From: Bryobacterales bacterium
Lineage (GTDB): Bacteria; Acidobacteriota; Terriglobia; Bryobacterales; UBA6623
Direction of reading: 5' to 3'
DNA: 64,000 nt
Assembly (NCBI GenBank): GCA_963422375.2
Contig: OY729427.2
Location: forward strand, 6,430 to 70,429
A program made the translations under genes and the position numbers. Of the stretch, positions 1 through 64,000 are shown one piece after another. How positions within the stretch are numbered: position 1 is the stretch's first letter; the number at the start of each line of letters is the position of its first letter. The notes under the pieces are model-generated. The model was not told where the DNA came from. It worked only from the letters and a program-made list of their open reading frames with translations, and did not search any database.

Positions 1-2725
1 TCTGGATCGCCTGGCGGCGGCGGAAGCGCTCGTCGACCAGCCTCTCGCGCGCCTCCCGCTCGATCCGATCCCGATTCGCGGCCCGCAGCCCGGGCGCGTC
101 GCCGAGCTGCGTCCGGAGATTCTCCGCGGCGGCCGCGGCGGCAGCGGCGTTCTCGAAGAGCTGGTTCCGCCGCTCGTCGCCTGCGGCCGCCCGGGCCCGG
201 CGCCGGAACTCCTCGGCCGCCGCGAGCAGCGCGTGCCGCTTGGCGGCGAGGTCTCGCTTGAGGCCCTCGAAGGCCTCGTCGGAGGCCGCCCGGAAGCGCT
301 GCGACCCCTCGGACGCGTACTCTCCGAGGGCCAGCGCGAGCCGCTCCGGATCCGCGCCCCGCCGGATCGCCGCCTCGAACGCCGCGGCGTTGGCCTCGCT
401 CAGCGCGGCGATCCGGGCCTCGGCATCCTGCGCCGCGGCCGCGACCGAGTTCTCTTCGATCGTCCCGGCCAGGCGCTCCATGCCGGCCACTCTGTCCAGG
501 CGGGCCGCGAGCGGCCCGAGGTCTCGATTGCGGAGCTCCTCGATCCGGACCTCGACGCCCGCCAATTGCGCGTCGATCTCAGCGACCGCGTCGCCGTCGG
601 CGGCGCCGCCGAGGTCGATGTCCAGACCTACCCTTCGGGCCTCCAGCCCGCGCAGTTGGTCCTCGAACGATCTGCGGGCCGCGGCCTCTCCCTCGGATTC
701 CGCATCCCCGCCGGCCGCGCTCCTCGCGATCGTCGCGCGGGCGCTCTCCTCGCGACTCCGCAGTTCGCGGTCCTCGGCCGCGACCAGCTTGAGATGCTCC
801 CTCCGGCCATCGGCCCTGGCCGCGCTGGCCGTCTCGAGCGCCCGGACCTGGGCCTCGGCAGCCTCCGTCGCGCGCTCGTTGGCCGCGGCGTGCTCCTTGG
901 CCGCGTCGCGAGCCTGCTCCGCGGTCTCCAGGGCCTCGCGCTCCAGGGCCACGAGCGATTCCTTGCCCTCCTCGGCCTTGGCGATCGCCGCGATCTCGCG
1001 ATCGAGTTCCGCGATCTTCTCCCGCTCCGCCGCGAGCGCCCGCTGGTCGCCCGCCTCGGCCGCCGCCCGGAACTCGGCCGCCGCCCTCTCGCGCCTCCGC
1101 TCCAGCTGCGCCCGCTCGTCGAGCAGCCGGTTGACGACCGCGTGCCGCGCCTGCAGCTGCAGGAGATCCTCCCCGGTCTTGCCGACCAGTGCGAGCTCCT
1201 GCCTGGCAAGCCGGATTCTCCGCTCGGCGGCGTCCGCGTACCGCGCGAAGTAGTCCTCCGGGACGTGCGGGACGCGCGGCAGGATCTCATCGCCGCCGCC
1301 GCCGCGAGCGTTCCGGGTCTCCCCGTTCGCTGCGGCGAGCTCGGCTTGCAGCCGCTCGATTTCCTCTGCCGTCCGCGCGGCATCCGCCTCGAGGCCTGCG
1401 CGTATCCTGCCCTCCCGGCCCACGAAATACACGGTCCCTCGCGCTCCCGCTTTCATGGCCTCCATGAGCTCGTCGTGCTTCTGCAGCGAAGCCGCGATCT
1501 CGCGGGCGAGCTCGGCGGCGTGCTCGGCGGCCTTCTCGAGCTCTCTCTCGAGCCCGAGCTTCCGCGCCGAGGCGTCCATTCCCGCGAGCACGATCTCCGC
1601 CTCGCGGATCGACGCGACGAGCTCGTCGGTCTCGTTCCGGGAGTCCTTGGCGGACAGGAAGTAGTAGCCCAGCGCTCCGACGGCCGCGACGATCCAGCCC
1701 GCCGGCCCCCCGAACGCGGCGACGGCGATATTCAGGCCGCGCAACGCGGCGGCGAGGCCCGCGGAGGCCGCGATCGCCGCCCGGACGGTGCCGACCCACG
1801 CGCCGATCTTCATGGCGCCGAGAGCCAGGCCGAAGGCGATCGCGGCTTGCTTGGCGGCGTCCAGGTTCCGCGCGAGGTGCGCCACGGCCGCGATCGCGCG
1901 CCCGGCGAGGGTCGCCGCGAGCTCCCCGGCCCGCTCGTTGAGGGAGGCCAGGTCGACGGCCGCCGCGGCCACGGCCCGGGCCGCGCCCGCGCGCACGGCG
2001 TGGTCGAGGTCCGCGAAGCTCTGTCCGAGAGCCTTGAGCCGCGCCGCCTCCCGGGATTCGACGAAGCCCAGCCGCTCGAAGCCCTTCTCCAGCTCGAGCA
2101 GCCCCTCCCGGCCCCGCTGCAGGACGTTGACGAAGGCCACGCCCTCGCTGTCGAACAGCTTCTGGGCCAGGCGCACGCGCTCCTGCTGGTCGCCCGTGTT
2201 CTTGAAGCCCTCCGCGACGTCGAGCAGCACGTCGTGGGAATCGCGCAGCCGGCCGTTCGCGTCCCGCAGCGGCGCTTCCAGGGCCCGGAAGGCCTCCTGC
2301 AGCTGGCCCTGCCCGTTCGCCGCGTCCGCCAGCCGCCGCGTGAAGCGCTGCAGGCCGGTGTTGACGGCCTGCACGGACACGCCCTCGCTCTCGAAGGCGC
2401 GCTGCAGGGCCTGCAGGTCGCGGACCGTCAGCCCCAGGCGCTGGCTCGTCTCGACCAGCGTCGAGCCGAGCTCGGCCGAGCGCCGGATCATCAGTCCCAG
2501 CCCGGCGGCTCCGGAAACCACGCCGACCGCGGCCTGCACCGAGATCACCTTCCGGCGGAACGACTGCATCTGCCGCGCCGCGCGCTGCACCGTCCGGCGC
2601 AGGCCGCGCATGGCCCGTTCCTGGCGCCGGATGTCGTTGCCCATCCGGCGCATCGACCCCGAGAACTGGGCGACGTCGGCGCGGATGCTCAGCAGGACGC
2701 CGCCCGCGCGGATCGCTTCAGCCAT
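1..2725 (-). CDS. Phage tail tape measure protein, N-terminal ~908 codons; 3' end lies beyond the left window edge
   Basis: Absent from the ORF track because it has no stop inside the window. My translation of the minus strand from ATG 2725..2723 gives MAEAIRAGGVLLSIRADVAQFSGSMRRMGNDIRRQ... and stays open to nt 2 (...RLVDERFRRRQAIQ). The sequence is A/E/R-rich coiled coil with a central hydrophobic block (AFGLALGAMKIGAWVGTV...GWIVAAVGALGYYFLS). It lies directly after the G/GT chaperones, and its ATG overlaps the upstream stop (ATGGCTGA). Confidence 0.85.
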   Translation of the reverse strand, partial: MAEAIRAGGVLLSIRADVAQFSGSMRRMGNDIRRQERAMRGLRRTVQRAARQMQSFRRKVISVQAAVGVVSGAAGLGLMIRRSAELGSTLVETSQRLGLTVRDLQALQRAFESEGVSVQAVNTGLQRFTRRLADAANGQGQLQEAFRALEAPLRDANGRLRDSHDVLLDVAEGFKNTGDQQERVRLAQKLFDSEGVAFVNVLQRGREGLLELEKGFERLGFVESREAARLKALGQSFADLDHAVRAGAARAVAAAAVDLASLNERAGELAATLAGRAIAAVAHLARNLDAAKQAAIAFGLALGAMKIGAWVGTVRAAIAASAGLAAALRGLNIAVAAFGGPAGWIVAAVGALGYYFLSAKDSRNETDELVASIREAEIVLAGMDASARKLGLERELEKAAEHAAELAREIAASLQKHDELMEAMKAGARGTVYFVGREGRIRAGLEADAARTAEEIERLQAELAAANGETRNARGGGGDEILPRVPHVPEDYFARYADAAERRIRLARQELALVGKTGEDLLQLQARHAVVNRLLDERAQLERRRERAAAEFRAAAEAGDQRALAAEREKIAELDREIAAIAKAEEGKESLVALEREALETAEQARDAAKEHAAANERATEAAEAQVRALETASAARADGRREHLKLVAAEDRELRSREESARATIARSAAGGDAESEGEAAARRSFEDQLRGLEARRVGLDIDLGGAADGDAVAEIDAQLAGVEVRIEELRNRDLGPLAARLDRVAGMERLAGTIEENSVAAAAQDAEARIAALSEANAAAFEAAIRRGADPERLALALGEYASEGSQRFRAASDEAFEGLKRDLAAKRHALLAAAEEFRRRARAAAGDERRNQLFENAAAAAAAAENLRTQLGDAPGLRAANRDRIEREARERLVDERFRRRQAIQ

Positions 2726-3122
2726 GCCTGCCGCTCTTGCCGTTCCCGCCGCTCCTGCGGTACGCTTCCCCGACTCGCGCGGCCGCCGCGGCCTGCCGCG
2801 CGCGGCGCCGCGCGCTCTCGCTCGTCAGCCAGGGCGCGTAGTCGTCCGGACGCAACGGGCGGTCCACCTTGAATCCCGCGTTACTCACCAGGGCGGCCAG
2901 GGTCGCCAGCAGGCGCGGCGCGACCGCCTCCAGGGGCGGCCAGCGCCGGAAGTGGCGTTCCCAGGCCCGGTATTCCGAGTACGGCATGGCCAGGGCCTCG
3001 CGCAGCGGCAGCCCCACGGCCCGGGCTACGAAAAAGGGGTCGGGTCGGAGCCCTCGCCCTCCGCGTCCGGGCCCGGCTCCGAGGGCTCCGGCTCCGCGGG
3101 CAGCAGCGCGGCCAGTCCGCAC
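2718..3122 (-). CDS. gpT-like extension of the tail assembly chaperone, reached by -1 frameshift (no independent start expected)
   Basis: This ORF is in the -1 frame relative to 3026..3451 and overlaps it by 97 nt. It stays open from the slippery site to TGA 2720..2718, which overlaps the tape-measure ATG. This is the classic G/GT layout of long-tailed phages. Confidence 0.6.
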   Translation of the reverse strand: MRTGRAAARGAGALGAGPGRGGRGLRPDPFFVARAVGLPLREALAMPYSEYRAWERHFRRWPPLEAVAPRLLATLAALVSNAGFKVDRPLRPDDYAPWLTSESARRRARQAAAAARVGEAYRRSGGNGKSGRHG

Positions 3123-3451
3123 AGCTTCAGCGACTCCCGGGCCAGCCGCCCGGACTCGCCGCCGCAGCGGATCACCAGGCGCCTGCCCTCCTCCTCGTCC
3201 AGGTCCAGCCCCAGGCAGGCCCGGGCGGCCTCGGCGGACGCGTCCAGCAGGTACCCGCCGCCCGGGTCCCCCGCGCGCGCGCGCTCGAACAGGCTCTCGC
3301 GCAGCGCGAGAGCCGCCGACGCGGCCGGCTGGCGCAATTCCAGCGCGAGCCCCTCGGCCTCGACCTCGACCGGCGCCCCCAGCAGGGCCCGGATGCCGGC
3401 GGCGTCGGCCGGCCTTCTCGCCGCGGCCCGCGCCGTCACGCGATCACCCAC
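3026..3451 (-). CDS. Phage tail assembly chaperone (gpG-like)
   Basis: A 141-aa acidic ORF between the major tail gene and the tape measure gene. It ends ...GEGSDPTPFS* on a CCCTTTT heptamer, and its start overlaps the end of the major tail ORF. Confidence 0.7.
   Translation of the reverse strand: MGDRVTARAAARRPADAAGIRALLGAPVEVEAEGLALELRQPAASAALALRESLFERARAGDPGGGYLLDASAEAARACLGLDLDEEEGRRLVIRCGGESGRLARESLKLCGLAALLPAEPEPSEPGPDAEGEGSDPTPFS
3032..3038 (-). promoter_or_regulatory. Candidate -1 programmed ribosomal frameshift heptamer C_CCT_TTT
   Basis: The minus strand reads ACC CCT TTT TCG TAG, which fits X_XXY_YYZ. Re-pairing as CCC TTT enters the frame ...DPFFVARAVGLPLREALAMPYSEY... of ORF 2718..3122. 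Confidence 0.6.
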
Positions 3452-4089
3452 TCGGGCAGCGGCGCCCGCGGCGACAGGGACAGCGTGGTCGTGAGGTCGC
3501 CCTCGGACTCCAGGCTGACGTTGCCCGCCGACCGCACCGTGGCGGGGAACGGCCCCCGCCGCAGGGACGGCAGGAGGATCTTGTAGTCCTTGGCCGCGCC
3601 GACGGCGTCGGTCCCCTCGACCGCGGCCGCGCCGTCGGCGGAGATCGACCGGATGACCCGCTTGGCGCTGCCGATCTGCAGTACCATCCCCTCGCCGAAC
3701 CGCGGCTCGGACAGGTCGGGCTTCTCGTCGCCGACCAAGGTCACCGCCCCGCTTTTGGCGGCGATCGCCGCCGTGTGCCCGTCCTTGTCGATCTCGTAGA
3801 CCGTCTCCCCCCGGGTCTCGAGCTGGAAGCGCAGCGCCGTGCCGTCGAGCATGGCCTTGCGCAGGCCCTTCCAGACCGGGTGCGCCGGCTGGTAGACGGC
3901 CTGCACCTCGACCGTCGGCACCCGCGCCAGGCCGGTGCGCTTGGCCACGGTCCCGAAGGACACGATCTCCCTGTCGGGGGCCTCGCCCCCGCTCTCGCTG
4001 TAGCCCGTCACGCCGGGCACCTCGGCGAATTTCCCGCCCAGCTCGACCTCGAGCTTGGCGAACTCGCTGCCGTGTACCGTGAGTCCCAT
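3436..4089 (-). CDS. Phage major tail protein (positional call)
   Basis: A 217-aa ORF with normal composition (MGLTVHGSEFAKLEVELGGKF...). It lies immediately upstream of the G/GT chaperones and downstream of the neck genes. Confidence 0.65.
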   Translation of the reverse strand: MGLTVHGSEFAKLEVELGGKFAEVPGVTGYSESGGEAPDREIVSFGTVAKRTGLARVPTVEVQAVYQPAHPVWKGLRKAMLDGTALRFQLETRGETVYEIDKDGHTAAIAAKSGAVTLVGDEKPDLSEPRFGEGMVLQIGSAKRVIRSISADGAAAVEGTDAVGAAKDYKILLPSLRRGPFPATVRSAGNVSLESEGDLTTTLSLSPRAPLPEWVIA

Positions 4090-4119
4090 GGGTGTAACCT
4101 TTCGTCTCCGTCCCTCTCC

Positions 4120-4605
4120 CTAGGCGGCCAGGGCCCGGCGCGTCTTCGCGCCGGCCTTGCGCTCGCCCTTCATCTCTCGCTCCACCCGCCGGAAGTTCTC
4201 GCGCAAGCCGGCGGCGAACGCCCGGAGCGGGGCGTCGCCCGCCGCTCGCGCGGCCGGCGCCAGGAACGGCCGGGCCGGCATGCGGCCCGCGCTCCGGCCG
4301 GTCTTGCGGACGACGCGCGGCCCCGTGCCGAACTCCACCAGGTGCCCGTGCGCCCCCGCGGGCCCCCGGGTGAGCACCAGGGCCGACGGCCTGTACCTGC
4401 GCCTGCCGCGCCTGGCCGCGAGCGACAGGCGCAGGCCGCCGGTACGGTCCTCGAAGGCGTCCGAGCGCCGCGCGGCGCGCCGGATCTCCTCCGCCGCCGC
4501 GGCCAGGCCGTCCCCGATCGCGACCTCGGCCAGGACGCCGGGCAGCGACTCGAGCTCCCGGATCATGGCCGCGGCGCCCGACAGGTCCACGTCGGCGGCC
4601 GTCAC
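4120..4605 (-). CDS. HK97 gp10-family neck/tail-completion protein
   Basis: The motif ...GAHGHLVEFGTGPRVVRKTGRSAGRMPARPFLAPAA... is typical of HK97 gp10-like proteins. The track ORF 4120..4908 has an R/G-rich spurious N-terminus, so I start the gene at GTG 4605, which overlaps the upstream TGA (GTGA). Confidence 0.7.
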   Translation of the reverse strand: MTAADVDLSGAAAMIRELESLPGVLAEVAIGDGLAAAAEEIRRAARRSDAFEDRTGGLRLSLAARRGRRRYRPSALVLTRGPAGAHGHLVEFGTGPRVVRKTGRSAGRMPARPFLAPAARAAGDAPLRAFAAGLRENFRRVEREMKGERKAGAKTRRALAA

Positions 4606-4973
4606 AGGGCGATCTCCGCCGTCACCGACCGCTGGTAGAGTTCCAGGTCCGGGTCGTACCCGTCGACCGGGCCCGCGCAGGCGATCATGCGGCCGCCCTG
4701 CCGCAGCCGGCCGACGAAGCGGTCGGCCGCGTCCCGGGCGTCCTTCCAGCGCGCGGCCAGCGCCGTCACGCGGATCGACCGCGTCAGCCGCGCCCCGGCC
4801 CGGAAGGCCGGCGAGGGCGAGAGCGTCCCGCCCGTCGCCGCGTACACGCACGCCGCGACCGCCGGATCCGGGATCCCGGCGGACTCCGGCACGACGACCG
4901 GGTAGCATCCCAGGCCCGCCTCCCGCGCCATGCGCACCACGTGCTCCTCGGGCGGCTCGCCCGCGCGGCTCAT
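4602..4973 (-). CDS. Phage head-tail joining (neck) protein, DUF3168-like?
   Basis: A 123-aa ORF lying between the head-closure gene and the gp10-like gene. It is translationally coupled at both ends. Confidence 0.5.
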   Translation of the reverse strand: MSRAGEPPEEHVVRMAREAGLGCYPVVVPESAGIPDPAVAACVYAATGGTLSPSPAFRAGARLTRSIRVTALAARWKDARDAADRFVGRLRQGGRMIACAGPVDGYDPDLELYQRSVTAEIAL

Positions 4974-5293
4974 CTCCCCGCCCTCGCGGCCAGGATCTCC
5001 AGGTAGCGGCGGCGGCCGATCTCGGCCAGCCCCTCGATGGCGTGCTCGGCGCCGCGCTCGTCGCGCAGCCGCCAGTGGGGCCGCACCCCGTCCCGCCAGC
5101 GGATCACGAAGCGGGCGCGCTCCTCGCCGAACTCCACCCCGTCCCGCAGCCTCTCGCGCCCGCCGAGGTCCCGCCGGGCCGCCCAGCAGGGATGCTCGGC
5201 GGGCTCGCCCGCGACTGTCTCGCCGGTGGCGGGATCCCGCTCCGGGCGCGGCTCCAGCAGGACGACGCGCCGGTCCAGGCGGTACGGCTTCAT
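4970..5293 (-). CDS. Phage head closure / head-tail adaptor protein (Phage_H_T_join-like)
   Basis: MKPYRLDRRVVLLEPRPERDPATGETV...ARFVIRWRDGVRPHWRL... resembles HK97 gp9-type head-tail adaptors. I use the internal ATG 5293, which overlaps the upstream stop (ATGA); the longer track ORF has a junk N-terminus. Confidence 0.65.
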   Translation of the reverse strand: MKPYRLDRRVVLLEPRPERDPATGETVAGEPAEHPCWAARRDLGGRERLRDGVEFGEERARFVIRWRDGVRPHWRLRDERGAEHAIEGLAEIGRRRYLEILAARAGR

Positions 5294-5571
5294 CGCTCCC
5301 GGCGCTCCCGGGCCGCCCCCAGCTCCTCGATCGCCCGCAGGATCTCGGCGTGCTCCCGGCGGCGCATGCCGGTCAGCGAGACCAGCTGGTCGCAGGCCTC
5401 GCCGACCTTGGCGTGCGTCTCCGCCAGATCCCCGCAGGACCGGGACACCATCGCGTGCATCTCCGCGATCTGGCTCATCGAGCGCGTGGCGCGCTGCACG
5501 AAGAAGGCCGCGGCCACGATCAATATGACCAGGCTGACGCCGCTGTCCACGACCTGCACCCACTCGCCCAT
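5290..5571 (-). CDS. Small membrane protein (1 TM + helical tail), phage cassette
   Basis: 93 aa with TM segment VSLVILIVAAAFFV. It is coupled to both neighbouring genes. Confidence 0.5.
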   Translation of the reverse strand: MGEWVQVVDSGVSLVILIVAAAFFVQRATRSMSQIAEMHAMVSRSCGDLAETHAKVGEACDQLVSLTGMRRREHAEILRAIEELGAARERRER

Positions 5572-5574
5572 TCC

Positions 5575-6225
5575 TTACCTCCCGAACAGGACCGTCAGGC
5601 CCATCGACGCCCCCGGCGACCAGCCGGGACCGAATCCCTTGACCGCGCCGGCCGTCGCGCCGACGCCCCAGCGCAGCTTCCAGCGCTGCCTCCCCTCGAG
5701 CGTCCCGGCGCGGGCCTCGGCCAGCTCCCGGGCCGCCCGCTCGCGCTGCGCCAGCTCCTCGAAGCGGTCGGCCAGCTCCCGCACGGAAACGGTCTCCCGG
5801 CGCGCCGCCGCCAGGGCGTCCCGCAAGGCGGCCACCTGCCGGAACAGCGCCTCGATCTCCTCGCCGCTGACCCGCAGGGCCTCCGGCAGATCCGCGCGGA
5901 GCAGCTCCAAGCGCTTCCGGTCGAGCGCGGCTACGGGCAGTGTCTCCCGCTCGGCCGCGGCGACCGCGGCGACCGTTTCCGAGCCCCTCCGCTCGGCCTC
6001 GGCGCGGGCGGCCTCGGCCGCCTCGCGAGCCTCCCTCACGGCCGCGGCCCGCAAGCCCATCTCCGCCGCGTAGGCTCGCGCCTCGGCCTCGATCCGCGCC
6101 CGGCCGGCCCGCTCCCAGATGGCGAGCGCCTGCGCGGGCAGGCCCGGGGACGGCAGCAGGGCCGCCAGGCCGAAGCCCAGCCCGACGCCGGCGGCCAGCG
6201 CCCCCGCCAGGGCCCAGGCGCTCAC
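5575..6225 (-). CDS. Membrane-anchored coiled-coil protein (spanin-like?)
   Basis: 216 aa. It has an N-terminal hydrophobic segment (WALAGALAAGVGLGFGLAALL), a long A/E/R coiled coil and a Gly-rich hydrophobic C-terminus. The GTG start overlaps the upstream TGA. Confidence 0.5.
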   Translation of the reverse strand: MSAWALAGALAAGVGLGFGLAALLPSPGLPAQALAIWERAGRARIEAEARAYAAEMGLRAAAVREAREAAEAARAEAERRGSETVAAVAAAERETLPVAALDRKRLELLRADLPEALRVSGEEIEALFRQVAALRDALAAARRETVSVRELADRFEELAQRERAARELAEARAGTLEGRQRWKLRWGVGATAGAVKGFGPGWSPGASMGLTVLFGR

Positions 6226-6443
6226 GCGCCCCCCTTGCGGCGGTTCCGGGCCTCCCAGGCCTCCGCCAGCCGCTCGAGAGGCCCGCAGAGCGCCGACCAG
6301 GCCCCGGACTGCAGCGTGGCCGCCAGCCCGCCGACCGCCAGCAGCAGGCCGCAGGCGATCTCCAGCCAGCGCGCGTTCGCGAGCAATACGAGCCCCGCGA
6401 ACAGCGCCGCGACAGGCACGGGGCGCGGCCGGAACGCCGTCAC
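6222..6443 (-). CDS. Small 2-TM membrane protein
   Basis: Translation is VTAFRPRPVPVAALFAGLVLLANARWLEIACGLLLAVGGLAATL... The start is GTG 6443, in a GTGA overlap with the upstream stop. The longer track ORF 6222..6749 has an R/G-rich N-terminus. Confidence 0.45.
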   Translation of the reverse strand: MTAFRPRPVPVAALFAGLVLLANARWLEIACGLLLAVGGLAATLQSGAWSALCGPLERLAEAWEARNRRKGGA

Positions 6444-6763
6444 GACCGCTCCTCGGGCGGCGCGAACACGGGGTGCAAGCGCTCGAACTCCCGCCCGGTG
6501 AACGTCATCACCGCGCCCCGGGCGTCCCGCACGGCCATGCGCCCGACCCCGAACTCGACGATCCGGCAGTCCCGCAGGGCGGTGTGCGGCAGGCCCTCTA
6601 TCTCCAGCCGCTCGATGGCCGCTCCGACGCGCACCAGGGGGTCGGACGCCAGCCGGCGGTAAGCCCGCCGCCGCCGCCCGCCCTCGACGAAGGCCGCCGC
6701 CCCGAACGCCGCCAGCGGCGACAGGAACGCCAGCGCCAGGGCCGTGCACAACGCTTCGATCAT
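6440..6763 (-). CDS. N-terminally anchored protein of unknown function
   Basis: It begins MIEALCTALALAFLSPLAAFGAAAF (TM) and continues as a soluble domain. ATG 6763 lies 2 nt after the upstream stop. Confidence 0.5.
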   Translation of the reverse strand: MIEALCTALALAFLSPLAAFGAAAFVEGGRRRRAYRRLASDPLVRVGAAIERLEIEGLPHTALRDCRIVEFGVGRMAVRDARGAVMTFTGREFERLHPVFAPPEERS

Positions 6764-6765
6764 GG

Positions 6766-6981
6766 TCACTCGCAGTCCCCCCGGGCGCACTGCCAGGCCA
6801 AATGCAGCGCCAGCGCGCCGCACGACACGAACACCACCGCCGGCCCGATTTGGAACGCCAGCAAGGCCATCCGCTCTATCCGCTGCCCCAGCTCGTGCAC
6901 GTTCATCGCCCACAGGAACGCGAGCACGATCGAGGCGCAGCCCAGGGCCGCGAGCCCCAGCGTCTTCATCGGATTCTTCAT
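6766..6981 (-). CDS. Small membrane protein (signal/lipobox-like N-terminus, second TM)
   Basis: 71 aa: MKNPMKTLGLAALGCASIVLAFLW... followed by PAVVFVSCGALALHL. Confidence 0.5.
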   Translation of the reverse strand: MKNPMKTLGLAALGCASIVLAFLWAMNVHELGQRIERMALLAFQIGPAVVFVSCGALALHLAWQCARGDCE

Positions 6982-7000
6982 CGGATTCCCTTCCGGCCCG

Positions 7001-7540
7001 CTAGCGGCAGCCGCCCTCCCGGTACAGGGGCACGAGGCCCCCGACTTTCGCCGGGTAGGCGCGGTTCTCCGCGCAGGCCCAGGCGGCCCGGATGCAGTGC
7101 CGCTCGACGTGGCCCGTCCAGCGCCGCGGGTCGCAGCCCGGCTCGCGCCGGCAGCGCGACTTCTCGCGCCCGATCCAGCCCGGGCCGCCGTTGTAGGCCG
7201 CCCACGCGAACTCCCACCGGTCGCGGTCGAAGCGGTAGCGCGCCAGCAGCCGCCGCATGTAGACGATCTGGGCCCGGATCGCGCAGCCCGGGTCGGTCGG
7301 GTCCGCCCCGTCGCAGGGCGGGACCGTCAGCGGCGCGATGTCGCTCCACGTCGGCGGGGTGAACTGGGCCAGCCCGCTGGCGTAGCGCGAGCGCGCCCGC
7401 GGGCGCCACGACGACTCGCGGTGGATCTGCGCGGCCAGCTCGGCCCGCATCGCCGCCGCCCCGGCGCGGCCGAGCTCGGCCTCGAAGACCGGGGCCAGCT
7501 CGCACGGCACCGCCAGCAGGGCCGCGGCCAGCAGGAGCAT
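7001..7540 (-). CDS. Lytic transglycosylase (SLT domain), probable endolysin with N-terminal signal/SAR-like segment
   Basis: SLT motifs are present: ...QIHRESSW..., SGLAQFTPPTW, AWAAYNGGPGW. It starts at MLLLAAALLAVPC (ATG 7540), overlapping the upstream stop as TGATG. Confidence 0.8.
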   Translation of the reverse strand: MLLLAAALLAVPCELAPVFEAELGRAGAAAMRAELAAQIHRESSWRPRARSRYASGLAQFTPPTWSDIAPLTVPPCDGADPTDPGCAIRAQIVYMRRLLARYRFDRDRWEFAWAAYNGGPGWIGREKSRCRREPGCDPRRWTGHVERHCIRAAWACAENRAYPAKVGGLVPLYREGGCR

Positions 7541-7890
7541 CAGTACGCCCCGCCCCAGCCGAAGGCCAGCAGCGTCGCCCCGTACAGCAGGCACCAGCCC
7601 ACGATGTAGGCCGCCCGGGGCACGTCCTCCCCGTGCGGGCTGAACGGCGGCTCGCCGTGGATCACCCTCAAGATGTCGAACTCGGGGAAGAGCGCCCTCT
7701 TCATCCCGAGAAAGAACAGCGTGGCCCCGGCGCAGGTGAACGTCTTGCCCAGCCACGCCGCCAGGGCCCGCTCCAGCTCGCCGGGCCGCGGCCCGGCCAG
7801 CGCGTCCACCGCGCCCATGCCCGCCAGGGCCGTCGCGGCGAGCGCGAGGAAAATCAGCGCGTCTCTCACGGTTCCTCCTTCACGCGGCAA
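7540..7890 (-). CDS. 3-TM holin-like membrane protein
   Basis: 116 aa with three hydrophobic segments (ALIFLALAATALAGMGAV, TFTCAGATLFFLGM, AAYIVGWCLLYGATLLAFGW). It lies directly upstream of the SLT gene and is coupled to it. Confidence 0.55.
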   Translation of the reverse strand: MPREGGTVRDALIFLALAATALAGMGAVDALAGPRPGELERALAAWLGKTFTCAGATLFFLGMKRALFPEFDILRVIHGEPPFSPHGEDVPRAAYIVGWCLLYGATLLAFGWGGAY

Positions 7891-8437
7891 TCCGGCGGTA
7901 GGGGGCCAGCAGCGACCGCGCCGCGGCCGGCAGCCCGGGCCCCTCCCCGTCGGGATGCTCGTACAGGCTCCCCGCGATCAGCAGGACCGCCTGCAGCACG
8001 GGCGCGGGCACGTCCGCGGCCCGCGCGTAGCCCCCCCGGTAGGTCACCGCCACCGACCCCGGGGCGGGGGCCGCGGCCGGCCAGGCGCCGCCGGCCGGGG
8101 CGATCCGGCCGCGCGCCGCGTCCAGGCGGTACCCGTCCGCCGGCAGCTCGCGCTGGGCCCCGTCGGGGCCCAGGTACAGGACCGACTCCACCTCCGGCAC
8201 GGGCGGCCGCGGCAGTTGCGCGGGCCGCCCTCCCGGCGGGAAGCCGTCCAGCGTCAGCCGCATCCGCCGCGCCGACAGGCCCAGCCGGGCGAAGGACTCG
8301 GCCCGGGCCGCGGCGGCCGCGGCGATCAGCCGGACCGCCTCGTCCTCGCCCTCCCCCTCGATCCGCAGGTGGGCCTTGACCGCGTCGAGGCCCAGCGGCG
8401 GGCCGCCGGGATCGTCCAGCGCTTCCAGCGTCCGCAC
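7880..8437 (-). CDS. Phage gp6-like head-tail connector protein
   Basis: ...LGLDAVKAHLRIEGEGEDEAVRLIAAA... is the typical N-terminus of gp6-like/DNA-packaging connector proteins. It lies downstream of the capsid gene. Confidence 0.7.
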   Translation of the reverse strand: MRTLEALDDPGGPPLGLDAVKAHLRIEGEGEDEAVRLIAAAAAARAESFARLGLSARRMRLTLDGFPPGGRPAQLPRPPVPEVESVLYLGPDGAQRELPADGYRLDAARGRIAPAGGAWPAAAPAPGSVAVTYRGGYARAADVPAPVLQAVLLIAGSLYEHPDGEGPGLPAAARSLLAPYRRIAA

Positions 8438-8859
8438 TAGTGGTCCGCCGCCCGGACCGAGGCCAGCACCGTCGAGTGCCGGGGCGCCGGCTCGCGGCGC
8501 GGCCCGTACTGCAGCGCCACGACGCCGTCGAGCGTCGCGTTCGCGGTCTTGCGCTTGACCACGCAGCGCAGGTAGCGCCGCTGCGCGTAGCGCACGTCGA
8601 TCGTCACCAGCTTGTCGCTGCCGCCGTCCGGCACGGCCACCGCGGCCACCTCCTCCGCATCGCTCATGTCCGACTCGTCGCTGGCCACGACCTGCACGGC
8701 CGTGGCGCCGCCGTCGACGACGGTCCCGACGGCCGCCACGAACAGCGTGCCCTCGTAGTTGCTCGAGTCCACGGCCGTGCCGTCGGCGACGTCCGTCTTG
8801 CCGGCGGCCGCCGCGTTGCTGGTCCGCATCACGCGGACCCGGTCGATCAGGGCTCTCAT
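8437..8859 (-). CDS. Phage head-associated hypothetical protein
   Basis: A 140-aa ORF with normal composition, lying between the capsid and connector genes. Confidence 0.5.
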   Translation of the reverse strand: MRALIDRVRVMRTSNAAAAGKTDVADGTAVDSSNYEGTLFVAAVGTVVDGGATAVQVVASDESDMSDAEEVAAVAVPDGGSDKLVTIDVRYAQRRYLRCVVKRKTANATLDGVVALQYGPRREPAPRHSTVLASVRAADH

Positions 8860-8887
8860 GCTCCCCTCCTCTTTCCCCAGGCTGGCC

Positions 8888-10102
8888 CTAGGCCAGCTTC
8901 ACGCGGGCGAAGGCTTCCGCCAGCACCGGCATGCCGTCGGTGGCCGCCCGCAGGATCAGGCCGACCTGGTTGGTCTCGGCGTACAGCTCCTCCAGTCTCT
9001 TGACCTGCAGCCGCATGTCGTCGGCGACCCAGTAGTGCCGGAAATCGCCCAGGATGCCGACCGTCTCGCCCGAGACGAACTTGCGCGGAGCGAACTCCGA
9101 CTCGAAGAACGGCAGGCCGAGCAGGCGGTCCGGCTCGCCCTCGCGCACCGAGCCCGACCAGATGTAGCGCCCGTCCTTGTCCTTGATCTTGGCCAGCTTC
9201 TCGAGCGCGTCGCGATGGAAGATCCAGCGCGCCGCGCGCCGGTGCCCGCCCTTGAGGCTGAACTTCGCCCCGATCAGCCCGTCGAAGGTGATCTCGGTCG
9301 CCTTGTTGCCCTGGGCCACGTCGCGCGCGGCCGGGATGCCGTCGTCGGAGACGGCGAACACGCCCAGCGGCTGGTGCGCCCCGCTGCCGGCGAGGAAGGC
9401 CCGCTCCTGGGCCGCGGCCACCTTGTACTCGAGGCGCTGCCGCAGGATCGTCTCCACCGGCAGCACGGCCCGCCGCAGGATCTCGTTGCTCATGCGCACG
9501 CGCTTGGCCAGCGGGTGCGGGTGCAGCGAGCGCTTCCCGAAGCGGATGCCCTCGTCCTCGGAGCCCGTGCGCAGCTCGGTCGTCCAGTCCGGGTCGTCCG
9601 GGTCGCGGTCCAGCGTGGGCACGCCCAGGCTGTCGGCCCCGTTGACCTGGTAGATCGTGGCCCAGGCGCGCATCACGACGGCGTCGTCCAGGCCCTGGAT
9701 CAGGCTGGTCACGAAGCGCTCCGGGACCGTCAGGAAGCCGCCCTCGGCGGCGCTGCCCGCGGTCTGGCCGCGGAACTCGCGGGCCGCCTCGTCGTCGCGG
9801 GCCTCGCGGCCGCTGACGATCCACGCGCGGAACCCGTCCCGGACCAGCTCCTCGCGCGAGCGCCGCTCGCCGCCGCGGGCCGTCGGCGGCGGCTCCAGCG
9901 CGGCCATGTCGCGCTCGAGGTCGTCCTGCCGCCGGCGCCGCTCGATGCGGTCCTTCAGCGCCCCGGCCGCGGCCAGGGCCCGCTCGTAGGCCGCCCGCTC
10001 CTCGGCGCCGAGGTCGCGGTTCTCCTTCTCGGCGCGGTCCAGCACCGCCCTGGCGTCGGCCACGGCCTTCGCCCGCTGCTCCTGCAGCTCCCGAATCTCC
10101 AT
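8888..10102 (-). CDS. HK97-family major capsid protein (with N-terminal delta/scaffold-like coiled coil)
   Basis: 404 aa. It has a charged helical N-terminus (MEIRELQEQRAKAVADARAVLDRAEKE...) followed by ...GGFLTVPERFVTSLIQGL...AKRVRMSNEIL...DGRYIWSGS..., which is HK97 MCP-like. Confidence 0.9.
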   Translation of the reverse strand: MEIRELQEQRAKAVADARAVLDRAEKENRDLGAEERAAYERALAAAGALKDRIERRRRQDDLERDMAALEPPPTARGGERRSREELVRDGFRAWIVSGREARDDEAAREFRGQTAGSAAEGGFLTVPERFVTSLIQGLDDAVVMRAWATIYQVNGADSLGVPTLDRDPDDPDWTTELRTGSEDEGIRFGKRSLHPHPLAKRVRMSNEILRRAVLPVETILRQRLEYKVAAAQERAFLAGSGAHQPLGVFAVSDDGIPAARDVAQGNKATEITFDGLIGAKFSLKGGHRRAARWIFHRDALEKLAKIKDKDGRYIWSGSVREGEPDRLLGLPFFESEFAPRKFVSGETVGILGDFRHYWVADDMRLQVKRLEELYAETNQVGLILRAATDGMPVLAEAFARVKLA

Positions 10103-10145
10103 CGGATTGCTCCTTCCGGCCCCGTCGGGGCCGTCCCGCCGGGCC

Positions 10146-10706
10146 TCAGGCCCGGGCCTCCTCCAGCTCCAGGCGGCGCCTGGCCAGCGCGCGCCGCCAC
10201 GGCGCCCGCCGGGCTTCCAGCGAGCGCAGCGACACGTCCGTCTCGGCGTAGGCCGGGAACGTCACCACCGACACCTCGTAGAGCTTGACCTTGCGGAGCG
10301 TGCGCATCGCGACGCCGCTTTCCATGCCCCACGCCTCGTCGAGCACGGCGAAGCCGACGGACATGCCGCTGACGTCCCCGCGCCGCACCGACTCGATCAG
10401 GTCGCGGGCGTAGCCGGCGTCCGGCGGGTCGATCGTCGCCAGCAGCCCGCGCCCGTCCTCGGACAGGCGCAGCGTGCCGGCCCTGGTGCGCCCCAGCACG
10501 AGCCCCGGGTCGTGGTTCCGCAACGCCCGGATGTCGTCCCGCGCGAGCGTCTCCGCGAAGGCCCCCGCCTCGATCCGCTCGCGGAACATCCCCGCCACGT
10601 CCGCCTCGACCCCGAAGACCGCCGCGTGCCCTTCCAGGCGGGGCGGCCCGGCGCCGTCCCCGGCGCGCGCCTCCAGCCCGCTAGCCTCCAGCGCCCTGCG
10701 CTCCAT
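10146..10706 (-). CDS. HK97-family prohead protease
   Basis: ...LEGHAAVFGVEADV...FRERIEAGAFAETL...IRALRNHD...GMSVGF...EVSVVTFPAY... matches the prohead protease (S78/U35) pattern. Confidence 0.85.
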   Translation of the reverse strand: MERRALEASGLEARAGDGAGPPRLEGHAAVFGVEADVAGMFRERIEAGAFAETLARDDIRALRNHDPGLVLGRTRAGTLRLSEDGRGLLATIDPPDAGYARDLIESVRRGDVSGMSVGFAVLDEAWGMESGVAMRTLRKVKLYEVSVVTFPAYAETDVSLRSLEARRAPWRRALARRRLELEEARA

Positions 10707-11970
10707 CGCCGCCTCCCTCTTCCGCGCCCTCTTCCCGGCCGCCGGACCCGTCCAGCAGGTCCGCCATCGGCCGCATGTTCACCGGCGAGACGTACACGTC
10801 GCCTGCCGGCCCGATCGGATTGAGGCCCTCGCGGGCCCGCACGTCGTTGGGGCTCAGCCAGCCCCACTGGATGCCCCGCGCGCTGGCCTCGGTCCGCGCC
10901 CGCACGTCGCCCCGCAGCAGCTGCGAGAAATCGAAGCGCGCCTGCAGCGAGCCGCGGCTCGAGGGCGCGATCAGGTCGCGCTGGACGGCGTCCTCGATGC
11001 GCCGCGCCAGCGGGGCCAGCTTGTCGGTCACCCAGGCGCGGTTCTGCTGCTCCACGTTGTTCAGCGTGCTCTTCTCGAGCACCCCGATCTTGTACGGCGG
11101 GACGCGGAACAGCCGCGCGATCTCGAGGTCGGTGAAGCCGCGCAGCTCGATGTACTGCGCGTCGCCGTTGCTCATGCCGATGGCCTTGAATCGCAGGCCC
11201 GCCTCGAGCACCGCCACCCCGTGGCGCTGCTGGCCGGCGTAGGACTCCCTCCACTGCCGCTTGAATTCCTCCCGTCGCGACTCGTCCTCGAAGACCCCGT
11301 CGGTCTCGATCACCCCGGCCGGGCGCGAGTCGTTCGCGAACAGGCGCGCGCCGTACTCGCGCGCCGCCAGGGCCATGCCGACCGTCTCGCGGTGGATGCG
11401 GATCGGGGAGGAGCCCAGCAGGCCGTCGCCCTGCATCGGCCCCCTCACGTGGAAGATCTCGCCCGGCCACAGCGCGGACCGGCCGGCCTCCCCCTCCACG
11501 AGGTACAGCGGCCGCCGGCCGGGGGCCCGCTCGGACGGATCCCAGCGCACGTCCACCCGGTCGGGATGCAGCGGCTCCAGCCCGGCCGCCCGGCCGGCCC
11601 CGTCGCGCCGCACCACCGAGTAGTGGTTGCCTCTCAGCTCGAGATGCTCGACCACGCACTCCCAGAAATCGAAGGCCGTCTGCCACGCGTTGGGCGCCTC
11701 GAGCAGGACCCGGCGCAGCGGGTGCCCCAGGGCGTCCTCGCCGCGCTCGCGGCCGGCCTCGTCCCGCGCCACCCGCCGCAGGCGGCAGGGCATCTCGGCC
11801 AGCGTCTCGGCCGTGTTGCGCACGCAGGCGTAGACCGCGGTCGCTCCCAGCGCCTCCCGCTCGTCCACCGCCCGGCCCGCGGCCGTCGCGGCGGGCGCGC
11901 CCAGCAGGGAGGCCAGGGCCGGGTCGCGGGGATGCCGCCCCGCGCGGCGCTCCGCCAGGTGGCTCAGCAT
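10681..11970 (-). CDS. HK97-family phage portal protein
   Basis: 429 aa with ...AVYACVRNTAETLAEMPCRL..., ...VGMALAAREYGARLFANDSRPAGVI..., ...IARLFRVPPYKIG..., all portal-like. Its position between TerL and the protease supports the call. Confidence 0.9.
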   Translation of the reverse strand: MLSHLAERRAGRHPRDPALASLLGAPAATAAGRAVDEREALGATAVYACVRNTAETLAEMPCRLRRVARDEAGRERGEDALGHPLRRVLLEAPNAWQTAFDFWECVVEHLELRGNHYSVVRRDGAGRAAGLEPLHPDRVDVRWDPSERAPGRRPLYLVEGEAGRSALWPGEIFHVRGPMQGDGLLGSSPIRIHRETVGMALAAREYGARLFANDSRPAGVIETDGVFEDESRREEFKRQWRESYAGQQRHGVAVLEAGLRFKAIGMSNGDAQYIELRGFTDLEIARLFRVPPYKIGVLEKSTLNNVEQQNRAWVTDKLAPLARRIEDAVQRDLIAPSSRGSLQARFDFSQLLRGDVRARTEASARGIQWGWLSPNDVRAREGLNPIGPAGDVYVSPVNMRPMADLLDGSGGREEGAEEGGGDGAQGAGG

Positions 11971-11974
11971 CGGC

Positions 11975-12133
11975 TCAGCAGCGCTCCCGCAGCCGCCAGG
12001 CGTCGAGCATCAGCAGGGCCCCCAGGCACACCAGGGCCGCCGGCGGGCTCCACGACCACAGGCCCGCGCAGGCCGTCGCCGCCCCGGCCAGCGACTCGAC
12101 GGCCGCCGCCGTGCGCAGGCGCTCGCGCGTCAT
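11975..12133 (-). CDS. Small membrane protein between terminase and portal
   Basis: 52 aa: MTRERLRTAAAVESLAGAATACAGLWSWSPPAALVCLGALLMLDAW... Its ATG overlaps the TerL stop (ATGA). Confidence 0.4.
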   Translation of the reverse strand: MTRERLRTAAAVESLAGAATACAGLWSWSPPAALVCLGALLMLDAWRLRERC

Positions 12134-13683
12134 GCCACCGCCAGCCTCTCGAAGCGGATCTTCCGCGGGCCCCGGGGCAGGCGCGTGGCCGCCCCGAGGG
12201 CCTGCACCAGGGCCACCGCCCCGTCGATGCGCCCCGTCGCGCGACGCTTGTCGAAGCGCCGGTCGGCGGGCTCGAGGGAGCTGGGCACGCAGACCGCGTT
12301 GCCCGCGCACCACGTCAGCAGCGGGTTGCGCGCGACCCGCAGGCGGCCCTCGAGCAGGGCCGCCTCGGTCTCCTCGATCGAGCCCGGCATCCACATGCCC
12401 GTCTCGGAGGACTTGGCGAAGCCCTGCCCGTGCGGAGCCAGCGGCACGCGCTGCCCGATCCTGTCCAGCTCGTGCCGCAGCAGCTCGACCTTGTGCCGGT
12501 CGTAGGCGATCTCGCGCACGCGGTACAGCTCGCACAGGCCCGCCAGCTCGCGGGCCACGCGGGCGTAGTCGACCACCGGGCCCGGCGGCGCCCGCAGGAA
12601 GCCCTCGCGCCGCCAGGCGTCGTAGGGCGCCCCGTCGGTCTCGCAGGCCTCGGCCACGCGGTCGCCCGGCATCCAGTGCCAAGCGAACGCGTCCCAGCGC
12701 CGCGCGCCGGCCTCGAAGGCCAGCACCAGCGCCGTCAGATCCTTGGTCAGGGAGAGGTCCAGCCCGCCCCAGCACGGCCGGCCCGCGTAGCCCGCGAGGT
12801 CCAGGTCCGCCTGGGCGGAGCGCCACAGAGCCGCCGTCAGCCAGCTCTCGGCCTTGTCCGCGACGCGCTGGTTGAGGATCAGGTTGCGGTAGGCCGCCTC
12901 GCGGCTGGGCATGCGCCGGGCCCGCTCCGCGAGCTGCCGCACCTGGCCGGCCACGAGGAAGTCGCGGTAGGCCGGGCAGGCCTGCCGCATGGCCTTCGCG
13001 CCGAACGGGTCCAGTTCCGGATCGGCCGTCCACAGCGCCAGCACGGTATGCGGGTCGTGCCCGGCCGCGGCGTCGTCGATCAGCTGCGAGAGCAGGTCCT
13101 CGTCGCGCCGCGCCTGCGTCGAGATGATCACCGTGAGGGGCTCCTCGTGCGCCCCGACGGCCGTCTCGAGGGCGTCGTAGAGCTCCGACCGCGGCCCGCG
13201 CACCTGGCCCAGCTCGTCGTGCACGACGAACGTCGGGCTGATGCCGTAGGACGTCCTCGCCTCCGCCGAGAGGGCCCGGTAGACCGTGCCCAGCTCGGGG
13301 CAGAGCAGCTGCTTGGCCGTCTCGCGGGCGCGCACGTGGCCCGCCAGGTCCGGCGAGAGCCGCACCATCTTCGCGGCCAGCCCGTACAGCAGGGCGGCCT
13401 GGTCCCGCGACTGGGCCGCCGAGTAGAGCTGCGCGTTGGGCCGGGCCTCGGGCCCGGCCAGGTGCAGCAGGAGCAGGCAGGCCAGCAGGGTGGTCTTGCC
13501 GTTCTTGCGGCCCATCGACACGATCGCCGTGCGCGTGCCGGCGGCGTTGTCGTAGATCAGGCGCAGGATGCGGCGCTGGAACGGCCGCAGCTTCAGCGCG
13601 CGGCCCACGTCCCGGCCCTCGGGCACGCGGCAGTAGCGCTCGATCCAGCGGGCGTTGCGCGTCGAGCGCTTCAGCACTCCCAC
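12130..13683 (-). CDS. Phage terminase large subunit (Terminase_1-like)
   Basis: ...RYCRVPEGRDVGRALKLRPFQRRILRLIYDN...AIVSMGRKNGKTTLLA (Walker A)... The start is set at GTG 13683 or 13677, overlapping the TerS end. The N-terminus of the track ORF (to 13980) is R-rich overlap with TerS. Confidence 0.85.
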   Translation of the reverse strand: MGVLKRSTRNARWIERYCRVPEGRDVGRALKLRPFQRRILRLIYDNAAGTRTAIVSMGRKNGKTTLLACLLLLHLAGPEARPNAQLYSAAQSRDQAALLYGLAAKMVRLSPDLAGHVRARETAKQLLCPELGTVYRALSAEARTSYGISPTFVVHDELGQVRGPRSELYDALETAVGAHEEPLTVIISTQARRDEDLLSQLIDDAAAGHDPHTVLALWTADPELDPFGAKAMRQACPAYRDFLVAGQVRQLAERARRMPSREAAYRNLILNQRVADKAESWLTAALWRSAQADLDLAGYAGRPCWGGLDLSLTKDLTALVLAFEAGARRWDAFAWHWMPGDRVAEACETDGAPYDAWRREGFLRAPPGPVVDYARVARELAGLCELYRVREIAYDRHKVELLRHELDRIGQRVPLAPHGQGFAKSSETGMWMPGSIEETEAALLEGRLRVARNPLLTWCAGNAVCVPSSLEPADRRFDKRRATGRIDGAVALVQALGAATRLPRGPRKIRFERLAVA

Positions 13684-14099
13684 GGCTTGCTCCCGCGCGC
13701 GACGGCCGGATTGCCGCGCTGGTTGATCGTGGCCTGCTGCGAGATGCGCATCTTCGTGGCCAGGCTGGCCACGGCCCGCGTCTCGCGCTCGCGCAGGCGC
13801 AGCAGGCGCTCGTACTCGTCGAGGCTCGCGCCCCCGCCTCCGAGGCCCTCGCTCTCGGCCAGCGCGATCCACGCCGCGATGCGCCGCGCCGAGGCCACGT
13901 GGCCGCAGTACTGCTCCAGCAGCGCGATCGACGGGCCCGAGAACCACTCCGCGGGCATGCCGTCGACCACCTCGGCCCACGCGGCCCGCTCGGACGCGCT
14001 CAGCCGCTCCGGGGGCGGCTGGCGCTCGAGCACCTGGATCGCGCCCGCGTCGGGCGCGGGGAGCCGGGCCGCCGGCTTGCGGCCGCGCTGGTTGTCCAA
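13671..14099 (-). CDS. Phage terminase small subunit (P27-family-like)
   Basis: 142 aa: ...LSASERAAWAEVVDGMPAEWFSGPSIALLEQYCGHVASARR... It lies directly upstream of TerL. Confidence 0.75.
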   Translation of the reverse strand: MDNQRGRKPAARLPAPDAGAIQVLERQPPPERLSASERAAWAEVVDGMPAEWFSGPSIALLEQYCGHVASARRIAAWIALAESEGLGGGGASLDEYERLLRLRERETRAVASLATKMRISQQATINQRGNPAVARGSKPWEC

Positions 14100-14109
14100 T
14101 GCGAAATTC

Positions 14110-14526
14110 CTACGCTTTAGCGATTTTTTTCGCCCGAATCCGGTCTCGGGGCGGGCGGGCGGGGTTTTCGCCCCCCCTACCCCCCTGCCGGTTGGCCGGG
14201 TGCCGCGGGTCCGCCGGCCAGCCGTCCGGACCCGGCCCGGCCGCGTAGCCGCGGCGCTCCTCGCGCTGCTTGCGCGAGTCGTGGCACGGCCGGCACAGCG
14301 GCTGCCAGTTGGCCGGGTCCCAGAACAGGGCCCGGTCGCCCCGGTGGGGCCGCACGTGATCGACCACCGCGGCCGCCCGCGCGCGCCCCGCCCGCGCGCA
14401 CGGCCGGCACAGCGGATGCAGGCGCAGGTAGCCGGCGCGGGCCAGGCGCCAGCGGTGCCCGTAGCCCCGGCTCGCCGACGAGCCGCGCCGGCCCGGGCGC
14501 TCCCCGGCCGGCTTCCGCGACAGCAT
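14110..14526 (-). CDS. HNH endonuclease (phage, terminase-associated)
   Basis: RGYGHRWRLARAGYLRLHPLCRPC...VVDHVRPHRGD...NWQPLCRPCHDSRK is the HNH ββα-metal motif. Confidence 0.85.
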   Translation of the reverse strand: MLSRKPAGERPGRRGSSASRGYGHRWRLARAGYLRLHPLCRPCARAGRARAAAVVDHVRPHRGDRALFWDPANWQPLCRPCHDSRKQREERRGYAAGPGPDGWPADPRHPANRQGGRGGENPARPPRDRIRAKKIAKA

Positions 14527-14587
14527 TCCGCTCAGGTTCCCTGACTGTTCCCTTGTAAGATTTTCTGGCAGATCCGCGCTAAAGGCG

Positions 14588-14845
14588 CTAAAGGCGGGCG
14601 AAGCGGTGCTGCCAGACCGTGCCGCCGCTCCCGAGCCGCTCGCGGTAGACCGTGCGCCAGCCGGCGGTCCGGCCGGGCAGCCCCTTCGCGCCCGGGTGGC
14701 GGATCTCGAGGTAGCGCACCACCTTGCGCCGCGGCCGAGCCACGCTGCCGCATGCGATCAGGCGCAGCGCCTCCTCGGCTCGCAGGGCGCGCATGCGCAT
14801 GCCCCCGCAGTACAGGAGCACGGGTTCGGCGAATCGGTATTCCAT
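14588..14845 (-). CDS. Hypothetical phage protein
   Basis: An 85-aa core, MEYRFAEPVLLYCGGMRMRALRAEEALRLIACG...; the longer track ORF has a low-complexity N-terminus. Confidence 0.4.
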   Translation of the reverse strand: MEYRFAEPVLLYCGGMRMRALRAEEALRLIACGSVARPRRKVVRYLEIRHPGAKGLPGRTAGWRTVYRERLGSGGTVWQHRFARL

Positions 14846-15658
14846 CCCTCGGCATGGCAGCGGGGCCGGGTCGGCTCGCGCCCGGCCGGGCGCCGAGGGA
14901 AGGCGCACGGGGGGCGCGGCGTTCCCGGCTACGGTTGTTTTTGGACGGTCGGACCGTCCGGCCCGCCAGGAGTCGGGCCGCCGCCTGCGAAGGGCGGCTG
15001 AATCCATGGTACACCATCGGACCGGCACGCGAGCCGCGAGCCCCGTTGCGGATCGTATCCGTGCCGCCGCGAGCCGCGAGAGGCCGCTCGCGCTTCGAAC
15101 CCGTTAAGGGATCGCGGCAATCTCGCCCGGATCCGCCTCTCCCGGGTCCTCCCCCGGGTCCTCCCCCGGGTCCCCGATCCGGCCGCCTCTCGCCTCGCCC
15201 GCTCCCTGTCTCCCGGCTCCCTGCGCCTCCCCTTCGCGCCCCGAGGCCCTCTAACTTGGATGGTGAGGGTGGAGCGAAGCGCAGGGGGGGCTTGGCCTAA
15301 GCGCGCCCCCCCTGCGAAGCAGAACTCGGCGTGGAGCCGGGCGTCGCTTCGCTCCCGCGCCTCGGATCTTCGGCGGCGCGGAGCCTGTACCTCTTGCCTG
15401 CAGCCCGGATTAGCGGCCCGGCCCCTTCCGCTCCCGGCGATTGCGCCGCGGAAGGGGCCTGGTCACCGGCCCTGACGACCCTGCAGGGGGCTTGCAAGCT
15501 GCGGTTTCCACGGTTTTCTCTCCGCTTCGGGAAGGCGACCCATGACAGATCCCCGGCCGTCCCGCTGCTTGCCCGGCGCGATAGCCGGCGGCTGCCCGCT
15601 TGGAGCCGCTCGCCCTCGCGGGCGAGGAAATCTACTGGCCGTCCGCGGCCCCGGGGGC

Positions 15659-15705
15659 GTGGACGGAACGTGGACAAAATCCGCTCGCGTGGACGCTCTG
15701 TGGAC
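15659..15705. repeat. Four direct GTGGAC hexamers arranged as two pairs spaced 11 bp
   Basis: GTGGAC occurs at 15659, 15670, 15689 and 15700 (cGTGGACggaacGTGGACaaaatccgctcgcGTGGACgctctGTGGACagaat). The site is non-coding DNA between the phage cluster and the truncated receptor gene. Confidence 0.6.
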
Positions 15706-15837
15706 AGAATGCGCCGCGAACAGCGCTTTCCCCTCGCGTCCCGCGCGCAGCGGCGTCCTGCCGCAAGTCGTTGTGGCTAATGGATTTGCCAGTCGGTACC
15801 GGCGGCGGAGGGCCGACGGACGGAGCGGAGGTCGCTG

Positions 15838-16539
15838 TTCGATCCGAACTACACCTATGCATGGAACTGGGCGCACTTCCGGGGCGACATGACCTGCTGC
15901 ACCGGTGGCAACGATCCCCAGACCGTCTGGAGTCCCTCGCGCGCCCAGGTTTACGACATGAAGCTGAACCGCTCGCCGACCCGCTACCACATCCGCCATC
16001 GATTCACAACGGACTTCCACTACGAGATCGCGGTCCCCGGCGGGGTTTCCGGCGCCGCCCGCCACGTTCTGGGCGGCTGGAGCCTCGCAGGGATCTTCGA
16101 GGCGAGAACCGGCACGCCGCTGCGGATCACGCAGGGCGGCACGCAGTCGCCGGGCCAGCGTCCCGACATCGTGGCAAGCAGCCACGGCGCCGCCATCCTG
16201 CCCGGATACCGGAACTCCCGGGACGGACGTTACCAGTACCTTGACAGGGGCGCCTTCAGCCTCGTGGAGACGGACGAGTACCGCATCGCGCTGCGGCCGG
16301 GCACCCTCGCGCGCTACGCCATCTACGGCCCCGGCCTGTGGAATCTGGATGCGGCGATCGTCAAGAGGATCGAGGTCGGCGAGTCCCAGCGGCTCCAGTT
16401 CCGGATCGACCTGCTCAACGCACTCAATCACACGGTGCTCGGCGGCATCCAGACCAACTCCGCCTCGGGCACGTTCGGACGGCTCCGCAGCTCGCTCGAC
16501 GGCCGTAAGATGCAGCTAACGGCGCGCTACGAGTTCTAG
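15838..16539 (+). pseudogene. 3' fragment (~last 230 codons) of a TonB-dependent receptor gene
   Basis: ...FDPNYTYAWNW...HVLGGWSLAGIFEARTGTPLRITQGG...YGPGLWNLDAAIVKRIEVGESQRLQFRIDLLNALNHT...GRKMQLTARYEF* is colinear with the C-terminus of the intact receptor at 26396..29758. The frame is closed by TAA at 15778, and no plug or N-terminal part lies upstream. Confidence 0.75.
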
Positions 16540-16559
16540 GTCGCACCCGGTCTTCCGGC

Positions 16560-16590
16560 GGGGCCTGCCGGACCGCGGCAGGCCCCTTTG
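16560..16590 (+). terminator. Rho-independent-like terminator after the receptor fragment
   Basis: GGGGCCTGCCG-gaccg-CGGCAGGCCCC forms a perfect 11-bp stem, followed by TTTG (a short T tract). Confidence 0.55.
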
Positions 16591-16847
16591 ACCTGACAGG
16601 TGCGAGCGCGGAGCCTTGGGGCTCTCGCCGGACGGGGCGTCGCATCGGGCGAACCGCGCACCGAGACGGCCAGCGGGAGCGCTGCCAAGCCGTCCTGCCG
16701 ACGCGCTGATTCCTGTCCTCGAGATTCTGGAAGCACTGTCCGCCCGTATGGCGTCTACGATGGATGCGCACGTGTCGGGCCGGCGGTGCTAGGTTCGAGC
16801 GCGCCGGTCGGCTCTCGACCCGGCACGGGCCAGTCGCGCCAGCAGCC

Positions 16848-17795
16848 ATGAATCGGCGCGCTCGCCCCAAGATCTCGTTCGCCGCCGCGACGCTGCTCGC
16901 GACCGCCTCTTTCGCCGGGACCGCTGCGGCGCAGGGCTACCGGATCGAGACCCTGCTTGGGGACTTCAACCCTTCGGAGGAAGTCGCCCCTGCAAGCGCC
17001 TGGACAATCCGACCGACCTCGATCACCTGCGACTCCGCCGACAACGTCTACTTCGTCGAGAGCGGCACGCACCGCGTTCGGAAGGTCAACCATGCCGGGC
17101 GGGTCAGCACGGTCGCCGCCAACGGGCTTTCCGGGTTCAGCGGAGACGGCGGTCCGACCCGTGGAACGACCGGGTTTGCAAGATCGATGCCGGAGGAACC
17201 ATCACAACCATTGCCGGAGCGGGCGAGGAGGGTGCCGGCCGCGACGTAGGACCGGCCGTAGCGGCCCAGCTCGAACGGCCTCAAGACCTAGCAATCGACC
17301 AGTCCGGGAACCTCTACATCGCGGATACCGCAATTCATCGATACCGCAATTCATCGCCTCCGACGGGCGGCCCCCGGGGCGTAATCGCGACTATCGCCGG
17401 CAGCGGCGAGGAGGGCTTCAGCGGCGACGGAGGCCCCGCCACCGATGCCGAGTTGAACGAGCCCAGCGGAGTGGCAGTCGGTTCGGACAGCAACGTCTAC
17501 ATCTTCGACATGCCGAACAGGGTCGTCCGCAGGGTGGATCCGGCGGGCACGATCACAACCGTCGCCGGTGACCTGCGAGGTCACGGCCTGGTGCGCAGCC
17601 CGGCGACCTCCTTCTTCTTGCCGTTCCCGAGCGCAGTTGCGACGGGCCCGCGGGGCGGGCTACGAGGGAGTCGACTAGCTCATCCTCGGCCCGTTGCCCC
17701 GCAGGGTCCCTCGCACGGTGGTCGGCTCGGAACTCACGATTGTCGCAACCGTCGACGGCCAGGTGTCCAACGCGGTGACGATCACCCTGGGCTAG
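16848..17795 (+). pseudogene. NHL-repeat beta-propeller protein with Soli_cterm-like tail, broken by several frameshifts
   Basis: The signal peptide is MNRRARPKISFAAATLLATASFAGTAAAQ. NHL units (DNVYFVESGTHRVRKV, GFSGDGGP, GNLYIADTAIHR, SNVYIFDMPNRVVRRVDPAGTITTVAG) are spread over three frames. The C-terminal ...ELTIVATVDGQVSNAVTITLG* is in yet another frame. Confidence 0.65.
17325..17356. repeat. Perfect 16-bp tandem duplication (ATACCGCAATTCATCG x2) inside the NHL gene
   Basis: Read directly from the sequence at 17325..17340 and 17341..17356. The length is not a multiple of 3. Confidence 0.9.
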
Positions 17796-18053
17796 CGCCG
17801 CGTCCAGCGGGCTGCCCGCGCCCTTCGAAGCAGTGGGCACCCGCCGGTTCCCGTGGTGCCGACCACCGGCCCTCGCGACGCGGGCGCCAAGCAACATCCG
17901 CGGAGGCCGGATCCCCGACTGTTCTTCAGCTGGGGTGATCGCGGATCGTCAGCTTCCGGAGGGGCCGATTGTCTGTCCAGTCCGGAGGCTGCCCGCTCGC
18001 CGACGGCACCGCCACCAGAAGGCACCGCACGATCGCGGCCCGCGCTACCGAGA

Positions 18054-20846
18054 TCAAGGTACTCTTACCCAGATGGGACTCGACCAAGCCATCTGTCCGT
18101 CGGCCTGCTGCACGCGCACGTAGTAATGCCGGTCTCCCGACGGCGGCTCCTGGTCCGCGAAGGTGAATTGCAGGTCGTCGCCCTGATTCTGCAGGGTGTA
18201 AACGAAATCCTGCCCGCGGATCACGTCAACCTGCCTGACCGGCGCGGTCCCTAGGATCCTCACCCTCAACTCGAACTCGCTGTGGCTTCCCGGAACCTCG
18301 TCGCCTTGGATGTACTCCCTGCCCCCGGCGCGCATGCGGTAGTCCAGCACGATGTTGTCGGTGGCCGCGTAGTTGTGCCGTCGGCGCATCGCGTCGAGTA
18401 GCCCTTCGCGGGTGAACTCCTCGGCGATCGTGCAGGAGTAGGAGATGTGCGTAGAGAGGTGGTCCGAACTGGCCTGTACGCCAATCCGGTACCCCTTGGC
18501 CCAGGCGTTCCAGACGTAGCCCTTGGGACGGAAGCCACCGGCTTGGTTCGTCACGTCCAGTTCCGTCGCGGCCTTGGGAGCGCCTTCGTATTCCGCGGAC
18601 ACCCGGTCGCCTTGGTAGATCTCGACCAACGGCTCCACCTCCGGGTCGTTGTCCCGCCAGTCCGTTCCCATGCCTGTCGCCGGAGTGTGCGGGATGGAAA
18701 TCCCGTCGTAGCGCTTGAGATATTCGAACAGGCCCGCTTGGGCCGTAGAGGTCTCTCGCTCGCCCGGCTGGTCGGGGAAGGTCGGGTTGCCGCGATTGGC
18801 GAAGAAGACGTTGCGGTGCCCGTTGGGATAGCCGACGCCGCGCTCGTACCCGAACAGCGGCACGAACCGGCCCGGCACGTGGAACACGTCGACCCGCTGC
18901 TGCAGCAGCCAGTTGATGTACTCGATGTTCGGACCGCCGCTGTTATGGTGCTCGCTCATGCCGAGGTAGTCGAGCTCGGCCACGTTCAGGGCGTAGCGGT
19001 AGGTGTCGTTCTGCGCGCCGTCGTTGTTGCCGTCCCCCGAGTACTCCGTGTGCCGGTGCGTGTCGCCCCGGTAAATCCTATACGTTCTGCCCTCCGATTC
19101 GATAGCGTAGCCGCGGATGCGCGCCACGTCCTCGCTCTCGTTGGGATGCTTGTCGAAAATCCGCAGTTCGTCGCGGATCCTCGCCTTGAGCTCGGCGGGA
19201 AACACCGGAGTCTCCAGTGTCGGCAGGCGCGAGGCAAAGACCTCACCCTGCTCGTAGAAGTACTGGTCGTAGATGCGGTTGTCCGTGCTCCAGGCGGCGT
19301 ATAGAGATCCGTCCGGCGCGGCGGAGAACCCGAAGCCGGCGTCCGAGCGCCCGGCGGTGGCCGGCAGCGGAAACGGAGTGCTCCATCCGCGGCCGTCGAA
19401 GGCCGTGGCGTACGTCTCCCACGAAGCGCGGTGGGACGCGGCGGTGTGCGGAACTTCCCTTTGCCGGAGGTGGCGATGCCGAAACAGCGCCCAGACGCGC
19501 CCGGCGCCGTCGGTCCGCAGGCGCGGAAAGTCGTTGAAGCCCCGCAGGTCGGCCGGCAGCGATTCCTCGAAGCCGCGCCTCGTCTCACGCCACTCGCCGG
19601 CGTCGTAGACCGCAGTCGCGACCCGCCTGGACTGGTAGAGCTGGGTGGCCGGCCGGTTCAGCAGGAATCCCGTGTCCTTGCCCCATTGCAGCCCGCTCTC
19701 GTTCCAAGCCGCCCAGAGCCGGTCCTCGGAATCGCACGTCAGGGACGGGTAGGCCTCGTAGCGCAGCGTGTCGGCGACGGGCTCGACCTCGGACCAGCGC
19801 CCGGCGGAGTGCCTGCGCATGCGGATGTCGAAATCGTCGTTTTCGTAGGTCTCCCACGCCACGTACACCGCGCCCTTGGAGTCGGCGGCGACTGCCGGGT
19901 GCCAGTCGTCGGCAGGCGACAGCGAAACGCGCGCCTCGGGCGACCAGGACGCGCCGTCCCAGGTCCGGGCCAGAATGTCGGACCGGCCTTCCCGGAACCC
20001 CTGCCAGACCAGCCAGACCCTGCCCGCCGCGTCCGCGGCCAGCGCGTGGTGGACATCGGGCTGCGGCGCGTCGGTGAGCCGCTCCCCGCGCGACCAAGAG
20101 CTCCCGTCGAAGACCGAAGCGAAGAGATCGAAGTTCCCGTCGCGCCGGTCCGCCCAGACCGCGAGCGGGCTCCCCTGCCCGTCGAGAGCCAGGCGCACGT
20201 AGTAGGCGTCCGACGGGCCGGAGGTTACTTCGTGCGTCTCGCCCCAGGCCTTCCCGTCGTGCCGCCGGGCGAAGACGCGATTGGCCCAGTCCCTGTAGCC
20301 GATCCAAGCGACCCAGAAGGCTCCGCCGCCCTCGGCCGCGATGTCGGCGAAGCCGTTGTGGTAGGACTGATCCGAAACGGACGAGTAGCTGGCCGCCCGC
20401 TCCACGACCGCCGCCCCGCCGAGGTAGCCGCGCCGCGCGCCCGGAGGCTGGTCCGAGATCCGGAAGGACAGGTTTCCCGTGGCCGTCTGGATGTCGACGC
20501 GGGCATCGCCTGCGGATTCCACGGAAAGGACCAGGCCCGGAACGTTGAGATATGCAGGCACGGGGGCGGGCGGCTCGGGTTCCCAGTTGCGGTACCGGAA
20601 CTTGACTCCGGGCGCGGTCGAGAGCTTCCAGGACGTCTCGCCGATCTCGTCCGCCGCGCGCGGCCGCCAGCTGCGCAGCCCCGCCAGCCGCCCCCCTGCC
20701 ACGGTGACGGAGCCGTCCCATGCCGTGGGTTCGCGGTCGGTGAGGCCGAACCGGACCCGGAAGGCATGGAGTTCCGCGGAGGCGACGGAAGCCGCGCACG
20801 CGGCGAGAGCCGCGAGGGCGGCAAGGAGTCTTCGGCAGGCCGGCAT
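18054..20846 (-). CDS. Secreted beta-propeller (BNR/sialidase-like repeats) fused to a PHP/DUF3604-like metallohydrolase domain
   Basis: It starts at MPACRRLLAALAALAACAASVASA (ATG 20846). The N-terminal half has repeated ...W.AW....DG.W...  units. The C-terminal part has RGDTHRHTEYSGDG, LGMSEHHNSGG, GYERGVGYPNGHRNVFF, IPHTPATG and SSDHLSTHISY, which are His/Asp metal-ligand motifs. Confidence 0.7.
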   Translation of the reverse strand: MPACRRLLAALAALAACAASVASAELHAFRVRFGLTDREPTAWDGSVTVAGGRLAGLRSWRPRAADEIGETSWKLSTAPGVKFRYRNWEPEPPAPVPAYLNVPGLVLSVESAGDARVDIQTATGNLSFRISDQPPGARRGYLGGAAVVERAASYSSVSDQSYHNGFADIAAEGGGAFWVAWIGYRDWANRVFARRHDGKAWGETHEVTSGPSDAYYVRLALDGQGSPLAVWADRRDGNFDLFASVFDGSSWSRGERLTDAPQPDVHHALAADAAGRVWLVWQGFREGRSDILARTWDGASWSPEARVSLSPADDWHPAVAADSKGAVYVAWETYENDDFDIRMRRHSAGRWSEVEPVADTLRYEAYPSLTCDSEDRLWAAWNESGLQWGKDTGFLLNRPATQLYQSRRVATAVYDAGEWRETRRGFEESLPADLRGFNDFPRLRTDGAGRVWALFRHRHLRQREVPHTAASHRASWETYATAFDGRGWSTPFPLPATAGRSDAGFGFSAAPDGSLYAAWSTDNRIYDQYFYEQGEVFASRLPTLETPVFPAELKARIRDELRIFDKHPNESEDVARIRGYAIESEGRTYRIYRGDTHRHTEYSGDGNNDGAQNDTYRYALNVAELDYLGMSEHHNSGGPNIEYINWLLQQRVDVFHVPGRFVPLFGYERGVGYPNGHRNVFFANRGNPTFPDQPGERETSTAQAGLFEYLKRYDGISIPHTPATGMGTDWRDNDPEVEPLVEIYQGDRVSAEYEGAPKAATELDVTNQAGGFRPKGYVWNAWAKGYRIGVQASSDHLSTHISYSCTIAEEFTREGLLDAMRRRHNYAATDNIVLDYRMRAGGREYIQGDEVPGSHSEFELRVRILGTAPVRQVDVIRGQDFVYTLQNQGDDLQFTFADQEPPSGDRHYYVRVQQADGQMAWSSPIWVRVP

Positions 20847-21013
20847 GCCAACAAGGTTAGAACGCCCGGCGGAGCGTCTCAAGCGCGGGGGCGGCGGCCC
20901 GCGGGCGCCCGAGGCGGCTGGGACCCGGGCGCGCGGCATCCGGACAGCTGACCCGCCTATCCTGTGTTGTGGTGCCGGAGCGCCTTCGCGGCCGTTCGCA
21001 CGGCGAGACGCCC

Positions 21014-23104
21014 ATGGACAGAACGCAGGCTGAGCGGCTCTTGCACGCGGCCGTCGGCAGGTCGGACGCAACGTTCCGGGACGGCCAGTGGGAGGCGATC
21101 GACGCGCTCGCCAACGACCGGGCCAGGCTGTTGGTCGTGGAACGGACCGGCTGGGGCAAGAGCTCGGTCTACTTCATCGCCACGCGGATCCTGCGCGATC
21201 AAGGCTCGGGCCCCACGCTGATCGTGTCGCCCCTGCTGGCGCTGATGCGCAACCAGATCGACGCGGCCGAGCGCCTGCGCATCCGTGCAGCCACGATCAA
21301 TTCCTCGAACAGGGACGCGTGGGACTCCGTCAAGCAGCGCATCCTCGCCGACCGGGTGGACGCACTGCTGATCTCCCCGGAGCGCCTTTCCAACGAGTCC
21401 TTCGTCGAGACGGTCCTGATGCCGATCGCCGGCCGCATCGGCCTGCTGGTGGTCGACGAAGTCCACTGCATCTCCGACTGGGGCCACGACTTCCGCCCCG
21501 ACTACCAGCGGCTGATCAACGTGTTGCGGCAGCTGCCGCCGAACCTGCCGGTGCTCGGCACGACCGCCACGGCCAGCAACCGGGTAATTGCCGACGTCAG
21601 CCGCCAGCTCGGGGACATCCGGGTCCAGAGAGGGCCGCTCGTCCGGGACAGCCTGTCGCTCCAGACGCTGAGCCTTCCGGGCCAGGCCTCGCGCCTGGCG
21701 TGGCTCGCCCAGCGCGTACCGGAGTTGCCCGGCACCGGCATCGTCTACACCCTCACGACCAGCGACGCGAGGCAGGTGGCCGGCTGGCTGTCCCAGCAGG
21801 GGATCGACGCGAAGGCCTACTACTCGAACGTCGAGGGCGAGGGCTTCGAGGACAGCAGCACTTACCGCCAGCACCTCGAGGACCAGCTTCTCGGCAACGA
21901 GCTCAAGGCCCTCGTCGCCACGACCGCGCTCGGCATGGGCTACGACAAGCCCGACGTCGGCTTCGTGATTCACTACCAGGTTCCCGGATCCATCGTCGGG
22001 TACTACCAGCAGGTCGGCCGGGCCGGCCGCGCCGTCGACCGGGCGTTCGGCGTGCTGCTGTCGGGGAGGGAGGACGGGCAGATCGTCGAGCACTTCCGGA
22101 CCACGGCGTTCCCGCCGGAAGCGGACGTGGAAAAGATCCTCGGCGCTCTCGAGGACAGCGACGGCCTGTCGGTCCGGGAGCTGCAGGCGCAGGTGAACCT
22201 CCGCCAGGGCCAGGTCCAGAAGGTCCTCAAGATCCTCAGCGTCGAGAGCCCCGCCCCGGTCCTCAAGCGCAAGACCAAGTGGCAGCGCACGCCGGTGCGC
22301 TACGCGATGGACACGGAGCGGATCCGGCGCCTGACCGGCCAGCGAGAGCTGGAGTGGCGGGAAATCCAGGACTACGTGCGCACGGACGGTTGCCTGATGG
22401 CGTACCTGCGACGCGCCCTGGACGACCCGGAGTCGCCGGACTGCGGCCGCTGCGCCAACTGCCTGGGCCGGCCTGTCGTCGACGCGACGGTCGACCGGGG
22501 ACTGACCGCCAGCGCGGCGCGCTTCCTGCGACGGGCCGAGCGCGCGTTCTCGCCCAACAAGCAGGTCCACCAAGACGCGTTCCCGCAGTACGGCTTCCGG
22601 GGAAACCTGCGCCCGGAAGTCCGCTCGTCGGACGGCCGGACGCTCTCGGCATGGAAGGACGCCGGATGGGGCGCCATGGTAGCCAAGCACAGGCTGGCCG
22701 GCCGCTACGGCGACGAGCTCGTCGCGGCAACGGCCGAGATGATTCGCGAGCGCTGGAGACCGAGCCCGAAGCCGGAGTGGGTGACCTGCGTGCCTTCGCT
22801 GAGGAATCCCGATCTCGTCCCGGATTTCGCGAAGCGCCTCGCCGGGCGCATCGGGCTCCCGTTCCGGGCCGCCGTCCGCAAGATCGCGGACAACGAGCCC
22901 CAGCGGGAGCAGCGCAACAGCTTCCACCAATGCCGGAACCTCGACGGCGCGTTCGGGATCTCGGACCGGATCAGGGCGACGCCTGTTCTGCTGGTCGACG
23001 ACTTGGTCGGCTCCGGCTGGACCCTCACTATCGTGGCCGCCCTGCTGAGGCGGGCGGGCAGCGGGCCGGTGCATCCTGTGGCGCTTGCCTCGATCGTCAG
23101 ATAG
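21014..23104 (+). CDS. RecQ-family DNA helicase fused to a C-terminal ComF/GntX-type phosphoribosyltransferase-like domain
   Basis: RecQ motifs are present: ERTGWGKSSVYF, VVDEVHCISDWGHDFRPDY, GTTATAS, ATTALGMGYDKPDVGFVIHY, QQVGRAGRA and the Zn module CLMAYL..PDCGRCANC. The C-terminal ~170 aa (WVTCVPSLRNPDLVPDFAKRLA...NLDGAFGISDRIRATPVLLVDDLVGSGWTLT) carry a PRPP-loop. Confidence 0.85.
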   Translation: MDRTQAERLLHAAVGRSDATFRDGQWEAIDALANDRARLLVVERTGWGKSSVYFIATRILRDQGSGPTLIVSPLLALMRNQIDAAERLRIRAATINSSNRDAWDSVKQRILADRVDALLISPERLSNESFVETVLMPIAGRIGLLVVDEVHCISDWGHDFRPDYQRLINVLRQLPPNLPVLGTTATASNRVIADVSRQLGDIRVQRGPLVRDSLSLQTLSLPGQASRLAWLAQRVPELPGTGIVYTLTTSDARQVAGWLSQQGIDAKAYYSNVEGEGFEDSSTYRQHLEDQLLGNELKALVATTALGMGYDKPDVGFVIHYQVPGSIVGYYQQVGRAGRAVDRAFGVLLSGREDGQIVEHFRTTAFPPEADVEKILGALEDSDGLSVRELQAQVNLRQGQVQKVLKILSVESPAPVLKRKTKWQRTPVRYAMDTERIRRLTGQRELEWREIQDYVRTDGCLMAYLRRALDDPESPDCGRCANCLGRPVVDATVDRGLTASAARFLRRAERAFSPNKQVHQDAFPQYGFRGNLRPEVRSSDGRTLSAWKDAGWGAMVAKHRLAGRYGDELVAATAEMIRERWRPSPKPEWVTCVPSLRNPDLVPDFAKRLAGRIGLPFRAAVRKIADNEPQREQRNSFHQCRNLDGAFGISDRIRATPVLLVDDLVGSGWTLTIVAALLRRAGSGPVHPVALASIVR

Positions 23105-23109
23105 GCCGC

Positions 23110-24078
23110 ATGACCGTCTCGGAGGGCACGCAGGCCATCCTGCTGCTGACGGCGCGCTTCGCGGACTGGCGGGGCGACAGCCCCGACCCGCTGACTCCCG
23201 CCGAGTGGGGCCGATTCGCGGCGTGGCTCAAGGTCCGCCGGTTGCAGCCGGCCGACCTGCTGGGCGGGCCCCCGTCCGACCTGTTGGAGGGCTGGTCCGA
23301 CAGCCGGGTCACGATCCCCAGGGTTGAGCGGCTGCTGGCGCGCGGTCCGGCGCTGGCGCTCGCGATGGACCGGTGGCTCGGCTCCGGCCTGTGGGTGATG
23401 ACGCGGGCCGACCCCGCTTACCCCAGCCGTCTCAAGACGCGCCTCGGACGGAATTCCCCGCCCGTCCTATTCGGCTGCGGGAACCGGGAATTGCCGGACG
23501 CCGGGGGGATCGCGGTCGTGGGATCGCCCGACGCGCCTCCGGCAGACCGCGCCTACTCGCGGGAGGTGGGAGTCGGCGCCGCACGGCAGGGGCATGCCGT
23601 CATCTCGGGAGGAGCGCGGGGCGTCGACGAGGCCGCGATGCTAGGCGCGCTGGAGTCCGGGGGCACCGCAGTGGGAGTCGTGGCGAACGGGCTTCTGGGA
23701 CGGTGCTCCAGCGCGAGCTACCGCCGGCACCTCATCGCGGGCGACCTGGCGCTCGTGTCGGCTACCCATCCGGAGGCGCGACTCCTTGCTTCCAACGCGT
23801 TGCAGCGGAACCACTACATCTACTGCCTCGCGGACGCGGCGGTCGCGGTTCGCTCGGCAACCGCGGGCGGGACGTGGAACAGCGCAGTCGAGAACCTTAG
23901 GAGGGGCTGGGTCCCCCTGTGGGTCAAGCCGACGGAGGACGCGGCGCCGGGCAACGCCGCGCTGGCCGGCCTGGGAGCGAGGTGGGCGCCGCTCCAAGCC
24001 GCCGACATCCGCATGGAGGAGCTGTGCGAGCGGGCCGCGCTCCCGCATACGCCCACCCTGTTTCCCGAGCTGGCATAG
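23110..24078 (+). CDS. DprA/Smf-like DNA-processing (SLOG/Rossmann) protein
   Basis: The ATG lies 5 nt after the RecQ-fusion stop. Motifs: ...YPSRLKTRLGRNSPPVLFGCGN...GIAVVGSPDAPPADRAYSREVGVGAARQGHAVISGGARGVDEAAMLGALESGGTAVGVVANGL... Only the last 322 aa of track ORF 21088..24078 are real. Confidence 0.8.
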   Translation: MTVSEGTQAILLLTARFADWRGDSPDPLTPAEWGRFAAWLKVRRLQPADLLGGPPSDLLEGWSDSRVTIPRVERLLARGPALALAMDRWLGSGLWVMTRADPAYPSRLKTRLGRNSPPVLFGCGNRELPDAGGIAVVGSPDAPPADRAYSREVGVGAARQGHAVISGGARGVDEAAMLGALESGGTAVGVVANGLLGRCSSASYRRHLIAGDLALVSATHPEARLLASNALQRNHYIYCLADAAVAVRSATAGGTWNSAVENLRRGWVPLWVKPTEDAAPGNAALAGLGARWAPLQAADIRMEELCERAALPHTPTLFPELA

Positions 24079-24144
24079 CCGGATCGAAGGCGGGCCAACC
24101 CCGCTCGGCACGCAAAGATTTCTGGCTCGCGCCGGAAAGGCCGT

Positions 24145-26324
24145 TCATTCGTTCCGGCGCGTGACGGTAACGGTCAGCCAGCGTCGGGCGCTCAGTCCGG
24201 TGGCATCCCTCGCGACGACCGAGAGCACGTGGTTCCTCGGCCCCTCCCCGAGGCCTTCTCCGTTCCCGACATAGGTGAGCCGGCCGGTCGCGGAGTCGAT
24301 CTCGAATCGTTCCGAGGCGGGCCCGGAGATCGCGTAGGCGACCGGTCCGGCCCTTTCGGGATCGCTGGCCGCTACGATACCAATCGCGAGCGGGCCCGGC
24401 CGGTCCTCCGGCAGTTCGAACGCCAGGCGCTCGCTCGGGAACGCCGCGGGCTCGTTCACATCGGCTACTTCCACGGTCACCGTGGCATCGTAGGCGGGGC
24501 TGCCGCCGCCCCCGGCCGTCACCGCCAAGTCGTACTGGCGGGGTCCGCCTTCCCGGTCCTCGCCGGCGCCGATATAGGCGAGCACTCCTTCGACCGGGTC
24601 GATCGCGAACCTCTCAAGCGCGGCGCCCGATCCCGAAATGGCGTAAGCGGGCCGTACCTCGGCGCCGGGAGCGACCGCGCGCACCCGTCCGATCGGCACG
24701 GGCCGGAACGCGCCGGAGACGTTTTCCCTGATGATGAATTCGTAGGTGTCCCTGCCTGCCGCGGGCGTGCCGACAAGCAGCCGGATCGTGCCGTCGCGCT
24801 TGTTGAGCAGGAAGACCCGGCCATTCGGCCCGAGGCCGAAGCGCAGATCGGCTCGCGTGGACGGCCGCCGCCCCTGCTGCAGGTTCTTCTCCCTGATCAG
24901 CTGGAGCAGCGTCTTGCGCTCCCCACCGTGGTTGAAGAGGACGCGGCGCAAGGAGCCCTGGCCGCCGCTCGGGAGGTCGTCCGCGGCCACGTGGAACACC
25001 TCGCCGCTCGGGAAGTCGCCCAGCAGCATCCTGTTCTCGAGCTGCGGAATCGCGTCCCCGCGATAGACCACAACGCCCGTGACGGCGACCCCTCCGGCCA
25101 GCAGCGCGTCTCCATGGTCGTATTCGACGACCGGGTAGGTGACATCGAACCCCTCGCGCTGGCCTTCCAAGCTGATGGATCGCGAGAAGCCGCCGCGGTT
25201 GTAGCGGAAGCTGCCCTCCCAGTCGTTCCATCCCAGATTCGCGCCTGCCGTGACTGGGCTGATCTCCTCGACGAGGTTCTGGCCGATGTCCGCCACGAAC
25301 ATGTCGCCATATCGCGGATCCCATCCGAAGCGCTGAGGGTTGCGCACTCCGTACGCGAAGGTCTCCGCCAGCATCGCCGGGTCCGCGGCGCCGGCGAAGG
25401 GATTGTCGGCCGGAATGCCGTACTGACCGTTGACGCTGTTTGTGCCGAGGGGGTCGATGCGCAGGATCTTGCCGAAGATCGAGCCGAGATCCTGCGCGAG
25501 GTCGAACGGATCCCCGCCCGATCCGCCATCGGCCGAGCCGACGTAGAGCATCCCGAAATCGTAGTCGCACTCCAGCGCGAGCGGGTTGAAGCCGAGCTGG
25601 CCGCCGTTGTGGTTCGAAAATGGCTGGCGGACGCGCAGGAGCTCGCGCGGCGGGCCCCCGTCGTAGGCCGCGGCCGAGGGATCGATCGCGGTCCACTCCA
25701 GCAGGATCGTGTCGTGGCCGCCCCTGCCGCCGCGGACCTCGAAGTCGGGCGGCGACGCGGTGCCGCTCGTGTCCGTGTAGGTGTAGAGCCTTCCGAACCC
25801 GGGAGCCCCGCGCAGGCCGAAATGGGGATGGAAGGCGAAGCTCTGGAATCCCTTCTCCCCCCGAGAAGCGTCGACCGCAAGCGCCCAGCGCGGGTCGGCT
25901 AGATCGAGTACCGCCGCACCGTGCCGCCGTCGTAGCTGACGCTGTAGAGGGGCCCGTACATGTCGTTCACGAACAGCCGCCCGGTCAGGGGCTCGTCAAC
26001 CAAGCGCATCATGCGCGCGGGCCGTCCGTTGGAATCGGGTAGTGTCGCGAACTCGGCTACGTCGACCGCGATCACGCCCTCGGCCGGCGGGATGGGGTCG
26101 GGAAACGGGTCGGCAGCCGTCGGCGCGCGCCCGGTCTGCGCGGGCGCAGCGGCCGCGAGACACAGCACGGCGGTCAGGCAGGGAAGGGGCCGGGCGGGCC
26201 TCCGCGGAGCCTGCCGGGAGAGCGCCGCCGCCGATGCCCGTAGCGGCCCGTTCGGGGATCCGCGGAAGCGCGGATGCAGCCCGCCCGCGCGGGCACCGTC
26301 GCCGAAGGTACGCATGGCAGCCAA
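24145..26324 (-). pseudogene. PQQ-dependent sugar (glucose/sorbosone) dehydrogenase with two C-terminal cadherin-like repeats; one frameshift near 25900
   Basis: N-terminal part (25899..26324): signal peptide + ...RLFVNDMYGPLYSVSYDGGTV. After a frame change it continues ...LDLADPRWALAVDASRGEKGFQSFAFHPHF...SNHNGGQLGF...GVRNPQRFGWD... Cadherin-like units follow (FAIDPVEG..., VEVADVNEPAAF, FEIDSATGRLTY). Confidence 0.7.
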
Positions 26325-26395
26325 GCCGGCCCAGACCTCTTGCTCGGCCGGGAGAGGCCGCCGGGGAGACCGGAGGGCCTCCCCGGCGCCGTCGC

Positions 26396-29300
26396 TCAGA
26401 AGCCGATCCGCAGGCCCAGCCGGAACACGCGGTGGTCGTTGCCGTCGCGGCCCGTGTTGGCCATGCTCGTCACTACACCGAACCCGCTGCTCGCGATGCT
26501 CGAATTCGGATTGCGGAAGTGCGGCGTGTTGGAGACGTTGAACGCCTCCGCCCGGAACTGCACGCTGACCTTTTCCGTCGGCTGGAACTTGCGGAAGATG
26601 CCCATGTCCACGTTGATCAGGCCGGGACCGCGCAGGACGTTGGCGCCGCAGTTTCCGAATCTAGGCGAGCCGCCCGTGTCCGCTGGGTCGGCGAAGGTGG
26701 ACAGGTCCCACCAGCCGTCGGGATCGCCCAGCTTCCGCGGGGCCGAGAGGCAGTCCGCAAGCTGCCCGGACGCGGCGGCGTTGACCGATCCCGACGGGGC
26801 CGTGGGAGTCGAGGGTCGCCCCGTGTAGAACGACGCCAGGGCGTTGACCTGCCAGCCGCCGAGCAAGGCCCCGGCCGCTCCGCCCTGCGCGAATCTCTTG
26901 CCGCGCCCGAAGGGCAGCTCGTAGGTGTTGGAAATCACGAGGTTGTGCCGGATGTCGTTGTTGAGCGGGCCACGGTTCCGCGAGTAGTAGGCCGGGTGCC
27001 GGATGCGCGGCTGGGCGGTGGACGACTCCGACGTGTAGCCGCGTCCGTGGCCCCACGTGTACGCCAGGTTGAAATGGTGCCCCGACCTGCTCCGGCGCAC
27101 AAGCTTGACTTGCAGGGAATCGTACATGGGGGTGCCGATCGTGCCCCAGAAGAGCGTCGAGGCCGTCCGCTTGTAGAGCTTGCGCAGCCGGCGCCCGGCG
27201 TTGCCTTCGCCGATCTCGCCCCAGTTCGCCTCGATGCGCGAGCTCTGCCGCGTCGAGCGCGTCGCCACGTAGGAGGCCGTGCCGATCCACTCTCCCCACT
27301 GCTTCTCCAGCGTGAAGTTCCACGACTGGATGTAGCCGCGCTGGAAGTTCTCGTCCGCCGTAGCCACGTTCGCGCGCAGCGGCATCTGGATGCGCTCGTC
27401 GGTCGGGATCGGCGGGATGGCGGGGAAGCCCTGGTCTAGCGTGGTTGCGAAGGAGAAGGAATTCGGAGACGGCAGCAGCTGCGAGAACTGCGTCGGCAGG
27501 TTTCCCCGCAGGTCCCGGCCCAGGTTGAACGGGTTGTAGGTCAGGCCGTAGCCGGTGCGCACCACGAGCGTGTCCGTCGCGCGCCAAGCGATGCCGACGC
27601 GCGGCGCGAACTGCGTCTTGCTCTGCGGCAGGCCGCAGTTCCGCGGGACGGAACCGAGCCCGCACACCAGCATGATGTTCTCGTCGATGTCGAACCGCTC
27701 CAAGCCCCGGTTCGGCCGCACCGGGAAGGGAAAGTATTCCCACCGCGTGCCGTAGGTCAGGGTCAGGTCCGGCCGCACCTGCCAGCGGTCGCGCACATAG
27801 GCGGCGTACTGGTTGGAGCGCGTCTGCAGGTTCTTGCCGTTGAGGAAGTTGCGCGCCGCGTCGCGAGGCAGGCCGAGCATGAACGCCGCGATCGGGTTGT
27901 AGTCGTTCGCCTTGGACCCCGGCCGCCCGGTGGTGTTCGAGCGGAACCGGAAGCCGCCCGCCGGCGCGTCACCGCCGGGGAAGTTGGCCACTTCCTGGTT
28001 GATCTGGGTTTGGAAGGTGTCGATGCCGAACCGCACTTCGTGATCGCCCTTGGTCCAGTTGCCGTTGGCCACGAACTGGTGCAGGTAGTCGTGACCGATG
28101 AACGGCGACGTGGCTTGGTAGCCCAGGTTGCCGTAGCCCGCGTCGAAGCGCATGCGAGGCATCCCGCCGTAGAAGGAGCCCGCCTCGCCCGGAACGCCGT
28201 CCCCATTGGTGCCGGGAATGCCGAGCACGTCCAGCCCGATGCGCTGTTCCAGATTGCCCGCGAAGGCGTTGCTGTCGACCAACGTGGAACCGAAGTACGC
28301 GTCGAACACGAGGCTCGGGCTGGCCACGTACGTGGCCGAGAGAGTGCCGCTGTAGGTCGGCCCGAATCCGTTGTCGGTGCGGAAGTTCGTGGGATGCACC
28401 GAAATGCCCGACAGATTGCCGAACGCCGCCGGGTTCCATTGCTTGTAGTGGAAGAGACTCAGGCGGGCGAACATGGTCCACTTGTCCGACAGGTTGAAGC
28501 TCGTCTTGCTGTCGATTTGGTGGCGCGTGAACATGTAGGTGATGCCGGCCAGCTTGTTGCGATTCAGGCCCAGCGCGCCCACGCCGGGCCGGTCGGGCAG
28601 GCTCCAATCGGGATCGTCGGCTAGGATCCGGCTCGCCCGCGCGATCCGCGAATCCGGGATCGTGTTGTCGGGGAACTGCGTGCGGCTCGCTTCGTCTCCG
28701 ACCGCCGCCGACAGCGGGTCGAAGACCGGCAGGGGCGACGCCGAGAAATCGCCGGCACGCATCGACGCAGTCGGGACCTTGATGAAGCGAGTGGCGTTGG
28801 AGTTCTCCGAAGTGCGCTCGTAGCTCACGAAGTAGAAGGCCCTGTTCTTCTTGATCGGCCCTCCGATCGTGCCCCCGGCTTGGTTGTAGATGAATTTCGG
28901 CTTGGCGGCGTCGCGGTCGCTGAAGTACGGGTACGCCTGCAAGTGCTGGTTGTTGTGGTACCAGAAAGCCGAGCCGTGAGTCTCGTTGGTGCCGCTCTTG
29001 ATCTGCAGGTTGATCGCCGCGCCCCCGGCCAGGCCCTGCTCGGCGTCGAAGGAACCGGTGACGACGTTGACGACCTCGATCGACTCCAAGGCCGGGTTGA
29101 TGCCCGTCATGTGGGTCAGGTTCGGGTTGTAGCTCGACGCGCCGTCGATGCGCACGTTGTTGTTGTTGTCGGCGGTGCCGTTGACCGTGTAGCGCACGGC
29201 CCGGGTCGGATTGGCCGGCACGGAGTGCGCGTTGGCCGGGGGCGAGAATCCCGGAAGCGTCTGGAGGAGCATCTGATAGTTGCGCCCGAGCGGAACGGGC

Positions 29301-29758
29301 ACGTTCTGCAGCTCCTGCGAGCCGACCTCGCCGCGCACCTCGGCCCGGTCCGTCTGCAGCCGCGCCGCGGTCGCGCTGACCTCGATGACTTCGGTCACCT
29401 CGCCGATCTGCAGGTCGACGTCGACGCGCGTGACGTCGTTGACGCCCACCGCGACGCCGGTCGTCGAATAGGTGCTAAAGCCGTCCGACTGGACCTCGAT
29501 GCGGTACGTGCCCGTCGCGACGGTCGAGAAGCTGTAGGCGCCCGAGGCGTTGGCTCCGCCGATCCGAGTGGCCCCGGTTCCCTCGTTGGTGATCGTCACC
29601 CGGGCCCCGGGAATCACCGCCCCGGTGCCGTCCGACACGTTGCCGACGATGCTGCCGTAGAGAATCTGGGCGCTCGGGCGCTCCGCTCCGAAACCCGCGA
29701 CCAGCGCGAGAGCTGCGACCACGACTAGGCCGCGCTTCAATCCGTTCTTGGCTTGCAT
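26396..29758 (-). CDS. TonB-dependent receptor with CarboxypepD_reg-like N-terminal domain
   Basis: It starts at MQAKNGLKRGLVVVAALALVAGFG. It continues ILYGSIVGNVSDGTGAVIPGARVTITNEGTG...GTYRIEVQSDGF, then the plug (LGRNYQMLLQTLPG) and a long barrel ending ...RVFRLGLRIGF*. Confidence 0.9.
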   Translation of the reverse strand: MQAKNGLKRGLVVVAALALVAGFGAERPSAQILYGSIVGNVSDGTGAVIPGARVTITNEGTGATRIGGANASGAYSFSTVATGTYRIEVQSDGFSTYSTTGVAVGVNDVTRVDVDLQIGEVTEVIEVSATAARLQTDRAEVRGEVGSQELQNVPVPLGRNYQMLLQTLPGFSPPANAHSVPANPTRAVRYTVNGTADNNNNVRIDGASSYNPNLTHMTGINPALESIEVVNVVTGSFDAEQGLAGGAAINLQIKSGTNETHGSAFWYHNNQHLQAYPYFSDRDAAKPKFIYNQAGGTIGGPIKKNRAFYFVSYERTSENSNATRFIKVPTASMRAGDFSASPLPVFDPLSAAVGDEASRTQFPDNTIPDSRIARASRILADDPDWSLPDRPGVGALGLNRNKLAGITYMFTRHQIDSKTSFNLSDKWTMFARLSLFHYKQWNPAAFGNLSGISVHPTNFRTDNGFGPTYSGTLSATYVASPSLVFDAYFGSTLVDSNAFAGNLEQRIGLDVLGIPGTNGDGVPGEAGSFYGGMPRMRFDAGYGNLGYQATSPFIGHDYLHQFVANGNWTKGDHEVRFGIDTFQTQINQEVANFPGGDAPAGGFRFRSNTTGRPGSKANDYNPIAAFMLGLPRDAARNFLNGKNLQTRSNQYAAYVRDRWQVRPDLTLTYGTRWEYFPFPVRPNRGLERFDIDENIMLVCGLGSVPRNCGLPQSKTQFAPRVGIAWRATDTLVVRTGYGLTYNPFNLGRDLRGNLPTQFSQLLPSPNSFSFATTLDQGFPAIPPIPTDERIQMPLRANVATADENFQRGYIQSWNFTLEKQWGEWIGTASYVATRSTRQSSRIEANWGEIGEGNAGRRLRKLYKRTASTLFWGTIGTPMYDSLQVKLVRRSRSGHHFNLAYTWGHGRGYTSESSTAQPRIRHPAYYSRNRGPLNNDIRHNLVISNTYELPFGRGKRFAQGGAAGALLGGWQVNALASFYTGRPSTPTAPSGSVNAAASGQLADCLSAPRKLGDPDGWWDLSTFADPADTGGSPRFGNCGANVLRGPGLINVDMGIFRKFQPTEKVSVQFRAEAFNVSNTPHFRNPNSSIASSGFGVVTSMANTGRDGNDHRVFRLGLRIGF

Positions 29759-30344
29759 ACTGGAAATCCCTCGTCCGTAGGCGCTGATCGCGCCTCCGAC
29801 GAGCCCGCCGGGCACAGGAACCCGGGATTGAATCCGACCGCTCCTCCCCTGAATGCCACTGTGCGGGTTCGCCGGCTGAGAGTGTATCACGGAATGCGGG
29901 CGTCCACTGGGTCCGCCGAGCGCGGGTGCCTTGCGACACCGTCTCGTTGCCGGCGACCCGATTGCAGCTAGCGCGAGCTGCCGCGATTCATCACCAGGGG
30001 GAGCCCGGGCGAGGATTCTCAGACTTGGTCAGCGGAGAACCGGGCGCCCGGCCTGCGGCCTACCCGTCGGCAGCCGTCTGCGAGTATCCAATCCATCATC
30101 GCGTCCAATTGATGGGCCCAGAAGATCGTAAGACCCCTTGATTGAGCGTCTGCCAGCTTCGCCAGACCGTAGACGCCCTCCAGGACGGCGGCCGGGACAA
30201 CCTGAACGGTTCCGAAGTCGTCCAACCAGGTCGCGCACTTGACGACCGCATCAGTTGTTGAGACGCTTGATCGAATTCAGCTTTGAACTGGAAACCCTAC
30301 ATTCGACCGCCATCGTGCGACAGTCCCCGAATCCGATCCCGAAG

Positions 30345-30480
30345 TCAGCCTTCCGCCTTGGAGGCCGGGGCGATGCAGCGGTTGAGCACCGCCGCCAGCA
30401 GATACGTGCCGACCGAGGGCCCGGAGCCGTGCTTGGGCACGTGGCGGTCGATGTGCTCGGCGAGGGGCAGGCGGCGGGCA
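30345..30480 (-). mobile_element. Short remnant of an IS1634-like transposase N-terminus
   Basis: The minus strand translates as ...LPLAEHIDRHVPKHGSGPSVGTYLLAAVLNRCIAPASKAEG*. From memory this resembles the conserved N-terminal block of IS1634-family transposases. It lies exactly where the receptor fragment loses homology. Confidence 0.3.
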
Positions 30481-30549
30481 TGTCAGTGGAGGGCGGCGTA
30501 AGCGCCGAACTCGCAGTATCTTCAGCTGCTGGCTGACGAAGCGCGGACC

Positions 30550-31093
30550 GGCACTGTCACCACCGGCACTGCCGAACGTCACGACGCCGTTGGTGAGGCC
30601 CGCCAGCTGCAGGTAGCTCCGCCCGTTCAGGGGCAGGTCCAGGATCTCTCGGTTCGCGACGACATGACCCACGTCCGATGTGTCCGTCGCGAGCACCGGG
30701 GCGGCCGCGACCACTTCGACCGTCTCAGTCACCTGGCCCACCTCCATCGCCAAGTCGAACCGGGCGGTCTGGTCGACCTGCAGGACGATTTGGCGTATGG
30801 CGTATGTCGACCGGACGGAAGCCGGACGCGGTGGCGCGAATCGAGTACGACCCCGGAAACAGGTTCGTCAAGGAATACGATCCGAGCTCGCTGGTCGTGC
30901 GGGTCTGGGCGACCCCAGTCCCTTCGTTGGTCACCGTCACCTCAACTTCGGGAATGGAAGCTCCGGTGGCATCAGTCACGGCCCCGACGATCGAACCGTA
31001 GGTGGACTGGGCCGCGGCGACCGGGGCCAAGGCTAACGCCAGCACCCACACCGACAGAGTCCAGCTGATATTCGAGTTGCGGAACGTATGCAC
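30550..31093 (-). pseudogene. 5' fragment of a second CarboxypepD_reg TonB receptor gene (frameshift near 30750, truncated near 30550)
   Basis: MHTFRNSNISWTLSVWVLALALAPVAAAQSTYGSIVGAVTDATGASIPEVEVTVTNEGTG...GSYSIRATASGF, then in another frame ...LQVDQTARFDLAMEVGQVTETVEVVAAAPVLATDTSDVGHVVANREILDLPLNGRSYLQLAGL... Homology then ends. Confidence 0.7.
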
Positions 31094-31425
31094 TGCGGTT
31101 GTCCATGCGGCGGCGATTCCGCCCGCCCTAGGGAGCGGCCGCGCCTAACCGTCAAGCCGAAGATCGAGTCCCGGTACATCGCTGCCGAGAGAAAGCTCCC
31201 CAGCGGCAGGCCGAACTCCCGAAATCAGGTCGCATCTGCCGCGCCAAGCGGTCGCCCTTCAAGCGCGCCGACAGCAGATGGCCGATCGCGCCGCATTGGG
31301 ATGACTTGGGTCAGCTCCAGCCGCTCGCAGTGCTCTCGCTTGCTGCCATCGTCGGCATCCACGGTGCTGGTCGAGGCACCTTCCAGTACTCAGTCCTAGA
31401 CGTTGACTTCCTACCACGCCAAGCA

Positions 31426-31680
31426 CTACCTCCCGTTGCCTCGCATGAGGTCGCGTGCCGCGAACTTGTCCGGCGAGCTGCTGGCGTTCGCGACCAGTTC
31501 CCGGTAGTGAAGCAGCACGTTGCCAGCAACTAGGGCCTCTCCGCGCTCGCGGAAGTACTCCTCTCGAATGGTGACGGCGGCGCGCATCGCCCGGTCTCGA
31601 AGAGCATCGTGCGGCGTCGGCCGACCGACTGATCTCGGGCAATGAATACAGACAGCGGGCAGTTCCGACTCGCGCGCCGT
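31426..31680 (-). pseudogene. Possible Uma2-family endonuclease remnant interrupted by ISKra4-like copy A
   Basis: ...RPTPHDALRDRAMRAAVTIREEYFRERGEALVAGNVLLHYRE...SSPD... parallels ...AIRDAAAMLAHYFERREDVLVANNLLVYYVE...VPDV... of the Uma2 gene at 44940..45866. Confidence 0.35.
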
Positions 31681-33290
31681 CAGCGGTTCTAGATTTGGCC
31701 GTCAAGGGGGTGCGTGAACGTTGTTTCGGAGGATGAGGTGAATAAGTTGACCGAGAGGTTGCGCTCCCGAGGCCGCCCCGCGGGAGCGTCGGACGGCGGG
31801 CAGGGCCGTGGCGCGGCCCGCGTCGCGAGTCCGCGGAGTGCCGAGCCCGCGGCCGGACGCACTCCGGCGGTAGCCGGCTTTGACGGCCGGCCGCTCGCCG
31901 GACGCTGCCGGCACGAGACTGCGTGGAGTCCAGGCCCCGGCCGCCTGGCAGCCCGGAGGCGCGCGTCCGGCGCGCACCGCCGCCAGCAGCGTCGGCCGGT
32001 CCGGGAAGCGGAACCAGCGCAGCGCGACCTGCAGCTCCCGGAACAGGGCGCGGCGCGTGACTGGCTGGCGCCGGCACTGCTGCCACAGCGCGCAGACGCA
32101 CTGCAGCACGGCGCGGAGCGCGAAGGCGAACAGGTTCGGCACGGCCGGCACGTTGGCCAGCCCTTCCTTGCCGTGCCCGAAGTTGCGCTTGCAGTTGCGG
32201 CCGTGCCGCGCCAGGCAGTTGAAGCCCTCGTTCTCGATCTGCCAGCGCGCCCGGCCGGCCCGCGCGATCGGCTCCGCGTTGTCCGCGGTGACCGCGAGAC
32301 CGGTGGAGAAGCTGCTGGCGCAGGTGCGCTTGCCGTCGCGCTCCACGGCGTACTCGATCCAAGTGCCCTGCAGGGCGTCGCGGCCCTTGCGCAGGAGCAC
32401 CGCGGCCGTCCGGCGGAAACGGTGCCGCTCGGACCGCTTGCCCTTCCCGCGCCGCGGCGGCCTCGCAGACCGACTGGCAGCAGTACAGGTCGTCGCCCGG
32501 CAGGACGGGGCGGCAGGCCTGCAGCCAGGCGCCGCGAGCGGCGAGCCAGCGCTTGGCGGCGTTGCGCTCGCAGTCCCGCTTGCGCTCGTCCTCGCTCATG
32601 TCGGCGCGGGTCGCGGCCGCGTCCTGCTGCGGGCGCACGAACTCGCGCATCAGCGGCAGGACCGTGGCGTGGCCGTCGGCCACCGCGGTGGCCGCGACCA
32701 TGGTGTGGAAGTGATGCGGCCGGCGCTCGCTGCCGACGCGCCGCACCGAGCACTGCGGGCAATGCACCCTGTCGGAGCGGTGGAACCGGACGCCGTCCGG
32801 AGCCGCCGGCAGGCGCTCGTCGAGGCGCTGGAAGGGCTCGAGCGCGCCCTGCGCGGCCACGGTTGCGAGGCACCGCCGGAACGGCGGGTCGAACGCGGCC
32901 GGGTCGCGGTCGTCGAGCAAGTTGCGGATCCGGTTGTCGCAGGGGATGCGGCCCGCGCCGCACAGGGTCCGGCAGTTGGAGCGCGAGCCGTCCCGCTCCA
33001 TGCGTCGCTGGAACGCGAGCAACGACTCGCACCGGGTGCAGAAGCAGGCCGGGGCGCACCAGGGCGCAACCGGCGGCGTCGCTGACCTCGTAGCGCTTGT
33101 TGCTGCGACCCTCGCGCCGGTCGGGCCGGCCGGCGGCCGTCTCGCGGAAGGCGCTCGGCAGCGCGTCCAGGACATGGGGCATTTACCCTAGCTCACAAAT
33201 TCCGCAAGCAAAAGTCAAGTGCCAGACTGCCTTCGACACCTTTCTCAGACACTCTGGAAATCCCAAAATGCCCAAATTGAGAATCGCTGG
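31681..33290 (-). mobile_element. ISKra4-like IS, copy A (defective: internal ~120-bp deletion)
   Basis: Terminal IRs are CCAGCGATTCTCAATTTGGGC / CAGCGGTTCTAGATTTGGCC. A perfect 8-bp direct repeat CGCGCCGT sits at 31673..31680 and 33291..33298. The transposase pieces (MPHVLDALPSAFRET..., ...ESLLAFQRRMERDGSRSNCRTLCG..DCERNAAKRWL..., ...RARWQIENEGFNCLARHGRNCKRNFGHGKEGL...) lie in three frames. Confidence 0.8.
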
Positions 33291-33602
33291 CGCGCCGTCC
33301 GAATGAGCGCGCCACCCGACAGGTACGTCCCGAAGGCCGTGCTCGGGGGCGTGTGCAGGCGAATCTGCCAGACGGGCCTGCGATCCTGCCACGCGCGTAG
33401 GGCGTGGAAGCACAGCGTCGCCGAGGCACGCTGGCTGGCGCCGTGCTCCGTCCCGTCGTCCGTCCAGTCCGCTTCGCCGCCAGCGGACTGGGATGGGAGG
33501 CAATGCAGCGCAGGGGCTTAGGACGGGTTGCAGCAATGTCCGTCGACCTTGGAGTTCGTATCTGTCCGCCAACCCGGGCCCGCCCGCGCTCGCAGGCGAA
33601 AC

Positions 33603-33652
33603 TTCTGTTGGCTGCATCGCGCATACATTCTGTTGGCTGCATCGCGCATACA
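33603..33652. repeat. Perfect 25-bp tandem duplication (TTCTGTTGGCTGCATCGCGCATACA x2) 20 bp upstream of the cytochrome c start
   Basis: Read directly: 33603..33627 is identical to 33628..33652. Confidence 0.9.
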
Positions 33653-33672
33653 ATGGACGGCGACACTTCCCG

Positions 33673-34497
33673 ATGACAGCTACGCGACTCCGTCCCTGCC
33701 TCTGCCTCGCGGCGTCCGTCTTGGCCCTCGCCGCGAGTGCCGGCGCGGATGCTCCCCGCGGCAATCCCCTCGGCAGGGACCCCGCCGCGGTCCGCGCAGG
33801 CGATGAGCTGTTCCACGAACGCTGCGCTGTGTGCCACGGGCAACGCGCCCAAGGGGCGATGGCTTCGAACCTAGTCCGCACCCGCCGTGTTCGGCGCGGA
33901 TCCGAGCAGTCCCTGTTCGAATTGATTCAAACGGGCATCCCGGGCACCGAAATGCCTCCCCAGCCCGACCTCCCGGACGAGCGCGTGTGGCAGATCGTGT
34001 CGTACCTGAGAAGCTTGGTGCATCCGGGAGAGCAGCCGCAGCTGCCCGGAGACGTAGACGCGGGCCGCGCGCTCTTCCGCAGCGCGGGCTGCGCCACGTG
34101 CCACATCGTGAACGGCCACGGCGGCTTCTTGGGACCGTCCCTAGACTCGATTGCGATCCGCAAGACGAGCGACCAGATCCGGAGCGACGTGCTCAATCCC
34201 AGCGCGAGCCTGGCCGAAGGCTACGAGACCGTTTCCGCACAGGCCTCCGACGGAAGGCGGGTCGAGGGCGTTCTCAAGAACGAGGACACCTTCCTCGTGC
34301 TGATCCTGACGGAGGCCGGCGAGGTCGAAGCGCTGCCCCGCGACAGGCTGCGATCACTCGACAGACCCGCCCGGTCGCGCATGCCAGCGGATTACGGTAC
34401 GCGGCTCTCGGCGGGAGAGCTGCGTGCTCTATTCGCATTCCTGGACCGGCAGCGAGATCCGTTCACGCCCGTAGTCCGCGGATTCGGTGTTTACTGA
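33673..34497 (+). CDS. Dihaem c-type cytochrome
   Basis: The signal peptide is MTATRLRPCLCLAASVLALAASAGA. There are two CxxCH motifs (CAVCH, CATCH). It ends 9 nt upstream of the PQQ dehydrogenase gene. Confidence 0.8.
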   Translation: MTATRLRPCLCLAASVLALAASAGADAPRGNPLGRDPAAVRAGDELFHERCAVCHGQRAQGAMASNLVRTRRVRRGSEQSLFELIQTGIPGTEMPPQPDLPDERVWQIVSYLRSLVHPGEQPQLPGDVDAGRALFRSAGCATCHIVNGHGGFLGPSLDSIAIRKTSDQIRSDVLNPSASLAEGYETVSAQASDGRRVEGVLKNEDTFLVLILTEAGEVEALPRDRLRSLDRPARSRMPADYGTRLSAGELRALFAFLDRQRDPFTPVVRGFGVY

Positions 34498-34506
34498 AGC
34501 AGCCCA

Positions 34507-36084
34507 ATGCGTACTTCCCGACTTATCAGCCTCGCGCTGCTGGGCACGGGACTCGCCGTCCCGTCCGGGGCGCAGCCGTTAGAGGAGCGATACAGGAACC
34601 CATCCAACTGGCTCAGCTACGACCGCGACAACACCGGCCGTCGCTACTCCGAGCTCGCTCGCATCGATCGCGACAACGTCGCCCGGCTGGTTCCCAAGTG
34701 GATGTTCCAGTACAGCCCGCAGCAGCTGCGCAGCGAGGCGACGCCGCTCGTCCGGGACGGCGTGATGTATCTGGCTGCGGGCGGGATGCGGGCGTTCGCC
34801 CTGGACGCGGCCACCGGCCGTTCCGTGTGGCGCTTCGACTACCCCTTCGACCAAGGGGACGGGCGCCCGAACCCCAACTGGAGCCGAGGCCTCGGCCTGT
34901 CGGGGACTCGCCTGTATCTCGGCACGCCGGACTGCCACGTAATCGCGATCGACAGCCGCAACGGGGCGATGCTGTGGCGCTCCCCCGTGACCGCGGACCA
35001 GCCCTGCTTCGGCTCGACCGGCGCGCCCATCATCGCAAAGAATCGGGTGCTGGTCGGCATCCGCGGCGGCGACACCGGTCGCGTCCGAGGCTACCTCGAC
35101 GCCTTCGACGCCGAAACCGGGAAGCGCGAGTGGCGCTTCTACACGGTCCCCGCTCCGGGCGAGCCCGGGTCGGAGACGTGGCCGGACAACGACTCGTGGA
35201 AGGCCGGCGGCGGCACTCCCTGGACCAGCGGCACCTACGACCCGGAACTCGACCTGCTGTACTGGCCGACCGGCAATCCCGGCCCGAAGGACTTCGATGG
35301 TCGCAACCGCGAAGGCGACAATCTCTACACCGCGACGCTGCTGGCCCTGCGCCCCGATGACGGCGAGCTCGTCTGGCACTTCCAGTACACGCCGCACGAC
35401 GAACACGACTGGGACGCCAACCAGACGCCGGTTCTCGTGGATGCCGACTGGAACGGGCGGCGCCGCAAGCTCGTGGTACATCCGAACCGGAACGCGTTCC
35501 TATACGTGATCGACCGGGAGAGCGGGGAATTCCTGCGCGCCACGCCGTTCGCGAAGCAGAACTGGCTCTCTCGGTTCACCCCCGAAGGCCGTCCGGTCCC
35601 CAGGCCCGAGGCAGCGCCCAGCCCGGCCGGCGCGCACGCCTGCCCGGACATCCACGGCGGGACCAACTGGCAGTCGCCGACCTTCCATCCCGGGACCGGG
35701 CTGTTCTACGTCATGTCCCGGGACGCCTGCGGGGTGTACTTCCGCACGGGACACAGCATCGACCACCTCGAGACCGGCGCCGAGAATTTCCTGCGCGCCA
35801 TCGACCTTGCCGCGGGCAGCCTGCGCTGGGAGCTCCCGCTGCTGGGGGTGGAGAACCGCGAGGTGATGTTCGCGGGTGCGATGTCCACCGCCGGCGGGCT
35901 GGTCTTCTTCGGGAGCCGCGACGGCAACTTCATGGCCGCCGACGCAGAATCCGGGCAAGTGCTCTGGCACTTCAATACCGGCGGCACGATCCGGGCCTCC
36001 CCGATCACTTACGAGGCGGACGGGCAGCAGTTCGTCGCGATCACGACCAAGAGCGGCGTGTTCGCATTCGGCCTCTTCGACTAG
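34507..36084 (+). CDS. PQQ-dependent dehydrogenase, methanol/ethanol (quinoprotein ADH) family
   Basis: 525 aa with a signal peptide. It has 8-bladed-propeller W motifs (LYLGTPDCHVIAIDSRNGAMLWR, GGTPWTSGTYDPELDLLYWPTGNPGP, DEHDWDANQTPVL, GTNWQSPTFHP, ...FGSRDGNFMAADAESGQVLWHF). Confidence 0.9.
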   Translation: MRTSRLISLALLGTGLAVPSGAQPLEERYRNPSNWLSYDRDNTGRRYSELARIDRDNVARLVPKWMFQYSPQQLRSEATPLVRDGVMYLAAGGMRAFALDAATGRSVWRFDYPFDQGDGRPNPNWSRGLGLSGTRLYLGTPDCHVIAIDSRNGAMLWRSPVTADQPCFGSTGAPIIAKNRVLVGIRGGDTGRVRGYLDAFDAETGKREWRFYTVPAPGEPGSETWPDNDSWKAGGGTPWTSGTYDPELDLLYWPTGNPGPKDFDGRNREGDNLYTATLLALRPDDGELVWHFQYTPHDEHDWDANQTPVLVDADWNGRRRKLVVHPNRNAFLYVIDRESGEFLRATPFAKQNWLSRFTPEGRPVPRPEAAPSPAGAHACPDIHGGTNWQSPTFHPGTGLFYVMSRDACGVYFRTGHSIDHLETGAENFLRAIDLAAGSLRWELPLLGVENREVMFAGAMSTAGGLVFFGSRDGNFMAADAESGQVLWHFNTGGTIRASPITYEADGQQFVAITTKSGVFAFGLFD

Positions 36085-36368
36085 CGTCCCCGCCGGCCAG
36101 CGGGATTCCGCCTTGGATAGTAGTCCCGGGACCTGCTCCGGCCCCGAGCCATGTGCCGGGACGGCCCTATCGGACCGCCGTCCGTCCTAGGGGCGGTCCG
36201 ATAGGCTCCCGGCACCACGAATCGGTTTACTTGCGTATCATTTTCGTTTCGATAGAGCTGGAAATTGCCAGCAGAGGTCGCACGATTTCCATATTTTCGT
36301 CCGTATGCGCAACTGGAACAGGTCAACTAGCGTCTATTTTCGTACTGTGTTCACTTTGGAGGTGCGAT

Positions 36369-37028
36369 TTGCCTGTCCCACGAATTCGTTCTATCATCAA
36401 GTTCGGCTTGATCGCGGCGGTGCTCGTGTTAATCCTGCTTTCGGGGATCCGCATCGGGTCCTCGACCGGGCCGCCGGCTCCCCGGACCCAGCCGAAGACC
36501 CGCGTGGGTGACCGCAACGATTCCCGGGAGGCCGCGGGCGGCGAGACGGGGGTCGGGCTCCGCGGGTATCCCTTCGCGGAACGAGGCGCCGCCGCTAAGG
36601 CGGCCTTCGAGACGTTCCAGCGCGACATGAGCGCCTACTGGGACTCGGAATACCAGCGCGCGCTCGCCCAGGCCGAGGAGCGCATGGCGACGGAGACCAA
36701 GGCCGCGCTCGCGGTCGCCGAGAGGGTCAACGCCGCCGCCCAGCGCAACGCCGAGCGGGTCGCCGCGGAGCAGGCCCGGGCCAACGCCGTGGCGCTCGAG
36801 CGCATTGCACGGCGCCAGGCCGCAGCCGACCAAGCCGCCGTGGAGCGCATCGGGCGGGCGCAGGCCGAGGCCAACCGCCTCGCGGTCGAGAGAATCGCCC
36901 GCGACCAGGCCGAGGCAGACCGAAGAGCGGCGGAGCTCCTCGCACGCGACCAAGCACGGATTTACAGCGGCGGGGGCGAGGACCTCGGGAGAGCAGCGGG
37001 GGGAGCTCGCAGCGCGCCGGGCAACTAG
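36369..37028 (+). CDS. Membrane-anchored protein with ERIAR.QA..-type helical repeats
   Basis: TTG 36369 lies 4 nt after GGAGGTG. The TM segment is IIKFGLIAAVLVLILL, followed by repeated AERVAAEQARANAVALERIARRQAAADQAAVERIGRAQAEANRLAVERIARDQAEA. Confidence 0.5.
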   Translation: MPVPRIRSIIKFGLIAAVLVLILLSGIRIGSSTGPPAPRTQPKTRVGDRNDSREAAGGETGVGLRGYPFAERGAAAKAAFETFQRDMSAYWDSEYQRALAQAEERMATETKAALAVAERVNAAAQRNAERVAAEQARANAVALERIARRQAAADQAAVERIGRAQAEANRLAVERIARDQAEADRRAAELLARDQARIYSGGGEDLGRAAGGARSAPGN

Positions 37029-37179
37029 TCGCAGTCAGGGCGGGGCTCGGGTATCCGCTCCGGCCACCGGCTCGGCGGCATCCGGCCCCGTCCCGCTCGC
37101 GACTGGCGGGGACGCCTGCCCCGTAGGCCAGCGCCGCCTTGCTATCGACGCGAGCGCGTGCGTCCTACCGGCCCCGGCA

Positions 37180-38601
37180 TCACCGCGGCGGACGGACGGT
37201 CCAGTTGGGGTGCGCGACATGCTCCCGGGCCATGATCGCCTCGATTTCCGCGACCACGTCCCGATGGTTCCGCGCCACGTCGTAAGTTTCGGCCGGGTCG
37301 CGGGTCACGTCGTACAACTCGACCCGGCCCGTCAGCATCGGCTTGCGGACGCCCTTCCAGCGACGGAGCCGGACCGCCTGCGCCGAGCCGCCCTCGTAGA
37401 ACTCCCAGTACAGGTGGTCGTGCGGCCGCTGGTCGCCGGGACGGCCCCGCAGCGTCGGCGCGAAGCTGACCGAGTCCGTGCCCGGCGGCATCTCCGCTCC
37501 CGCAAGATCCGCCGCGGTCGCCATCAGGTCGCCGAAGTAGCCGACGTGGTCCGAAACCCGGCCCGGCTGGATGGCATCCGGCCACCAAGCGAGGAACGGC
37601 ACGCGGATGCCCCCCTCGTAGAGGTCGCGCTTGGTACCGCGCAACACGCCCGACGGGTCGAACTTGAGCAGGTCGTGATTGGACTCGTTGTGCGGCCCGT
37701 TGTCGGAGGAGAACATCACGAGCGTGTTCTCGGCGAGGCCGAGCTCGGCCAGCCGGTCCAGCAGCGAGCCGACATCCCGGTCCATGCGCGTGATCATGGC
37801 GGCCTGCCCCTTGTCGGGATTCGGCCAGTCCTCGCGGTCGTAGATCCCGTACTCGGGCACCTCGGCCCCGTCCCCTGTAGCTGACGTACCCTCGTTGTTC
37901 GCATGGGGAATCGTAAGGGCCAGATACAGGAAGAACGATGCGTCCCCCTGTCTCGCGAGCCAGTCCATGGCCTCGCGCATGATCACGTCATGGGAGTACT
38001 CCCGGCGCTCGGTCGCCCATCCGCCGCGGAAGCCGCCGTACTCCCGCGCTATGCGCTGGACGCTGTTCCGCAGAGAAGCCTTCTCCAGGCCGCGCCAGAG
38101 GAACTCCGGATAGTAGTTGTGGGCGTGGACCTGGTTCAGGTAGCCGAAGAACGTGTCGAATCCCTGCTTGAGCGGGTGCCCTTCCAAGCCGACCTCGCCT
38201 AGGCCCCACTTGCCGTACAGGGCCGTGGAGTAGCCCGCGAACTTCAGCACCTCCGCTACGGTGAGGTCCTCGTCGCGGAGCGACTGGGCCGTCATGTCCG
38301 GGCCGCGGGCGTTGCCCCGGACGTGCGTGTGCCCGGTATGCAAGCCCGTCATCAGGACGCTGCGCGACGGGGCGCAGACGGTGGCACCGGCGTAGAACTG
38401 GGTGAACCGGATGCCTTCCCTTGCCATCCGGTCGAGGCGGGGAGTCTGTATGACCGCCTGGCCGTAGGACCCGAGGTCCCCGTATCCGAGGTCGTCGGCG
38501 AGGATAAAGACTATGTTGGGCCGCTCCGCTTCCGCCCGGACGCTCGCGGCTGCCGCCAGCAGCAGCGCCGCCACGGCTAACAGAGACAGGGGTCTTCGCA
38601 T
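37180..38601 (-). CDS. Sulfatase (formylglycine-dependent, arylsulfatase A family)
   Basis: MRRPLSLLAVAALLLAAAASVRA signal, then PNIVFILADDLGYGDLG, the CAPSR motif and ...DNGP... Confidence 0.9.
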   Translation of the reverse strand: MRRPLSLLAVAALLLAAAASVRAEAERPNIVFILADDLGYGDLGSYGQAVIQTPRLDRMAREGIRFTQFYAGATVCAPSRSVLMTGLHTGHTHVRGNARGPDMTAQSLRDEDLTVAEVLKFAGYSTALYGKWGLGEVGLEGHPLKQGFDTFFGYLNQVHAHNYYPEFLWRGLEKASLRNSVQRIAREYGGFRGGWATERREYSHDVIMREAMDWLARQGDASFFLYLALTIPHANNEGTSATGDGAEVPEYGIYDREDWPNPDKGQAAMITRMDRDVGSLLDRLAELGLAENTLVMFSSDNGPHNESNHDLLKFDPSGVLRGTKRDLYEGGIRVPFLAWWPDAIQPGRVSDHVGYFGDLMATAADLAGAEMPPGTDSVSFAPTLRGRPGDQRPHDHLYWEFYEGGSAQAVRLRRWKGVRKPMLTGRVELYDVTRDPAETYDVARNHRDVVAEIEAIMAREHVAHPNWTVRPPR

Positions 38602-38624
38602 CAATCCCTCCAATGAGCTCGATT

Positions 38625-41464
38625 CTAGCGCCGGCTGGCCCGCGGGCCCCACTGGGTCGCCTCGAGAAAGGCTAGGAGGTCGGCCAGGTCGCCGCGGCTG
38701 ACCTGCTCGGCCAGCCCGGACGGCATGGCAGAAACGGTGCCCGGACGGATCTTCTCGATCTCCGAACGCGCGAGCCACGCTTGGCTCTCAGCGTCCAGGG
38801 CCAGCAGAAGGTGCGTGTCGCTCTCCTCGAGCACCACTCCGTTGAGGCTCTGGTCGGCGGTGACTGCGACGACGGGCTCGAAGCTGCACACGAAGCTCGC
38901 GCTCGGGTAGACGATCGCTTCGAGCAGGTCCCTGCGCTCGCGAATCTGCCCGATCCGGGTCAGATCGGGGCCGATCTTCCCTCCTTGGTAGCCGATCGCA
39001 TGGCAAGCCATGCAGGCGGTCTCGGCGCTATTGAAGACAGCCTGACCCCGCACGACATCGCCCGGCGGAAGCGAGTCGAGCATCCGGTCGATCATGGCGT
39101 TCTGTTCGGCAAGCCCGGCGACCTCGCCCACGAGGAGAGCGTCGACCCGTTCGCGGACCCGAGGCGGGAACCCCCGCGTGGCGGAGGCGGCGACATCGGC
39201 ACGCAGGTTGGCGAGGCCGCGAGCCTGCGACAAACGGTCCGCGAACCGCGCCCCGACCTCGGCATCGTCGGACCGGCGGAACGCTGCAACGATCCGCGGC
39301 AATTCCATCGGTCCCACTTCGGGCAGCAGGTCCGCCAGATCCAGGAGCTGGTCGCGGTTCAGCGGCGCCTCCGACAGCACGGTGGCAGCGGCGGCCCTAT
39401 CTCGGACCGCGCCCGACGGGTGAACCTCGCCGACAGCCAAGGCGTACAACGCAGGATCGAGACCCCCGAGAGAAGCAGCACCGGCGGCCAGCGCCCGAAT
39501 CCGGATTGATTCGGCGACCGCCGGATCGCTTGCCACACCGAGCAGCGCGGCATCCAACCGCGGCAATACTTCGTCCGGAGGCGGCATTCCGCGTGCCGCC
39601 CGCAGGGCGGCTTCGACCGTGTCCTTCCGTCCGAGCGCAACCGCGATCGTGGCTTCCCAGCCGTCCGGGACCTCGTCCACGGACGCGCCCGCCATGGCCT
39701 CCAGCGCCACTTGTCTCGCCTGCGCCCCGCTGTCGCCGCGGGCCGTGCCGGCCAGCAACGCCTGGATCGAGGGGTTGCCCGCGAAACTCTGGAGCTGCCC
39801 CTCCAGATCTCCGGGCTCCGCAATGGGCCGCTCTCCGAGCCTTCCTGCCAGATACCCGGACAGCGCCCCGCCCCACTCCGGGTGGCGGGAGGCGATCCAG
39901 CTGGCAGCATCCGAGATCAGGGGTTCGGGCGAGCGCAGCAGCGGAAGCACGGTGTCGGAACCGAGCACGGCCGGGCGCATCTGATCCAAGGCGATTAGCG
40001 CGGCCCGGCGAGTCCGGGCGGACAGGGACGACAGGCCGGCCCTCGTGGCGCGAGGATCGGCGATCTCGATCAGGGCATACACCAGCGAGTGCGTCAGGAC
40101 CTCGCCCTCGGCGCGACCCGCCGCCTCGAGCAAAGGACCGACGGCGGACGAATCGCCGATCCGGCCCAGAGCCTCCGCCGCCGCCCTCTTGACTGCGTCC
40201 GAGGAGTCCTCGAGGAGGTCCAGCGCGGCCCCGGCACCCCTTGCGCGCGATGCAAGGCGACCGCGTTGAGAGCCGCATGACGCACGCTTGCGGACTCGTC
40301 CGAAAGGGCCGTACGCACGGCGTCGCGCGCCTCGGCGGATTCGATTCTGGCAAGGGACCATACGGCGTTCCGACGCGCTTCGAGCGACGGGCCGTCCTTC
40401 AGTGCCCGGGCGAGTTCATCCACGGGCTCTGTCGCGACCGAGGCTGTCAAGACCTTCCTGCGCACCCCGGGCCGGGGATCGCCCAGCAGTTCGACGAGGG
40501 CCGCGGAGCCGGCGTCCGACCAGTCGATCGCGCTTCCGCGCGGATCCTGCGGTGCGAACGCGCCGCGCTCGCGGATACGGTAGATGCCGCCGAGCAGGTC
40601 CGGCTTGGACAGCTGCGCGGTAGGGCAGCAGAGCTTGTCCAAGCCCCGGTGTCAACGACAAGCAAGCTTCCGTCCGCGTCCTCCATGACGTCCGTCGGAT
40701 GGAAGTCCCGGCTGCCCGAGACCAGGAAGTCTTCATCCTCCGTCACGAAGCTGGCTCCGCTCGGCACGAGCCGGTGGGACGTGACCTTGTTCAGGTTGAA
40801 TGACGTGGCGAAGAGGCGGCCGCGGTAATCGTCGCCGAACTGGCTCGACTCGTACCGGGCGAGACCGACCGGAGCTGCGCCGCCCATGTGCGTCATGACC
40901 GACAGGTAACCGCCGGTCATCGGATGGCCGTCGGTGACGCCGTGAACCTTGCCGTAGACGCCGCCGTACACGGCATGGACGATGCCGTCCCGCCGGCCCA
41001 GCTGCGGGTGAACTAGGAAGGTCGACGTGAGCAGCCTCTCGCCCTCGGGGGTGAAGGCGACCTCCACCGGGTTGTCCATGCCACCCGTCAGCACCGCCTC
41101 GACCGGGCCGCCGCCCGGGCGACGCCTGAATACATGCGCCGCCCGGGTCACGAGCGGCTCCCGCCCGGGCCGCTCGTAAGTCTGCTCGGCGAAGGCACCC
41201 TTCGTCCAGTAGATCCGGCCGTCCAGCCCGAGATACGGCCCGTGAAGGTCGTTGGCGCAGTTCGTCAGGGTCTTGGCGTCGAACCACTCCTCCCGCTCGT
41301 CCGCCACGCCGTCCCCGTCCGTGTCGGTGAGCTTCCAAATGCTCGGCGGAGCGGCGACGTAGACCGAGCCGTCGTGCCAGAGCACGCCCTCTGGAAGCAT
41401 CATCCCATCGGCGAATACCGTACGCCTGTCGTAGCGCCCGTCGTCGTCAAGGTCTTCGAGCAGT
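38625..41464 (-). pseudogene. PVC-type heme-binding (CxxCH) / HEAT-repeat / membrane-bound-dehydrogenase-domain protein, main body; split by the composite transposon and carrying two frameshifts
   Basis: ...LLEDLDDDGRYDRRTVFADGMMLPEGVLWHDGSVYVAAPPSIWKLTDTDGDGVADE..., ...VVDTGAW/DKLCCPTAQL..., HEAT-like repeats (VRHAALNAV, AVKRAAAEALGRIGD), C-terminal ...GQAVFNSAETACMACHAIGYQGGKIGPDL... These span three frames (track ORFs 40447..41403, 40094..40642, 38625..40361). Confidence 0.8.
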
Positions 41465-42478
41465 CAGCGATTCTAAATTTGGCCATCAACGGGGTGCGTG
41501 AACGTTGATTAGCTGATTATGAGGATGAGATGAACCACTTTACCGAGAGGTCGCTCTAATAAGGCTGCCTCGCGGGAGCGTCGGACGGCTGGCAGGGCCG
41601 TGGCGCGGCCGCCGCAGCGGGTCGGCCGAGTGCCGAGATCGCGGCCGGACGCGCCCCGGCGGTAGCCGGCTGCCACGGTCGGCCGCTGGCCGGACGCTGC
41701 CGGCACGAAGCTGCGCGGAGTCCAGGCCCCGGCCGGGGTCGGCCGGCAGCCCGGCGGCGCGCGTCCGTCTCTCACCGCCACCAGCAGAGTCGGCCAGTCC
41801 GGGAAGCGGAACCAGCGCAGCGCGGCCTGCAGCTCCCGGAACAGGGCGCGGCGCGTGACTGGCTGGCGCCGGCACTGCTGCCACAGCGCGCAGACGCACT
41901 GCAGCACGGCGCGGAGCGCGAAGGCGAACAGGTTCGGCACGGCCGGCACGTTGGCCAGCCCTTCCTTGCCGTGCCCGAAGTTGCGCTTGCAGTTGCGGCC
42001 GTGCCGCGCCAGGCAGTTGAAGCCCTCGTTCTCGATCTTCCAGCGCGCCCGGCCGGCCCGCGCGATCGGCTCCGCGTTGTCCGCGGTGACTGCGAGACCG
42101 GTGGAGAAGCTGCTGGCGCAGGTGCGCTTGCCGTCGCGCTCCACGGCGTACTCGATCCAAGTGCCCTGCAGGGCGTCGCGGCCCTTGCGCAGGAGCACCG
42201 CGGCCGTCCGGCGGAAACGGTGCCGCTCGGACCGCTTGCCCTTCCCGCGCCGCGGCAGCCAGCCGGTCGAGCGCACCGCGCCGCTCCCCCGCCGGCTCTC
42301 CGGCACCTCGTGCAAGTGCTTGCGGGATCCGGGCTTGCCTACCCGGATGTAGTCCATGCCGGCGGCCTCGCAGACCGGCTGGCAGCAATACAGGGGAATT
42401 ATATATCTGAGTGCCGAGGGAATCAAGTCGGCAAATTATCAAGCCATTATAAAATTTCATATTTCTTCCGACTTTCCG

Positions 42479-42508
42479 TTGACATTATATGGTGTTTCTT
42501 GGTAGAAT
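42479..42508 (+). promoter_or_regulatory. Sigma70-like promoter of the IS1595 transposase
   Basis: TTGACA (42479) - 18 nt - TAGAAT (42503), in the AT-rich left end, ~25 nt upstream of ATG 42532. Confidence 0.45.
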
Positions 42509-42531
42509 AGTTCCAGTAAGGGATACCGTAA

Positions 42532-43398
42532 ATGAAGAAACCAGGTCCCGGAAAGTGGTTCCGTAAAGGCATCACATTGATCGAAGTGATCGCCATGTTC
42601 CCCGATGACGAATCCGCGGAAAAGTGGTTCGCCTCCATGCGCTGGCCGGACGGTCCCGCGTGCCCCCGCTGCCGCGGCTCCAGCGTGCAGTCCGACGCGG
42701 CCCACCCTTCGATGCCGTACCGTTGCCGCGGCTGCGGCAAGCGCTTTTCGGTGCGCACCGGCAGCGTGATGGCCGACACCGAGCTCGGCTACCGCACCCG
42801 GGCCGTCGCCCTGTTCCTGCTGACCACCGGCATCAAGGGCGTCTCGAGCATGAAGCTGCACCGCGACCTGGACATCAGCCAAAAGTCGGCCTGGCACCTG
42901 GCGCACCGCATCCGCGCGTGCCGGGAGCGGGATCGGGGCCCGTTCGCCGGCCCGGTGGAGGTGGACGAGACCTGCGTCGGCGGCAAGGAACGCAACCAGC
43001 ACGAGAGCAAGAAGGCCCGCGCCGGGGGCGACCTGCAGGGCTTCGTGCGCGGCCGGGTCGCGCCGGGCGCGCAGCTCTACTCCGACGAGGCGGCGGCCTG
43101 CGCCGGCATGGCGGAGTTCACGCACGAAGCCGTCAGGCACTCCGGCGGCGAGTACGTGCGCGGGGCAGCGCATGCGAACGGCATCGAATCGTTTGGGTCC
43201 CTGTTCAAGCGCGGCCTGTACGGAACCTATCACCGGATGAGCGTCCGTCATCTCGGCCGCTACCTCACGGAGTTCGCGGGACGGCGCAACGACCGCGACT
43301 GCGACACGGAGGAACAGATGCGGCGCATGGCGCGGGGCTTGGTCGGCCGGACGCTGACCTGCCGGCAGCTGACCGGCAAGGCCGCGGTCGCGGCCTGA
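42532..43398 (+). CDS. IS1595-family transposase (N-terminal Zn-ribbon + ISXO2-like DDE domain); ~30-aa internal deletion relative to copy 2
   Basis: ...WPDGPACPRCRGSSVQSDAAHPSMPYRCRGCGKRFSVRTGSVMADT...VEVDETCVGGKERNQHESKKA...YSDEAAACAGM...ANGIESFGSLFKRGLYGTYHRMSVRHLGRYLTEFAGRRN... Confidence 0.85.
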   Translation: MKKPGPGKWFRKGITLIEVIAMFPDDESAEKWFASMRWPDGPACPRCRGSSVQSDAAHPSMPYRCRGCGKRFSVRTGSVMADTELGYRTRAVALFLLTTGIKGVSSMKLHRDLDISQKSAWHLAHRIRACRERDRGPFAGPVEVDETCVGGKERNQHESKKARAGGDLQGFVRGRVAPGAQLYSDEAAACAGMAEFTHEAVRHSGGEYVRGAAHANGIESFGSLFKRGLYGTYHRMSVRHLGRYLTEFAGRRNDRDCDTEEQMRRMARGLVGRTLTCRQLTGKAAVAA

Positions 43399-44685
43399 GC
43401 GGCGCCCGCCGCGCCGAGCGCGGCAGCCCGCCGCGGGCGCGCGCTGCACGCTCGGTACGAGGGGTGCACCGGATCCGGAAGGCCCCGGCGCGACCCCGGT
43501 CCGGTCCGGACCGGCCATGCAGGCCGTCGAGCGCCGGGGATCCGCTGTCTTCGGCCCTCGCAGGGCCTGCAAGCGGCTTGCAAGGGGTGCCCTGCCACCG
43601 CCAACCGGGTTCCACCGGGGCAACCGGGGCATGCGCGGCGGCCTCTCTAGTCCCTTCCTCATCAAATCCGCTGGCAGGCTCGATTCAGATACGATCCCAC
43701 ACCCCACCCCTCTGTGCCCGCCGCGGCCGCACTCGCATGACCCCAGCTCGACACCCACCTCCCTGCTCACAGCAGTTCTAGTCGGACCATGGCGTTGTCG
43801 GCACTCAGATATATAATTCCCCAATACAAGTCGTCGCCCGGCAGGACGGGGCGGCAGGACGGCATCCAGTCGCCGTGCGCGGCGAGCCAGCGTTTGGCGG
43901 CGTTGCGCTCGCAGTCCCGCTCGCGCTCGTCCTCGCTCATATCGGCGCGGGTCGCGGCCGCGTCCTGCTGCGGGCGCACGAACTCGGGCATCGGCGGCAG
44001 GACCGTAGCGTGGCCGTCGGCCACCGCGGTGGCCGCGACCATGGTGTGGAAGTGATGCGGCCGGCGCTCGCTGCCGACGCGCCGCACCGAGCACTGCGGG
44101 CAATGCACCTTGTCGGAGCGGTGGAACCGGACGCCGTCCGGAGCCGCCGGCAGGCGCTCGTCGAGGCGCTGGAAGGGCTCGAGCGCGCCCTGCGCGGCCA
44201 CGGTTGCGAGGCACGGCCGGAACAGCGGGTCGCACGCGGCCGGGTCGCGGTCGTCGAGCAAGTTGCGGATCCGGTTGTCGCAGGGGATGCGGCCCACGCC
44301 GCACAGGGTCCGGCAGTTGGAGCGCGAGCCGTCCCGCTCCATGCGCCGCTGGAACGCGAGCAACGACTCGCACCGGGTGAAGAAGCAGGCCGGGGCGCAC
44401 CAGGGCGCAACCGGCGGCGGCGCTGACCTCGTAGCGCTTGTTGCTGCGACCCGCGCGCCGGTCGGGCCGGCCGGCGGCCGTCTCGCGGAAGGCGCTCAGC
44501 AGCGAGTCCAGGACATGGGGCATGCACCCTAGCTCACACATTCCGCTAGCAAAAGTCAAGTGCCAGACTGCCTGCGACACCTTTCTCAGACACTCTGGAA
44601 ATCCCGGAATGCCCAAAATTAGAATCGCTGGACGGAGCCCCTTAGGGCCGTCCGAGTCACCCGCTGGTCCCTCCGGATCTAATTA

Positions 44686-44940
44686 GTGCTTGTGACAAAA
44701 CCCCTGAACTCTGGCCTGATCAGCATTTCATACTACATCCTGATGTCGGATGGATCTCCAAACACAACATATAGGGTCCAAGGTCGGAAGTTGCTCAGCC
44801 GCCAATCGCGAAGATTTCCGCGCTCTACCCAGAATTGGCAGGATTTTGGACTAGTCGTAGCATTCCAGCGAAATCTTCGCCTTGAGAGATTGGACCTAAT
44901 GCCTTTTTTGTCAAGGGGATACGAGTTTTTTCACGGGCAC
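44686..44940. mobile_element. 255-bp AT-rich MITE, copy 1
   Basis: Imperfect terminal IRs GTGCTTGTGACAAAAC / GTGCCCGTGAAAAAAC (13/16). It is flanked by the 6-bp direct repeat TAATTA (44680..44685, 44941..44946). A second copy lies at 62765..63019. Confidence 0.7.
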
Positions 44941-45866
44941 TAATTAGAGCGTCGCAGCACCTCTAGCTGCCGCTCCGCCTCCCTCCACCGGCGCTCGGCC
45001 TCTTGCCGCGCCCGCGCCTCCTCGACCCTCTGCCGCGCCTCTTGGTCCCGCTGGCGCTCGGCCTCTTGCCGCGCTCGCGCCTCCTGGCCCACCCGGCGCT
45101 CGGCTTCTTGGCGCGCGCGCGCCTCCTGGTCCACCCGGCGCTCGGCCTTCTGGCGCTGCCGCGTCTCCTCGACCCGCGCCCGCGCCTCCTCGCTCAGCGT
45201 CCGCAGGTATTCCCCCCTGACCGGATCCCAGATGCGCAGGCGCTGCGCGATGCCGTCGTAGCGCAGGTCCAAGCCCAGCACGGCGCTGCGGACGGACAGT
45301 TCCGCGCCGGGCAGGCGTTCGGCCGGCAGCGGCTCGTAGCGGCCGCCCTTCAGGCGGTCGCCCGCCAGGCGCGCCGGCAGCAGGCCGCCCATCGGGTCGT
45401 ACCGGAAGTATTCGCGCACCCCCAGCCGCGCGTACAGCGGCGGCTTCTCGTGCAGGTCCGCGTCGACGGTGCCGGGAGAGGCGACTTCCAGCACGAAGTC
45501 CGGGGGCTTGCCCTCCTCCCACACGAAATAGGACATGCGATTGTCTCCCGGAACGCCCAGCGACACCATCACGTCCGGGACGACCCTGCGCTTGGGACGA
45601 TTCTCGACGTAGTACACCAGCAGGTTGTTGGCCACCAGCACGTCCTCGCGCCGCTCGAAGTAATGGGCCAGCATGGCCGCTGCATCGCGGATCGCCCTTT
45701 CCTGGAAGGTGTTGTCCGCCATCGGCCGACCGTCCGAGCTAGGGTACTGCGCCTCGGCTGCCGCAGGCTGCGGGGCGCGCCACCGCGGAGGGGGCGGGTC
45801 CGTCGGCGCGCGGCGGTCGCGGGCCGGGGCGAGCGGCGGGAATTGGTCGATCTGCTTGCCCGGCAT
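44940..45866 (-). CDS. Uma2-family (DUF820) endonuclease with C-terminal 14-aa tandem-repeat coiled coil
   Basis: ...YPSSDGRPMADNTFQERAIRDAAAMLAHYFERREDVLVANNLLVYYVE..RRVVPDVMVSLGV...PDFVLEVASPGT...YARLGVREYFRYDP... The C-terminus has (EARARQEAERRVxQ)n. The stop TAG spans the MITE end and its target duplication. Confidence 0.8.
   Translation of the reverse strand: MPGKQIDQFPPLAPARDRRAPTDPPPPRWRAPQPAAAEAQYPSSDGRPMADNTFQERAIRDAAAMLAHYFERREDVLVANNLLVYYVENRPKRRVVPDVMVSLGVPGDNRMSYFVWEEGKPPDFVLEVASPGTVDADLHEKPPLYARLGVREYFRYDPMGGLLPARLAGDRLKGGRYEPLPAERLPGAELSVRSAVLGLDLRYDGIAQRLRIWDPVRGEYLRTLSEEARARVEETRQRQKAERRVDQEARARQEAERRVGQEARARQEAERQRDQEARQRVEEARARQEAERRWREAERQLEVLRRSN
45000..45190. repeat. 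In-frame 42-bp tandem repeats (about 3-4 units) in the Uma2 gene 3' region
   Basis: Units start at 45076 and 45118 (CGCGCCTCCTGG(C/T)CCACCCGGCGCTCGGC...), with degenerate units on both sides. Confidence 0.7.
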
Positions 45867-46076
45867 GCGGCCTGGCGACCGGTCGCTTCGGTGCCGACAC
45901 AGTATAGCGGATTAGTGCGGGGAGGCTCCCCCGGAGCGGCGGGCCGGAGCATGACGGGCCGCGAGGCGGCACGGCTCGGCTGACGCGGGTGCTCCGGGCG
46001 GCGAGCGAGACGCTGGTCGGCAGGCTCAGCCGGGCGCGGGCGGTCGGTTCGGTAGGGACGCGCCCGTGTTGCGCCG

Positions 46077-47650
46077 CAGCGGTTCCAAATCTGGCCGTCA
46101 AGGTGGTGCGGGAACGTTGCATAGGCGGACTAGGCGAACCACTTGACCGGGAGGTCGCGCTAGCGAGGCCGCCCCGCGGGAGCGTCGGATGGCTGGCAGC
46201 CCGGCGGCGCGTCCGTCTCGCACCGCCGCCAGCAGAGTCGGCCGGTCCGGGAAGGGGCACCAGCGCAGCGCGGCCTGCAGCTCCCGGAACCAGCCGCGGC
46301 GCGTGACCAGCTGGCGCCGGCACTGCTGCCACAGCGCGCAGGCGCACCGCAGCACGGCATGGAGCGCGAAGGCGAACAGATTCGGCACGGCCGGCACTTC
46401 GGCCGGCACGGCCTTGCCGTGCCCGAAGTTGCGCTTGAAGTTGCGGCCGTTTCGCGCCAGGCAGCTGAGCCCCTCGTTCTCGATCTTCCGGCGGGCCCGG
46501 CCGGCTCGCGCGATCCGCTCCGCGTTGTCCGCGGTGACCGCGAGACAGGTGAAGAAGCAGTTGGCGCAGGTGCGGATGCCGCCGCGCTTCACGGCGTACT
46601 CGATCCAGGTGCCCTGCATGCGGTCGCGGCCACGGCGCAGGAGCACCGCGCCTTACCGGCGGAAGCGGTGCCGCTCGGACCGCTTGCCCTGCCCGGGGCC
46701 GCGGCAGTCAGCCGGTTGATCGCACAGCGCCGCTCGCCCGCCGGCTCTCCGGCACCTCGTACAAGCGCTTGCGGGATCCGGGCTTGCTTAGCGGGATGCA
46801 GTCCATGCCGGAGGCCTCGCAGACTGGCTGGCAGCAGTACAGGTCCTCGCCCGGCAGGACGGGACGGCGGGCCTGCAGCCGGGCGCCGTGCGCGGCGAGC
46901 CAGCGCTTGGCGGCGTTGCGCTCGCAGTCCCGCTTGCGCTCGTCCTCGCTCATGTCGGCGCGGGTCGCGGCCGCGTCCTGCCGCGGGCACGCGAACTCGG
47001 GCATCAGCGGCGGGACGGTGCCATGGCCGTCGGCGACCGCGATGGCCGTGACCAGGGCGTGGAAGCACTGCGGACGGCGCTCGCTGCCGACGCGCCGCAC
47101 CGAGCCCTGCGGGCAATGCACCGTGTCGGAGCGGTGGAACCGGACGCCGTCCAAAGCCACCGGCAGGCGCTCGTCGAGGCGCTGGAAGGGCTCGAGCGCG
47201 CCCTGCGCGGCCGCGGTTTGCAGGCGCAGCCGGAACAGCGGGTCGAACGCGGCCGGGTCGAGGCCGTCGAGCAAGTTGCGGATCGGGCTGTCGCAGGGGA
47301 TGCGGCCCACGACGAACAGGGTTCGGCACTCGGAGCGGGCGCCGTCCCGCTCCATGCTCCGCTGGAACTTGAGGAATGACTCGCATCGGGTGCAGAAGCA
47401 GGCCGGGGCGCACCAGGGCGCAACCGGCGGCGGCGCTGACCCCGTAGCGCGTGTTGCGACCGGTGCGACGGTCAGGCAGGCCGGCGGCCGTCTAGCGGTA
47501 GGCGCCCAGGAGAGAGTCCAAGACATGGGGCATACATCCCAACTCACAATATCCGCGAGGAAAAGTCAGGTGCCTGCCTGCGCCAGACCGCCTTCGACAC
47601 CCTCCTCAGACACTCTGGAAATCCCGGAATGCCCCTATTTGGAATCGCTC
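46077..47650 (-). mobile_element. ISKra4-like IS, copy C (most diverged, multiple stops, no target duplication)
   Basis: The ends are CAGCGGTTCCAAATCTGGCC... and ...CCCCTATTTGGAATCGCTC. The transposase pieces (46098..46646, 46708..47547) are homologous to copy D but degraded (MPHVLDSLLGAYR*). Confidence 0.7.
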
Positions 47651-48030
47651 GTCAAGTCCTGAAGCAAGGACATCTAGGTTGTAGATTCCGACTTCCCAAT
47701 TCATATTCTGAATGAATCGTTCGCTCCTTCCTAAGAATTCGACTTGTGCATTGGGCGGCTCCACAACGCTCGCCAGGTTCCGGAGCTTGACCAGGACACG
47801 GACCTCGTCATGGAAGCGGCGCACTCCATCCTCGTATGACTCCGTCCAAGCCAGGCCTCGCGGGCACATTGCAGAATGGTCTCCCAGCGCCGGCTCCGTT
47901 GGCATATACTCCTTGATCTCCACGGTATCTCCCAGCCTGTCGTGACGCGCACGATCCCGAAACCGCCCTGCCCGATCAGTCGGAGCAAGGTGTACCCGTG
48001 CAGGGATGTGCCGGGGCTTAGCGTGTCCTG
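47651..48030 (-). pseudogene. N-terminal fragment of a Ser/Thr protein kinase, frameshifted and truncated by ISKra4 copy C
   Basis: ...LSPGTSLHGYTLLRLIGQGGFGIV (Gly-rich loop), then in another frame VEIKEYMPTEPA...FHDEVRVLVKLRN... The GC content is lower than the surroundings. Confidence 0.45.
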
Positions 48031-48246
48031 AGGTATATCGCTGTTAGCGCTGGTCCTCGTTGTCTCGGTCGCGCGCCCCGAAGTGCCAGTTCGAGGATGG
48101 CCGCTACGCAACCAAGACCGTGACTCTCGGGTGTCCGGCAGGCTCGTGCCCGGCGGACGCATCTGCTCGCAGAGTTGATCTGACCTAGCGGCTGGAGAGC
48201 TCGCGCACGCTTGATCGTCATGCGCCGGACTAATTCTAGCCGGCGG

Positions 48247-49980
48247 CCAGCGATTCTCAATTTGGGCATTTGGGGATTTCCAGAGTGTCTGAGAAAGGTG
48301 TCGAAAGCAGTCTGGCACTTGACTTTTCCTTGCGGAATTTGTGAGCTAGGGTGTATGCCCCATGTCCTGGACTCGCTGCCGAGCGCCTTCCGCGAGACGG
48401 CCGCCGGCCGGCCCGACCGACGCGACGGTCGCAGCAACAAGCGCTACGAGGTCAGCGACGCCGCCGGTTGCGCCCTGGTGCGCCCCGGCCTGCTTCTGCA
48501 CCCGGTGCGAGTCGTTCCTCGCGTTCCAGCGGCGCATGGAGCGGGACGGCTCCCGCTCCAACTGCCGGACCCTGTTCGGCGTGGGCCGCATCCCCTGCGA
48601 CAACCGGATCCGCAACTTGCTCGACGACCTCGACCCGGCCGCGTTCGACCCGCTGTTCCGGCCGTGCCTCGCAACCGTGGCCGCGCAGGGCGCGCTCGAG
48701 CCCTTCCAGCGCCTCGACGAGCGCCTGCCGGCGGCTCCGGACGGCGTCCGGTTCCACCGCTCCGACAGGGTGCATTGCCCGCAGTGCTCGGTGCGGCGCG
48801 TCGGCAGCGAGCGCCGGCCGCATCACTTCCACGCCATGGTCGCGGCCACCGCGGTGGCCGACGGCCACGCCACGGTCCTGCCGCTGATGCCCGAGTTCGC
48901 GTGCCCGCAGCAGGACGCGGCCGCGACCCGCGCCGACCTGAGCGAGGACGAGCGCAAGCGGGACTGCGAGCGCAACGCCGCCAAGCGCTGGCTCGCCGCT
49001 CAGGGCGCCTGGCTGCAGGCCTGCCGCCCCGTCCTGCCGGGGGACGACCTGTCCTGCTGCCAGCCGGTCTGCGAGGCCGCCGCGGCGGCCGGCATGGACT
49101 GCATCCGGGTAGGCAAGCCCGGATCCCGCAAGCACTTGCACGAGGTGCCGGAGAGCCGGCGGGGGAGCGGCGCGGTGCGCTCGACCGGCTGGCTGCCGCG
49201 GCGCGGGAAGGGCAAGCGATCCGAGCGGCACCGTTTCCGCCGGACGGCCGCGGTGCCCCTGCGCCAGGGCCGCGACGCCCTGCAGGGCACTTGGCTCGAG
49301 TACGCCGTGGAGCGCGATGGCAAGCGCACCTGCGCCAACAGCTTCTTCACCGGTCTCGCGGTCACCGCGGACAACGCGGAGCGGATCGCGCGCGCCGGCC
49401 GGGCGCGCTGGAAGATCGAGAACGGGGGCTTCAACTGCCTGGCGCGGCACGGCCGCAACTTCAAGCGCAACTTCGGGCACGGCAAGGAAGGGCTGGCCAA
49501 CGTGCCGGCCGTGCCGAACCTGTTCGCCTTCGCGCTCCGCGCCGTGCTGCAGTGCGTCTGCGCGCTGTGGCAGCAGTGCCGGCGCCAGCCGGTCACGCGC
49601 CGCGCCCTGTTCCGGGAGCTGCAGGTCGCGCTGCGCTGGTTCCGCTTCCCGGACCGGCCGACGCTGCTGGCGGCGGTGCGCGCCGGACGCGCGCCTCCGG
49701 GCTGCCAGCCGGCCAGGCGGCCGGGGCCTGGACTCCGCGCAGTCTCGTGCCGGCAGCGTCCGGCCAGCGGCCGGCCGTCAAAGCCGGCTACCGCCGGAGT
49801 GCGTCCGGTCGCGGGCTCGGCACTCGGCGGACCCGCGACGCGGGCCGCGCCACGGCCCTGCCCGCCGTCCGACGCTCCCGCGGGCGGCCTCGGGAGCGCA
49901 ACCTCTCGGTCAACTGATTCACCTCATCCTCCGAAACAACCTTCACGCACCCCCTTGACGGCCAAATTTAGAACCGCTGG
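48247..49980 (+). mobile_element. ISKra4-like IS, copy D (longest copy)
   Basis: IRL is CCAGCGATTCTCAATTTGGGC and IRR is GGCCAAATTTAGAACCGCTGG. There is no direct repeat of its own flanks: the left flank is ...GCCGGCGG and the right is CGAGCAGT. Confidence 0.8.
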
Positions 49981-49990
49981 CGAGCAGTAA
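48362..49990 (+). CDS. ISKra4-like DDE transposase (copy D), main frame; true N-terminus MPHVLDSLPSAFRET... starts at 48355 in another frame
   Basis: ...ESFLAFQRRMERDGSRSNCRTLFGVGRIPCDNRIRNLLDDLDP...RVHCPQCSVR...DCERNAAKRWLAA...RARWKIENGGFNCLARHGRNFKRNFGHGKEGLANVPAVPNLFAFALRAVL... The low-complexity tail reads 10 nt past the IS end because of an 8-bp insertion relative to copies A and B. Confidence 0.7.
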   Translation: MSWTRCRAPSARRPPAGPTDATVAATSATRSATPPVAPWCAPACFCTRCESFLAFQRRMERDGSRSNCRTLFGVGRIPCDNRIRNLLDDLDPAAFDPLFRPCLATVAAQGALEPFQRLDERLPAAPDGVRFHRSDRVHCPQCSVRRVGSERRPHHFHAMVAATAVADGHATVLPLMPEFACPQQDAAATRADLSEDERKRDCERNAAKRWLAAQGAWLQACRPVLPGDDLSCCQPVCEAAAAAGMDCIRVGKPGSRKHLHEVPESRRGSGAVRSTGWLPRRGKGKRSERHRFRRTAAVPLRQGRDALQGTWLEYAVERDGKRTCANSFFTGLAVTADNAERIARAGRARWKIENGGFNCLARHGRNFKRNFGHGKEGLANVPAVPNLFAFALRAVLQCVCALWQQCRRQPVTRRALFRELQVALRWFRFPDRPTLLAAVRAGRAPPGCQPARRPGPGLRAVSCRQRPASGRPSKPATAGVRPVAGSALGGPATRAAPRPCPPSDAPAGGLGSATSRSTDSPHPPKQPSRTPLTAKFRTAGEQ

Positions 49991-50233
49991 TATGCTGTGG
50001 GGCCGCTCGGCCAGCTGCTGCCTCACGTCGTCGTTCGAACCGGATGACTCCGCGACGTAAAGGCGTCCTAGGTCATCCATGTCGATGATCATCGGGCGCT
50101 CGACGAGGGGCGGGCCCGCGACCAGCTCGATTTCGAAGCCGTCCGGAACGGCGATGCCCTCGGTGCCTCTCGGCGGGCCGCAGCCCCATGCCCAGGCGAG
50201 GAGGGTGACAGCGGAAACGTTGCGGAGATTCAT
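49981..50233 (-). pseudogene. 5' end (84 codons) of the PVC-type heme-binding gene, separated from its body by the composite transposon
   Basis: MNLRNVSAVTLLAWAWGCGPPRGTEGIAVPDGFEIELVAGPPLVERPMIIDMDDLGRLYVAESSGSNDDVRQQLAERPHSILLLE|, which continues in frame at 41456 as DLDDDGRYDRR... Confidence 0.75.
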
Positions 50234-50628
50234 GGCGGGGCCTTCGAGGGGACGTGCCGGACGCACAGAGGCGAGGCGGGACGTTCGGCCGTTCTCGGTC
50301 GGCAACCATGCTAGCGCCATCCAAGCCATGGTGCGTTCCGAGGCAGGTAGCCAGGAGCAGGGACCTTTCTGGGCCGCCCGGGGCGCACCTGGGGCTGTTC
50401 GTGGGGAATGGCTTCCCAGCGAAAATGGAATTCGTTCGCAATTCGCATGAACTTCGTCGAGAGACCCTCCGGCCAATCTCTGGATCAGTCGTCGATCCCT
50501 CGAAAAAAGGAATAATATTCGAAAATATCTGGCAATTCCGCTTGACACCCGAGAGAATCCGTGCGAATCTGACAAGGAGGCAGCATTCAGCTGATCGGAA
50601 AGGGCCCTAGCCTGTCGGGAGAGTCAAT

Positions 50629-51210
50629 ATGAATTTCAGCGAAGACACTTCTACTCTATTGCGAACATTGCTGATCGCTGGCTTCGCGGCGGGGATGATC
50701 GCCAAGGTCTGCCGCGAATGCGGCGCGGAGGCGCTGCGCCAGCGCCTCTACGTTCTCGACGCGGAGCTGTTCGAGTTCGCACGTCTGGGACACATCGGGA
50801 CCCGGAGCCCTGCCTACGCGATGCTGCGTGACAGCATCCGGAGCATGATTCGCTACTCGCGGCGGATCAGCCTGACCAGGCTCCTGCTCATCAGATTCCT
50901 AGGACCGCTGGCCGCCGGTCGGCGGGTGGAGCCCGGCCGCACCCTCGAGTCGCACCGGTCGAACTGGAGGCAGGCGCTGGGCCAAGTGGAATGCGCCGCG
51001 GTCCGCAAGGACCTTGCGGAGCTTCGCGAGCGCCTCCTGATCGAGGTCGGTGCGCATGTAGCCGTCGGAGCGATTCCTCTCGCACGGCAGGTGTTCGCCC
51101 TAGTCTCGCTGGTCCCGTCGTTCCGGAGCTTCCGGCGACTCGCCCTGCGCAACGCCGGCTTGGTCGAGGTCCTTGCACGGTCTTCCGAGAGACTGCCCGC
51201 CACTGCTTAG
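50629..51210 (+). CDS. Hypothetical protein (N-terminal TM), lower-GC islet
   Basis: A 193-aa ORF with normal composition and an AT-richer 5' region. No recognisable motif. Confidence 0.5.
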   Translation: MNFSEDTSTLLRTLLIAGFAAGMIAKVCRECGAEALRQRLYVLDAELFEFARLGHIGTRSPAYAMLRDSIRSMIRYSRRISLTRLLLIRFLGPLAAGRRVEPGRTLESHRSNWRQALGQVECAAVRKDLAELRERLLIEVGAHVAVGAIPLARQVFALVSLVPSFRSFRRLALRNAGLVEVLARSSERLPATA

Positions 51211-51824
51211 TCCGTGGGCACTGGCACCGTCCGGCATCTAGGTCACTTCGCCTCGCGAGCCCACGCATCAAGGCGCCCCCGGCGCGACGGGCACCTGTGT
51301 CCGCGGGTTCTCGTGGAAGGCCGCGGGACACGGCCGGCAACTTGGACTCACGTCCAAGAACCGCATACCAGACCCGCAGCCGAGCTACGGCGCACGATTC
51401 CGACAGGCCTTGTCCCGGAGCCCTGCGACGACGTGCGATGAGCCGGACGGCGGCAAGCTCCGGCCCAAGCACCCGGTGCCCTTGGCGCACGGAACATGAT
51501 CGGTTTCTCGGTGTTCCGGTGACCCCGCCGTTGCCTACAGAGTGTTCCGCGACCTCCCAGTGGGGCATCGAGGATACGCGATTCGCGCCACGTCAATTCG
51601 TGTATCTAGAGATCTCCGATCTAGATCTGAAAAATCACTCCATAAGTTCAAATCGGAAATGCTGACTTTTGTCAAGTAGAGGCATTCGCGCTCGGTGGGT
51701 GCAACTCCGAATGCACCAGCACTCGTGATGCGCACCTTCTCGATCATGGCCAATTGCGCTTGACTTAATGGCATTAGAACAATCGCGACTGACTGCCTAC
51801 AGGGAGAAACTTCGACTCGACCAT

Positions 51825-52778
51825 TTAAGTGACTCTTCGCAGGACAGGACTCATTCCATTTGAGAGCGTCGGCAGGAAAGTCAACAAGTCCCCCGCCATG
51901 TCACGAGGGCGCACCGTCGCTAGGACCCTAATCAGTCCCTTGGCGATAACTTCCGCAAGCCTTGAAGGAAAAGCATTCCCAATTAGATGCGATTGTTCTG
52001 TTCTTGATCCAAGAAACTCGAATACGTCTGGAAACGTCTGAAGCCGCGCACACTCACGCAACGTGAGAAACCGATCAAGGGAAGGATGGGCAAACTCTCC
52101 GACGGCACCGGCTGTGATTGCCTTCGACGGCTCGTCCGGATGCAGTCGGCGCAGTCCGCCAGGAGCACCGCCGCGACGCTCGCTGGGCGTCCCATCCATG
52201 ACTCTCCGGTTCGAGCGACGGCGAAAACTCACGTGCCATTGCCACTCGGGCAAGTCCTTCATCGTTTGGCCGGGCAACAGCGTACGGATCCTGGCGACCC
52301 GCTCTGACCCGACGTCACCGACAAAGTGTGCCTGTGGCACTCCCGACATTGATTCACTTGGCAGAGGGAGGTCGCCAATCGCACTCTCCACGGTCCCGGT
52401 AGGCGAGAGATGAGGTCCTTGCACACGTGCGCCCGGAACTCCGAACGCACTATGCGTTACATCCGGAAACCCTGGATCGAAGCCCAGCCCACCGATGGCG
52501 AGAACCCGCTTCCGATGCTGGGGCACTCCGTAATTGGCAGCGTTGATCTTGCGAAGATGCACTCGATAGCCCGCGACAATCACGGGCCGCAATAAGTCTT
52601 CCACATGACTTCCATCGTCGCCAGTCAGGAATCCCTCCACGTTCTCAAATACAAAAGCGGGCGGTCGCACGTTGCACACTATCGCAGCAAACGCCGCTAC
52701 CAGCGAATTCTGTCGATCACTAGGTCGACGCAGACCCGCCGACAAAAATCCTTGGCACGGAGGCCCGCCCACGACCAA
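51825..52778 (-). CDS. DNA (cytosine-5)-methyltransferase, motifs IV-X; the 5' third (to ~53030) appears frameshifted/degenerate
   Basis: Motifs present: VVGGPPCQGF (IV), FVFENVEGF (VI), QHRKRVLAIG (VIII), TLRECARLQTFPD and IGNAFP (IX/X). The upstream frames give only a degenerate motif I (FLAIASGVAAC instead of F.G.GG), split over two further frames. Confidence 0.75.
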   Translation of the reverse strand: MVVGGPPCQGFLSAGLRRPSDRQNSLVAAFAAIVCNVRPPAFVFENVEGFLTGDDGSHVEDLLRPVIVAGYRVHLRKINAANYGVPQHRKRVLAIGGLGFDPGFPDVTHSAFGVPGARVQGPHLSPTGTVESAIGDLPLPSESMSGVPQAHFVGDVGSERVARIRTLLPGQTMKDLPEWQWHVSFRRRSNRRVMDGTPSERRGGAPGGLRRLHPDEPSKAITAGAVGEFAHPSLDRFLTLRECARLQTFPDVFEFLGSRTEQSHLIGNAFPSRLAEVIAKGLIRVLATVRPRDMAGDLLTFLPTLSNGMSPVLRRVT

Positions 52779-53314
52779 GCTCGGGCGTGCAATGGAAGTA
52801 TTCGACTCGGTGGTCCGGCGGTTTCAACCGCCTTCCCCTTCCCCCGTAATTGTACATGCTCACGCATCAGGACTTCAGCCGTCGTCCGACTGGTCTGTCG
52901 CGAAATCAGAGGCGCAAGCGCTACCCCCGGCTGGAAGTCCCACAGCTGCCCCGCCCGGATGCAGGCAGCAGGCTGCCACGCCGCTGGCGATAGCAAGGAA
53001 TTGACAGTCCCGCAACCAAGACAGGTTAGCAACTCCTAGAAGAGTCCCGGCGGACGGTCCGGATGCGGATGGATTCCGTGCTGCTAGGGGTCCGCTCGGA
53101 CGCATTGGACCGCCTTCGGCCGAATGTAGCCAGACCCGACCCGATCGGCAGGGCGCATTCGTCGGTCCTCGGGTGACGACGAGAATTGGAACCAACTGCA
53201 GTTGCCCCGGGATCTGTAACTCATTGCGAAATTGCAGTGTTCCGGGGTGTACAGTGCCCGCGACCTCGGGATGTCGGTGGCATAGAGCGGAGATGGTATC
53301 TTAGCTTCGCAGGA

Positions 53315-54307
53315 ATGACTTCTCGCATAGCGCTGCGGCTTGCAGCAATCCTCGCCGCGCTGGCCTCTCTGGCGGCCCATTCCGGCGGCCAAGCGCCCGA
53401 GCGACCCCGCCCGGTCCGGAACGACGTGCCGCGCGAGGGGACGGAACTGCTGGTGTTCCGCCACCAGAAGCTCCACAAGGGAGGTCACGAGGCCTACTTT
53501 CGCTTGAGTCGCCAAGGGGTCTGGCCTTGGTTCGAGAAAATCGGAAGCCGCATCGTGGGCCAGTGGAAGGTGATCAATCCGGACGGCTCGGACGAGGATC
53601 CCGAATTCGACCACGGATACCGCCTCGCGCGCTACGCGAGCTACCAGCACTGGAAGGCAACCCGGCAGGGCCACATGCTGCTCGGCGGGAACGGTCCCGA
53701 CTACCAGCGCAGCCGCGAGGCACTGCGTGCGCGAAGCCACTACGCCGCAGACTCCGACGGGGCGCACTTTCTCGAAGGCGCAACGGCGTCCGCCAAGGTC
53801 TACTACATGCCGGCCCTCAAAGAGTCCTACGCCCCGGTCGAGGCGATGTCGCAGCGCCCTCCACGCCCGGTTCGCAACGACGTGAACTGGCCGGCCCCCG
53901 AAATCGTCGTCTTGGACCGCTGGAGGGTCGACAAGACCTCGGCGGATGAGTTGATCCGCTCCGGCACCGAGAGCATCTGGCCGTACCTAGAGAAGGTCGG
54001 AGCCAGGATCGTAGGCCAGTGGAAGGCGGTATACCCGGCCGAGAGCGGCTTCGCGGAAAGCGACGACTACGACGAGGTCTTCCTGATGGTCCGCTACGCG
54101 GGCTTCGAGCACTGGAAGGCCGCTCGGCCAGACCAGATCGCCGCGATGGGCGGCGACGGCCCGGACTACGAGGCTTTCAGGAACGCCTTGGCGCACCTCG
54201 AGCAAGTCACCCGGGGCAGATCGGTGACCTTTCTCCAAGGCTACATGTACAACAGCCCGCCGAAGTTCCTGCCGGGCCTTCGCGAGGCGTACCGGCCAGC
54301 CGAGTGA
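53315..54307 (+). CDS. Secreted protein with two NIPSNAP-like domains
   Basis: The signal peptide is MTSRIALRLAAILAALASLAAHSGG. It contains an internal duplication (PRPVRNDV...VWPWFEKIGSRIVGQWKV...ARYASYQHWKATR and PRPVRNDV...IWPYLEKVGARIVGQWKA...VRYAGFEHWKAAR). Confidence 0.65.
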   Translation: MTSRIALRLAAILAALASLAAHSGGQAPERPRPVRNDVPREGTELLVFRHQKLHKGGHEAYFRLSRQGVWPWFEKIGSRIVGQWKVINPDGSDEDPEFDHGYRLARYASYQHWKATRQGHMLLGGNGPDYQRSREALRARSHYAADSDGAHFLEGATASAKVYYMPALKESYAPVEAMSQRPPRPVRNDVNWPAPEIVVLDRWRVDKTSADELIRSGTESIWPYLEKVGARIVGQWKAVYPAESGFAESDDYDEVFLMVRYAGFEHWKAARPDQIAAMGGDGPDYEAFRNALAHLEQVTRGRSVTFLQGYMYNSPPKFLPGLREAYRPAE

Positions 54308-54350
54308 GAAGTCGCATGAACCGAGGCCGACCACAGCGACCGAGTCGCGC

Positions 54351-55676
54351 CTAGATGCGTTCCAAGCGCGTGTCGGAGTCCCCGAAGCGGTCGAGTCGCA
54401 CGCCCATCCTGTCCATGAGCGACAGGTATAGGCTGCACATCTTGCGACTCTCGTCCGACTCGTCCAAGTAGCTCAGCGTCCGGCCCGTCTCGAGTGCCCC
54501 GCCCATCCCGCCGGCCAGCACCACCGGGAGCCGCGAGTTGTCGTGCAGGCGCCCTATCCACATGTTCGAGAGGAACATCAGGCACGAGTTGTCCAGCACG
54601 GTCCCCTCGCCTTCGGGCATCCGGTCCAGCTTCGCCGCGAGATAGGCGAACTGGCCGAGGTGGAAGCGCGTGATGCGCTCGTATCCCGGCGAGAGGTTGT
54701 CGTGCGACGCCGCGTGATGCCCCTTCCGGACCTCTAGGAACGGATAGTAGAGCGCGGAGAGATCGCGTGCCAGGATCAGCGACGCGACCCGCGTGCGGTC
54801 CGTCTGCAGGGCGATGGCGACGATGTCGCACATCAGCCGGGCATGGTCGCGCAAGTCTTCAGGCAGGCCCTCCGGTGGCCGATCCATGCTCGCGGTGTGC
54901 TGGTCCCGCGGAGCGTCCAGGGCCTTGTCCGCCCCCTTCCTCAGCGCCGCAACCCGCTGCTCCACCTCGCGCACGCTAGTGAGATACTCGTCCAGCTTCG
55001 CCTTGTCGTCCGAGCTGACCCGCTTGCTCAGGGCCTCGGCGCGGTCCTTCGCCCGGTCAAGGACGCTGATGTTGCGCAGGCTGCCGCGGTTCTCGAAGAG
55101 GTTGTCGAACGCGAGGGCCGGATACACCTCCACGGGCACCGGCGAGTCCGCTGTGCGCCACGAGATGTGCGAGCTGTAGGCCATCGAGAAGTTGGTCTCG
55201 TGGTACCCGGTCATCGGCTGCTCGCAGGCGAGCACCAAGCTGGACAGCGGAGTGTCCGTACCGACTTGGCCGGCGATCATTTGATCAACGGAGACGCCGG
55301 ACTTGATAATCGCTCCCTTCTTGATCTCCGCGCCTGAAAGCAGGCTGCCGGTCTGCGCCGGATGGATCCCTTGGCCTGTCGCGGCCTTGTTGAACAGCCC
55401 GTCGATGACATTGATCTTGTGCTTGAGCGGTTCGAGCACCGACAGGGTCTTGGACAGGCTCATGGCGGGGCCGTCGCCCTCCGCGCTCCAATGGTCCTCG
55501 TTGACCCCGTTGCCCATGAAGACTACCCCGAAGCGCTGCGGGAACGCCGCCTGCGACGAGCCGTTGCCGAACGCCGGGAAGGACTCTAGCCATGGCAAGG
55601 CGATGCTGACTCCCGCGCCGCGCAGGACGGTGCGCCGCGAGACGCGGCGCGAGGGTCGCTGCTGGAACTCTGTCAT
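54351..55676 (-). CDS. DUF1552 domain protein (Tat-type signal)
   Basis: MTEFQQRPSRRVSRRTVLRGAGVSIALPWLESF... It begins 11 nt downstream of the DUF1592-family gene, which is the typical gene pair. Confidence 0.85.
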   Translation of the reverse strand: MTEFQQRPSRRVSRRTVLRGAGVSIALPWLESFPAFGNGSSQAAFPQRFGVVFMGNGVNEDHWSAEGDGPAMSLSKTLSVLEPLKHKINVIDGLFNKAATGQGIHPAQTGSLLSGAEIKKGAIIKSGVSVDQMIAGQVGTDTPLSSLVLACEQPMTGYHETNFSMAYSSHISWRTADSPVPVEVYPALAFDNLFENRGSLRNISVLDRAKDRAEALSKRVSSDDKAKLDEYLTSVREVEQRVAALRKGADKALDAPRDQHTASMDRPPEGLPEDLRDHARLMCDIVAIALQTDRTRVASLILARDLSALYYPFLEVRKGHHAASHDNLSPGYERITRFHLGQFAYLAAKLDRMPEGEGTVLDNSCLMFLSNMWIGRLHDNSRLPVVLAGGMGGALETGRTLSYLDESDESRKMCSLYLSLMDRMGVRLDRFGDSDTRLERI

Positions 55677-55687
55677 TTGCGGTCTCC

Positions 55688-58600
55688 TTAGCCCGGTCGC
55701 AACGGGTGCTCGCGCCGGTTCAGGAATTGCGGGCTTGCGACGACCGTCTCGACCAAGGCCGCGACGCGGTGCCCGCTCGCGGCCAGATTCGCCTTCATCC
55801 GCTCGATGAGAGGCTCGTCGGACAGTTTCAGGGACCGACTCAAGGCGAAAGCCAACAGCTTCCTGCTTAGATTGTCGAGAAAGTCGCCCTCCCGACGCTC
55901 CCGGATGTAGCGTAGCACCCCGGCCAAGCCCGCCCCCGTGGATCCGTCGGGAAACACCGCCGCCGTGTCGACGGGGCGGCCCGCCAAGTCCTCGGAACGG
56001 GTCTCGCCAACCGGACCGTAGGCCTCGAATGCCAGTCCGAACGAATCGAACCGGGAGTGGCACGAGCTGCAGGCCGGGCTTGCCCGGTGCCTCGCTAGCA
56101 TGTCCCGCAGTGGCGCCTCCGACTTCGACTCGTCTTCCGGGAGTTCCGGCACCTCTGGAGGAGGCGGGGGAATCGTCTCGCCCAGCACCCGGCGCACTAG
56201 CCAGTAGCCCCGCTGCACGGGGCTGGTACGCAGCCCGGGAGAGTTTTTGGTCAGGAAGACCGACATCGGCAGCAGACCGCCGCGCCCGAAGCGGCGCGCG
56301 TCGTCGATCCGCATCCAGCGGCCCGCGCCGCCTTGCGCGCCTGGCATTCCGTAGTGCCTCGCCAAGACCGCATCAACGAAGGTGTGCTTGCCGTAAAGCA
56401 GGTCAAGCACGGTGCCGTTGTTTCGAATCATGTCCGTGACGAAACGGACCGGCTCCTCGAACATCGAGCGGCGGAGGTCGTGGTCGAAGCTGGGAAACCG
56501 CTGGCGGTCTACTGCGTTGTGCTGCTCGAACCGGCGGAAGTCAAGCCAGGGGCCGGCAAACTCCGTCGCAAGTCCTCGCGCCCGATCATCGCGCAACATT
56601 CGCCGGACCTCGCCCACTAGGACCGCGGTGCTCTGCAGCGCTCCGGCACGGGCCTGCGCGAGCAGCCGGTCGTCCGGCATGCTGGACCACAGGAAATAGC
56701 TGAGCCGACTCGCAAGCGCGTAGGCAGACAGCGGCCGGGCGTTGCTCGGAGACCTGTCGCTCGACAAACTCCGGGTCCCGGAGAAGTCGTCCAGCAGGTC
56801 CATGCGGTAGCAGAAGTCGGGCGCCATCAGCACGCTGACAACCGAGTCGCGGATAGCCTCCTCGTGGGTGAGTCCATTCTGCTCGATCAGGTCGCGGTAG
56901 TAGCCAAGCAGGCCGTCCCGCTCGGAATCGGCCAGCGGCCGCCGATAGGCGCGCTCCGCGAACTCGAGCAGGGCCTCGCGGTGGCGGGGCTTGGCGTCCG
57001 CGCGCATCCGCTCCACGGCTCGCATCGCCTTGTCCATCTGCTGGAAGTGATGGCGGATCGCCTCCGGCGCCGCAGGATCGCTGGTTTCGTCAGCGCGGAC
57101 CTTGGCGAGATAGGCGTCCATTAGGTCGGCCACGACGGGCGAGGCGCTGACTTCCTCGTCGGAAGGGCGTTCGGTACCGGACTCGCGCCCCTTTCCTTGA
57201 ACTTCGCCGCTTTGGTTGAAGTAGTACTGGATCCACGTCCTCTTGGTGAAGTCGGCGATGAAGTCGAACTCGTCCCAGAGACGGTCCAGCTCGGCCTTAT
57301 CGCGGTCGTCGAGGATCATCTGCACTAGCGGCGTGTCGTCGCGGAAGAACCCCATGACGTTGTGGAAACCCGCGCTAAGCAGTCGCCCTTTGTCCTCGGA
57401 GACATCCGGATAAAAGCGCCCGCGCTCGCGAATGTAGAAGGTGTCGGGAAAGACGGAGCTGAAACGCGCGAAAGCCGCTTCGTAGCGCTCGCGCTGTCCG
57501 TCGGGAACCACCAGTTCCGCGGCGGCGGCCCTAGCCTGGAGGGCGAGCGCCGCCCCACGGGCCTCGGCGTTGCGGCCGAGCCCGGTCCCGATTCGCTTGG
57601 GGATCTCGCCTGACTCCAGTGGAGGATCACTCGCCATCCGCAGCGCATTGCGATCGAATTCCCTGCGGTGGGAAGCAAACTGCCGCAGCTTCCAATTCAT
57701 CAGCGGCTGGGAGGTAGCGGCCAAACCTTCCACATGCGGGGAGACGAACTGCTTCGCGACGAGCCTTCGAATCCTGACCACGAAGTCGCGCATCGCGCGC
57801 GAAGCGACCGGGAAGAGACCTCGCTCGCCTCAGGCAGCGCGCGCCACATGGCGCGGAGCTCGGCCAGGGGCCCGAAGTCGTCTTCCGAGCCTTCCAGCAG
57901 CTGCCAGACCGTCGGAAGGTATCCCGAGCTGACCCTCGCCTTCCTAGCGACGTCGGCCATGCTGTCGCCGGGACTGCCTAGTGCAGCCCGGTGCTTGAAG
58001 CGCCAGGCGGCCTCGAAGTACTCCGCGAAATCTGTCGGCTGGCGATCGTAGAATTCCACGATCCGCCGGATCGCGTATTTCTCGCGGTCCGTGACGACAA
58101 CCATCGGATGGGGCGCGAAGCCGAAGCCGTCCGGCGTGAGGACCAAGTGCTCACCGACTTCGCGGGCTGCCTGCAAGTACTTGGCCAGCAGCGCCGGGGA
58201 CATCAAGAGGGACTCGCCGGAATTGTCAAACCCTGCCGGATTCGCGGGGTCAACGGGAAACTCCCTGGCGGGGCGGATGTCGACTCCCGTCAGGTCCCGC
58301 ACGGTGTAGTTGTATTCGGCATTGCTCAGCCGGCGTACCAGAACGGGACCGGGATCGCCGGACTGCCGGCGCGCCACTTCATCCCGGAGCGATTCGATCC
58401 AAGCGATCACTTGACGACGCACAGGCCGGTCGGGCTGGGGAGCCGACTTCGGCGGCATTTCGCCCGCGGCAAGCCTCTCTAGAATCAACGCCCAGTGCCG
58501 GTGGTCGCTCACAACCGCGTCCACCGACGCATATGCCTCAACGCTGAACTGCGCGACGGGACTGGCACCGCCGTGGCAGCCGACGCAATACTGGCCGAGG

Positions 58601-58716
58601 AACGGGCGGACTTCGCTCTCGAACTGGCGCTCGAGGGCGGCTTCCGCGGCAACGGCAGGCGAAGCGAGCAGGAGAACCGACGCGACGAGGACCAGTGAGA
58701 AGTGGCGACTCGACAT
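55688..58716 (-). pseudogene. DUF1592/DUF1595/DUF1588/DUF1587/DUF1585-type 'Planctomycete cytochrome' protein, one frameshift near 57800-57840
   Basis: N-terminal part: MSSRHFSLVLVASVLLLASPAVA...YCVGCHGG...RRLSNAEYNYTVRDLTG... (track ORF 57700..58878). It continues in another frame as ...MRDFVVRIRRLVAKQF...ACSSCHSRFDSFG...QFLNRRE (55688..57793). Confidence 0.8.
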
Positions 58717-58889
58717 CAAGCCATATGCGCCTGGCGCCTGATCGCCAGGAACGGCCCGGAAGCTTCCAAGCTGCCAACAGCGTATCACCGCCGTAGCGAG
58801 CGCGGGCCGACCAGGCCGGGCGCGAAACGGTCGAGAATACAGCGGGCAACGTTGACTGTAGATCCAAGCGCGTGGCATCGTTGCGCGCC

Positions 58890-59116
58890 CACGGCAGGGG
58901 ATGATGCACCACCGTCCTTCCGGCGAGCGACTGGCTGACGGACCCGAGCAGCGAGAGCATCTGCGAGCCCGCCGGAATCCAGCGCCCCGGCTCGGGGTCC
59001 GCGTCGACTAGGCCCTGCAGGTACGGGGGAAGATCCGGCACGCGCCGGACTTCGTCCAGCTCCGCACCGCCTGGAAACTGCGCGAGAAAGACTCGCGGAT
59101 CCTCGACCGAGAACGA
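58890..59116 (-). pseudogene. Fragment of an AAA ATPase (DUF4143-type)
   Basis: ...VEDPRVFLAQFPGGAELDEVRRVPDLPPYLQGLVDADPEPGRWIPAGSQMLSLLGSVSQSLAGRTVV... matches the central block of that family from memory. No N- or C-terminal parts are present. Confidence 0.4.
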
Positions 59117-59421
59117 TCAAAGGTCCGGGGCCTCCAATCTGACGTATGGGATGGTCCGGAAACAACGCAGGGCAAAGCGTCGTCTGGCCGCTCTGGCGAG
59201 CGTGACGGAAGGAAACCGGCGGGCCGCGTCCGGGAGCCAGGTCGCGGACCGCCATCATCAGATACATGGTGGCCCGCGGATCTGGCGGATACAAGATGGG
59301 ACTTGTGTTTGGCCGGAAGACCCATTCGCACGAGGTTTCGCCGACCAGACACGCGGCCACGGCGCATTGCGCGTTACTGGGACCAAGATCGCTTGACACC
59401 AACCGAAGAGGCGTCCTCACA

Positions 59422-60915
59422 ATGAACAGCATGCCCCGGATGCTCTGGTCTTCGGTCGCGGCGCTCGCGCTTCTCGCCCGGTGCGCCGCGCCGGCCCCGC
59501 CCGACCGCCCTAACGTCGTCTTTTTCCTCGCCGACGACCTCGGCTGGAAGGACCTCGGCTGTTACGGAAGCCCGTTCTACGAGACGCCTCACATCGACGG
59601 ACTCGCTGCCTCCGGCGCAAGGTTCACGCAAGCCTACGCGGCTTGCCCGGTCTGCTCGCCGACCCGCGCAAGCATCATGACTGGCAAGTACCCGGTGCGC
59701 GTCCGCTTGACCGACTACATCAGCCCGTCCGGAGGCAACCAGCCGGAAAAATGGGGTCGCAACACTGTGATGCTGCCGTCGGCGTACTCCGACCGCATGC
59801 CATTAGAGGAGGTAACCCTAGCCGAAGCGCTCAAGGAAGCCGGCTACGCCACGTTCTTCGGCGGGAAGTGGCACCTCGGACCGGAGGGATTCTGGCCAGA
59901 GGACCAAGGCTTCGCCGTCAACAAGGGAGGTTGGGAGCACGGCGGGCCGTGGGGCGGCAGGAACTACTTCTCGCCCTACGAGAACCCAAACCTGACAGAT
60001 GGGCCTCCCGGGGAGTTCCTGCCACAGCGGCTGGCAAGAGAAACTGCCAGCTTCATTGCCGACCATCGCGACCAGCCCTTCCTCGCCTATCTCTCGTTCT
60101 ATTCCGTCCACACGCCGCTCATGACTACCGACGAGCTGGAAGCGAAGTACTCCGGCAAGTCCGCCAAGCTTGCGTTTTCCGGCCCGCGCTGGACCACCGA
60201 GGGCTTCCGCGAGGCTCGCCAAGTGCAGGATCACGCCGTGTACGGCGGCATGGTCGAAGCGCTCGACTCGGCGGTCGGCATGGTGCTGCAGGCAATCTCC
60301 GAAAACGGCTTGGACGACCGGACCGTGGTGGTCTTCATGTCGGACAACGGCGGGCTGAGCACATCCGAAGGCTCTCCCACTTCGAATCTTCCCCTACGAG
60401 GGGGCAAGGGCTGGATGTATGAGGGCGGAATCCGGGAGCCGATGATCATTCGCGCACCGGGGGTGTCGCGGCCAGGGGCGGTGATCCGATCCCCCGTGAC
60501 CAGCACCGATTTCTACCCGACTCTCTTGGAGCTCACCAACCTCCCGGCGCGCCCCGACCAGCACATCGACGGCGAGAGCATGGTCCCGCTCCTGCTCGGC
60601 CAGTCGGCCAACCGCGCACCGCTCTTTTGGCACTACCCGCATTACGGCAACCAAGGGGGCGCTCCGAGCGCGGCTGTCCGGGACGGGAACTGGAAGCTGA
60701 TCAAGTGGTATGAAGACGGAGCGACCGAACTCTATGATTTGGATAGAGGCCCGGCCGAGCGCTACGATTTGGCCAAGACGCATCCGGACATAGCGGACGC
60801 TCTGGCCCAGCAGCTTGACAATTGGCTCAACGAAGTCGATGCGAACATGCCGTCTGTCAACTCCGACTACAAGGCGGATCGGCCATCGGGGCGACTTCCT
60901 CCGGACCGGCGCTGA
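59422..60915 (+). CDS. Sulfatase (formylglycine-dependent)
   Basis: MNSMPRMLWSSVAALALLARCAA signal, then PNVVFFLADDLGWKDLGCYG, the CSPTR motif and ...FMSDNGG... Confidence 0.9.
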   Translation: MNSMPRMLWSSVAALALLARCAAPAPPDRPNVVFFLADDLGWKDLGCYGSPFYETPHIDGLAASGARFTQAYAACPVCSPTRASIMTGKYPVRVRLTDYISPSGGNQPEKWGRNTVMLPSAYSDRMPLEEVTLAEALKEAGYATFFGGKWHLGPEGFWPEDQGFAVNKGGWEHGGPWGGRNYFSPYENPNLTDGPPGEFLPQRLARETASFIADHRDQPFLAYLSFYSVHTPLMTTDELEAKYSGKSAKLAFSGPRWTTEGFREARQVQDHAVYGGMVEALDSAVGMVLQAISENGLDDRTVVVFMSDNGGLSTSEGSPTSNLPLRGGKGWMYEGGIREPMIIRAPGVSRPGAVIRSPVTSTDFYPTLLELTNLPARPDQHIDGESMVPLLLGQSANRAPLFWHYPHYGNQGGAPSAAVRDGNWKLIKWYEDGATELYDLDRGPAERYDLAKTHPDIADALAQQLDNWLNEVDANMPSVNSDYKADRPSGRLPPDRR

Positions 60916-60988
60916 ACGGCTTGAAGGGCAGACTTCCATAGGACCGAGTCGGACTCAGCTAGCAGACGAACCAGACGTCCCCGCACGG

Positions 60989-61132
60989 CTAACGGTCGAC
61001 CGAGGCTCGCAAAGGGAGGCCCTGTCTGCCCAAGCGCGCCGGAGGATGCAAGTTGATCTTGCGATCGCCGAGATGGACGAGGCGCATTTCCTCTCTCGTG
61101 AGTCGCGAATCCGTGAGACCAATGGTTTCAAT
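60989..61132 (-). pseudogene. Possible C-terminal fragment of a VOC/glyoxalase-family gene truncated by IS1595 copy 2
   Basis: ...EEMRLVHLGDRKINLHPPARLG... resembles the ..FG.QKINLH.. block of VOC proteins. Confidence 0.35.
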
Positions 61133-61503
61133 GGGGAATTATATATCTGAGTGCCGACAACGCCATGTTCGACGAGAACTGCTGTGATCAGGGAGGTCGG
61201 CGTCTGGCTCCGGTCATTCGAATGCGGCCGCGGTAGGCACGGAAAAGTGGGATCGTATCTGAATCGAACCTGCCAGCGGAATGGACGAGGCACGGATAAG
61301 AGAGGCCCCCTCGCATGCCCCGGTGGAATCCGGTTGGCGGTGGAGGGCACCCCTTGCAAGCCGCTTGCGTGCCCTGCGAGGGCCGAAGACAGCGGCTCCC
61401 CGGCGCTCGACGGCCTGCATGGACGGTCCGGGCCGGACTCGGGTCGCGCCGGGGGATTCCGGATCCGGCGCGCCCCTCGCACCGAGCGTGAAGCGCATCG
61501 AGC

Positions 61504-62349
61504 GTGAAGAGTGCGTCGGCAGCCCCCCACTGCCGCGGCTCCAGCGTGCAGTCCGGCACGGCCCACCCTTCGATGCCGTACCGTTGCCGCGGCTGCGGCA
61601 AGCGCTTTTCGGTGCGCACCGGCAGCGTGATGGCCGACACCAAGCTCGGCTACCGCACCTGGGCCGTCGCCCTGTTCCTGCTAACCACCGGCATAAAGGG
61701 CGTCTCCAGCATGAAGCTGCACCGCGACCCGGGCATCAGCCGGAAGTCGGCCTGGCACCTCGCGCACCGCATCCGCGCGTGCCGGGAGCGGGATCGGGGC
61801 CTGTTCGCCGGCCCGGTGGAGGTGGACGAGACGTACGTCGGCGGCAAGGAGCGCAACCAGCACGAGAGGAAGAAGGCCCGCGCCGGGCGCGGGCCCGTCG
61901 GCAAGACGTCCGTGGCGGGCGCGCGGGACCGCGCCACGAACGCAGCGGCCGCGCAGCCGCTGCCGGGTACGACCAAGGGCGACCTGCAGGGCTTCGTGCG
62001 CGGCCGGGTCGCGCCGGGCGCGCAGGTCCGCTCCGACGAGGCGGCGGCCTACGCCGGCATAGCGGAGTTCCCGCACGAGGGTGTCCAGCACTCCGGCGGC
62101 GAGTACGTGCGCGGGGCGGCGCATACGAACGGCATCGAGTCGTTTTGGTCCCTGTGCAAGCGCGGCCTGTACGGCACCTATCACCGGATGAGCGTCCGTC
62201 ATCCGGGTCGCTACCTCACGCAGTTCGCGGGACGGTGCAACGACCGCGACTGCGACACGGCGGAACGGATGCGGCGCATGGCGCGGGGCCTGGTCGGCCG
62301 GACGCTGACCTACCGGCAGCTGACCGGCAAGGCCGCGGTCTCGGCCTGA
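61504..62349 (+). pseudogene. IS1595-family transposase lacking its native N-terminus/promoter
   Basis: Homologous to 42532..43398 from ...CRGSSVQS... onward. It keeps the ~30-aa segment RGPVGKTSVAGARDRATNAAAAQPLPGTTKG that is missing in copy 1. The first ~45 codons and the promoter are replaced by the inverted right arm. Confidence 0.7.
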
Positions 62350-62764
62350 GCGGCGCCCTCCGAGCTGAGCGCGGCAGCCCGCTGCGGACGCGCTCTTCAC
62401 GCTCGGTGCGCTTCACGCTCGGTACGAGGGGCGCACCGGATCCGGAATGCCCCGGTGCGACCCCGGTCCGGCCCGGACCGTCCATGCAGGCCGTCAAGCG
62501 CCGGGGATCCGCTGTCTTCGGCCCTCGGAGGGCACGCAAGCGGCCTGCAAGGGGTGCCCTCCACCGCAAACCGGATTCCACCGGGGCATGCGAGGGGGCC
62601 TCTCTAATCCGTGCCTCGTCAATTCCGCGGGCAGGTTCGATTCAGATACGATCCCGCCTTGCTGTGCCTACCGCGGCCGCATTCGAATGACCCGAGCCAG
62701 ACGCCGACCTCCCTGATCACAGCAGTTTTCGTCGGACATGGCGTTGTCGGCACTCAGATATATA

Positions 62765-63019
62765 GTGCTTGTGACAAAACCCCTGAATTCTGGCCCGATC
62801 AGCATTTCATACTACATCCTGAGTTCGGATAGATCTCCAAACACAACATATAGGGCCCAAGGTCGGAAGTTGCTCAGACGCCAATCGCGAAGATTTCCGC
62901 GCTCTACCCAGAATCGCCAGGATTTCGGATTAGTCGTAGCATTCCAGCGAAATCTTCGCCTTGAGAGATTGGACCTAACGCCTTTGTTGTCAAGGGGATA
63001 CGAGTTTTTTCACGGGCAC
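62765..63019. mobile_element. 255-bp AT-rich MITE, copy 2 (inside the right IR of IS1595 copy 2)
   Basis: Same length as copy 1 with about a dozen substitutions. It is flanked by the 6-bp direct repeat TATATA (62759..62764, 63020..63025). Removing the MITE plus one repeat regenerates the IS end GATATATAATTCC. Confidence 0.7.
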
Positions 63020-63031
63020 TATATAATTCCC

Positions 63032-63797
63032 ATTCGAAACCTAGCACCGGCCGATGCGGATCCGATCCAGCGGGCCAAGCTCGCGGCGGTCATCGAGCAG
63101 GACAGCTTCCTGTCCGAAGCGCAAGGCGGGGACGAAGCCGTCGAATCCGCGATCCGGAACTACGAACTCGCGTACCGCATGCAGTCCTTGCTGCCGGACG
63201 TGCTGGATCTAAGCAGGGAGACAGCCGCCACGAAGCGCGCGTACGGGCTCGAGGCGGAGGAAGAGGAGGCGCGGCGCTATGCCACGCAGTGCCTCAGGGC
63301 GCGCCGTCTGATCGAAGCGGGCGTCCGGTTCGTGGAAATCACCTGCGCGGAGGTCTACGGAGGCAACAACGGCACCTGGGACCAGCACACCGACCTGAAG
63401 AAGGGTCACGAGGGCAACGCGAGGATCACCGACCGGCCCGTGGCGGCGCTGCTTGGCGACCTCAAGGCGCGCGGAATGCTTGACGAGACGCTGGTGGTGT
63501 GGGCCACGGAGTTCGGCCGCACGCCGGACATCGGCAACGGCGACGGGCGGGACCACCACGAGTCGGGATTCACGATTTGGATGGCGGGAGGCGGTGTGCG
63601 GAGGGGGCTGGTGTACGGCTATACGGACGAACTCGGGGTGCATGCCGTCGACAACGTAGTGTCCATTCACGACCTGCACGCAACGATTTTGCATCTCGTC
63701 GGGCTGGACCACGAGAGGCTGACCTACTCGCTTCGGCGGACGCGACATTTCACTGACCGACGTACATGGGAGGGTGGTCCGCGACTTGCTCGCATGA
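63032..63797 (+). pseudogene. 3' two-thirds of a DUF1501 (sulfatase-like) gene, 5'-truncated by the IS and frameshifted near 63730
   Basis: ...CLRARRLIEAGVRFVEITC...WDQHTDL...LVVWATEFGRTPD...GRDHHESGFTIWMAGGGVRRG...IHDLHATILHLVGLDHERLTY, then in another frame FGGRDISLTDVHGRVVRDLLA* (TGA 63795..63797). Confidence 0.75.
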
Positions 63798-63822
63798 GGG
63801 CCGGGCGGGCTCCTGCGGACCA

Positions 63823-63999
63823 CTATCGCGAGCGCCCGAAGATCTGGACGCGCTCTCCCTGAACCTCCGTTACGTACAGGCGGCCGCGCTGGTCGACGTC
63901 CATCAGGTGCGGCAGCTTGAGCGTCTCGGGATTCCCCCATTGCGCGGTCATCTCGCCATCTCCCAGCCGCAAGTGGCTGATCGTGTGGGCGTCACCGTC
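63823..63999 (-). CDS. C-terminal 58 codons of an NHL/beta-propeller-like protein; gene starts beyond the right edge
   Basis: Not in the ORF track. My translation is ...DGDAHTISHLRLGDGEMTAQWGNPETLKLPHLMDVDQRGRLYVTEVQGERVQIFGRSR*. The ..D..GRLYV.E....RVQ.F pattern is NHL-like. Confidence 0.4.
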   Translation of the reverse strand, partial: DGDAHTISHLRLGDGEMTAQWGNPETLKLPHLMDVDQRGRLYVTEVQGERVQIFGRSR

Positions 64000-64000
64000 C

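Follow-up and report, generated by a model that had tools for sequence, protein, structure and literature searches.

We report that two adjacent open reading frames, ORF1 and ORF2, of a Bryobacterales bacterium very probably make up an operon of PsyrTA (= RqlHI), an accessory module of the toxin-antitoxin type which is listed among the anti-phage defence systems. The assignment is made because both products match the PADLOC models of this system, and because identity to the E. coli homologues, shared residue numbering, synteny across phyla, the literature on homologues and the accessory status of the locus all point to it. A preliminary description of the same 64-kb window (the whole stretch of DNA analysed here, 64,000 nucleotides) had suggested a helicase-armed, Shosta-like defence or toxin-antitoxin system, and this reading is borne out in that PADLOC assigns PsyrT and PsyrA to the pair; the alternative offered there, a dedicated processor of ssDNA or recombination intermediates, is less supported. 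The novelty that it implied does not stand: the architecture and helicase activity of RqlH were described in 2012 (Ordonez, Unciuleac and Shuman; M. smegmatis), the RqlH/RqlI toxin-antitoxin pair in 2015 (Russell and Mulvey), and phage defence by the system under the name PsyrTA, where it is treated alongside ShosTA, in 2022. The present copy is an ordinary member of an already named and catalogued system, a correct observation and no discovery.

The toxin gene, psyrT or rqlH (21014..23104, + strand), runs from an ATG at 21014 to a TAG at 23102-23104 and encodes 696 amino acids. This start fits the N-termini of 12 homologues; a GTG upstream at 20969 was considered as an alternative and is unsupported by them. 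The third-position GC of the frame, 0.92, is typical for real genes in the window. [quoted passage not shown] The helicase core, made up of RecA-like lobes 1 and 2 (aa 23-340; 21080..22033, + strand), matches Pfam DEAD (1.4e-21) and Helicase_C (1.1e-10), as well as the RecQ catalytic cores of the PDB at 1e-49. As the preliminary description had noted, the RecQ motifs are all in place, namely Walker A GWGKS (K49), the DEVH box (148-151) and QQVGRAGR (332-339), to which T183-T-A-T can be added; the residues of these motifs are invariant in the homologue alignment A1. So are all four cysteines (C460, C477, C480 and C483) of the tetracysteine zinc-binding module, located from the translation at 22391..22462 (+ strand).

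The C-terminal PRTase-like (ComF-like) domain (aa 509-696; 22538..23101, + strand), which had likewise been proposed to stand in the place of an HRDC, is recognised by the C-terminal part of the PADLOC PsyrT model at 6.1e-65, and Pfam finds no HRDC. The further Pfam profiles that had been named as a check gave a divided result: DEAD, Helicase_C and DNA_processg_A were matched, whereas Pribosyltran (6.8e-4) and RecQ_Zn_bind (1.7e-3) fell under their gathering scores with ORF1 as a single query sequence. Pribosyltran nevertheless matches 24 of 27 homologous C-domains, and a profile of the C-domain retrieves PRPP synthetase (1e-5), PurF and HGPRT from the PDB, so that, as far as profile comparison can carry it, the PRTase assignment holds at family level. 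AlphaFold2, run on the full-length protein with an alignment of 13 sequences, gave a poor model (pLDDT 62, pTM 0.34), for which Foldseek returned RecQ cores only; the model is therefore uninformative on the PRTase domain and on how the domains pack. The PRPP-binding loop, VLLVDDLVGSGWT (aa 658-670; 22985..23023, + strand), retains the conserved D662 and D663 and has glycine at residue 666, encoded by GGC at 23009-23011. This position, the last of the DIVD block that was mutated in E. coli RqlH, is aspartate in about 95% of homologues (115 of 116 close homologues and 72 of 79 genomic loci).

ORF2 is the antitoxin gene, psyrA or rqlI (23110..24078, + strand), which begins with an ATG at 23110, exactly 5 nt past the ORF1 stop, and encodes a DprA/SLOG-like protein of 322 amino acids. 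A DprA-type frame had been claimed at this spacing, and its Rossmann/SLOG core (aa 93-287; 23386..23970, + strand) is found by Pfam DNA_processg_A (2.2e-32) and by LDcluster4 (SLOG cluster4; 2.1e-8). The motif S166-G-G-A-x-G-x-D173 falls on invariant columns of alignment A3, and the PDB matches include DprA (6.8e-7) and ShosA (1.6e-5). The protein is of a short form, lacking the C-terminal linker and winged-helix domain: the final ~90 positions of the PsyrA model are missing, or about 90-160 C-terminal residues when compared with the roughly 70% of homologues that have them, and the next gene follows the stop after only 66 bp. Such short antitoxins, without the winged-helix/HTH domain, make up 19-20 of 68 homologues (about 29%). 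An E. coli RqlI cut short at residue 320 retains full neutralising activity, and removal of the ShosA C-terminus leaves toxin neutralisation unimpaired. Because the domain is absent from so many homologues and is dispensable in E. coli, it is no defining feature of PsyrA.

A PADLOC search, which the preliminary description had also advised, returned the PsyrT model PDLC03928 over the full length of ORF1 (E=8.1e-291, 964 bits; residues 3-693 on model positions 5-683 of 689) and the PsyrA model PDLC03927 over residues 1-309 of ORF2 (E=1.1e-120, 401 bits; model positions 1-309 of 398), both matches being colinear with the models. ORF1 is 62% identical to its E. coli homologue over 693 amino acids without a gap, and ORF2 is 48% identical to its own. 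The helicase residues K49 and D148 and the PRPP-loop residue D663, all invariant in A1, as well as the Cys4 residues, bear the very numbers of the residues mutated in E. coli RqlH. The gene order, toxin before antitoxin on one strand with a 5-nt gap, is that of PsyrTA.

Other assignments were tried and rejected. Canonical RecQ models score far under their equivalog cut-offs on ORF1 (TIGR01389, 250 bits against 640; NF008279, 190 against 1015), the sole NCBIfam recQ model that it passes being that of a RecQ-family subfamily (224.5 against 219.8), and it has no Pfam HRDC. The same is true of canonical DprA on ORF2 (TIGR00732, 69.8 bits against 191; NF008007, 47.5 against 495) and of the ComF/GntX competence proteins (TIGR00201, 18.2 bits against 233.6; NF008616, 20.9 against 304), in agreement with the earlier claim that the locus is neither a housekeeping recQ nor a comF/dprA locus. 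DpdF, of the Dpd 7-deazaguanine DNA modification system, is reached at 149 bits against a cut-off of 550 (NF041063), its PADLOC model lies far below that of PsyrT, and no dpd-like neighbour genes were found around the pair in the window. ShosTA is set aside in that the N-terminus of ORF1 is a RecQ helicase and the ShosT match (0.0021) covers only about 50 residues at the PRPP loop; the ShosA model matches ORF2 at 4.5e-19, with 67 bits against the 401 bits for PsyrA.

Conservation of the two genes as neighbours, which had been put forward as a check, was found at 73 of the 80 genomic loci, which come from more than 15 phyla; there a PsyrA gene lies directly downstream of PsyrT and starts 14-363 nt after it. 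Two loci lacked PsyrA although 8 kb of sequence downstream was available; both are from Actinomycetota, in agreement with published reports of RqlH without RqlI in Gram-positives. PsyrT homologues number more than 8000, and pairs of the PsyrT/PsyrA type are carried by 1678 of 5426 complete E. coli genomes (about 31%), with one copy inside a type I R-M operon and another in an integrase island. The distribution is patchy across phyla and extends to plasmids, 12 of which carry PsyrT, the actinobacterial plasmid homologues being about 40-45% identical. Phage records held no full-length PsyrT, only matches to the helicase core.

The pair lies among genes for secreted or outer-membrane enzymes (DUF3604, GSDH-cadherin and a TonB-type OMP), as the description of secreted-enzyme neighbours had it. 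The divergent intergenic region between the minus-strand DUF3604 gene and psyrT (20847..21013, not assigned to a strand) is presumed from its position to hold the operon promoter, the DUF3604 start at 20846 being taken from the gene call in a second assembly (L081); searches of the locus found neither a sigma-70 consensus promoter nor a terminator consensus. Together with one adjacent gene the pair occupies a ~5.5 kb insertion. The two outer flanking genes have orthologues (OMP, 85% identical; DUF3604, 80%) in two related Acidobacteriota assemblies, adjacent at a distance of 131 bp in L086/L087 and separated by about 2 kb in L085. Neither assembly has PsyrTA within 10 kb of these orthologues, and for this reason the pair is accessory at this locus. 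Flanking direct or inverted repeats, as expected of a mobile cassette, were sought without meaningful result, no dense defence island was seen in the immediate neighbourhood within the window, and the window contains no second recQ or dprA. Neighbouring genes in the source assembly carry one frameshift and one deletion; these look like assembly differences, since the second assembly has the genes intact beside an identical PsyrTA.

Toxicity, neutralisation, the interaction between the two proteins and phage defence have been demonstrated with homologues and are carried over to the present copy by analogy. In E. coli, RqlH toxicity was mapped to the C-terminal PRTase-like domain and needs D663 of the PRPP loop, and both helicase activity and the antitoxin restrain it; unrestrained PsyrT/RqlH leads to DNA stress, SOS induction, filamentation and loss of viability. 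RqlI neutralises RqlH, the two co-precipitate and their genes form an operon. Defence by PsyrTA is not universal, because with another copy no protection was detected against the phages used, either in its native E. coli host or on overexpression. The trigger, the PRTase substrate and the activity of the system in the Bryobacterales bacterium we infer as follows. PsyrT would be a 3'-5' RecQ-like DNA helicase with its toxic part in the C-terminal PRTase-like domain, and PsyrA a DprA-like Rossmann/SLOG protein, co-transcribed and, given the 5-nt gap, probably translationally coupled, that would bind and neutralise it. Phage infection might upset the balance between the two, either through loss of the antitoxin or because the helicase engages the DNA of the phage or intermediates of replication; the PRTase activity so freed may act on some acceptor, for which a nucleobase or even DNA would be candidates, and could stall DNA replication in the infected cell, with abortive infection or growth arrest as the outcome. 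The literature searched yielded no definition of the PRTase substrate or of the trigger, nor a newer paper on mechanism.

Comparison with known systems places the pair closest to PsyrTA/RqlHI of E. coli F11 (listed in PADLOC and DefenseFinder), with which it shares gene order, strand, the tight junction, the toxin domains and the N-terminal region and DprA/SLOG core of the antitoxin. It differs in host (here Acidobacteriota, Bryobacterales), in the length of the antitoxin (322 aa against 400-480 aa, without the linker and winged-helix domain), in having Gly at 666 where the E. coli protein has Asp, and in its secreted-enzyme context as opposed to an R-M operon or integrase island. RqlH of M. 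smegmatis has the same RecQ-like ATPase, RqlH-specific linker, tetracysteine zinc domain and ComF/PRTase-like C-domain without HRDC, but stands alone without a DprA-like partner and was studied as a repair-type helicase. ShosTA resembles the pair in having a PRTase-bearing toxin that needs its PRPP-loop aspartates, a DprA-like antitoxin, filamentation and DNA-replication phenotypes and phage defence; however, the ShosT N-terminus is a pyrophosphatase-like hydrolase where PsyrT here has a helicase, and the two Shosta proteins form a type IV pair without mutual binding, whereas RqlH and RqlI co-precipitate. With housekeeping RecQ and DprA and with ComFA/ComFC the pair shares the RecQ core and zinc module, the DprA Rossmann core and the ComF-like PRTase fold; it departs from housekeeping RecQ/DprA in lacking HRDC, in being accessory and in having no conserved position.

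A rival reading sees no immune system here. RqlH might be an alternative RecQ-type repair helicase, the role proposed for it in M. smegmatis, and its DprA-like partner a loader or protector of ssDNA intermediates, the two making up a DNA-maintenance module whose toxicity in E. coli would be the by-product of an unbalanced, cooperative repair machine. The M. smegmatis protein is a genuine 3'-5' helicase from a species without classical RecQ, Russell and Mulvey proposed a cooperative and beneficial function of RqlH/RqlI on DNA, RqlH occurs without RqlI in many bacteria (L040 and L051 among the loci examined), and ShosA works against its toxin by way of DNA binding and repair and not by binding the toxin itself. 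We nevertheless regard a maintenance function as very unlikely in view of the absence of the pair at the corresponding site of the closest relatives, its patchy distribution with plasmids included, its presence in about 31% of complete E. coli genomes with copies in an R-M operon and an integrase island, the wide margin by which the recQ and dprA equivalog cut-offs are missed, and the phage protection given by a homologous system. A competence-type module for ssDNA uptake, in which one fused protein takes the parts of the helicase ComFA and the PRTase-like ComFC and works with DprA on incoming DNA, is scarcely credible. The domains are analogous, the C-domain weakly matches GntX/ComF models (2e-4, 1.9e-3), and the ComFA/ComFC/DprA analogy was already discussed in the literature, by the 2015 paper among others, but the ComF and dprA scores lie far under their cut-offs, the helicase is of the RecQ type and not the ComFA type, natural transformation went undetected in the ExPEC isolates of Russell and Mulvey, and a scan of the window ORFs with Pfam and PHROGs found no competence or pilus genes, just as the preliminary description had held for the neighbourhood.

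There is also the reading that the copy is decaying, a toxin weakened by D666G and an antitoxin that has lost its C-terminus reflecting relaxed selection on a module that may be idle. The rarity of Gly at 666 (1 of 116 close homologues, psyrT here, and 2 of 79 diverse loci), the missing antitoxin residues and the frameshift and deletion in neighbouring genes speak for it, and since G666 replaces a nearly invariant Asp of the PRPP loop the toxin could be attenuated. Type I PRTases, however, vary at the equivalent position, which is Ala, Thr or Ile in APRT and OPRT; because of this variation Gly666 need not abolish PRPP binding. Both frames are intact, with the third-position GC of ORF1 as high as given above, every other invariant residue is retained in the two families' members here, short antitoxins are a recurrent natural class whose counterparts in RqlI and ShosA still neutralise, and the neighbouring lesions appear to lie with the assembly. 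We therefore consider decay unlikely. Within the PsyrTA assignment, G666 is a peculiarity and no ground for excluding psyrT from the family.

The value of the finding is mostly that of a correct annotation, with little beyond: public pipelines name such genes 'RecQ family ATP-dependent DNA helicase' and 'DNA-processing protein DprA', names that mask a toxin-antitoxin/defence module. The present copy extends the record to a host of the Acidobacteriota type, shows an insertion set cleanly between conserved neighbours and contributes two natural variants, the short antitoxin and G666, which could help to dissect the PsyrTA family. The two variants are combined here and in a single further Acidobacteria MAG (L017), and there is a slim chance that they mark a functionally shifted branch of PsyrTA, for example one with altered PRTase acceptor chemistry or with PRPP binding without transfer, in which latter case the helicase-PRTase would be a sensor or regulator and no toxin. 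More broadly, PsyrTA might conceivably carry out a DNA-directed phosphoribosylation that is guided by its RecQ motor.

The two genes are psyrT and psyrA, the toxin and antitoxin genes of PsyrTA (RqlHI), a widespread system already named and modelled in both PADLOC and DefenseFinder. The preliminary description had guessed at a Shosta-like defence module, which is right as to the biology since PsyrTA is a catalogued defence system, and the novelty it implied for the pair does not stand. ORF1 (psyrT, plus strand, 696 aa) runs from an ATG at 21014, a start consistent with the aligned N-termini of its homologues, to a TAG at 23102-23104, and is followed after exactly 5 nt by the ATG of ORF2 (psyrA, 23110-24078, plus strand, 322 aa). 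The third-position GC of ORF1 is 0.92, as in other real genes of the window, the GC content of which is 66-75%. All of the motifs originally quoted for ORF1 are found, namely Walker A GWGKS (K49), DEVH (148-151), QQVGRAGR (332-339), the Cys4 set (C460, C477, C480 and C483) and the PRPP loop, VLLVDDLVGSGWT.

The proposed Pfam check succeeded for DEAD (1.4e-21) and Helicase_C (1.1e-10) in ORF1 and for DNA_processg_A (2.2e-32, with SLOG cluster4 at 2.1e-8) in ORF2, which is indeed a DprA-type protein; it failed for Pribosyltran (6.8e-4) and RecQ_Zn_bind (1.7e-3), both under their gathering scores on the single ORF1 sequence. The PRTase assignment was therefore tested at the family level, where Pribosyltran matches 24 of 27 homologous C-terminal domains (best E-value 7.5e-9) and a profile built from these domains retrieves from the PDB PRPP synthetase (1e-5), amidophosphoribosyltransferase and HGPRT, in alignments that cover the PRPP loop. 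The description of a RecQ core carrying a C-terminal PRTase-like domain is thus upheld.

The PADLOC check assigns ORF1 to PsyrT (8.1e-291; residues 3-693 on model positions 5-683 of 689) and ORF2 to PsyrA (1.1e-120; residues 1-309 on positions 1-309 of 398), the latter also matching ShosA (4.5e-19; residues 96-261 on positions 81-247 of 303). Searched alone against PADLOC, the C-terminal domain of ORF1 scores 6.1e-65 with PsyrT, against 0.0021 with ShosT and 0.05 with a retron PRTase. The pair is not a housekeeping recQ/dprA nor a comF, as had been argued, for the NCBIfam scores lie under the cut-offs for the recQ equivalog (250 bits, cut-off 640), the dprA equivalog (69.8, cut-off 191) and comF (18, cut-off 234); DpdF was likewise rejected (149, cut-off 550). 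The copy of the PDB that we searched contains no solved PsyrT or PsyrA structure, the best matches being RecQ cores (1e-49), DprA (6.8e-7) and ShosA (1.6e-5). Two short PADLOC models labelled DpdF, PDLC02869 and PDLC02866, match solely the PRTase-like domain (22481-23101; 8.5e-26 and 1.1e-13); they may have been built from PsyrT-like fragments and could lead to PsyrT being mislabelled DpdF.

[quoted passage not shown] 2012, PMC3378886). In E. coli, where rqlH and rqlI form an operon and their products interact, RqlH becomes genotoxic when RqlI, the DprA-like protein encoded downstream, is missing; this toxicity requires the PRTase domain (D663) and is restrained by the helicase (K49, D148) and by RqlI (Russell and Mulvey 2015, PMC4670107). 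The same authors found rqlH always 5' of rqlI where both occur, and mostly alone in Gram-positives. PsyrTA is among the defence systems of Millman et al. 2022, who note that its antitoxin is DprA-like and its toxin a PRTase, as in ShosTA. In a study of one E. coli PsyrTA in its native host, the system gave no protection against the phages tested. The ShosTA toxin comprises a PRTase and a pyrophosphatase and disturbs purine metabolism; ShosA binds DNA.

More than 8000 PsyrT homologues exist, the closest, from Gammaproteobacteria and Gemmatimonadota, being only ~70% identical. When each species was represented by a single genome, a scan gave at least 596 loci; among the 80 retrieved, from more than 15 phyla, a PsyrA homologue begins 14-363 nt after PsyrT in 73. 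Three of the other seven loci are followed by less than 900 bp of sequence, and two, both from Actinomycetota, lack PsyrA across a full 8 kb. Of 5426 complete E. coli genomes, 1678 carry related pairs, annotated solely as 'RecQ family ATP-dependent DNA helicase' and 'DNA-processing protein DprA'; ORF1 is 62% identical to an E. coli homologue over 693 gapless residues, and ORF2 48% identical to the partner of that homologue. In one E. coli ST131 strain (NZ_CP051609.1; locus L082, 1-9487) a PsyrTA-like pair (710 and 462 aa) interrupts a type I R-M operon between its hsdS and hsdR genes, with every gene on the same strand, and in another strain the pair sits within an island carrying an integrase and a SLATT-domain gene. 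Full-length homologues of PsyrT (45% identical) on Halanaeroarchaeum and Halomicrobium plasmids extend the family to archaea.

The pair is flanked by a DUF3604 gene (18054-20846, minus strand), a GSDH-cadherin gene and a CarboxypepD_reg/TonB-type OMP gene. The DUF3604 gene has orthologues, 76-83% identical, that bear Bryobacterales and Acidobacteriota names, and the host is therefore probably an Acidobacteriota bacterium. In one relative (L086/L087) the OMP orthologue (85% identical) precedes that of DUF3604 (80% identical) by 131 bp, and in another (L085) ~2 kb separates the two; PsyrT, PsyrA and the GSDH gene are absent within 10 kb in every relative examined. Between these neighbours, conserved elsewhere, the window thus has ~5.5 kb inserted (GSDH-cadherin, psyrA and psyrT), which makes the pair accessory. 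No flanking repeats, integrase, consensus promoter or consensus terminator were found around the pair. Near the DUF3604 orthologue of the closest relative (L084, 1-13900) lie DruA and MmeI-type R-M fragments split by transposases, with a SoFic-like Fic gene immediately after the orthologue, which suggests a variable neighbourhood, apparently receptive to defence genes.

A second public assembly of the locus (L081) is 99.9% identical, and its PsyrTA does not differ at all. Its GSDH-cadherin gene is intact (723 aa) and its NHL-repeat gene encodes 292 aa; in the window a 1-nt deletion at 25907 frameshifts the former and a 235-bp segment is missing inside the latter (~17155), probably as assembly or strain differences. 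The NHL-repeat region also contains a perfect 16-nt tandem duplication (17324-17355; GATACCGCAATTCATC twice).

Positions 1 to ~15100 form a block of 75% GC, against 62-72% elsewhere in the window; coded entirely on the minus strand, it contains an HK97-type head-packaging module: HNH (14110-14526), large terminase (12130-13980), portal (10681-11970), protease (10146-10706), major head protein (8888-10102) and adaptor (7880-8437). The block is either a prophage or an element derived from a phage, its packaging end being ~6 kb away from psyrT, and the window shows no integrase. The tRNA-Arg(CCT) within the block (6686-6758, minus strand) is either phage-borne or an attachment-site remnant. The ORF at 15889-16539 (plus strand), adjoining the end of the block, covers no more than the last ~190 residues of a TonB-type OMP barrel (positions 646-838 of the 838 in the profile); it may have been truncated, or mark the scar of an integration. 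Elsewhere, a low-GC stretch (62%, 50000-54400) carries a C-5 cytosine DNA methylase (51825-52778, Pfam 5e-39) beside ORFs, such as 53186-54307, that have no Pfam match, and could represent a restriction-modification island. At 44940-45866 (minus strand) lies the gene of a putative restriction endonuclease of the Uma2 family (Pfam 1.9e-17).

The weightiest of three rivals to a working PsyrTA is an attenuated or decaying copy. Residue 666 of the PRPP loop is Gly (GGC) in ORF1, where Asp stands in 115 of the 116 close homologues and in 72 of the 79 diverse loci; Gly recurs in these sets solely in locus L017, from Acidobacteria, and locus L065. Among type I PRTases, Asp occupies the equivalent position in HGPRT and PRPP synthetase and is not found there in APRT or OPRT, so G666 need not mean lost PRPP binding, and all remaining invariant residues of both families are retained. 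The psyrA product is a short antitoxin. Antitoxins fall into two length classes, 19-20 of 68 homologues stopping where ORF2 stops and 48 running 85-162 aa further, through a variable linker into a conserved ~70-aa domain with weak winged-helix matches. Only 66 bp separate the psyrA stop from the convergent neighbouring gene, so the short end is not the product of a frameshift. In E. coli, RqlI can do without its C-terminal HTH, RqlI 1-320 giving full neutralisation (Russell and Mulvey 2015, PMC4670107). Next in weight is a non-immune DNA-maintenance module. A competence module, which would recall the ComF/DprA analogy that Russell and Mulvey (2015, PMC4670107) also discuss, is very unlikely.

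Helicase activity, PRTase-dependent genotoxicity, and binding and neutralisation by the DprA-like partner have been shown for homologues of the pair, as has phage defence for one system. As a defence system of this kind, the window's psyrT and psyrA would be co-transcribed and probably translationally coupled, with PsyrT kept in check by PsyrA; infection would upset this balance and free the PRTase activity, acting on a putative acceptor, and DNA replication would be blocked.

Follow-up and report, generated by a model that had tools for sequence, protein, structure and literature searches.

The closest described systems are the composite transposons Tn5 and Tn10, in which inverted copies of an IS4-family element (IS50 and IS10, respectively) surround passenger DNA. 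The locus described here lies in a window of 64,000 nucleotides from the genome of a Bryobacterales bacterium and resembles them in several ways. Two inverted IS copies enclose passenger DNA, ends of one type are used at both borders ('outside' ends in Tn5 and Tn10, two IRR ends here), and the target duplication has a length of 9 bp. An IS4-type DDE_Tnp_1 fold may be shared as well, as suggested for the present IS by weak HMM matches of its intact relatives only. There are also clear differences from Tn5 and Tn10. The present arms are approximately 94% identical and of unequal age, which counts against a composite reading, since classical composites have near-identical arms. The transposase genes of the block are all broken, so that transposase would have to be supplied in trans, and the cargo, made up only of IS debris and a Uma2 nuclease gene, carries no selectable gene. 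The present block is known from its sequence rather than from an experimental hop.

The block extends over 8,515 bp (41465..49979), with an outward-facing IRR-type end of a ~1.73-kb IS at both borders (Table 1), as the preliminary description had proposed. Read from 41465, the outer left end is CAGCGATTCTAAATTTGGCCATCAACGG; the reverse complement of the outer right end, which terminates at 49979, is CAGCGGTTCTAAATTTGGCCGTCAAGGG. Both are R-type termini, with inverted repeats that read CAGCG(A/G)TTCTAAATTTGGCC. Copy B (41465-44634, including a nested IS1595-family element) and copy D (48248-49979) belong to one IS family and share 94% identity, or 91.5% when the outer ends are aligned (B 41465-42394 versus D 49979-49048). 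All four structural features of a composite transposon are found here, namely bracketing IS copies, outward ends, a unit-level duplication and a target restored on removal. We thus consider, with a probability of roughly 85%, that the block entered a heme-binding gene as a single unit, by way of two IRR-type ends. It is an ordinary composite transposon, a known kind of element, and points to no new mechanism.

Table 1. Features of the composite block and of the gene that it interrupts (positions in the window).
Feature	Position	Strand	Remarks
Target-gene body, residue 82 onward	38625..41464	-	DUF7133/TIGR02604 N-domain, HEAT repeats, C-terminal CxxCH domain TIGR02603
Left duplication copy TCGAGCAGT	41456..41464	.	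Original target sequence; conserved Glu codon kept
IS copy B, R-end half	41465..42392	-	Outward IRR terminus at 41465
IS1595-family element nested in B	42393..43822	+	Perfect 23-bp inverted ends GGGGAATTATATATCTGAGTGCC; 6-bp duplication AATACA
IS copy B, L-end half	43829..44634	-	Inner IRL terminus at 44634
49-bp spacer	44635..44683	.	Runs into the Uma2 gene without a break at the paralogous locus C3:77098-78113 (identity 94-95%)
MITE, 259 bp	44684..44942	.	Genomic BLAST depth about 60-68
Uma2-family (PF05685) putative endonuclease gene	44940..45866	-	308 aa, repeat tail
IS copy C, degraded	46077..47649	-	89.7% to consensus; no target duplication
Probable Ser/Thr kinase gene, 5' fragment	47650..48247	-	LIGQGGFG...IKEY motif; frame-broken; cut off by copy C
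IS copy D	48248..49979	+	1732 bp, 98.0% to consensus; outward IRR terminus at 49979
Right duplication copy GCGAGCAGT	49980..49988	.	First base unlike left copy
Target-gene 5' part, first 82 codons	49989..50233	-	Signal peptide and start of N-domain

The octamer CGAGCAGT is present at 41457-41464 and again at 49981-49988, and had been described as a perfect 8-bp duplication. The IS terminus is at 49979, and base 49980 (G) sits between this terminus and the 8-mer. A genome-wide survey gave 9 bp as the duplication length of the IS family, with 15 solo copies perfect at 9/9. The proper comparison for the composite is therefore TCGAGCAGT versus GCGAGCAGT, which agree at 8/9. The shared 8-mer thus stands, but as part of an imperfect 9-bp duplication, or of an 8-bp one with an odd base beside it; the solitary copy A, also credited with 8 bp, actually has 9 bp (GCGCGCCGT). 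This 8/9 agreement, when all 15 solo duplications are perfect, counts against the composite reading. The odd base adjoins the D terminus and equals the base predicted beside D at its earlier site (the G of GCCGGCGGC). The 8-mer does not belong to the IS terminus itself, since the flanks of about 90 other ends are all unlike it. Taken singly, neither copy has matching flanks, in agreement with the initial observation: TCGAGCAGT and GACGGAGCC around B match at 1/9, GCCGGCGGC and GCGAGCAGT around D at 5/9.

Excision of 41465..49988 rejoins the interrupted gene in frame (...AERPHSILLLEDLDDDGRYDRRTVFADG...), with ...GTCTTCGAGCAGTAATATGC... as the predicted empty-site joint. The in-frame junction noted earlier could thus be confirmed: the restored protein has a single TIGR02604 match (residues 32-354), which crosses residue 82, where the two parts join, without a break. 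When this protein was aligned with 12 orthologues from the same genus, no gap appeared, and the identity across the joint was 82-90%. The scores are above the cut-offs for TIGR02604 (173.8 bits, cut-off 122.2) and TIGR02603 (86.5 bits, cut-off 68.15), as is required of a PVC-type heme-binding CxxCH protein. The PVC host that was implied does not hold, the relatives being Bryobacterales MAGs, like the host itself (Acidobacteriota). In same-genus genomes, the orthologues are single open frames of ~1030-1170 aa, and a protein search listed over 100 intact homologues of ~1030 aa. The gene body contains two further frameshifts, near 40637 and near 40225, so read-through requires excision and two frame corrections. 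The insertion inactivated the gene, the two frameshifts having been gained since or present before, and the target gene is a pseudogene. Both these frameshifts and the cargo twin described below were absent from the preliminary description. A 28-mer from the restored joint, searched for exactly, had no match in JGI metagenome contigs, and no near-identical intact allele above 89% identity was found among 5.8 billion proteins.

The cargo between the arms amounts to ~5 kb, mostly junk DNA, in which the Uma2-family gene is the sole intact gene. The nested IS1595-family element of copy B includes a transposase ORF (42532-43398) and has a genomic BLAST depth above 100; without it, B measures ~1734 bp and is 94.7% identical to the family consensus. 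Copy C has two frame breaks relative to a 451-aa relative, and the terminal base of its L end is altered. The cargo list first drawn up is borne out for the nested IS1595, the MITE, the Uma2 gene and the degraded third IS copy; the kinase fragment had no HMM match in profile searches and is assigned from its Gly-loop motif only.

Most of this cargo has a 99.9% identical twin on contig C2, the repeated stretch being 3.3 kb long. The inner flank of D runs on unbroken in this twin, and the continuation sequence is missing beyond the outer end of D, which indicates that D travelled with its inner flank. The cargo paralogy, on C3 as on C2, ends exactly at the inner ends of the IS copies, as a composite takes only the DNA between its ends. 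The C2 twin was considered as the ancestral donor site and rejected, because its flanks are neighbouring genes in relatives and the C2 copy is thus itself an insertion. Searches of the genome and of public data gave neither a second copy nor a donor site of the 8.5-kb composite, nor an empty-site allele, which counts against the composite reading. At C2:2267947-2274995 lies a second composite-like block, with outward-facing L ends on both sides and a duplication that agrees at 8/9. Its flanking genes are adjacent in three relatives, a support by gene order only; a base-level empty site was not obtained, the intergenic DNA not being conserved in these relatives.

The region looks indeed like a nested pile-up, with an IS1595 in B, a MITE and a decayed copy C, and approximately half of the solo IS copies of the genome no longer have a duplication, which points to frequent recombination between IS copies. 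It could thus be proposed that one ordinary IS insertion grew through nested insertions and recombination between IS copies, and that the block never moved as a unit. However, an ordinary insertion places its duplications beside one L and one R end, and two R ends are observed here. Homologous exchange within IS copies keeps terminus and flank together; a duplicated flank is never shifted from an L to an R end, and the R/R pair is therefore not derivable from one ordinary L/R insertion. Moreover, the cargo paralogues continue past the inner IS ends elsewhere, so these inner flanks come from other loci. Such a history appears improbable, and the only simple explanation is transposition as one unit on two like ends. 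This reading, put forward initially, is upheld by the gapless alignment of the restored gene, by the family-length duplication and by the R/R flank logic.

A mis-join during assembly, through an IS copy or the 3.3-kb C2-like stretch, would mean that B and D do not flank one block. The genome does provide the material for it, with more than 50 copies of the ~1.73-kb IS, two IS1595-type elements each at a BLAST depth above 100 and the near-identical repeat inside the block. Nevertheless, B, C and D differ mutually by 6-12% and are easily told apart, and the assembly consists of 3 contigs only, implying long reads. The gene halves are co-oriented and the duplication lies exactly at the outer termini, which is not expected of a random mis-join. 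Even with the halves at separate loci, the R/R duplication would imply the same original event. We regard such an artefact as slightly less probable still than the previous scenario. Searches for alternative contigs with the exact products of genes at or near the junctions returned nothing on record, and one contig at low coverage in the same metagenome assembly (ERZ25070844 ctg5624) does no more than duplicate C1:878603-891774. Finally, a coincidental 8-mer match in a gene split by unrelated events is hardly credible. Among 2000 end pairs in this GC-rich genome, two non-neighbouring, non-cognate ones do reach at least 8/9 (~1e-3 per pair), but once the block and 9 bp are taken out, the gene matches every orthologue in frame and without a gap, and coincidence would have to account for the repeat as well as for the exact codon register.

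Members of the ISKra4 family are of comparable size overall, encode one DDE transposase and, in some cases, make 9-bp duplications. The present IS shares these three features, but differs in that the NF033572 model (cut-off 205 bits) has no match genome-wide (E<=0.01) or in intact relatives (E<=0.1). The initial 'ISKra4-like' label is consequently abandoned; relatives carry the name ISNCY family and may be of the DDE_Tnp_1 type. The PF01609 cut-off of 23 bits is reached by three of the five intact relatives scanned (P0032, 28.0; P0035, 25.0; P0013, 23.0), which also match PF13808 weakly, short of the cut-off of 32.3 bits for that model. No match was given by the broken transposase copies of the window itself, and no NCBIfam ISNCY model was matched by the intact relatives scanned. 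These relatives, of ~451 aa, are 36-40% identical to cyanobacterial plasmid genes annotated as ISNCY family transposase (for example in Nostoc punctiforme NC_010632); one metagenomic relative is likewise named, and the name-bearing relatives span 36-45% identity. The nearest transposase relatives outside the genome are ~58% identical. The 9-bp duplication and CAGCG termini agree with the 9-bp duplications and CAG... ends of the ISMae2 group in ISfinder. Assignment to the ISNCY/ISMae2 group is a lead. A literature search on IS expansion in sponge Acidobacteria gave nothing specific to this IS family.

In the mechanism that we propose, transposase would pair the R-type ends of the inverted copies B and D, everything between them would be excised or copied, and integration would occur in codons 80-82 of the ~1030-aa TIGR02604/TIGR02603 gene, opened by a staggered cut of 9 bp. 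The chemistry may be cut-and-paste, by analogy with the IS4-superfamily Tn5 and Tn10, and the one mismatch in the duplication probably reflects a later point mutation. Transposase would be supplied in trans, since B is split by IS1595, C is decayed and the frame of D is broken near codon 36. Single-frame IS copies do exist elsewhere (C1:735104-736816, C2:2273265-2274995 and C2:3484226-3485932). At least eight IS copies carry a nested IS1595-type insertion at an identical site, and a 2659-bp copy among these eight or more is surrounded by a perfect 9-bp duplication, which makes trans-mobilisation plausible. A more speculative view, to which we give little credence, is that pairing of like ends, R/R in this block and L/L on C2, may be routine for this ISNCY-type family and driven in trans, and that the odd base may be a cleavage footprint 1 nt outside the end rather than a mutation. 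If this were true, DNA caught between any two copies would turn mobile.

Three points in the annotation of the region are corrected, namely how the IS family is named, how long its duplication is and that the target is a pseudogene. For a poorly characterised IS family, the locus provides a case of composite transposition resolved to the base pair; the termini and the duplication length of the family are now fixed and like-end pairing is demonstrated, at the level of probability given above. In this IS-saturated genome, probably that of a sponge symbiont, it offers an example of how DNA is shuffled and genes are killed.

Copy D of a ~1.73-kb insertion sequence (IS) was used as BLAST query against the window and the whole 6.0-Mb assembly (contigs C1, C2 and C3), which holds more than 50 copies, mostly 97-98% identical to the consensus. 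Alignment of about 90 termini defined the left (L) end as CAGCGATTCTCAATTTGGGCAT... and the right (R) end, reading inward, as CAGCGGTTCTAAATTTGGCCGTCAAGG.... Since the base outside ...CCGCTG varies among termini, D ends at 49979 and not at 49980, the position proposed in the preliminary description. Copies B and D are mutually inverted, with both R-type ends pointing outward, and bound a block of 8,515 bp (41465..49979).

IS copies of the window and the element nested in copy B
Feature	Position	Orientation	Remarks
IS copy A	31678-33288	minus	
IS copy B	41465-44634	minus	split by nested IS1595-family element
Element nested in B	42393-43822		1430 bp, IS1595-family; 6-bp duplication AATACA
IS copy C	46077-47649	minus	89.7% identical to consensus; without duplication
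IS copy D	48248-49979	plus	

The nine bases beyond each recognisable IS terminus in the genome were compared, giving 2000 low-side/high-side pairs. Fifteen solo copies are flanked by direct repeats that agree at 9/9 positions, so the IS makes 9-bp target duplications, not 8-bp ones; copy A, formerly credited with 8 bp, is among them (GCGCGCCGT). The flanks of the block, TCGAGCAGT (41456-41464) and GCGAGCAGT (49980-49988), are identical at 8/9 positions, and those of B by itself and of D by itself are unrelated, as already reported. A score of at least 8/9 was found for only two non-neighbouring pairs of the 2000, the chance being about 1e-3 per pair. The "perfect 8-bp duplication" described earlier is the matching portion of these flanks: the 8-mer does stand on both sides, but the duplication is a 9-bp one with a mismatch. 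This 8-mer lies beside the end of no other copy among the ~90 aligned termini, and is thus not part of the IS terminus. Because the left duplication copy retains a conserved Glu codon, the mismatch is ascribed to the G at 49980, adjoining D's terminus. The 9-mer flanking D on its inner side (GCCGGCGGC) would have come directly after D's R end in the earlier location, and it too begins with G; this match could be a coincidence or a footprint of the donor flank.

About 17 solo copies lack any repeat, and none shows 7/9 or 8/9. Full-length solo copies are likewise divided, about half without a duplication and the rest perfect, with no intermediates (e.g., C1:561918-563649 and C2:230378-232136). 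This pattern points to copies having exchanged flanks widely through recombination, or else to additional composite or one-ended events.

Removal of 41465-49988 (the block and one duplication copy) puts ATG 50233 in frame with the body of the target gene. Over the 420 aa of the restored N-terminal part, TIGR02604 scores 173.8 bits (cut-off 122.2) in a single stretch, residues 32-354, across the joint at residue 82; TIGR02603 is found in the downstream 578-aa frame. In whole-genome searches, most same-genus genomes have one unbroken frame of ~1030-1170 aa, 81-87% identical. Twelve orthologues align with residues 31-140 of the restored protein with zero gaps (ERPHSILLLEDLDDDGRYD vs ERPHSILRLEDxDGDGRYD), in agreement with the proposed junction. 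More than 100 intact homologues of ~1030 aa were listed by a search of 5.8 billion proteins; none of the listed matches is more than 89% identical to the restored protein, hence no public empty-site allele from this strain. The gene body has two further frame changes, near 40637 (a 1-nt deletion outside any homopolymer, TGG-AC-AAG vs W-Y-K of orthologues) and near 40225. Given these and the insertion, the target gene is a decayed pseudogene, its decay beyond the insertion being an addition to the earlier account. No second orthologue was found by a whole-genome search. The label "PVC-type heme-binding" holds for the protein family; PVC is, however, only an NCBIfam family name that makes no statement on the host, and the records with orthologues are Bryobacterales (Acidobacteriota) MAGs, which places the host in the Acidobacteriota and not in the PVC group. 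Several relatives are presumably sponge-derived, as their isolate names resemble those of such MAGs.

The R/R ends, the 8/9 flanks and the gene restored in frame uphold the composite-transposon insertion. In its simplest history, a transposase would have paired B's R end with that of D, and then inserted all the DNA between them. Mis-assembly as the source of this structure is unlikely, since B, C and D are 6-12% apart in sequence and the junction logic is self-consistent. After ordinary insertion, one duplication copy lies beside an L end and the other beside an R end. Recombination between homologous IS copies, evidently frequent in this genome, acts inside the elements while termini stay with their own flanks, so that an L/R pair never becomes R/R. 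Intramolecular replicative inversion would flip half of the target gene, and no such flip is present. Synapsis of two R ends would give the geometry of Tn5 and Tn10, in which two "outside" ends are used. No second copy, donor site or empty site of the composite was found in the genome or the public data searched. Since B and D differ in identity to the consensus (94.7 and 98.0%), the two arms are of unequal age, and not sister copies.

The cargo gives independent support for a one-unit move. The segment 44943-48249 is 99.9% identical over 3.3 kb to C2:2735107-2738370 (two substitutions and one 42-bp repeat unit), where the sequence is unbroken at the point matching D's inner end. Similarly, C3:77098-78113 is a paralogue of 44635-46076 (94-95% identity) that runs on beyond both the inner end of B and the R end of C. 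As both paralogues continue, the DNA beside the inner ends came from elsewhere, cut precisely at the IS ends as passenger DNA would be. The C2 twin comprises a Uma2 gene, IS copy C and a kinase 5' fragment; between the loci, identity drops to only ~95% in the MITE next to this stretch. No IS copies flank the twin. Its neighbours, a symporter gene on one side and an oxidoreductase/MtnA pair on the other, adjoin each other in two relatives (G003 and G004), which marks the twin as an insertion in its own right. Some 13 Uma2-like loci exist in the genome, four of them within 250 bp of an IS copy (e.g., window 31426-31680 and 44940-45866, C2:3311380-3311766); since one of the four is the cargo gene's twin on C2, three cases are independent. 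This proximity could reflect target preference or hitch-hiking.

In a second block, C2:2267947-2274995 (7049 bp), it is the L ends that face outward on both sides, and the flanks form a duplication matching at 8/9 positions (GGCCATACC / GGCCATGCC). Inside it are one IS copy interrupted by two nested elements, a stretch of ~1.1 kb of unique DNA, and a second IS copy, inverted, intact and single-frame; the genes flanking the block are direct neighbours in three relatives (G007, G015 and G022). This block, backed by gene order rather than a base-level empty site, supports like-end pairing as a habit of the family. Each block has one duplication mismatch and the 15 solo duplications have none, which, in this small sample, fits older events.

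Transposase frames were tested by tblastn with an intact 451-aa relative. The frame of D breaks near codon 36, as it does in many other copies; in C there are two breaks, and in B the IS1595 element interrupts the frame. Across the family, many copies break at about codon 33-40 (window 48355-48500) and others at about codon 157-159; a few are single-frame, such as C1:735104-736816, C2:2273265-2274995 and C2:3484226-3485932. Transposase action in trans is plausible. At least eight copies carry the same nested ~1.05-kb IS1595-type insertion (D-coordinates 49104/49111, same 8-bp overlap); the multiplication of this 2659-bp derivative (e.g., C2:413280-415938), one copy having a perfect 9-bp duplication, is evidence for trans mobilisation of defective elements.

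The mobile-element load of the genome is extreme, with BLAST depths of ~100-120 for the element nested in B, ~100 for the ~1.05-kb IS1595-type element (ends CCTGATTACC...) and ~60-68 for a 259-bp MITE (44684-44942). A low-coverage 13-kb metagenome contig (ENA ERZ25070844, ctg5624_2x_l), 99.96% identical to C1:878603-891774 with one IS copy included, is probably a strain variant or redundant contig of the same sample.

The IS ORFs of the window have no Pfam or NCBIfam match. Intact relatives (~451 aa, at most 58% identical) match PF01609 (DDE_Tnp_1) and PF13808 weakly, and the IS4/ISAs1/IS701 models far under their cut-offs. The former ISKra4-like label is abandoned, as model NF033572 has no match in the whole genome. 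The annotation "ISNCY family transposase" is borne by relatives encoded on cyanobacterial plasmids and by one protein from a metagenome; ISNCY/ISMae2-like is a candidate assignment for the IS, a lead drawn in part from such names. The composite is a member, not previously described, of a well-known kind of element, and is useful for the annotation and characterisation of this IS family.
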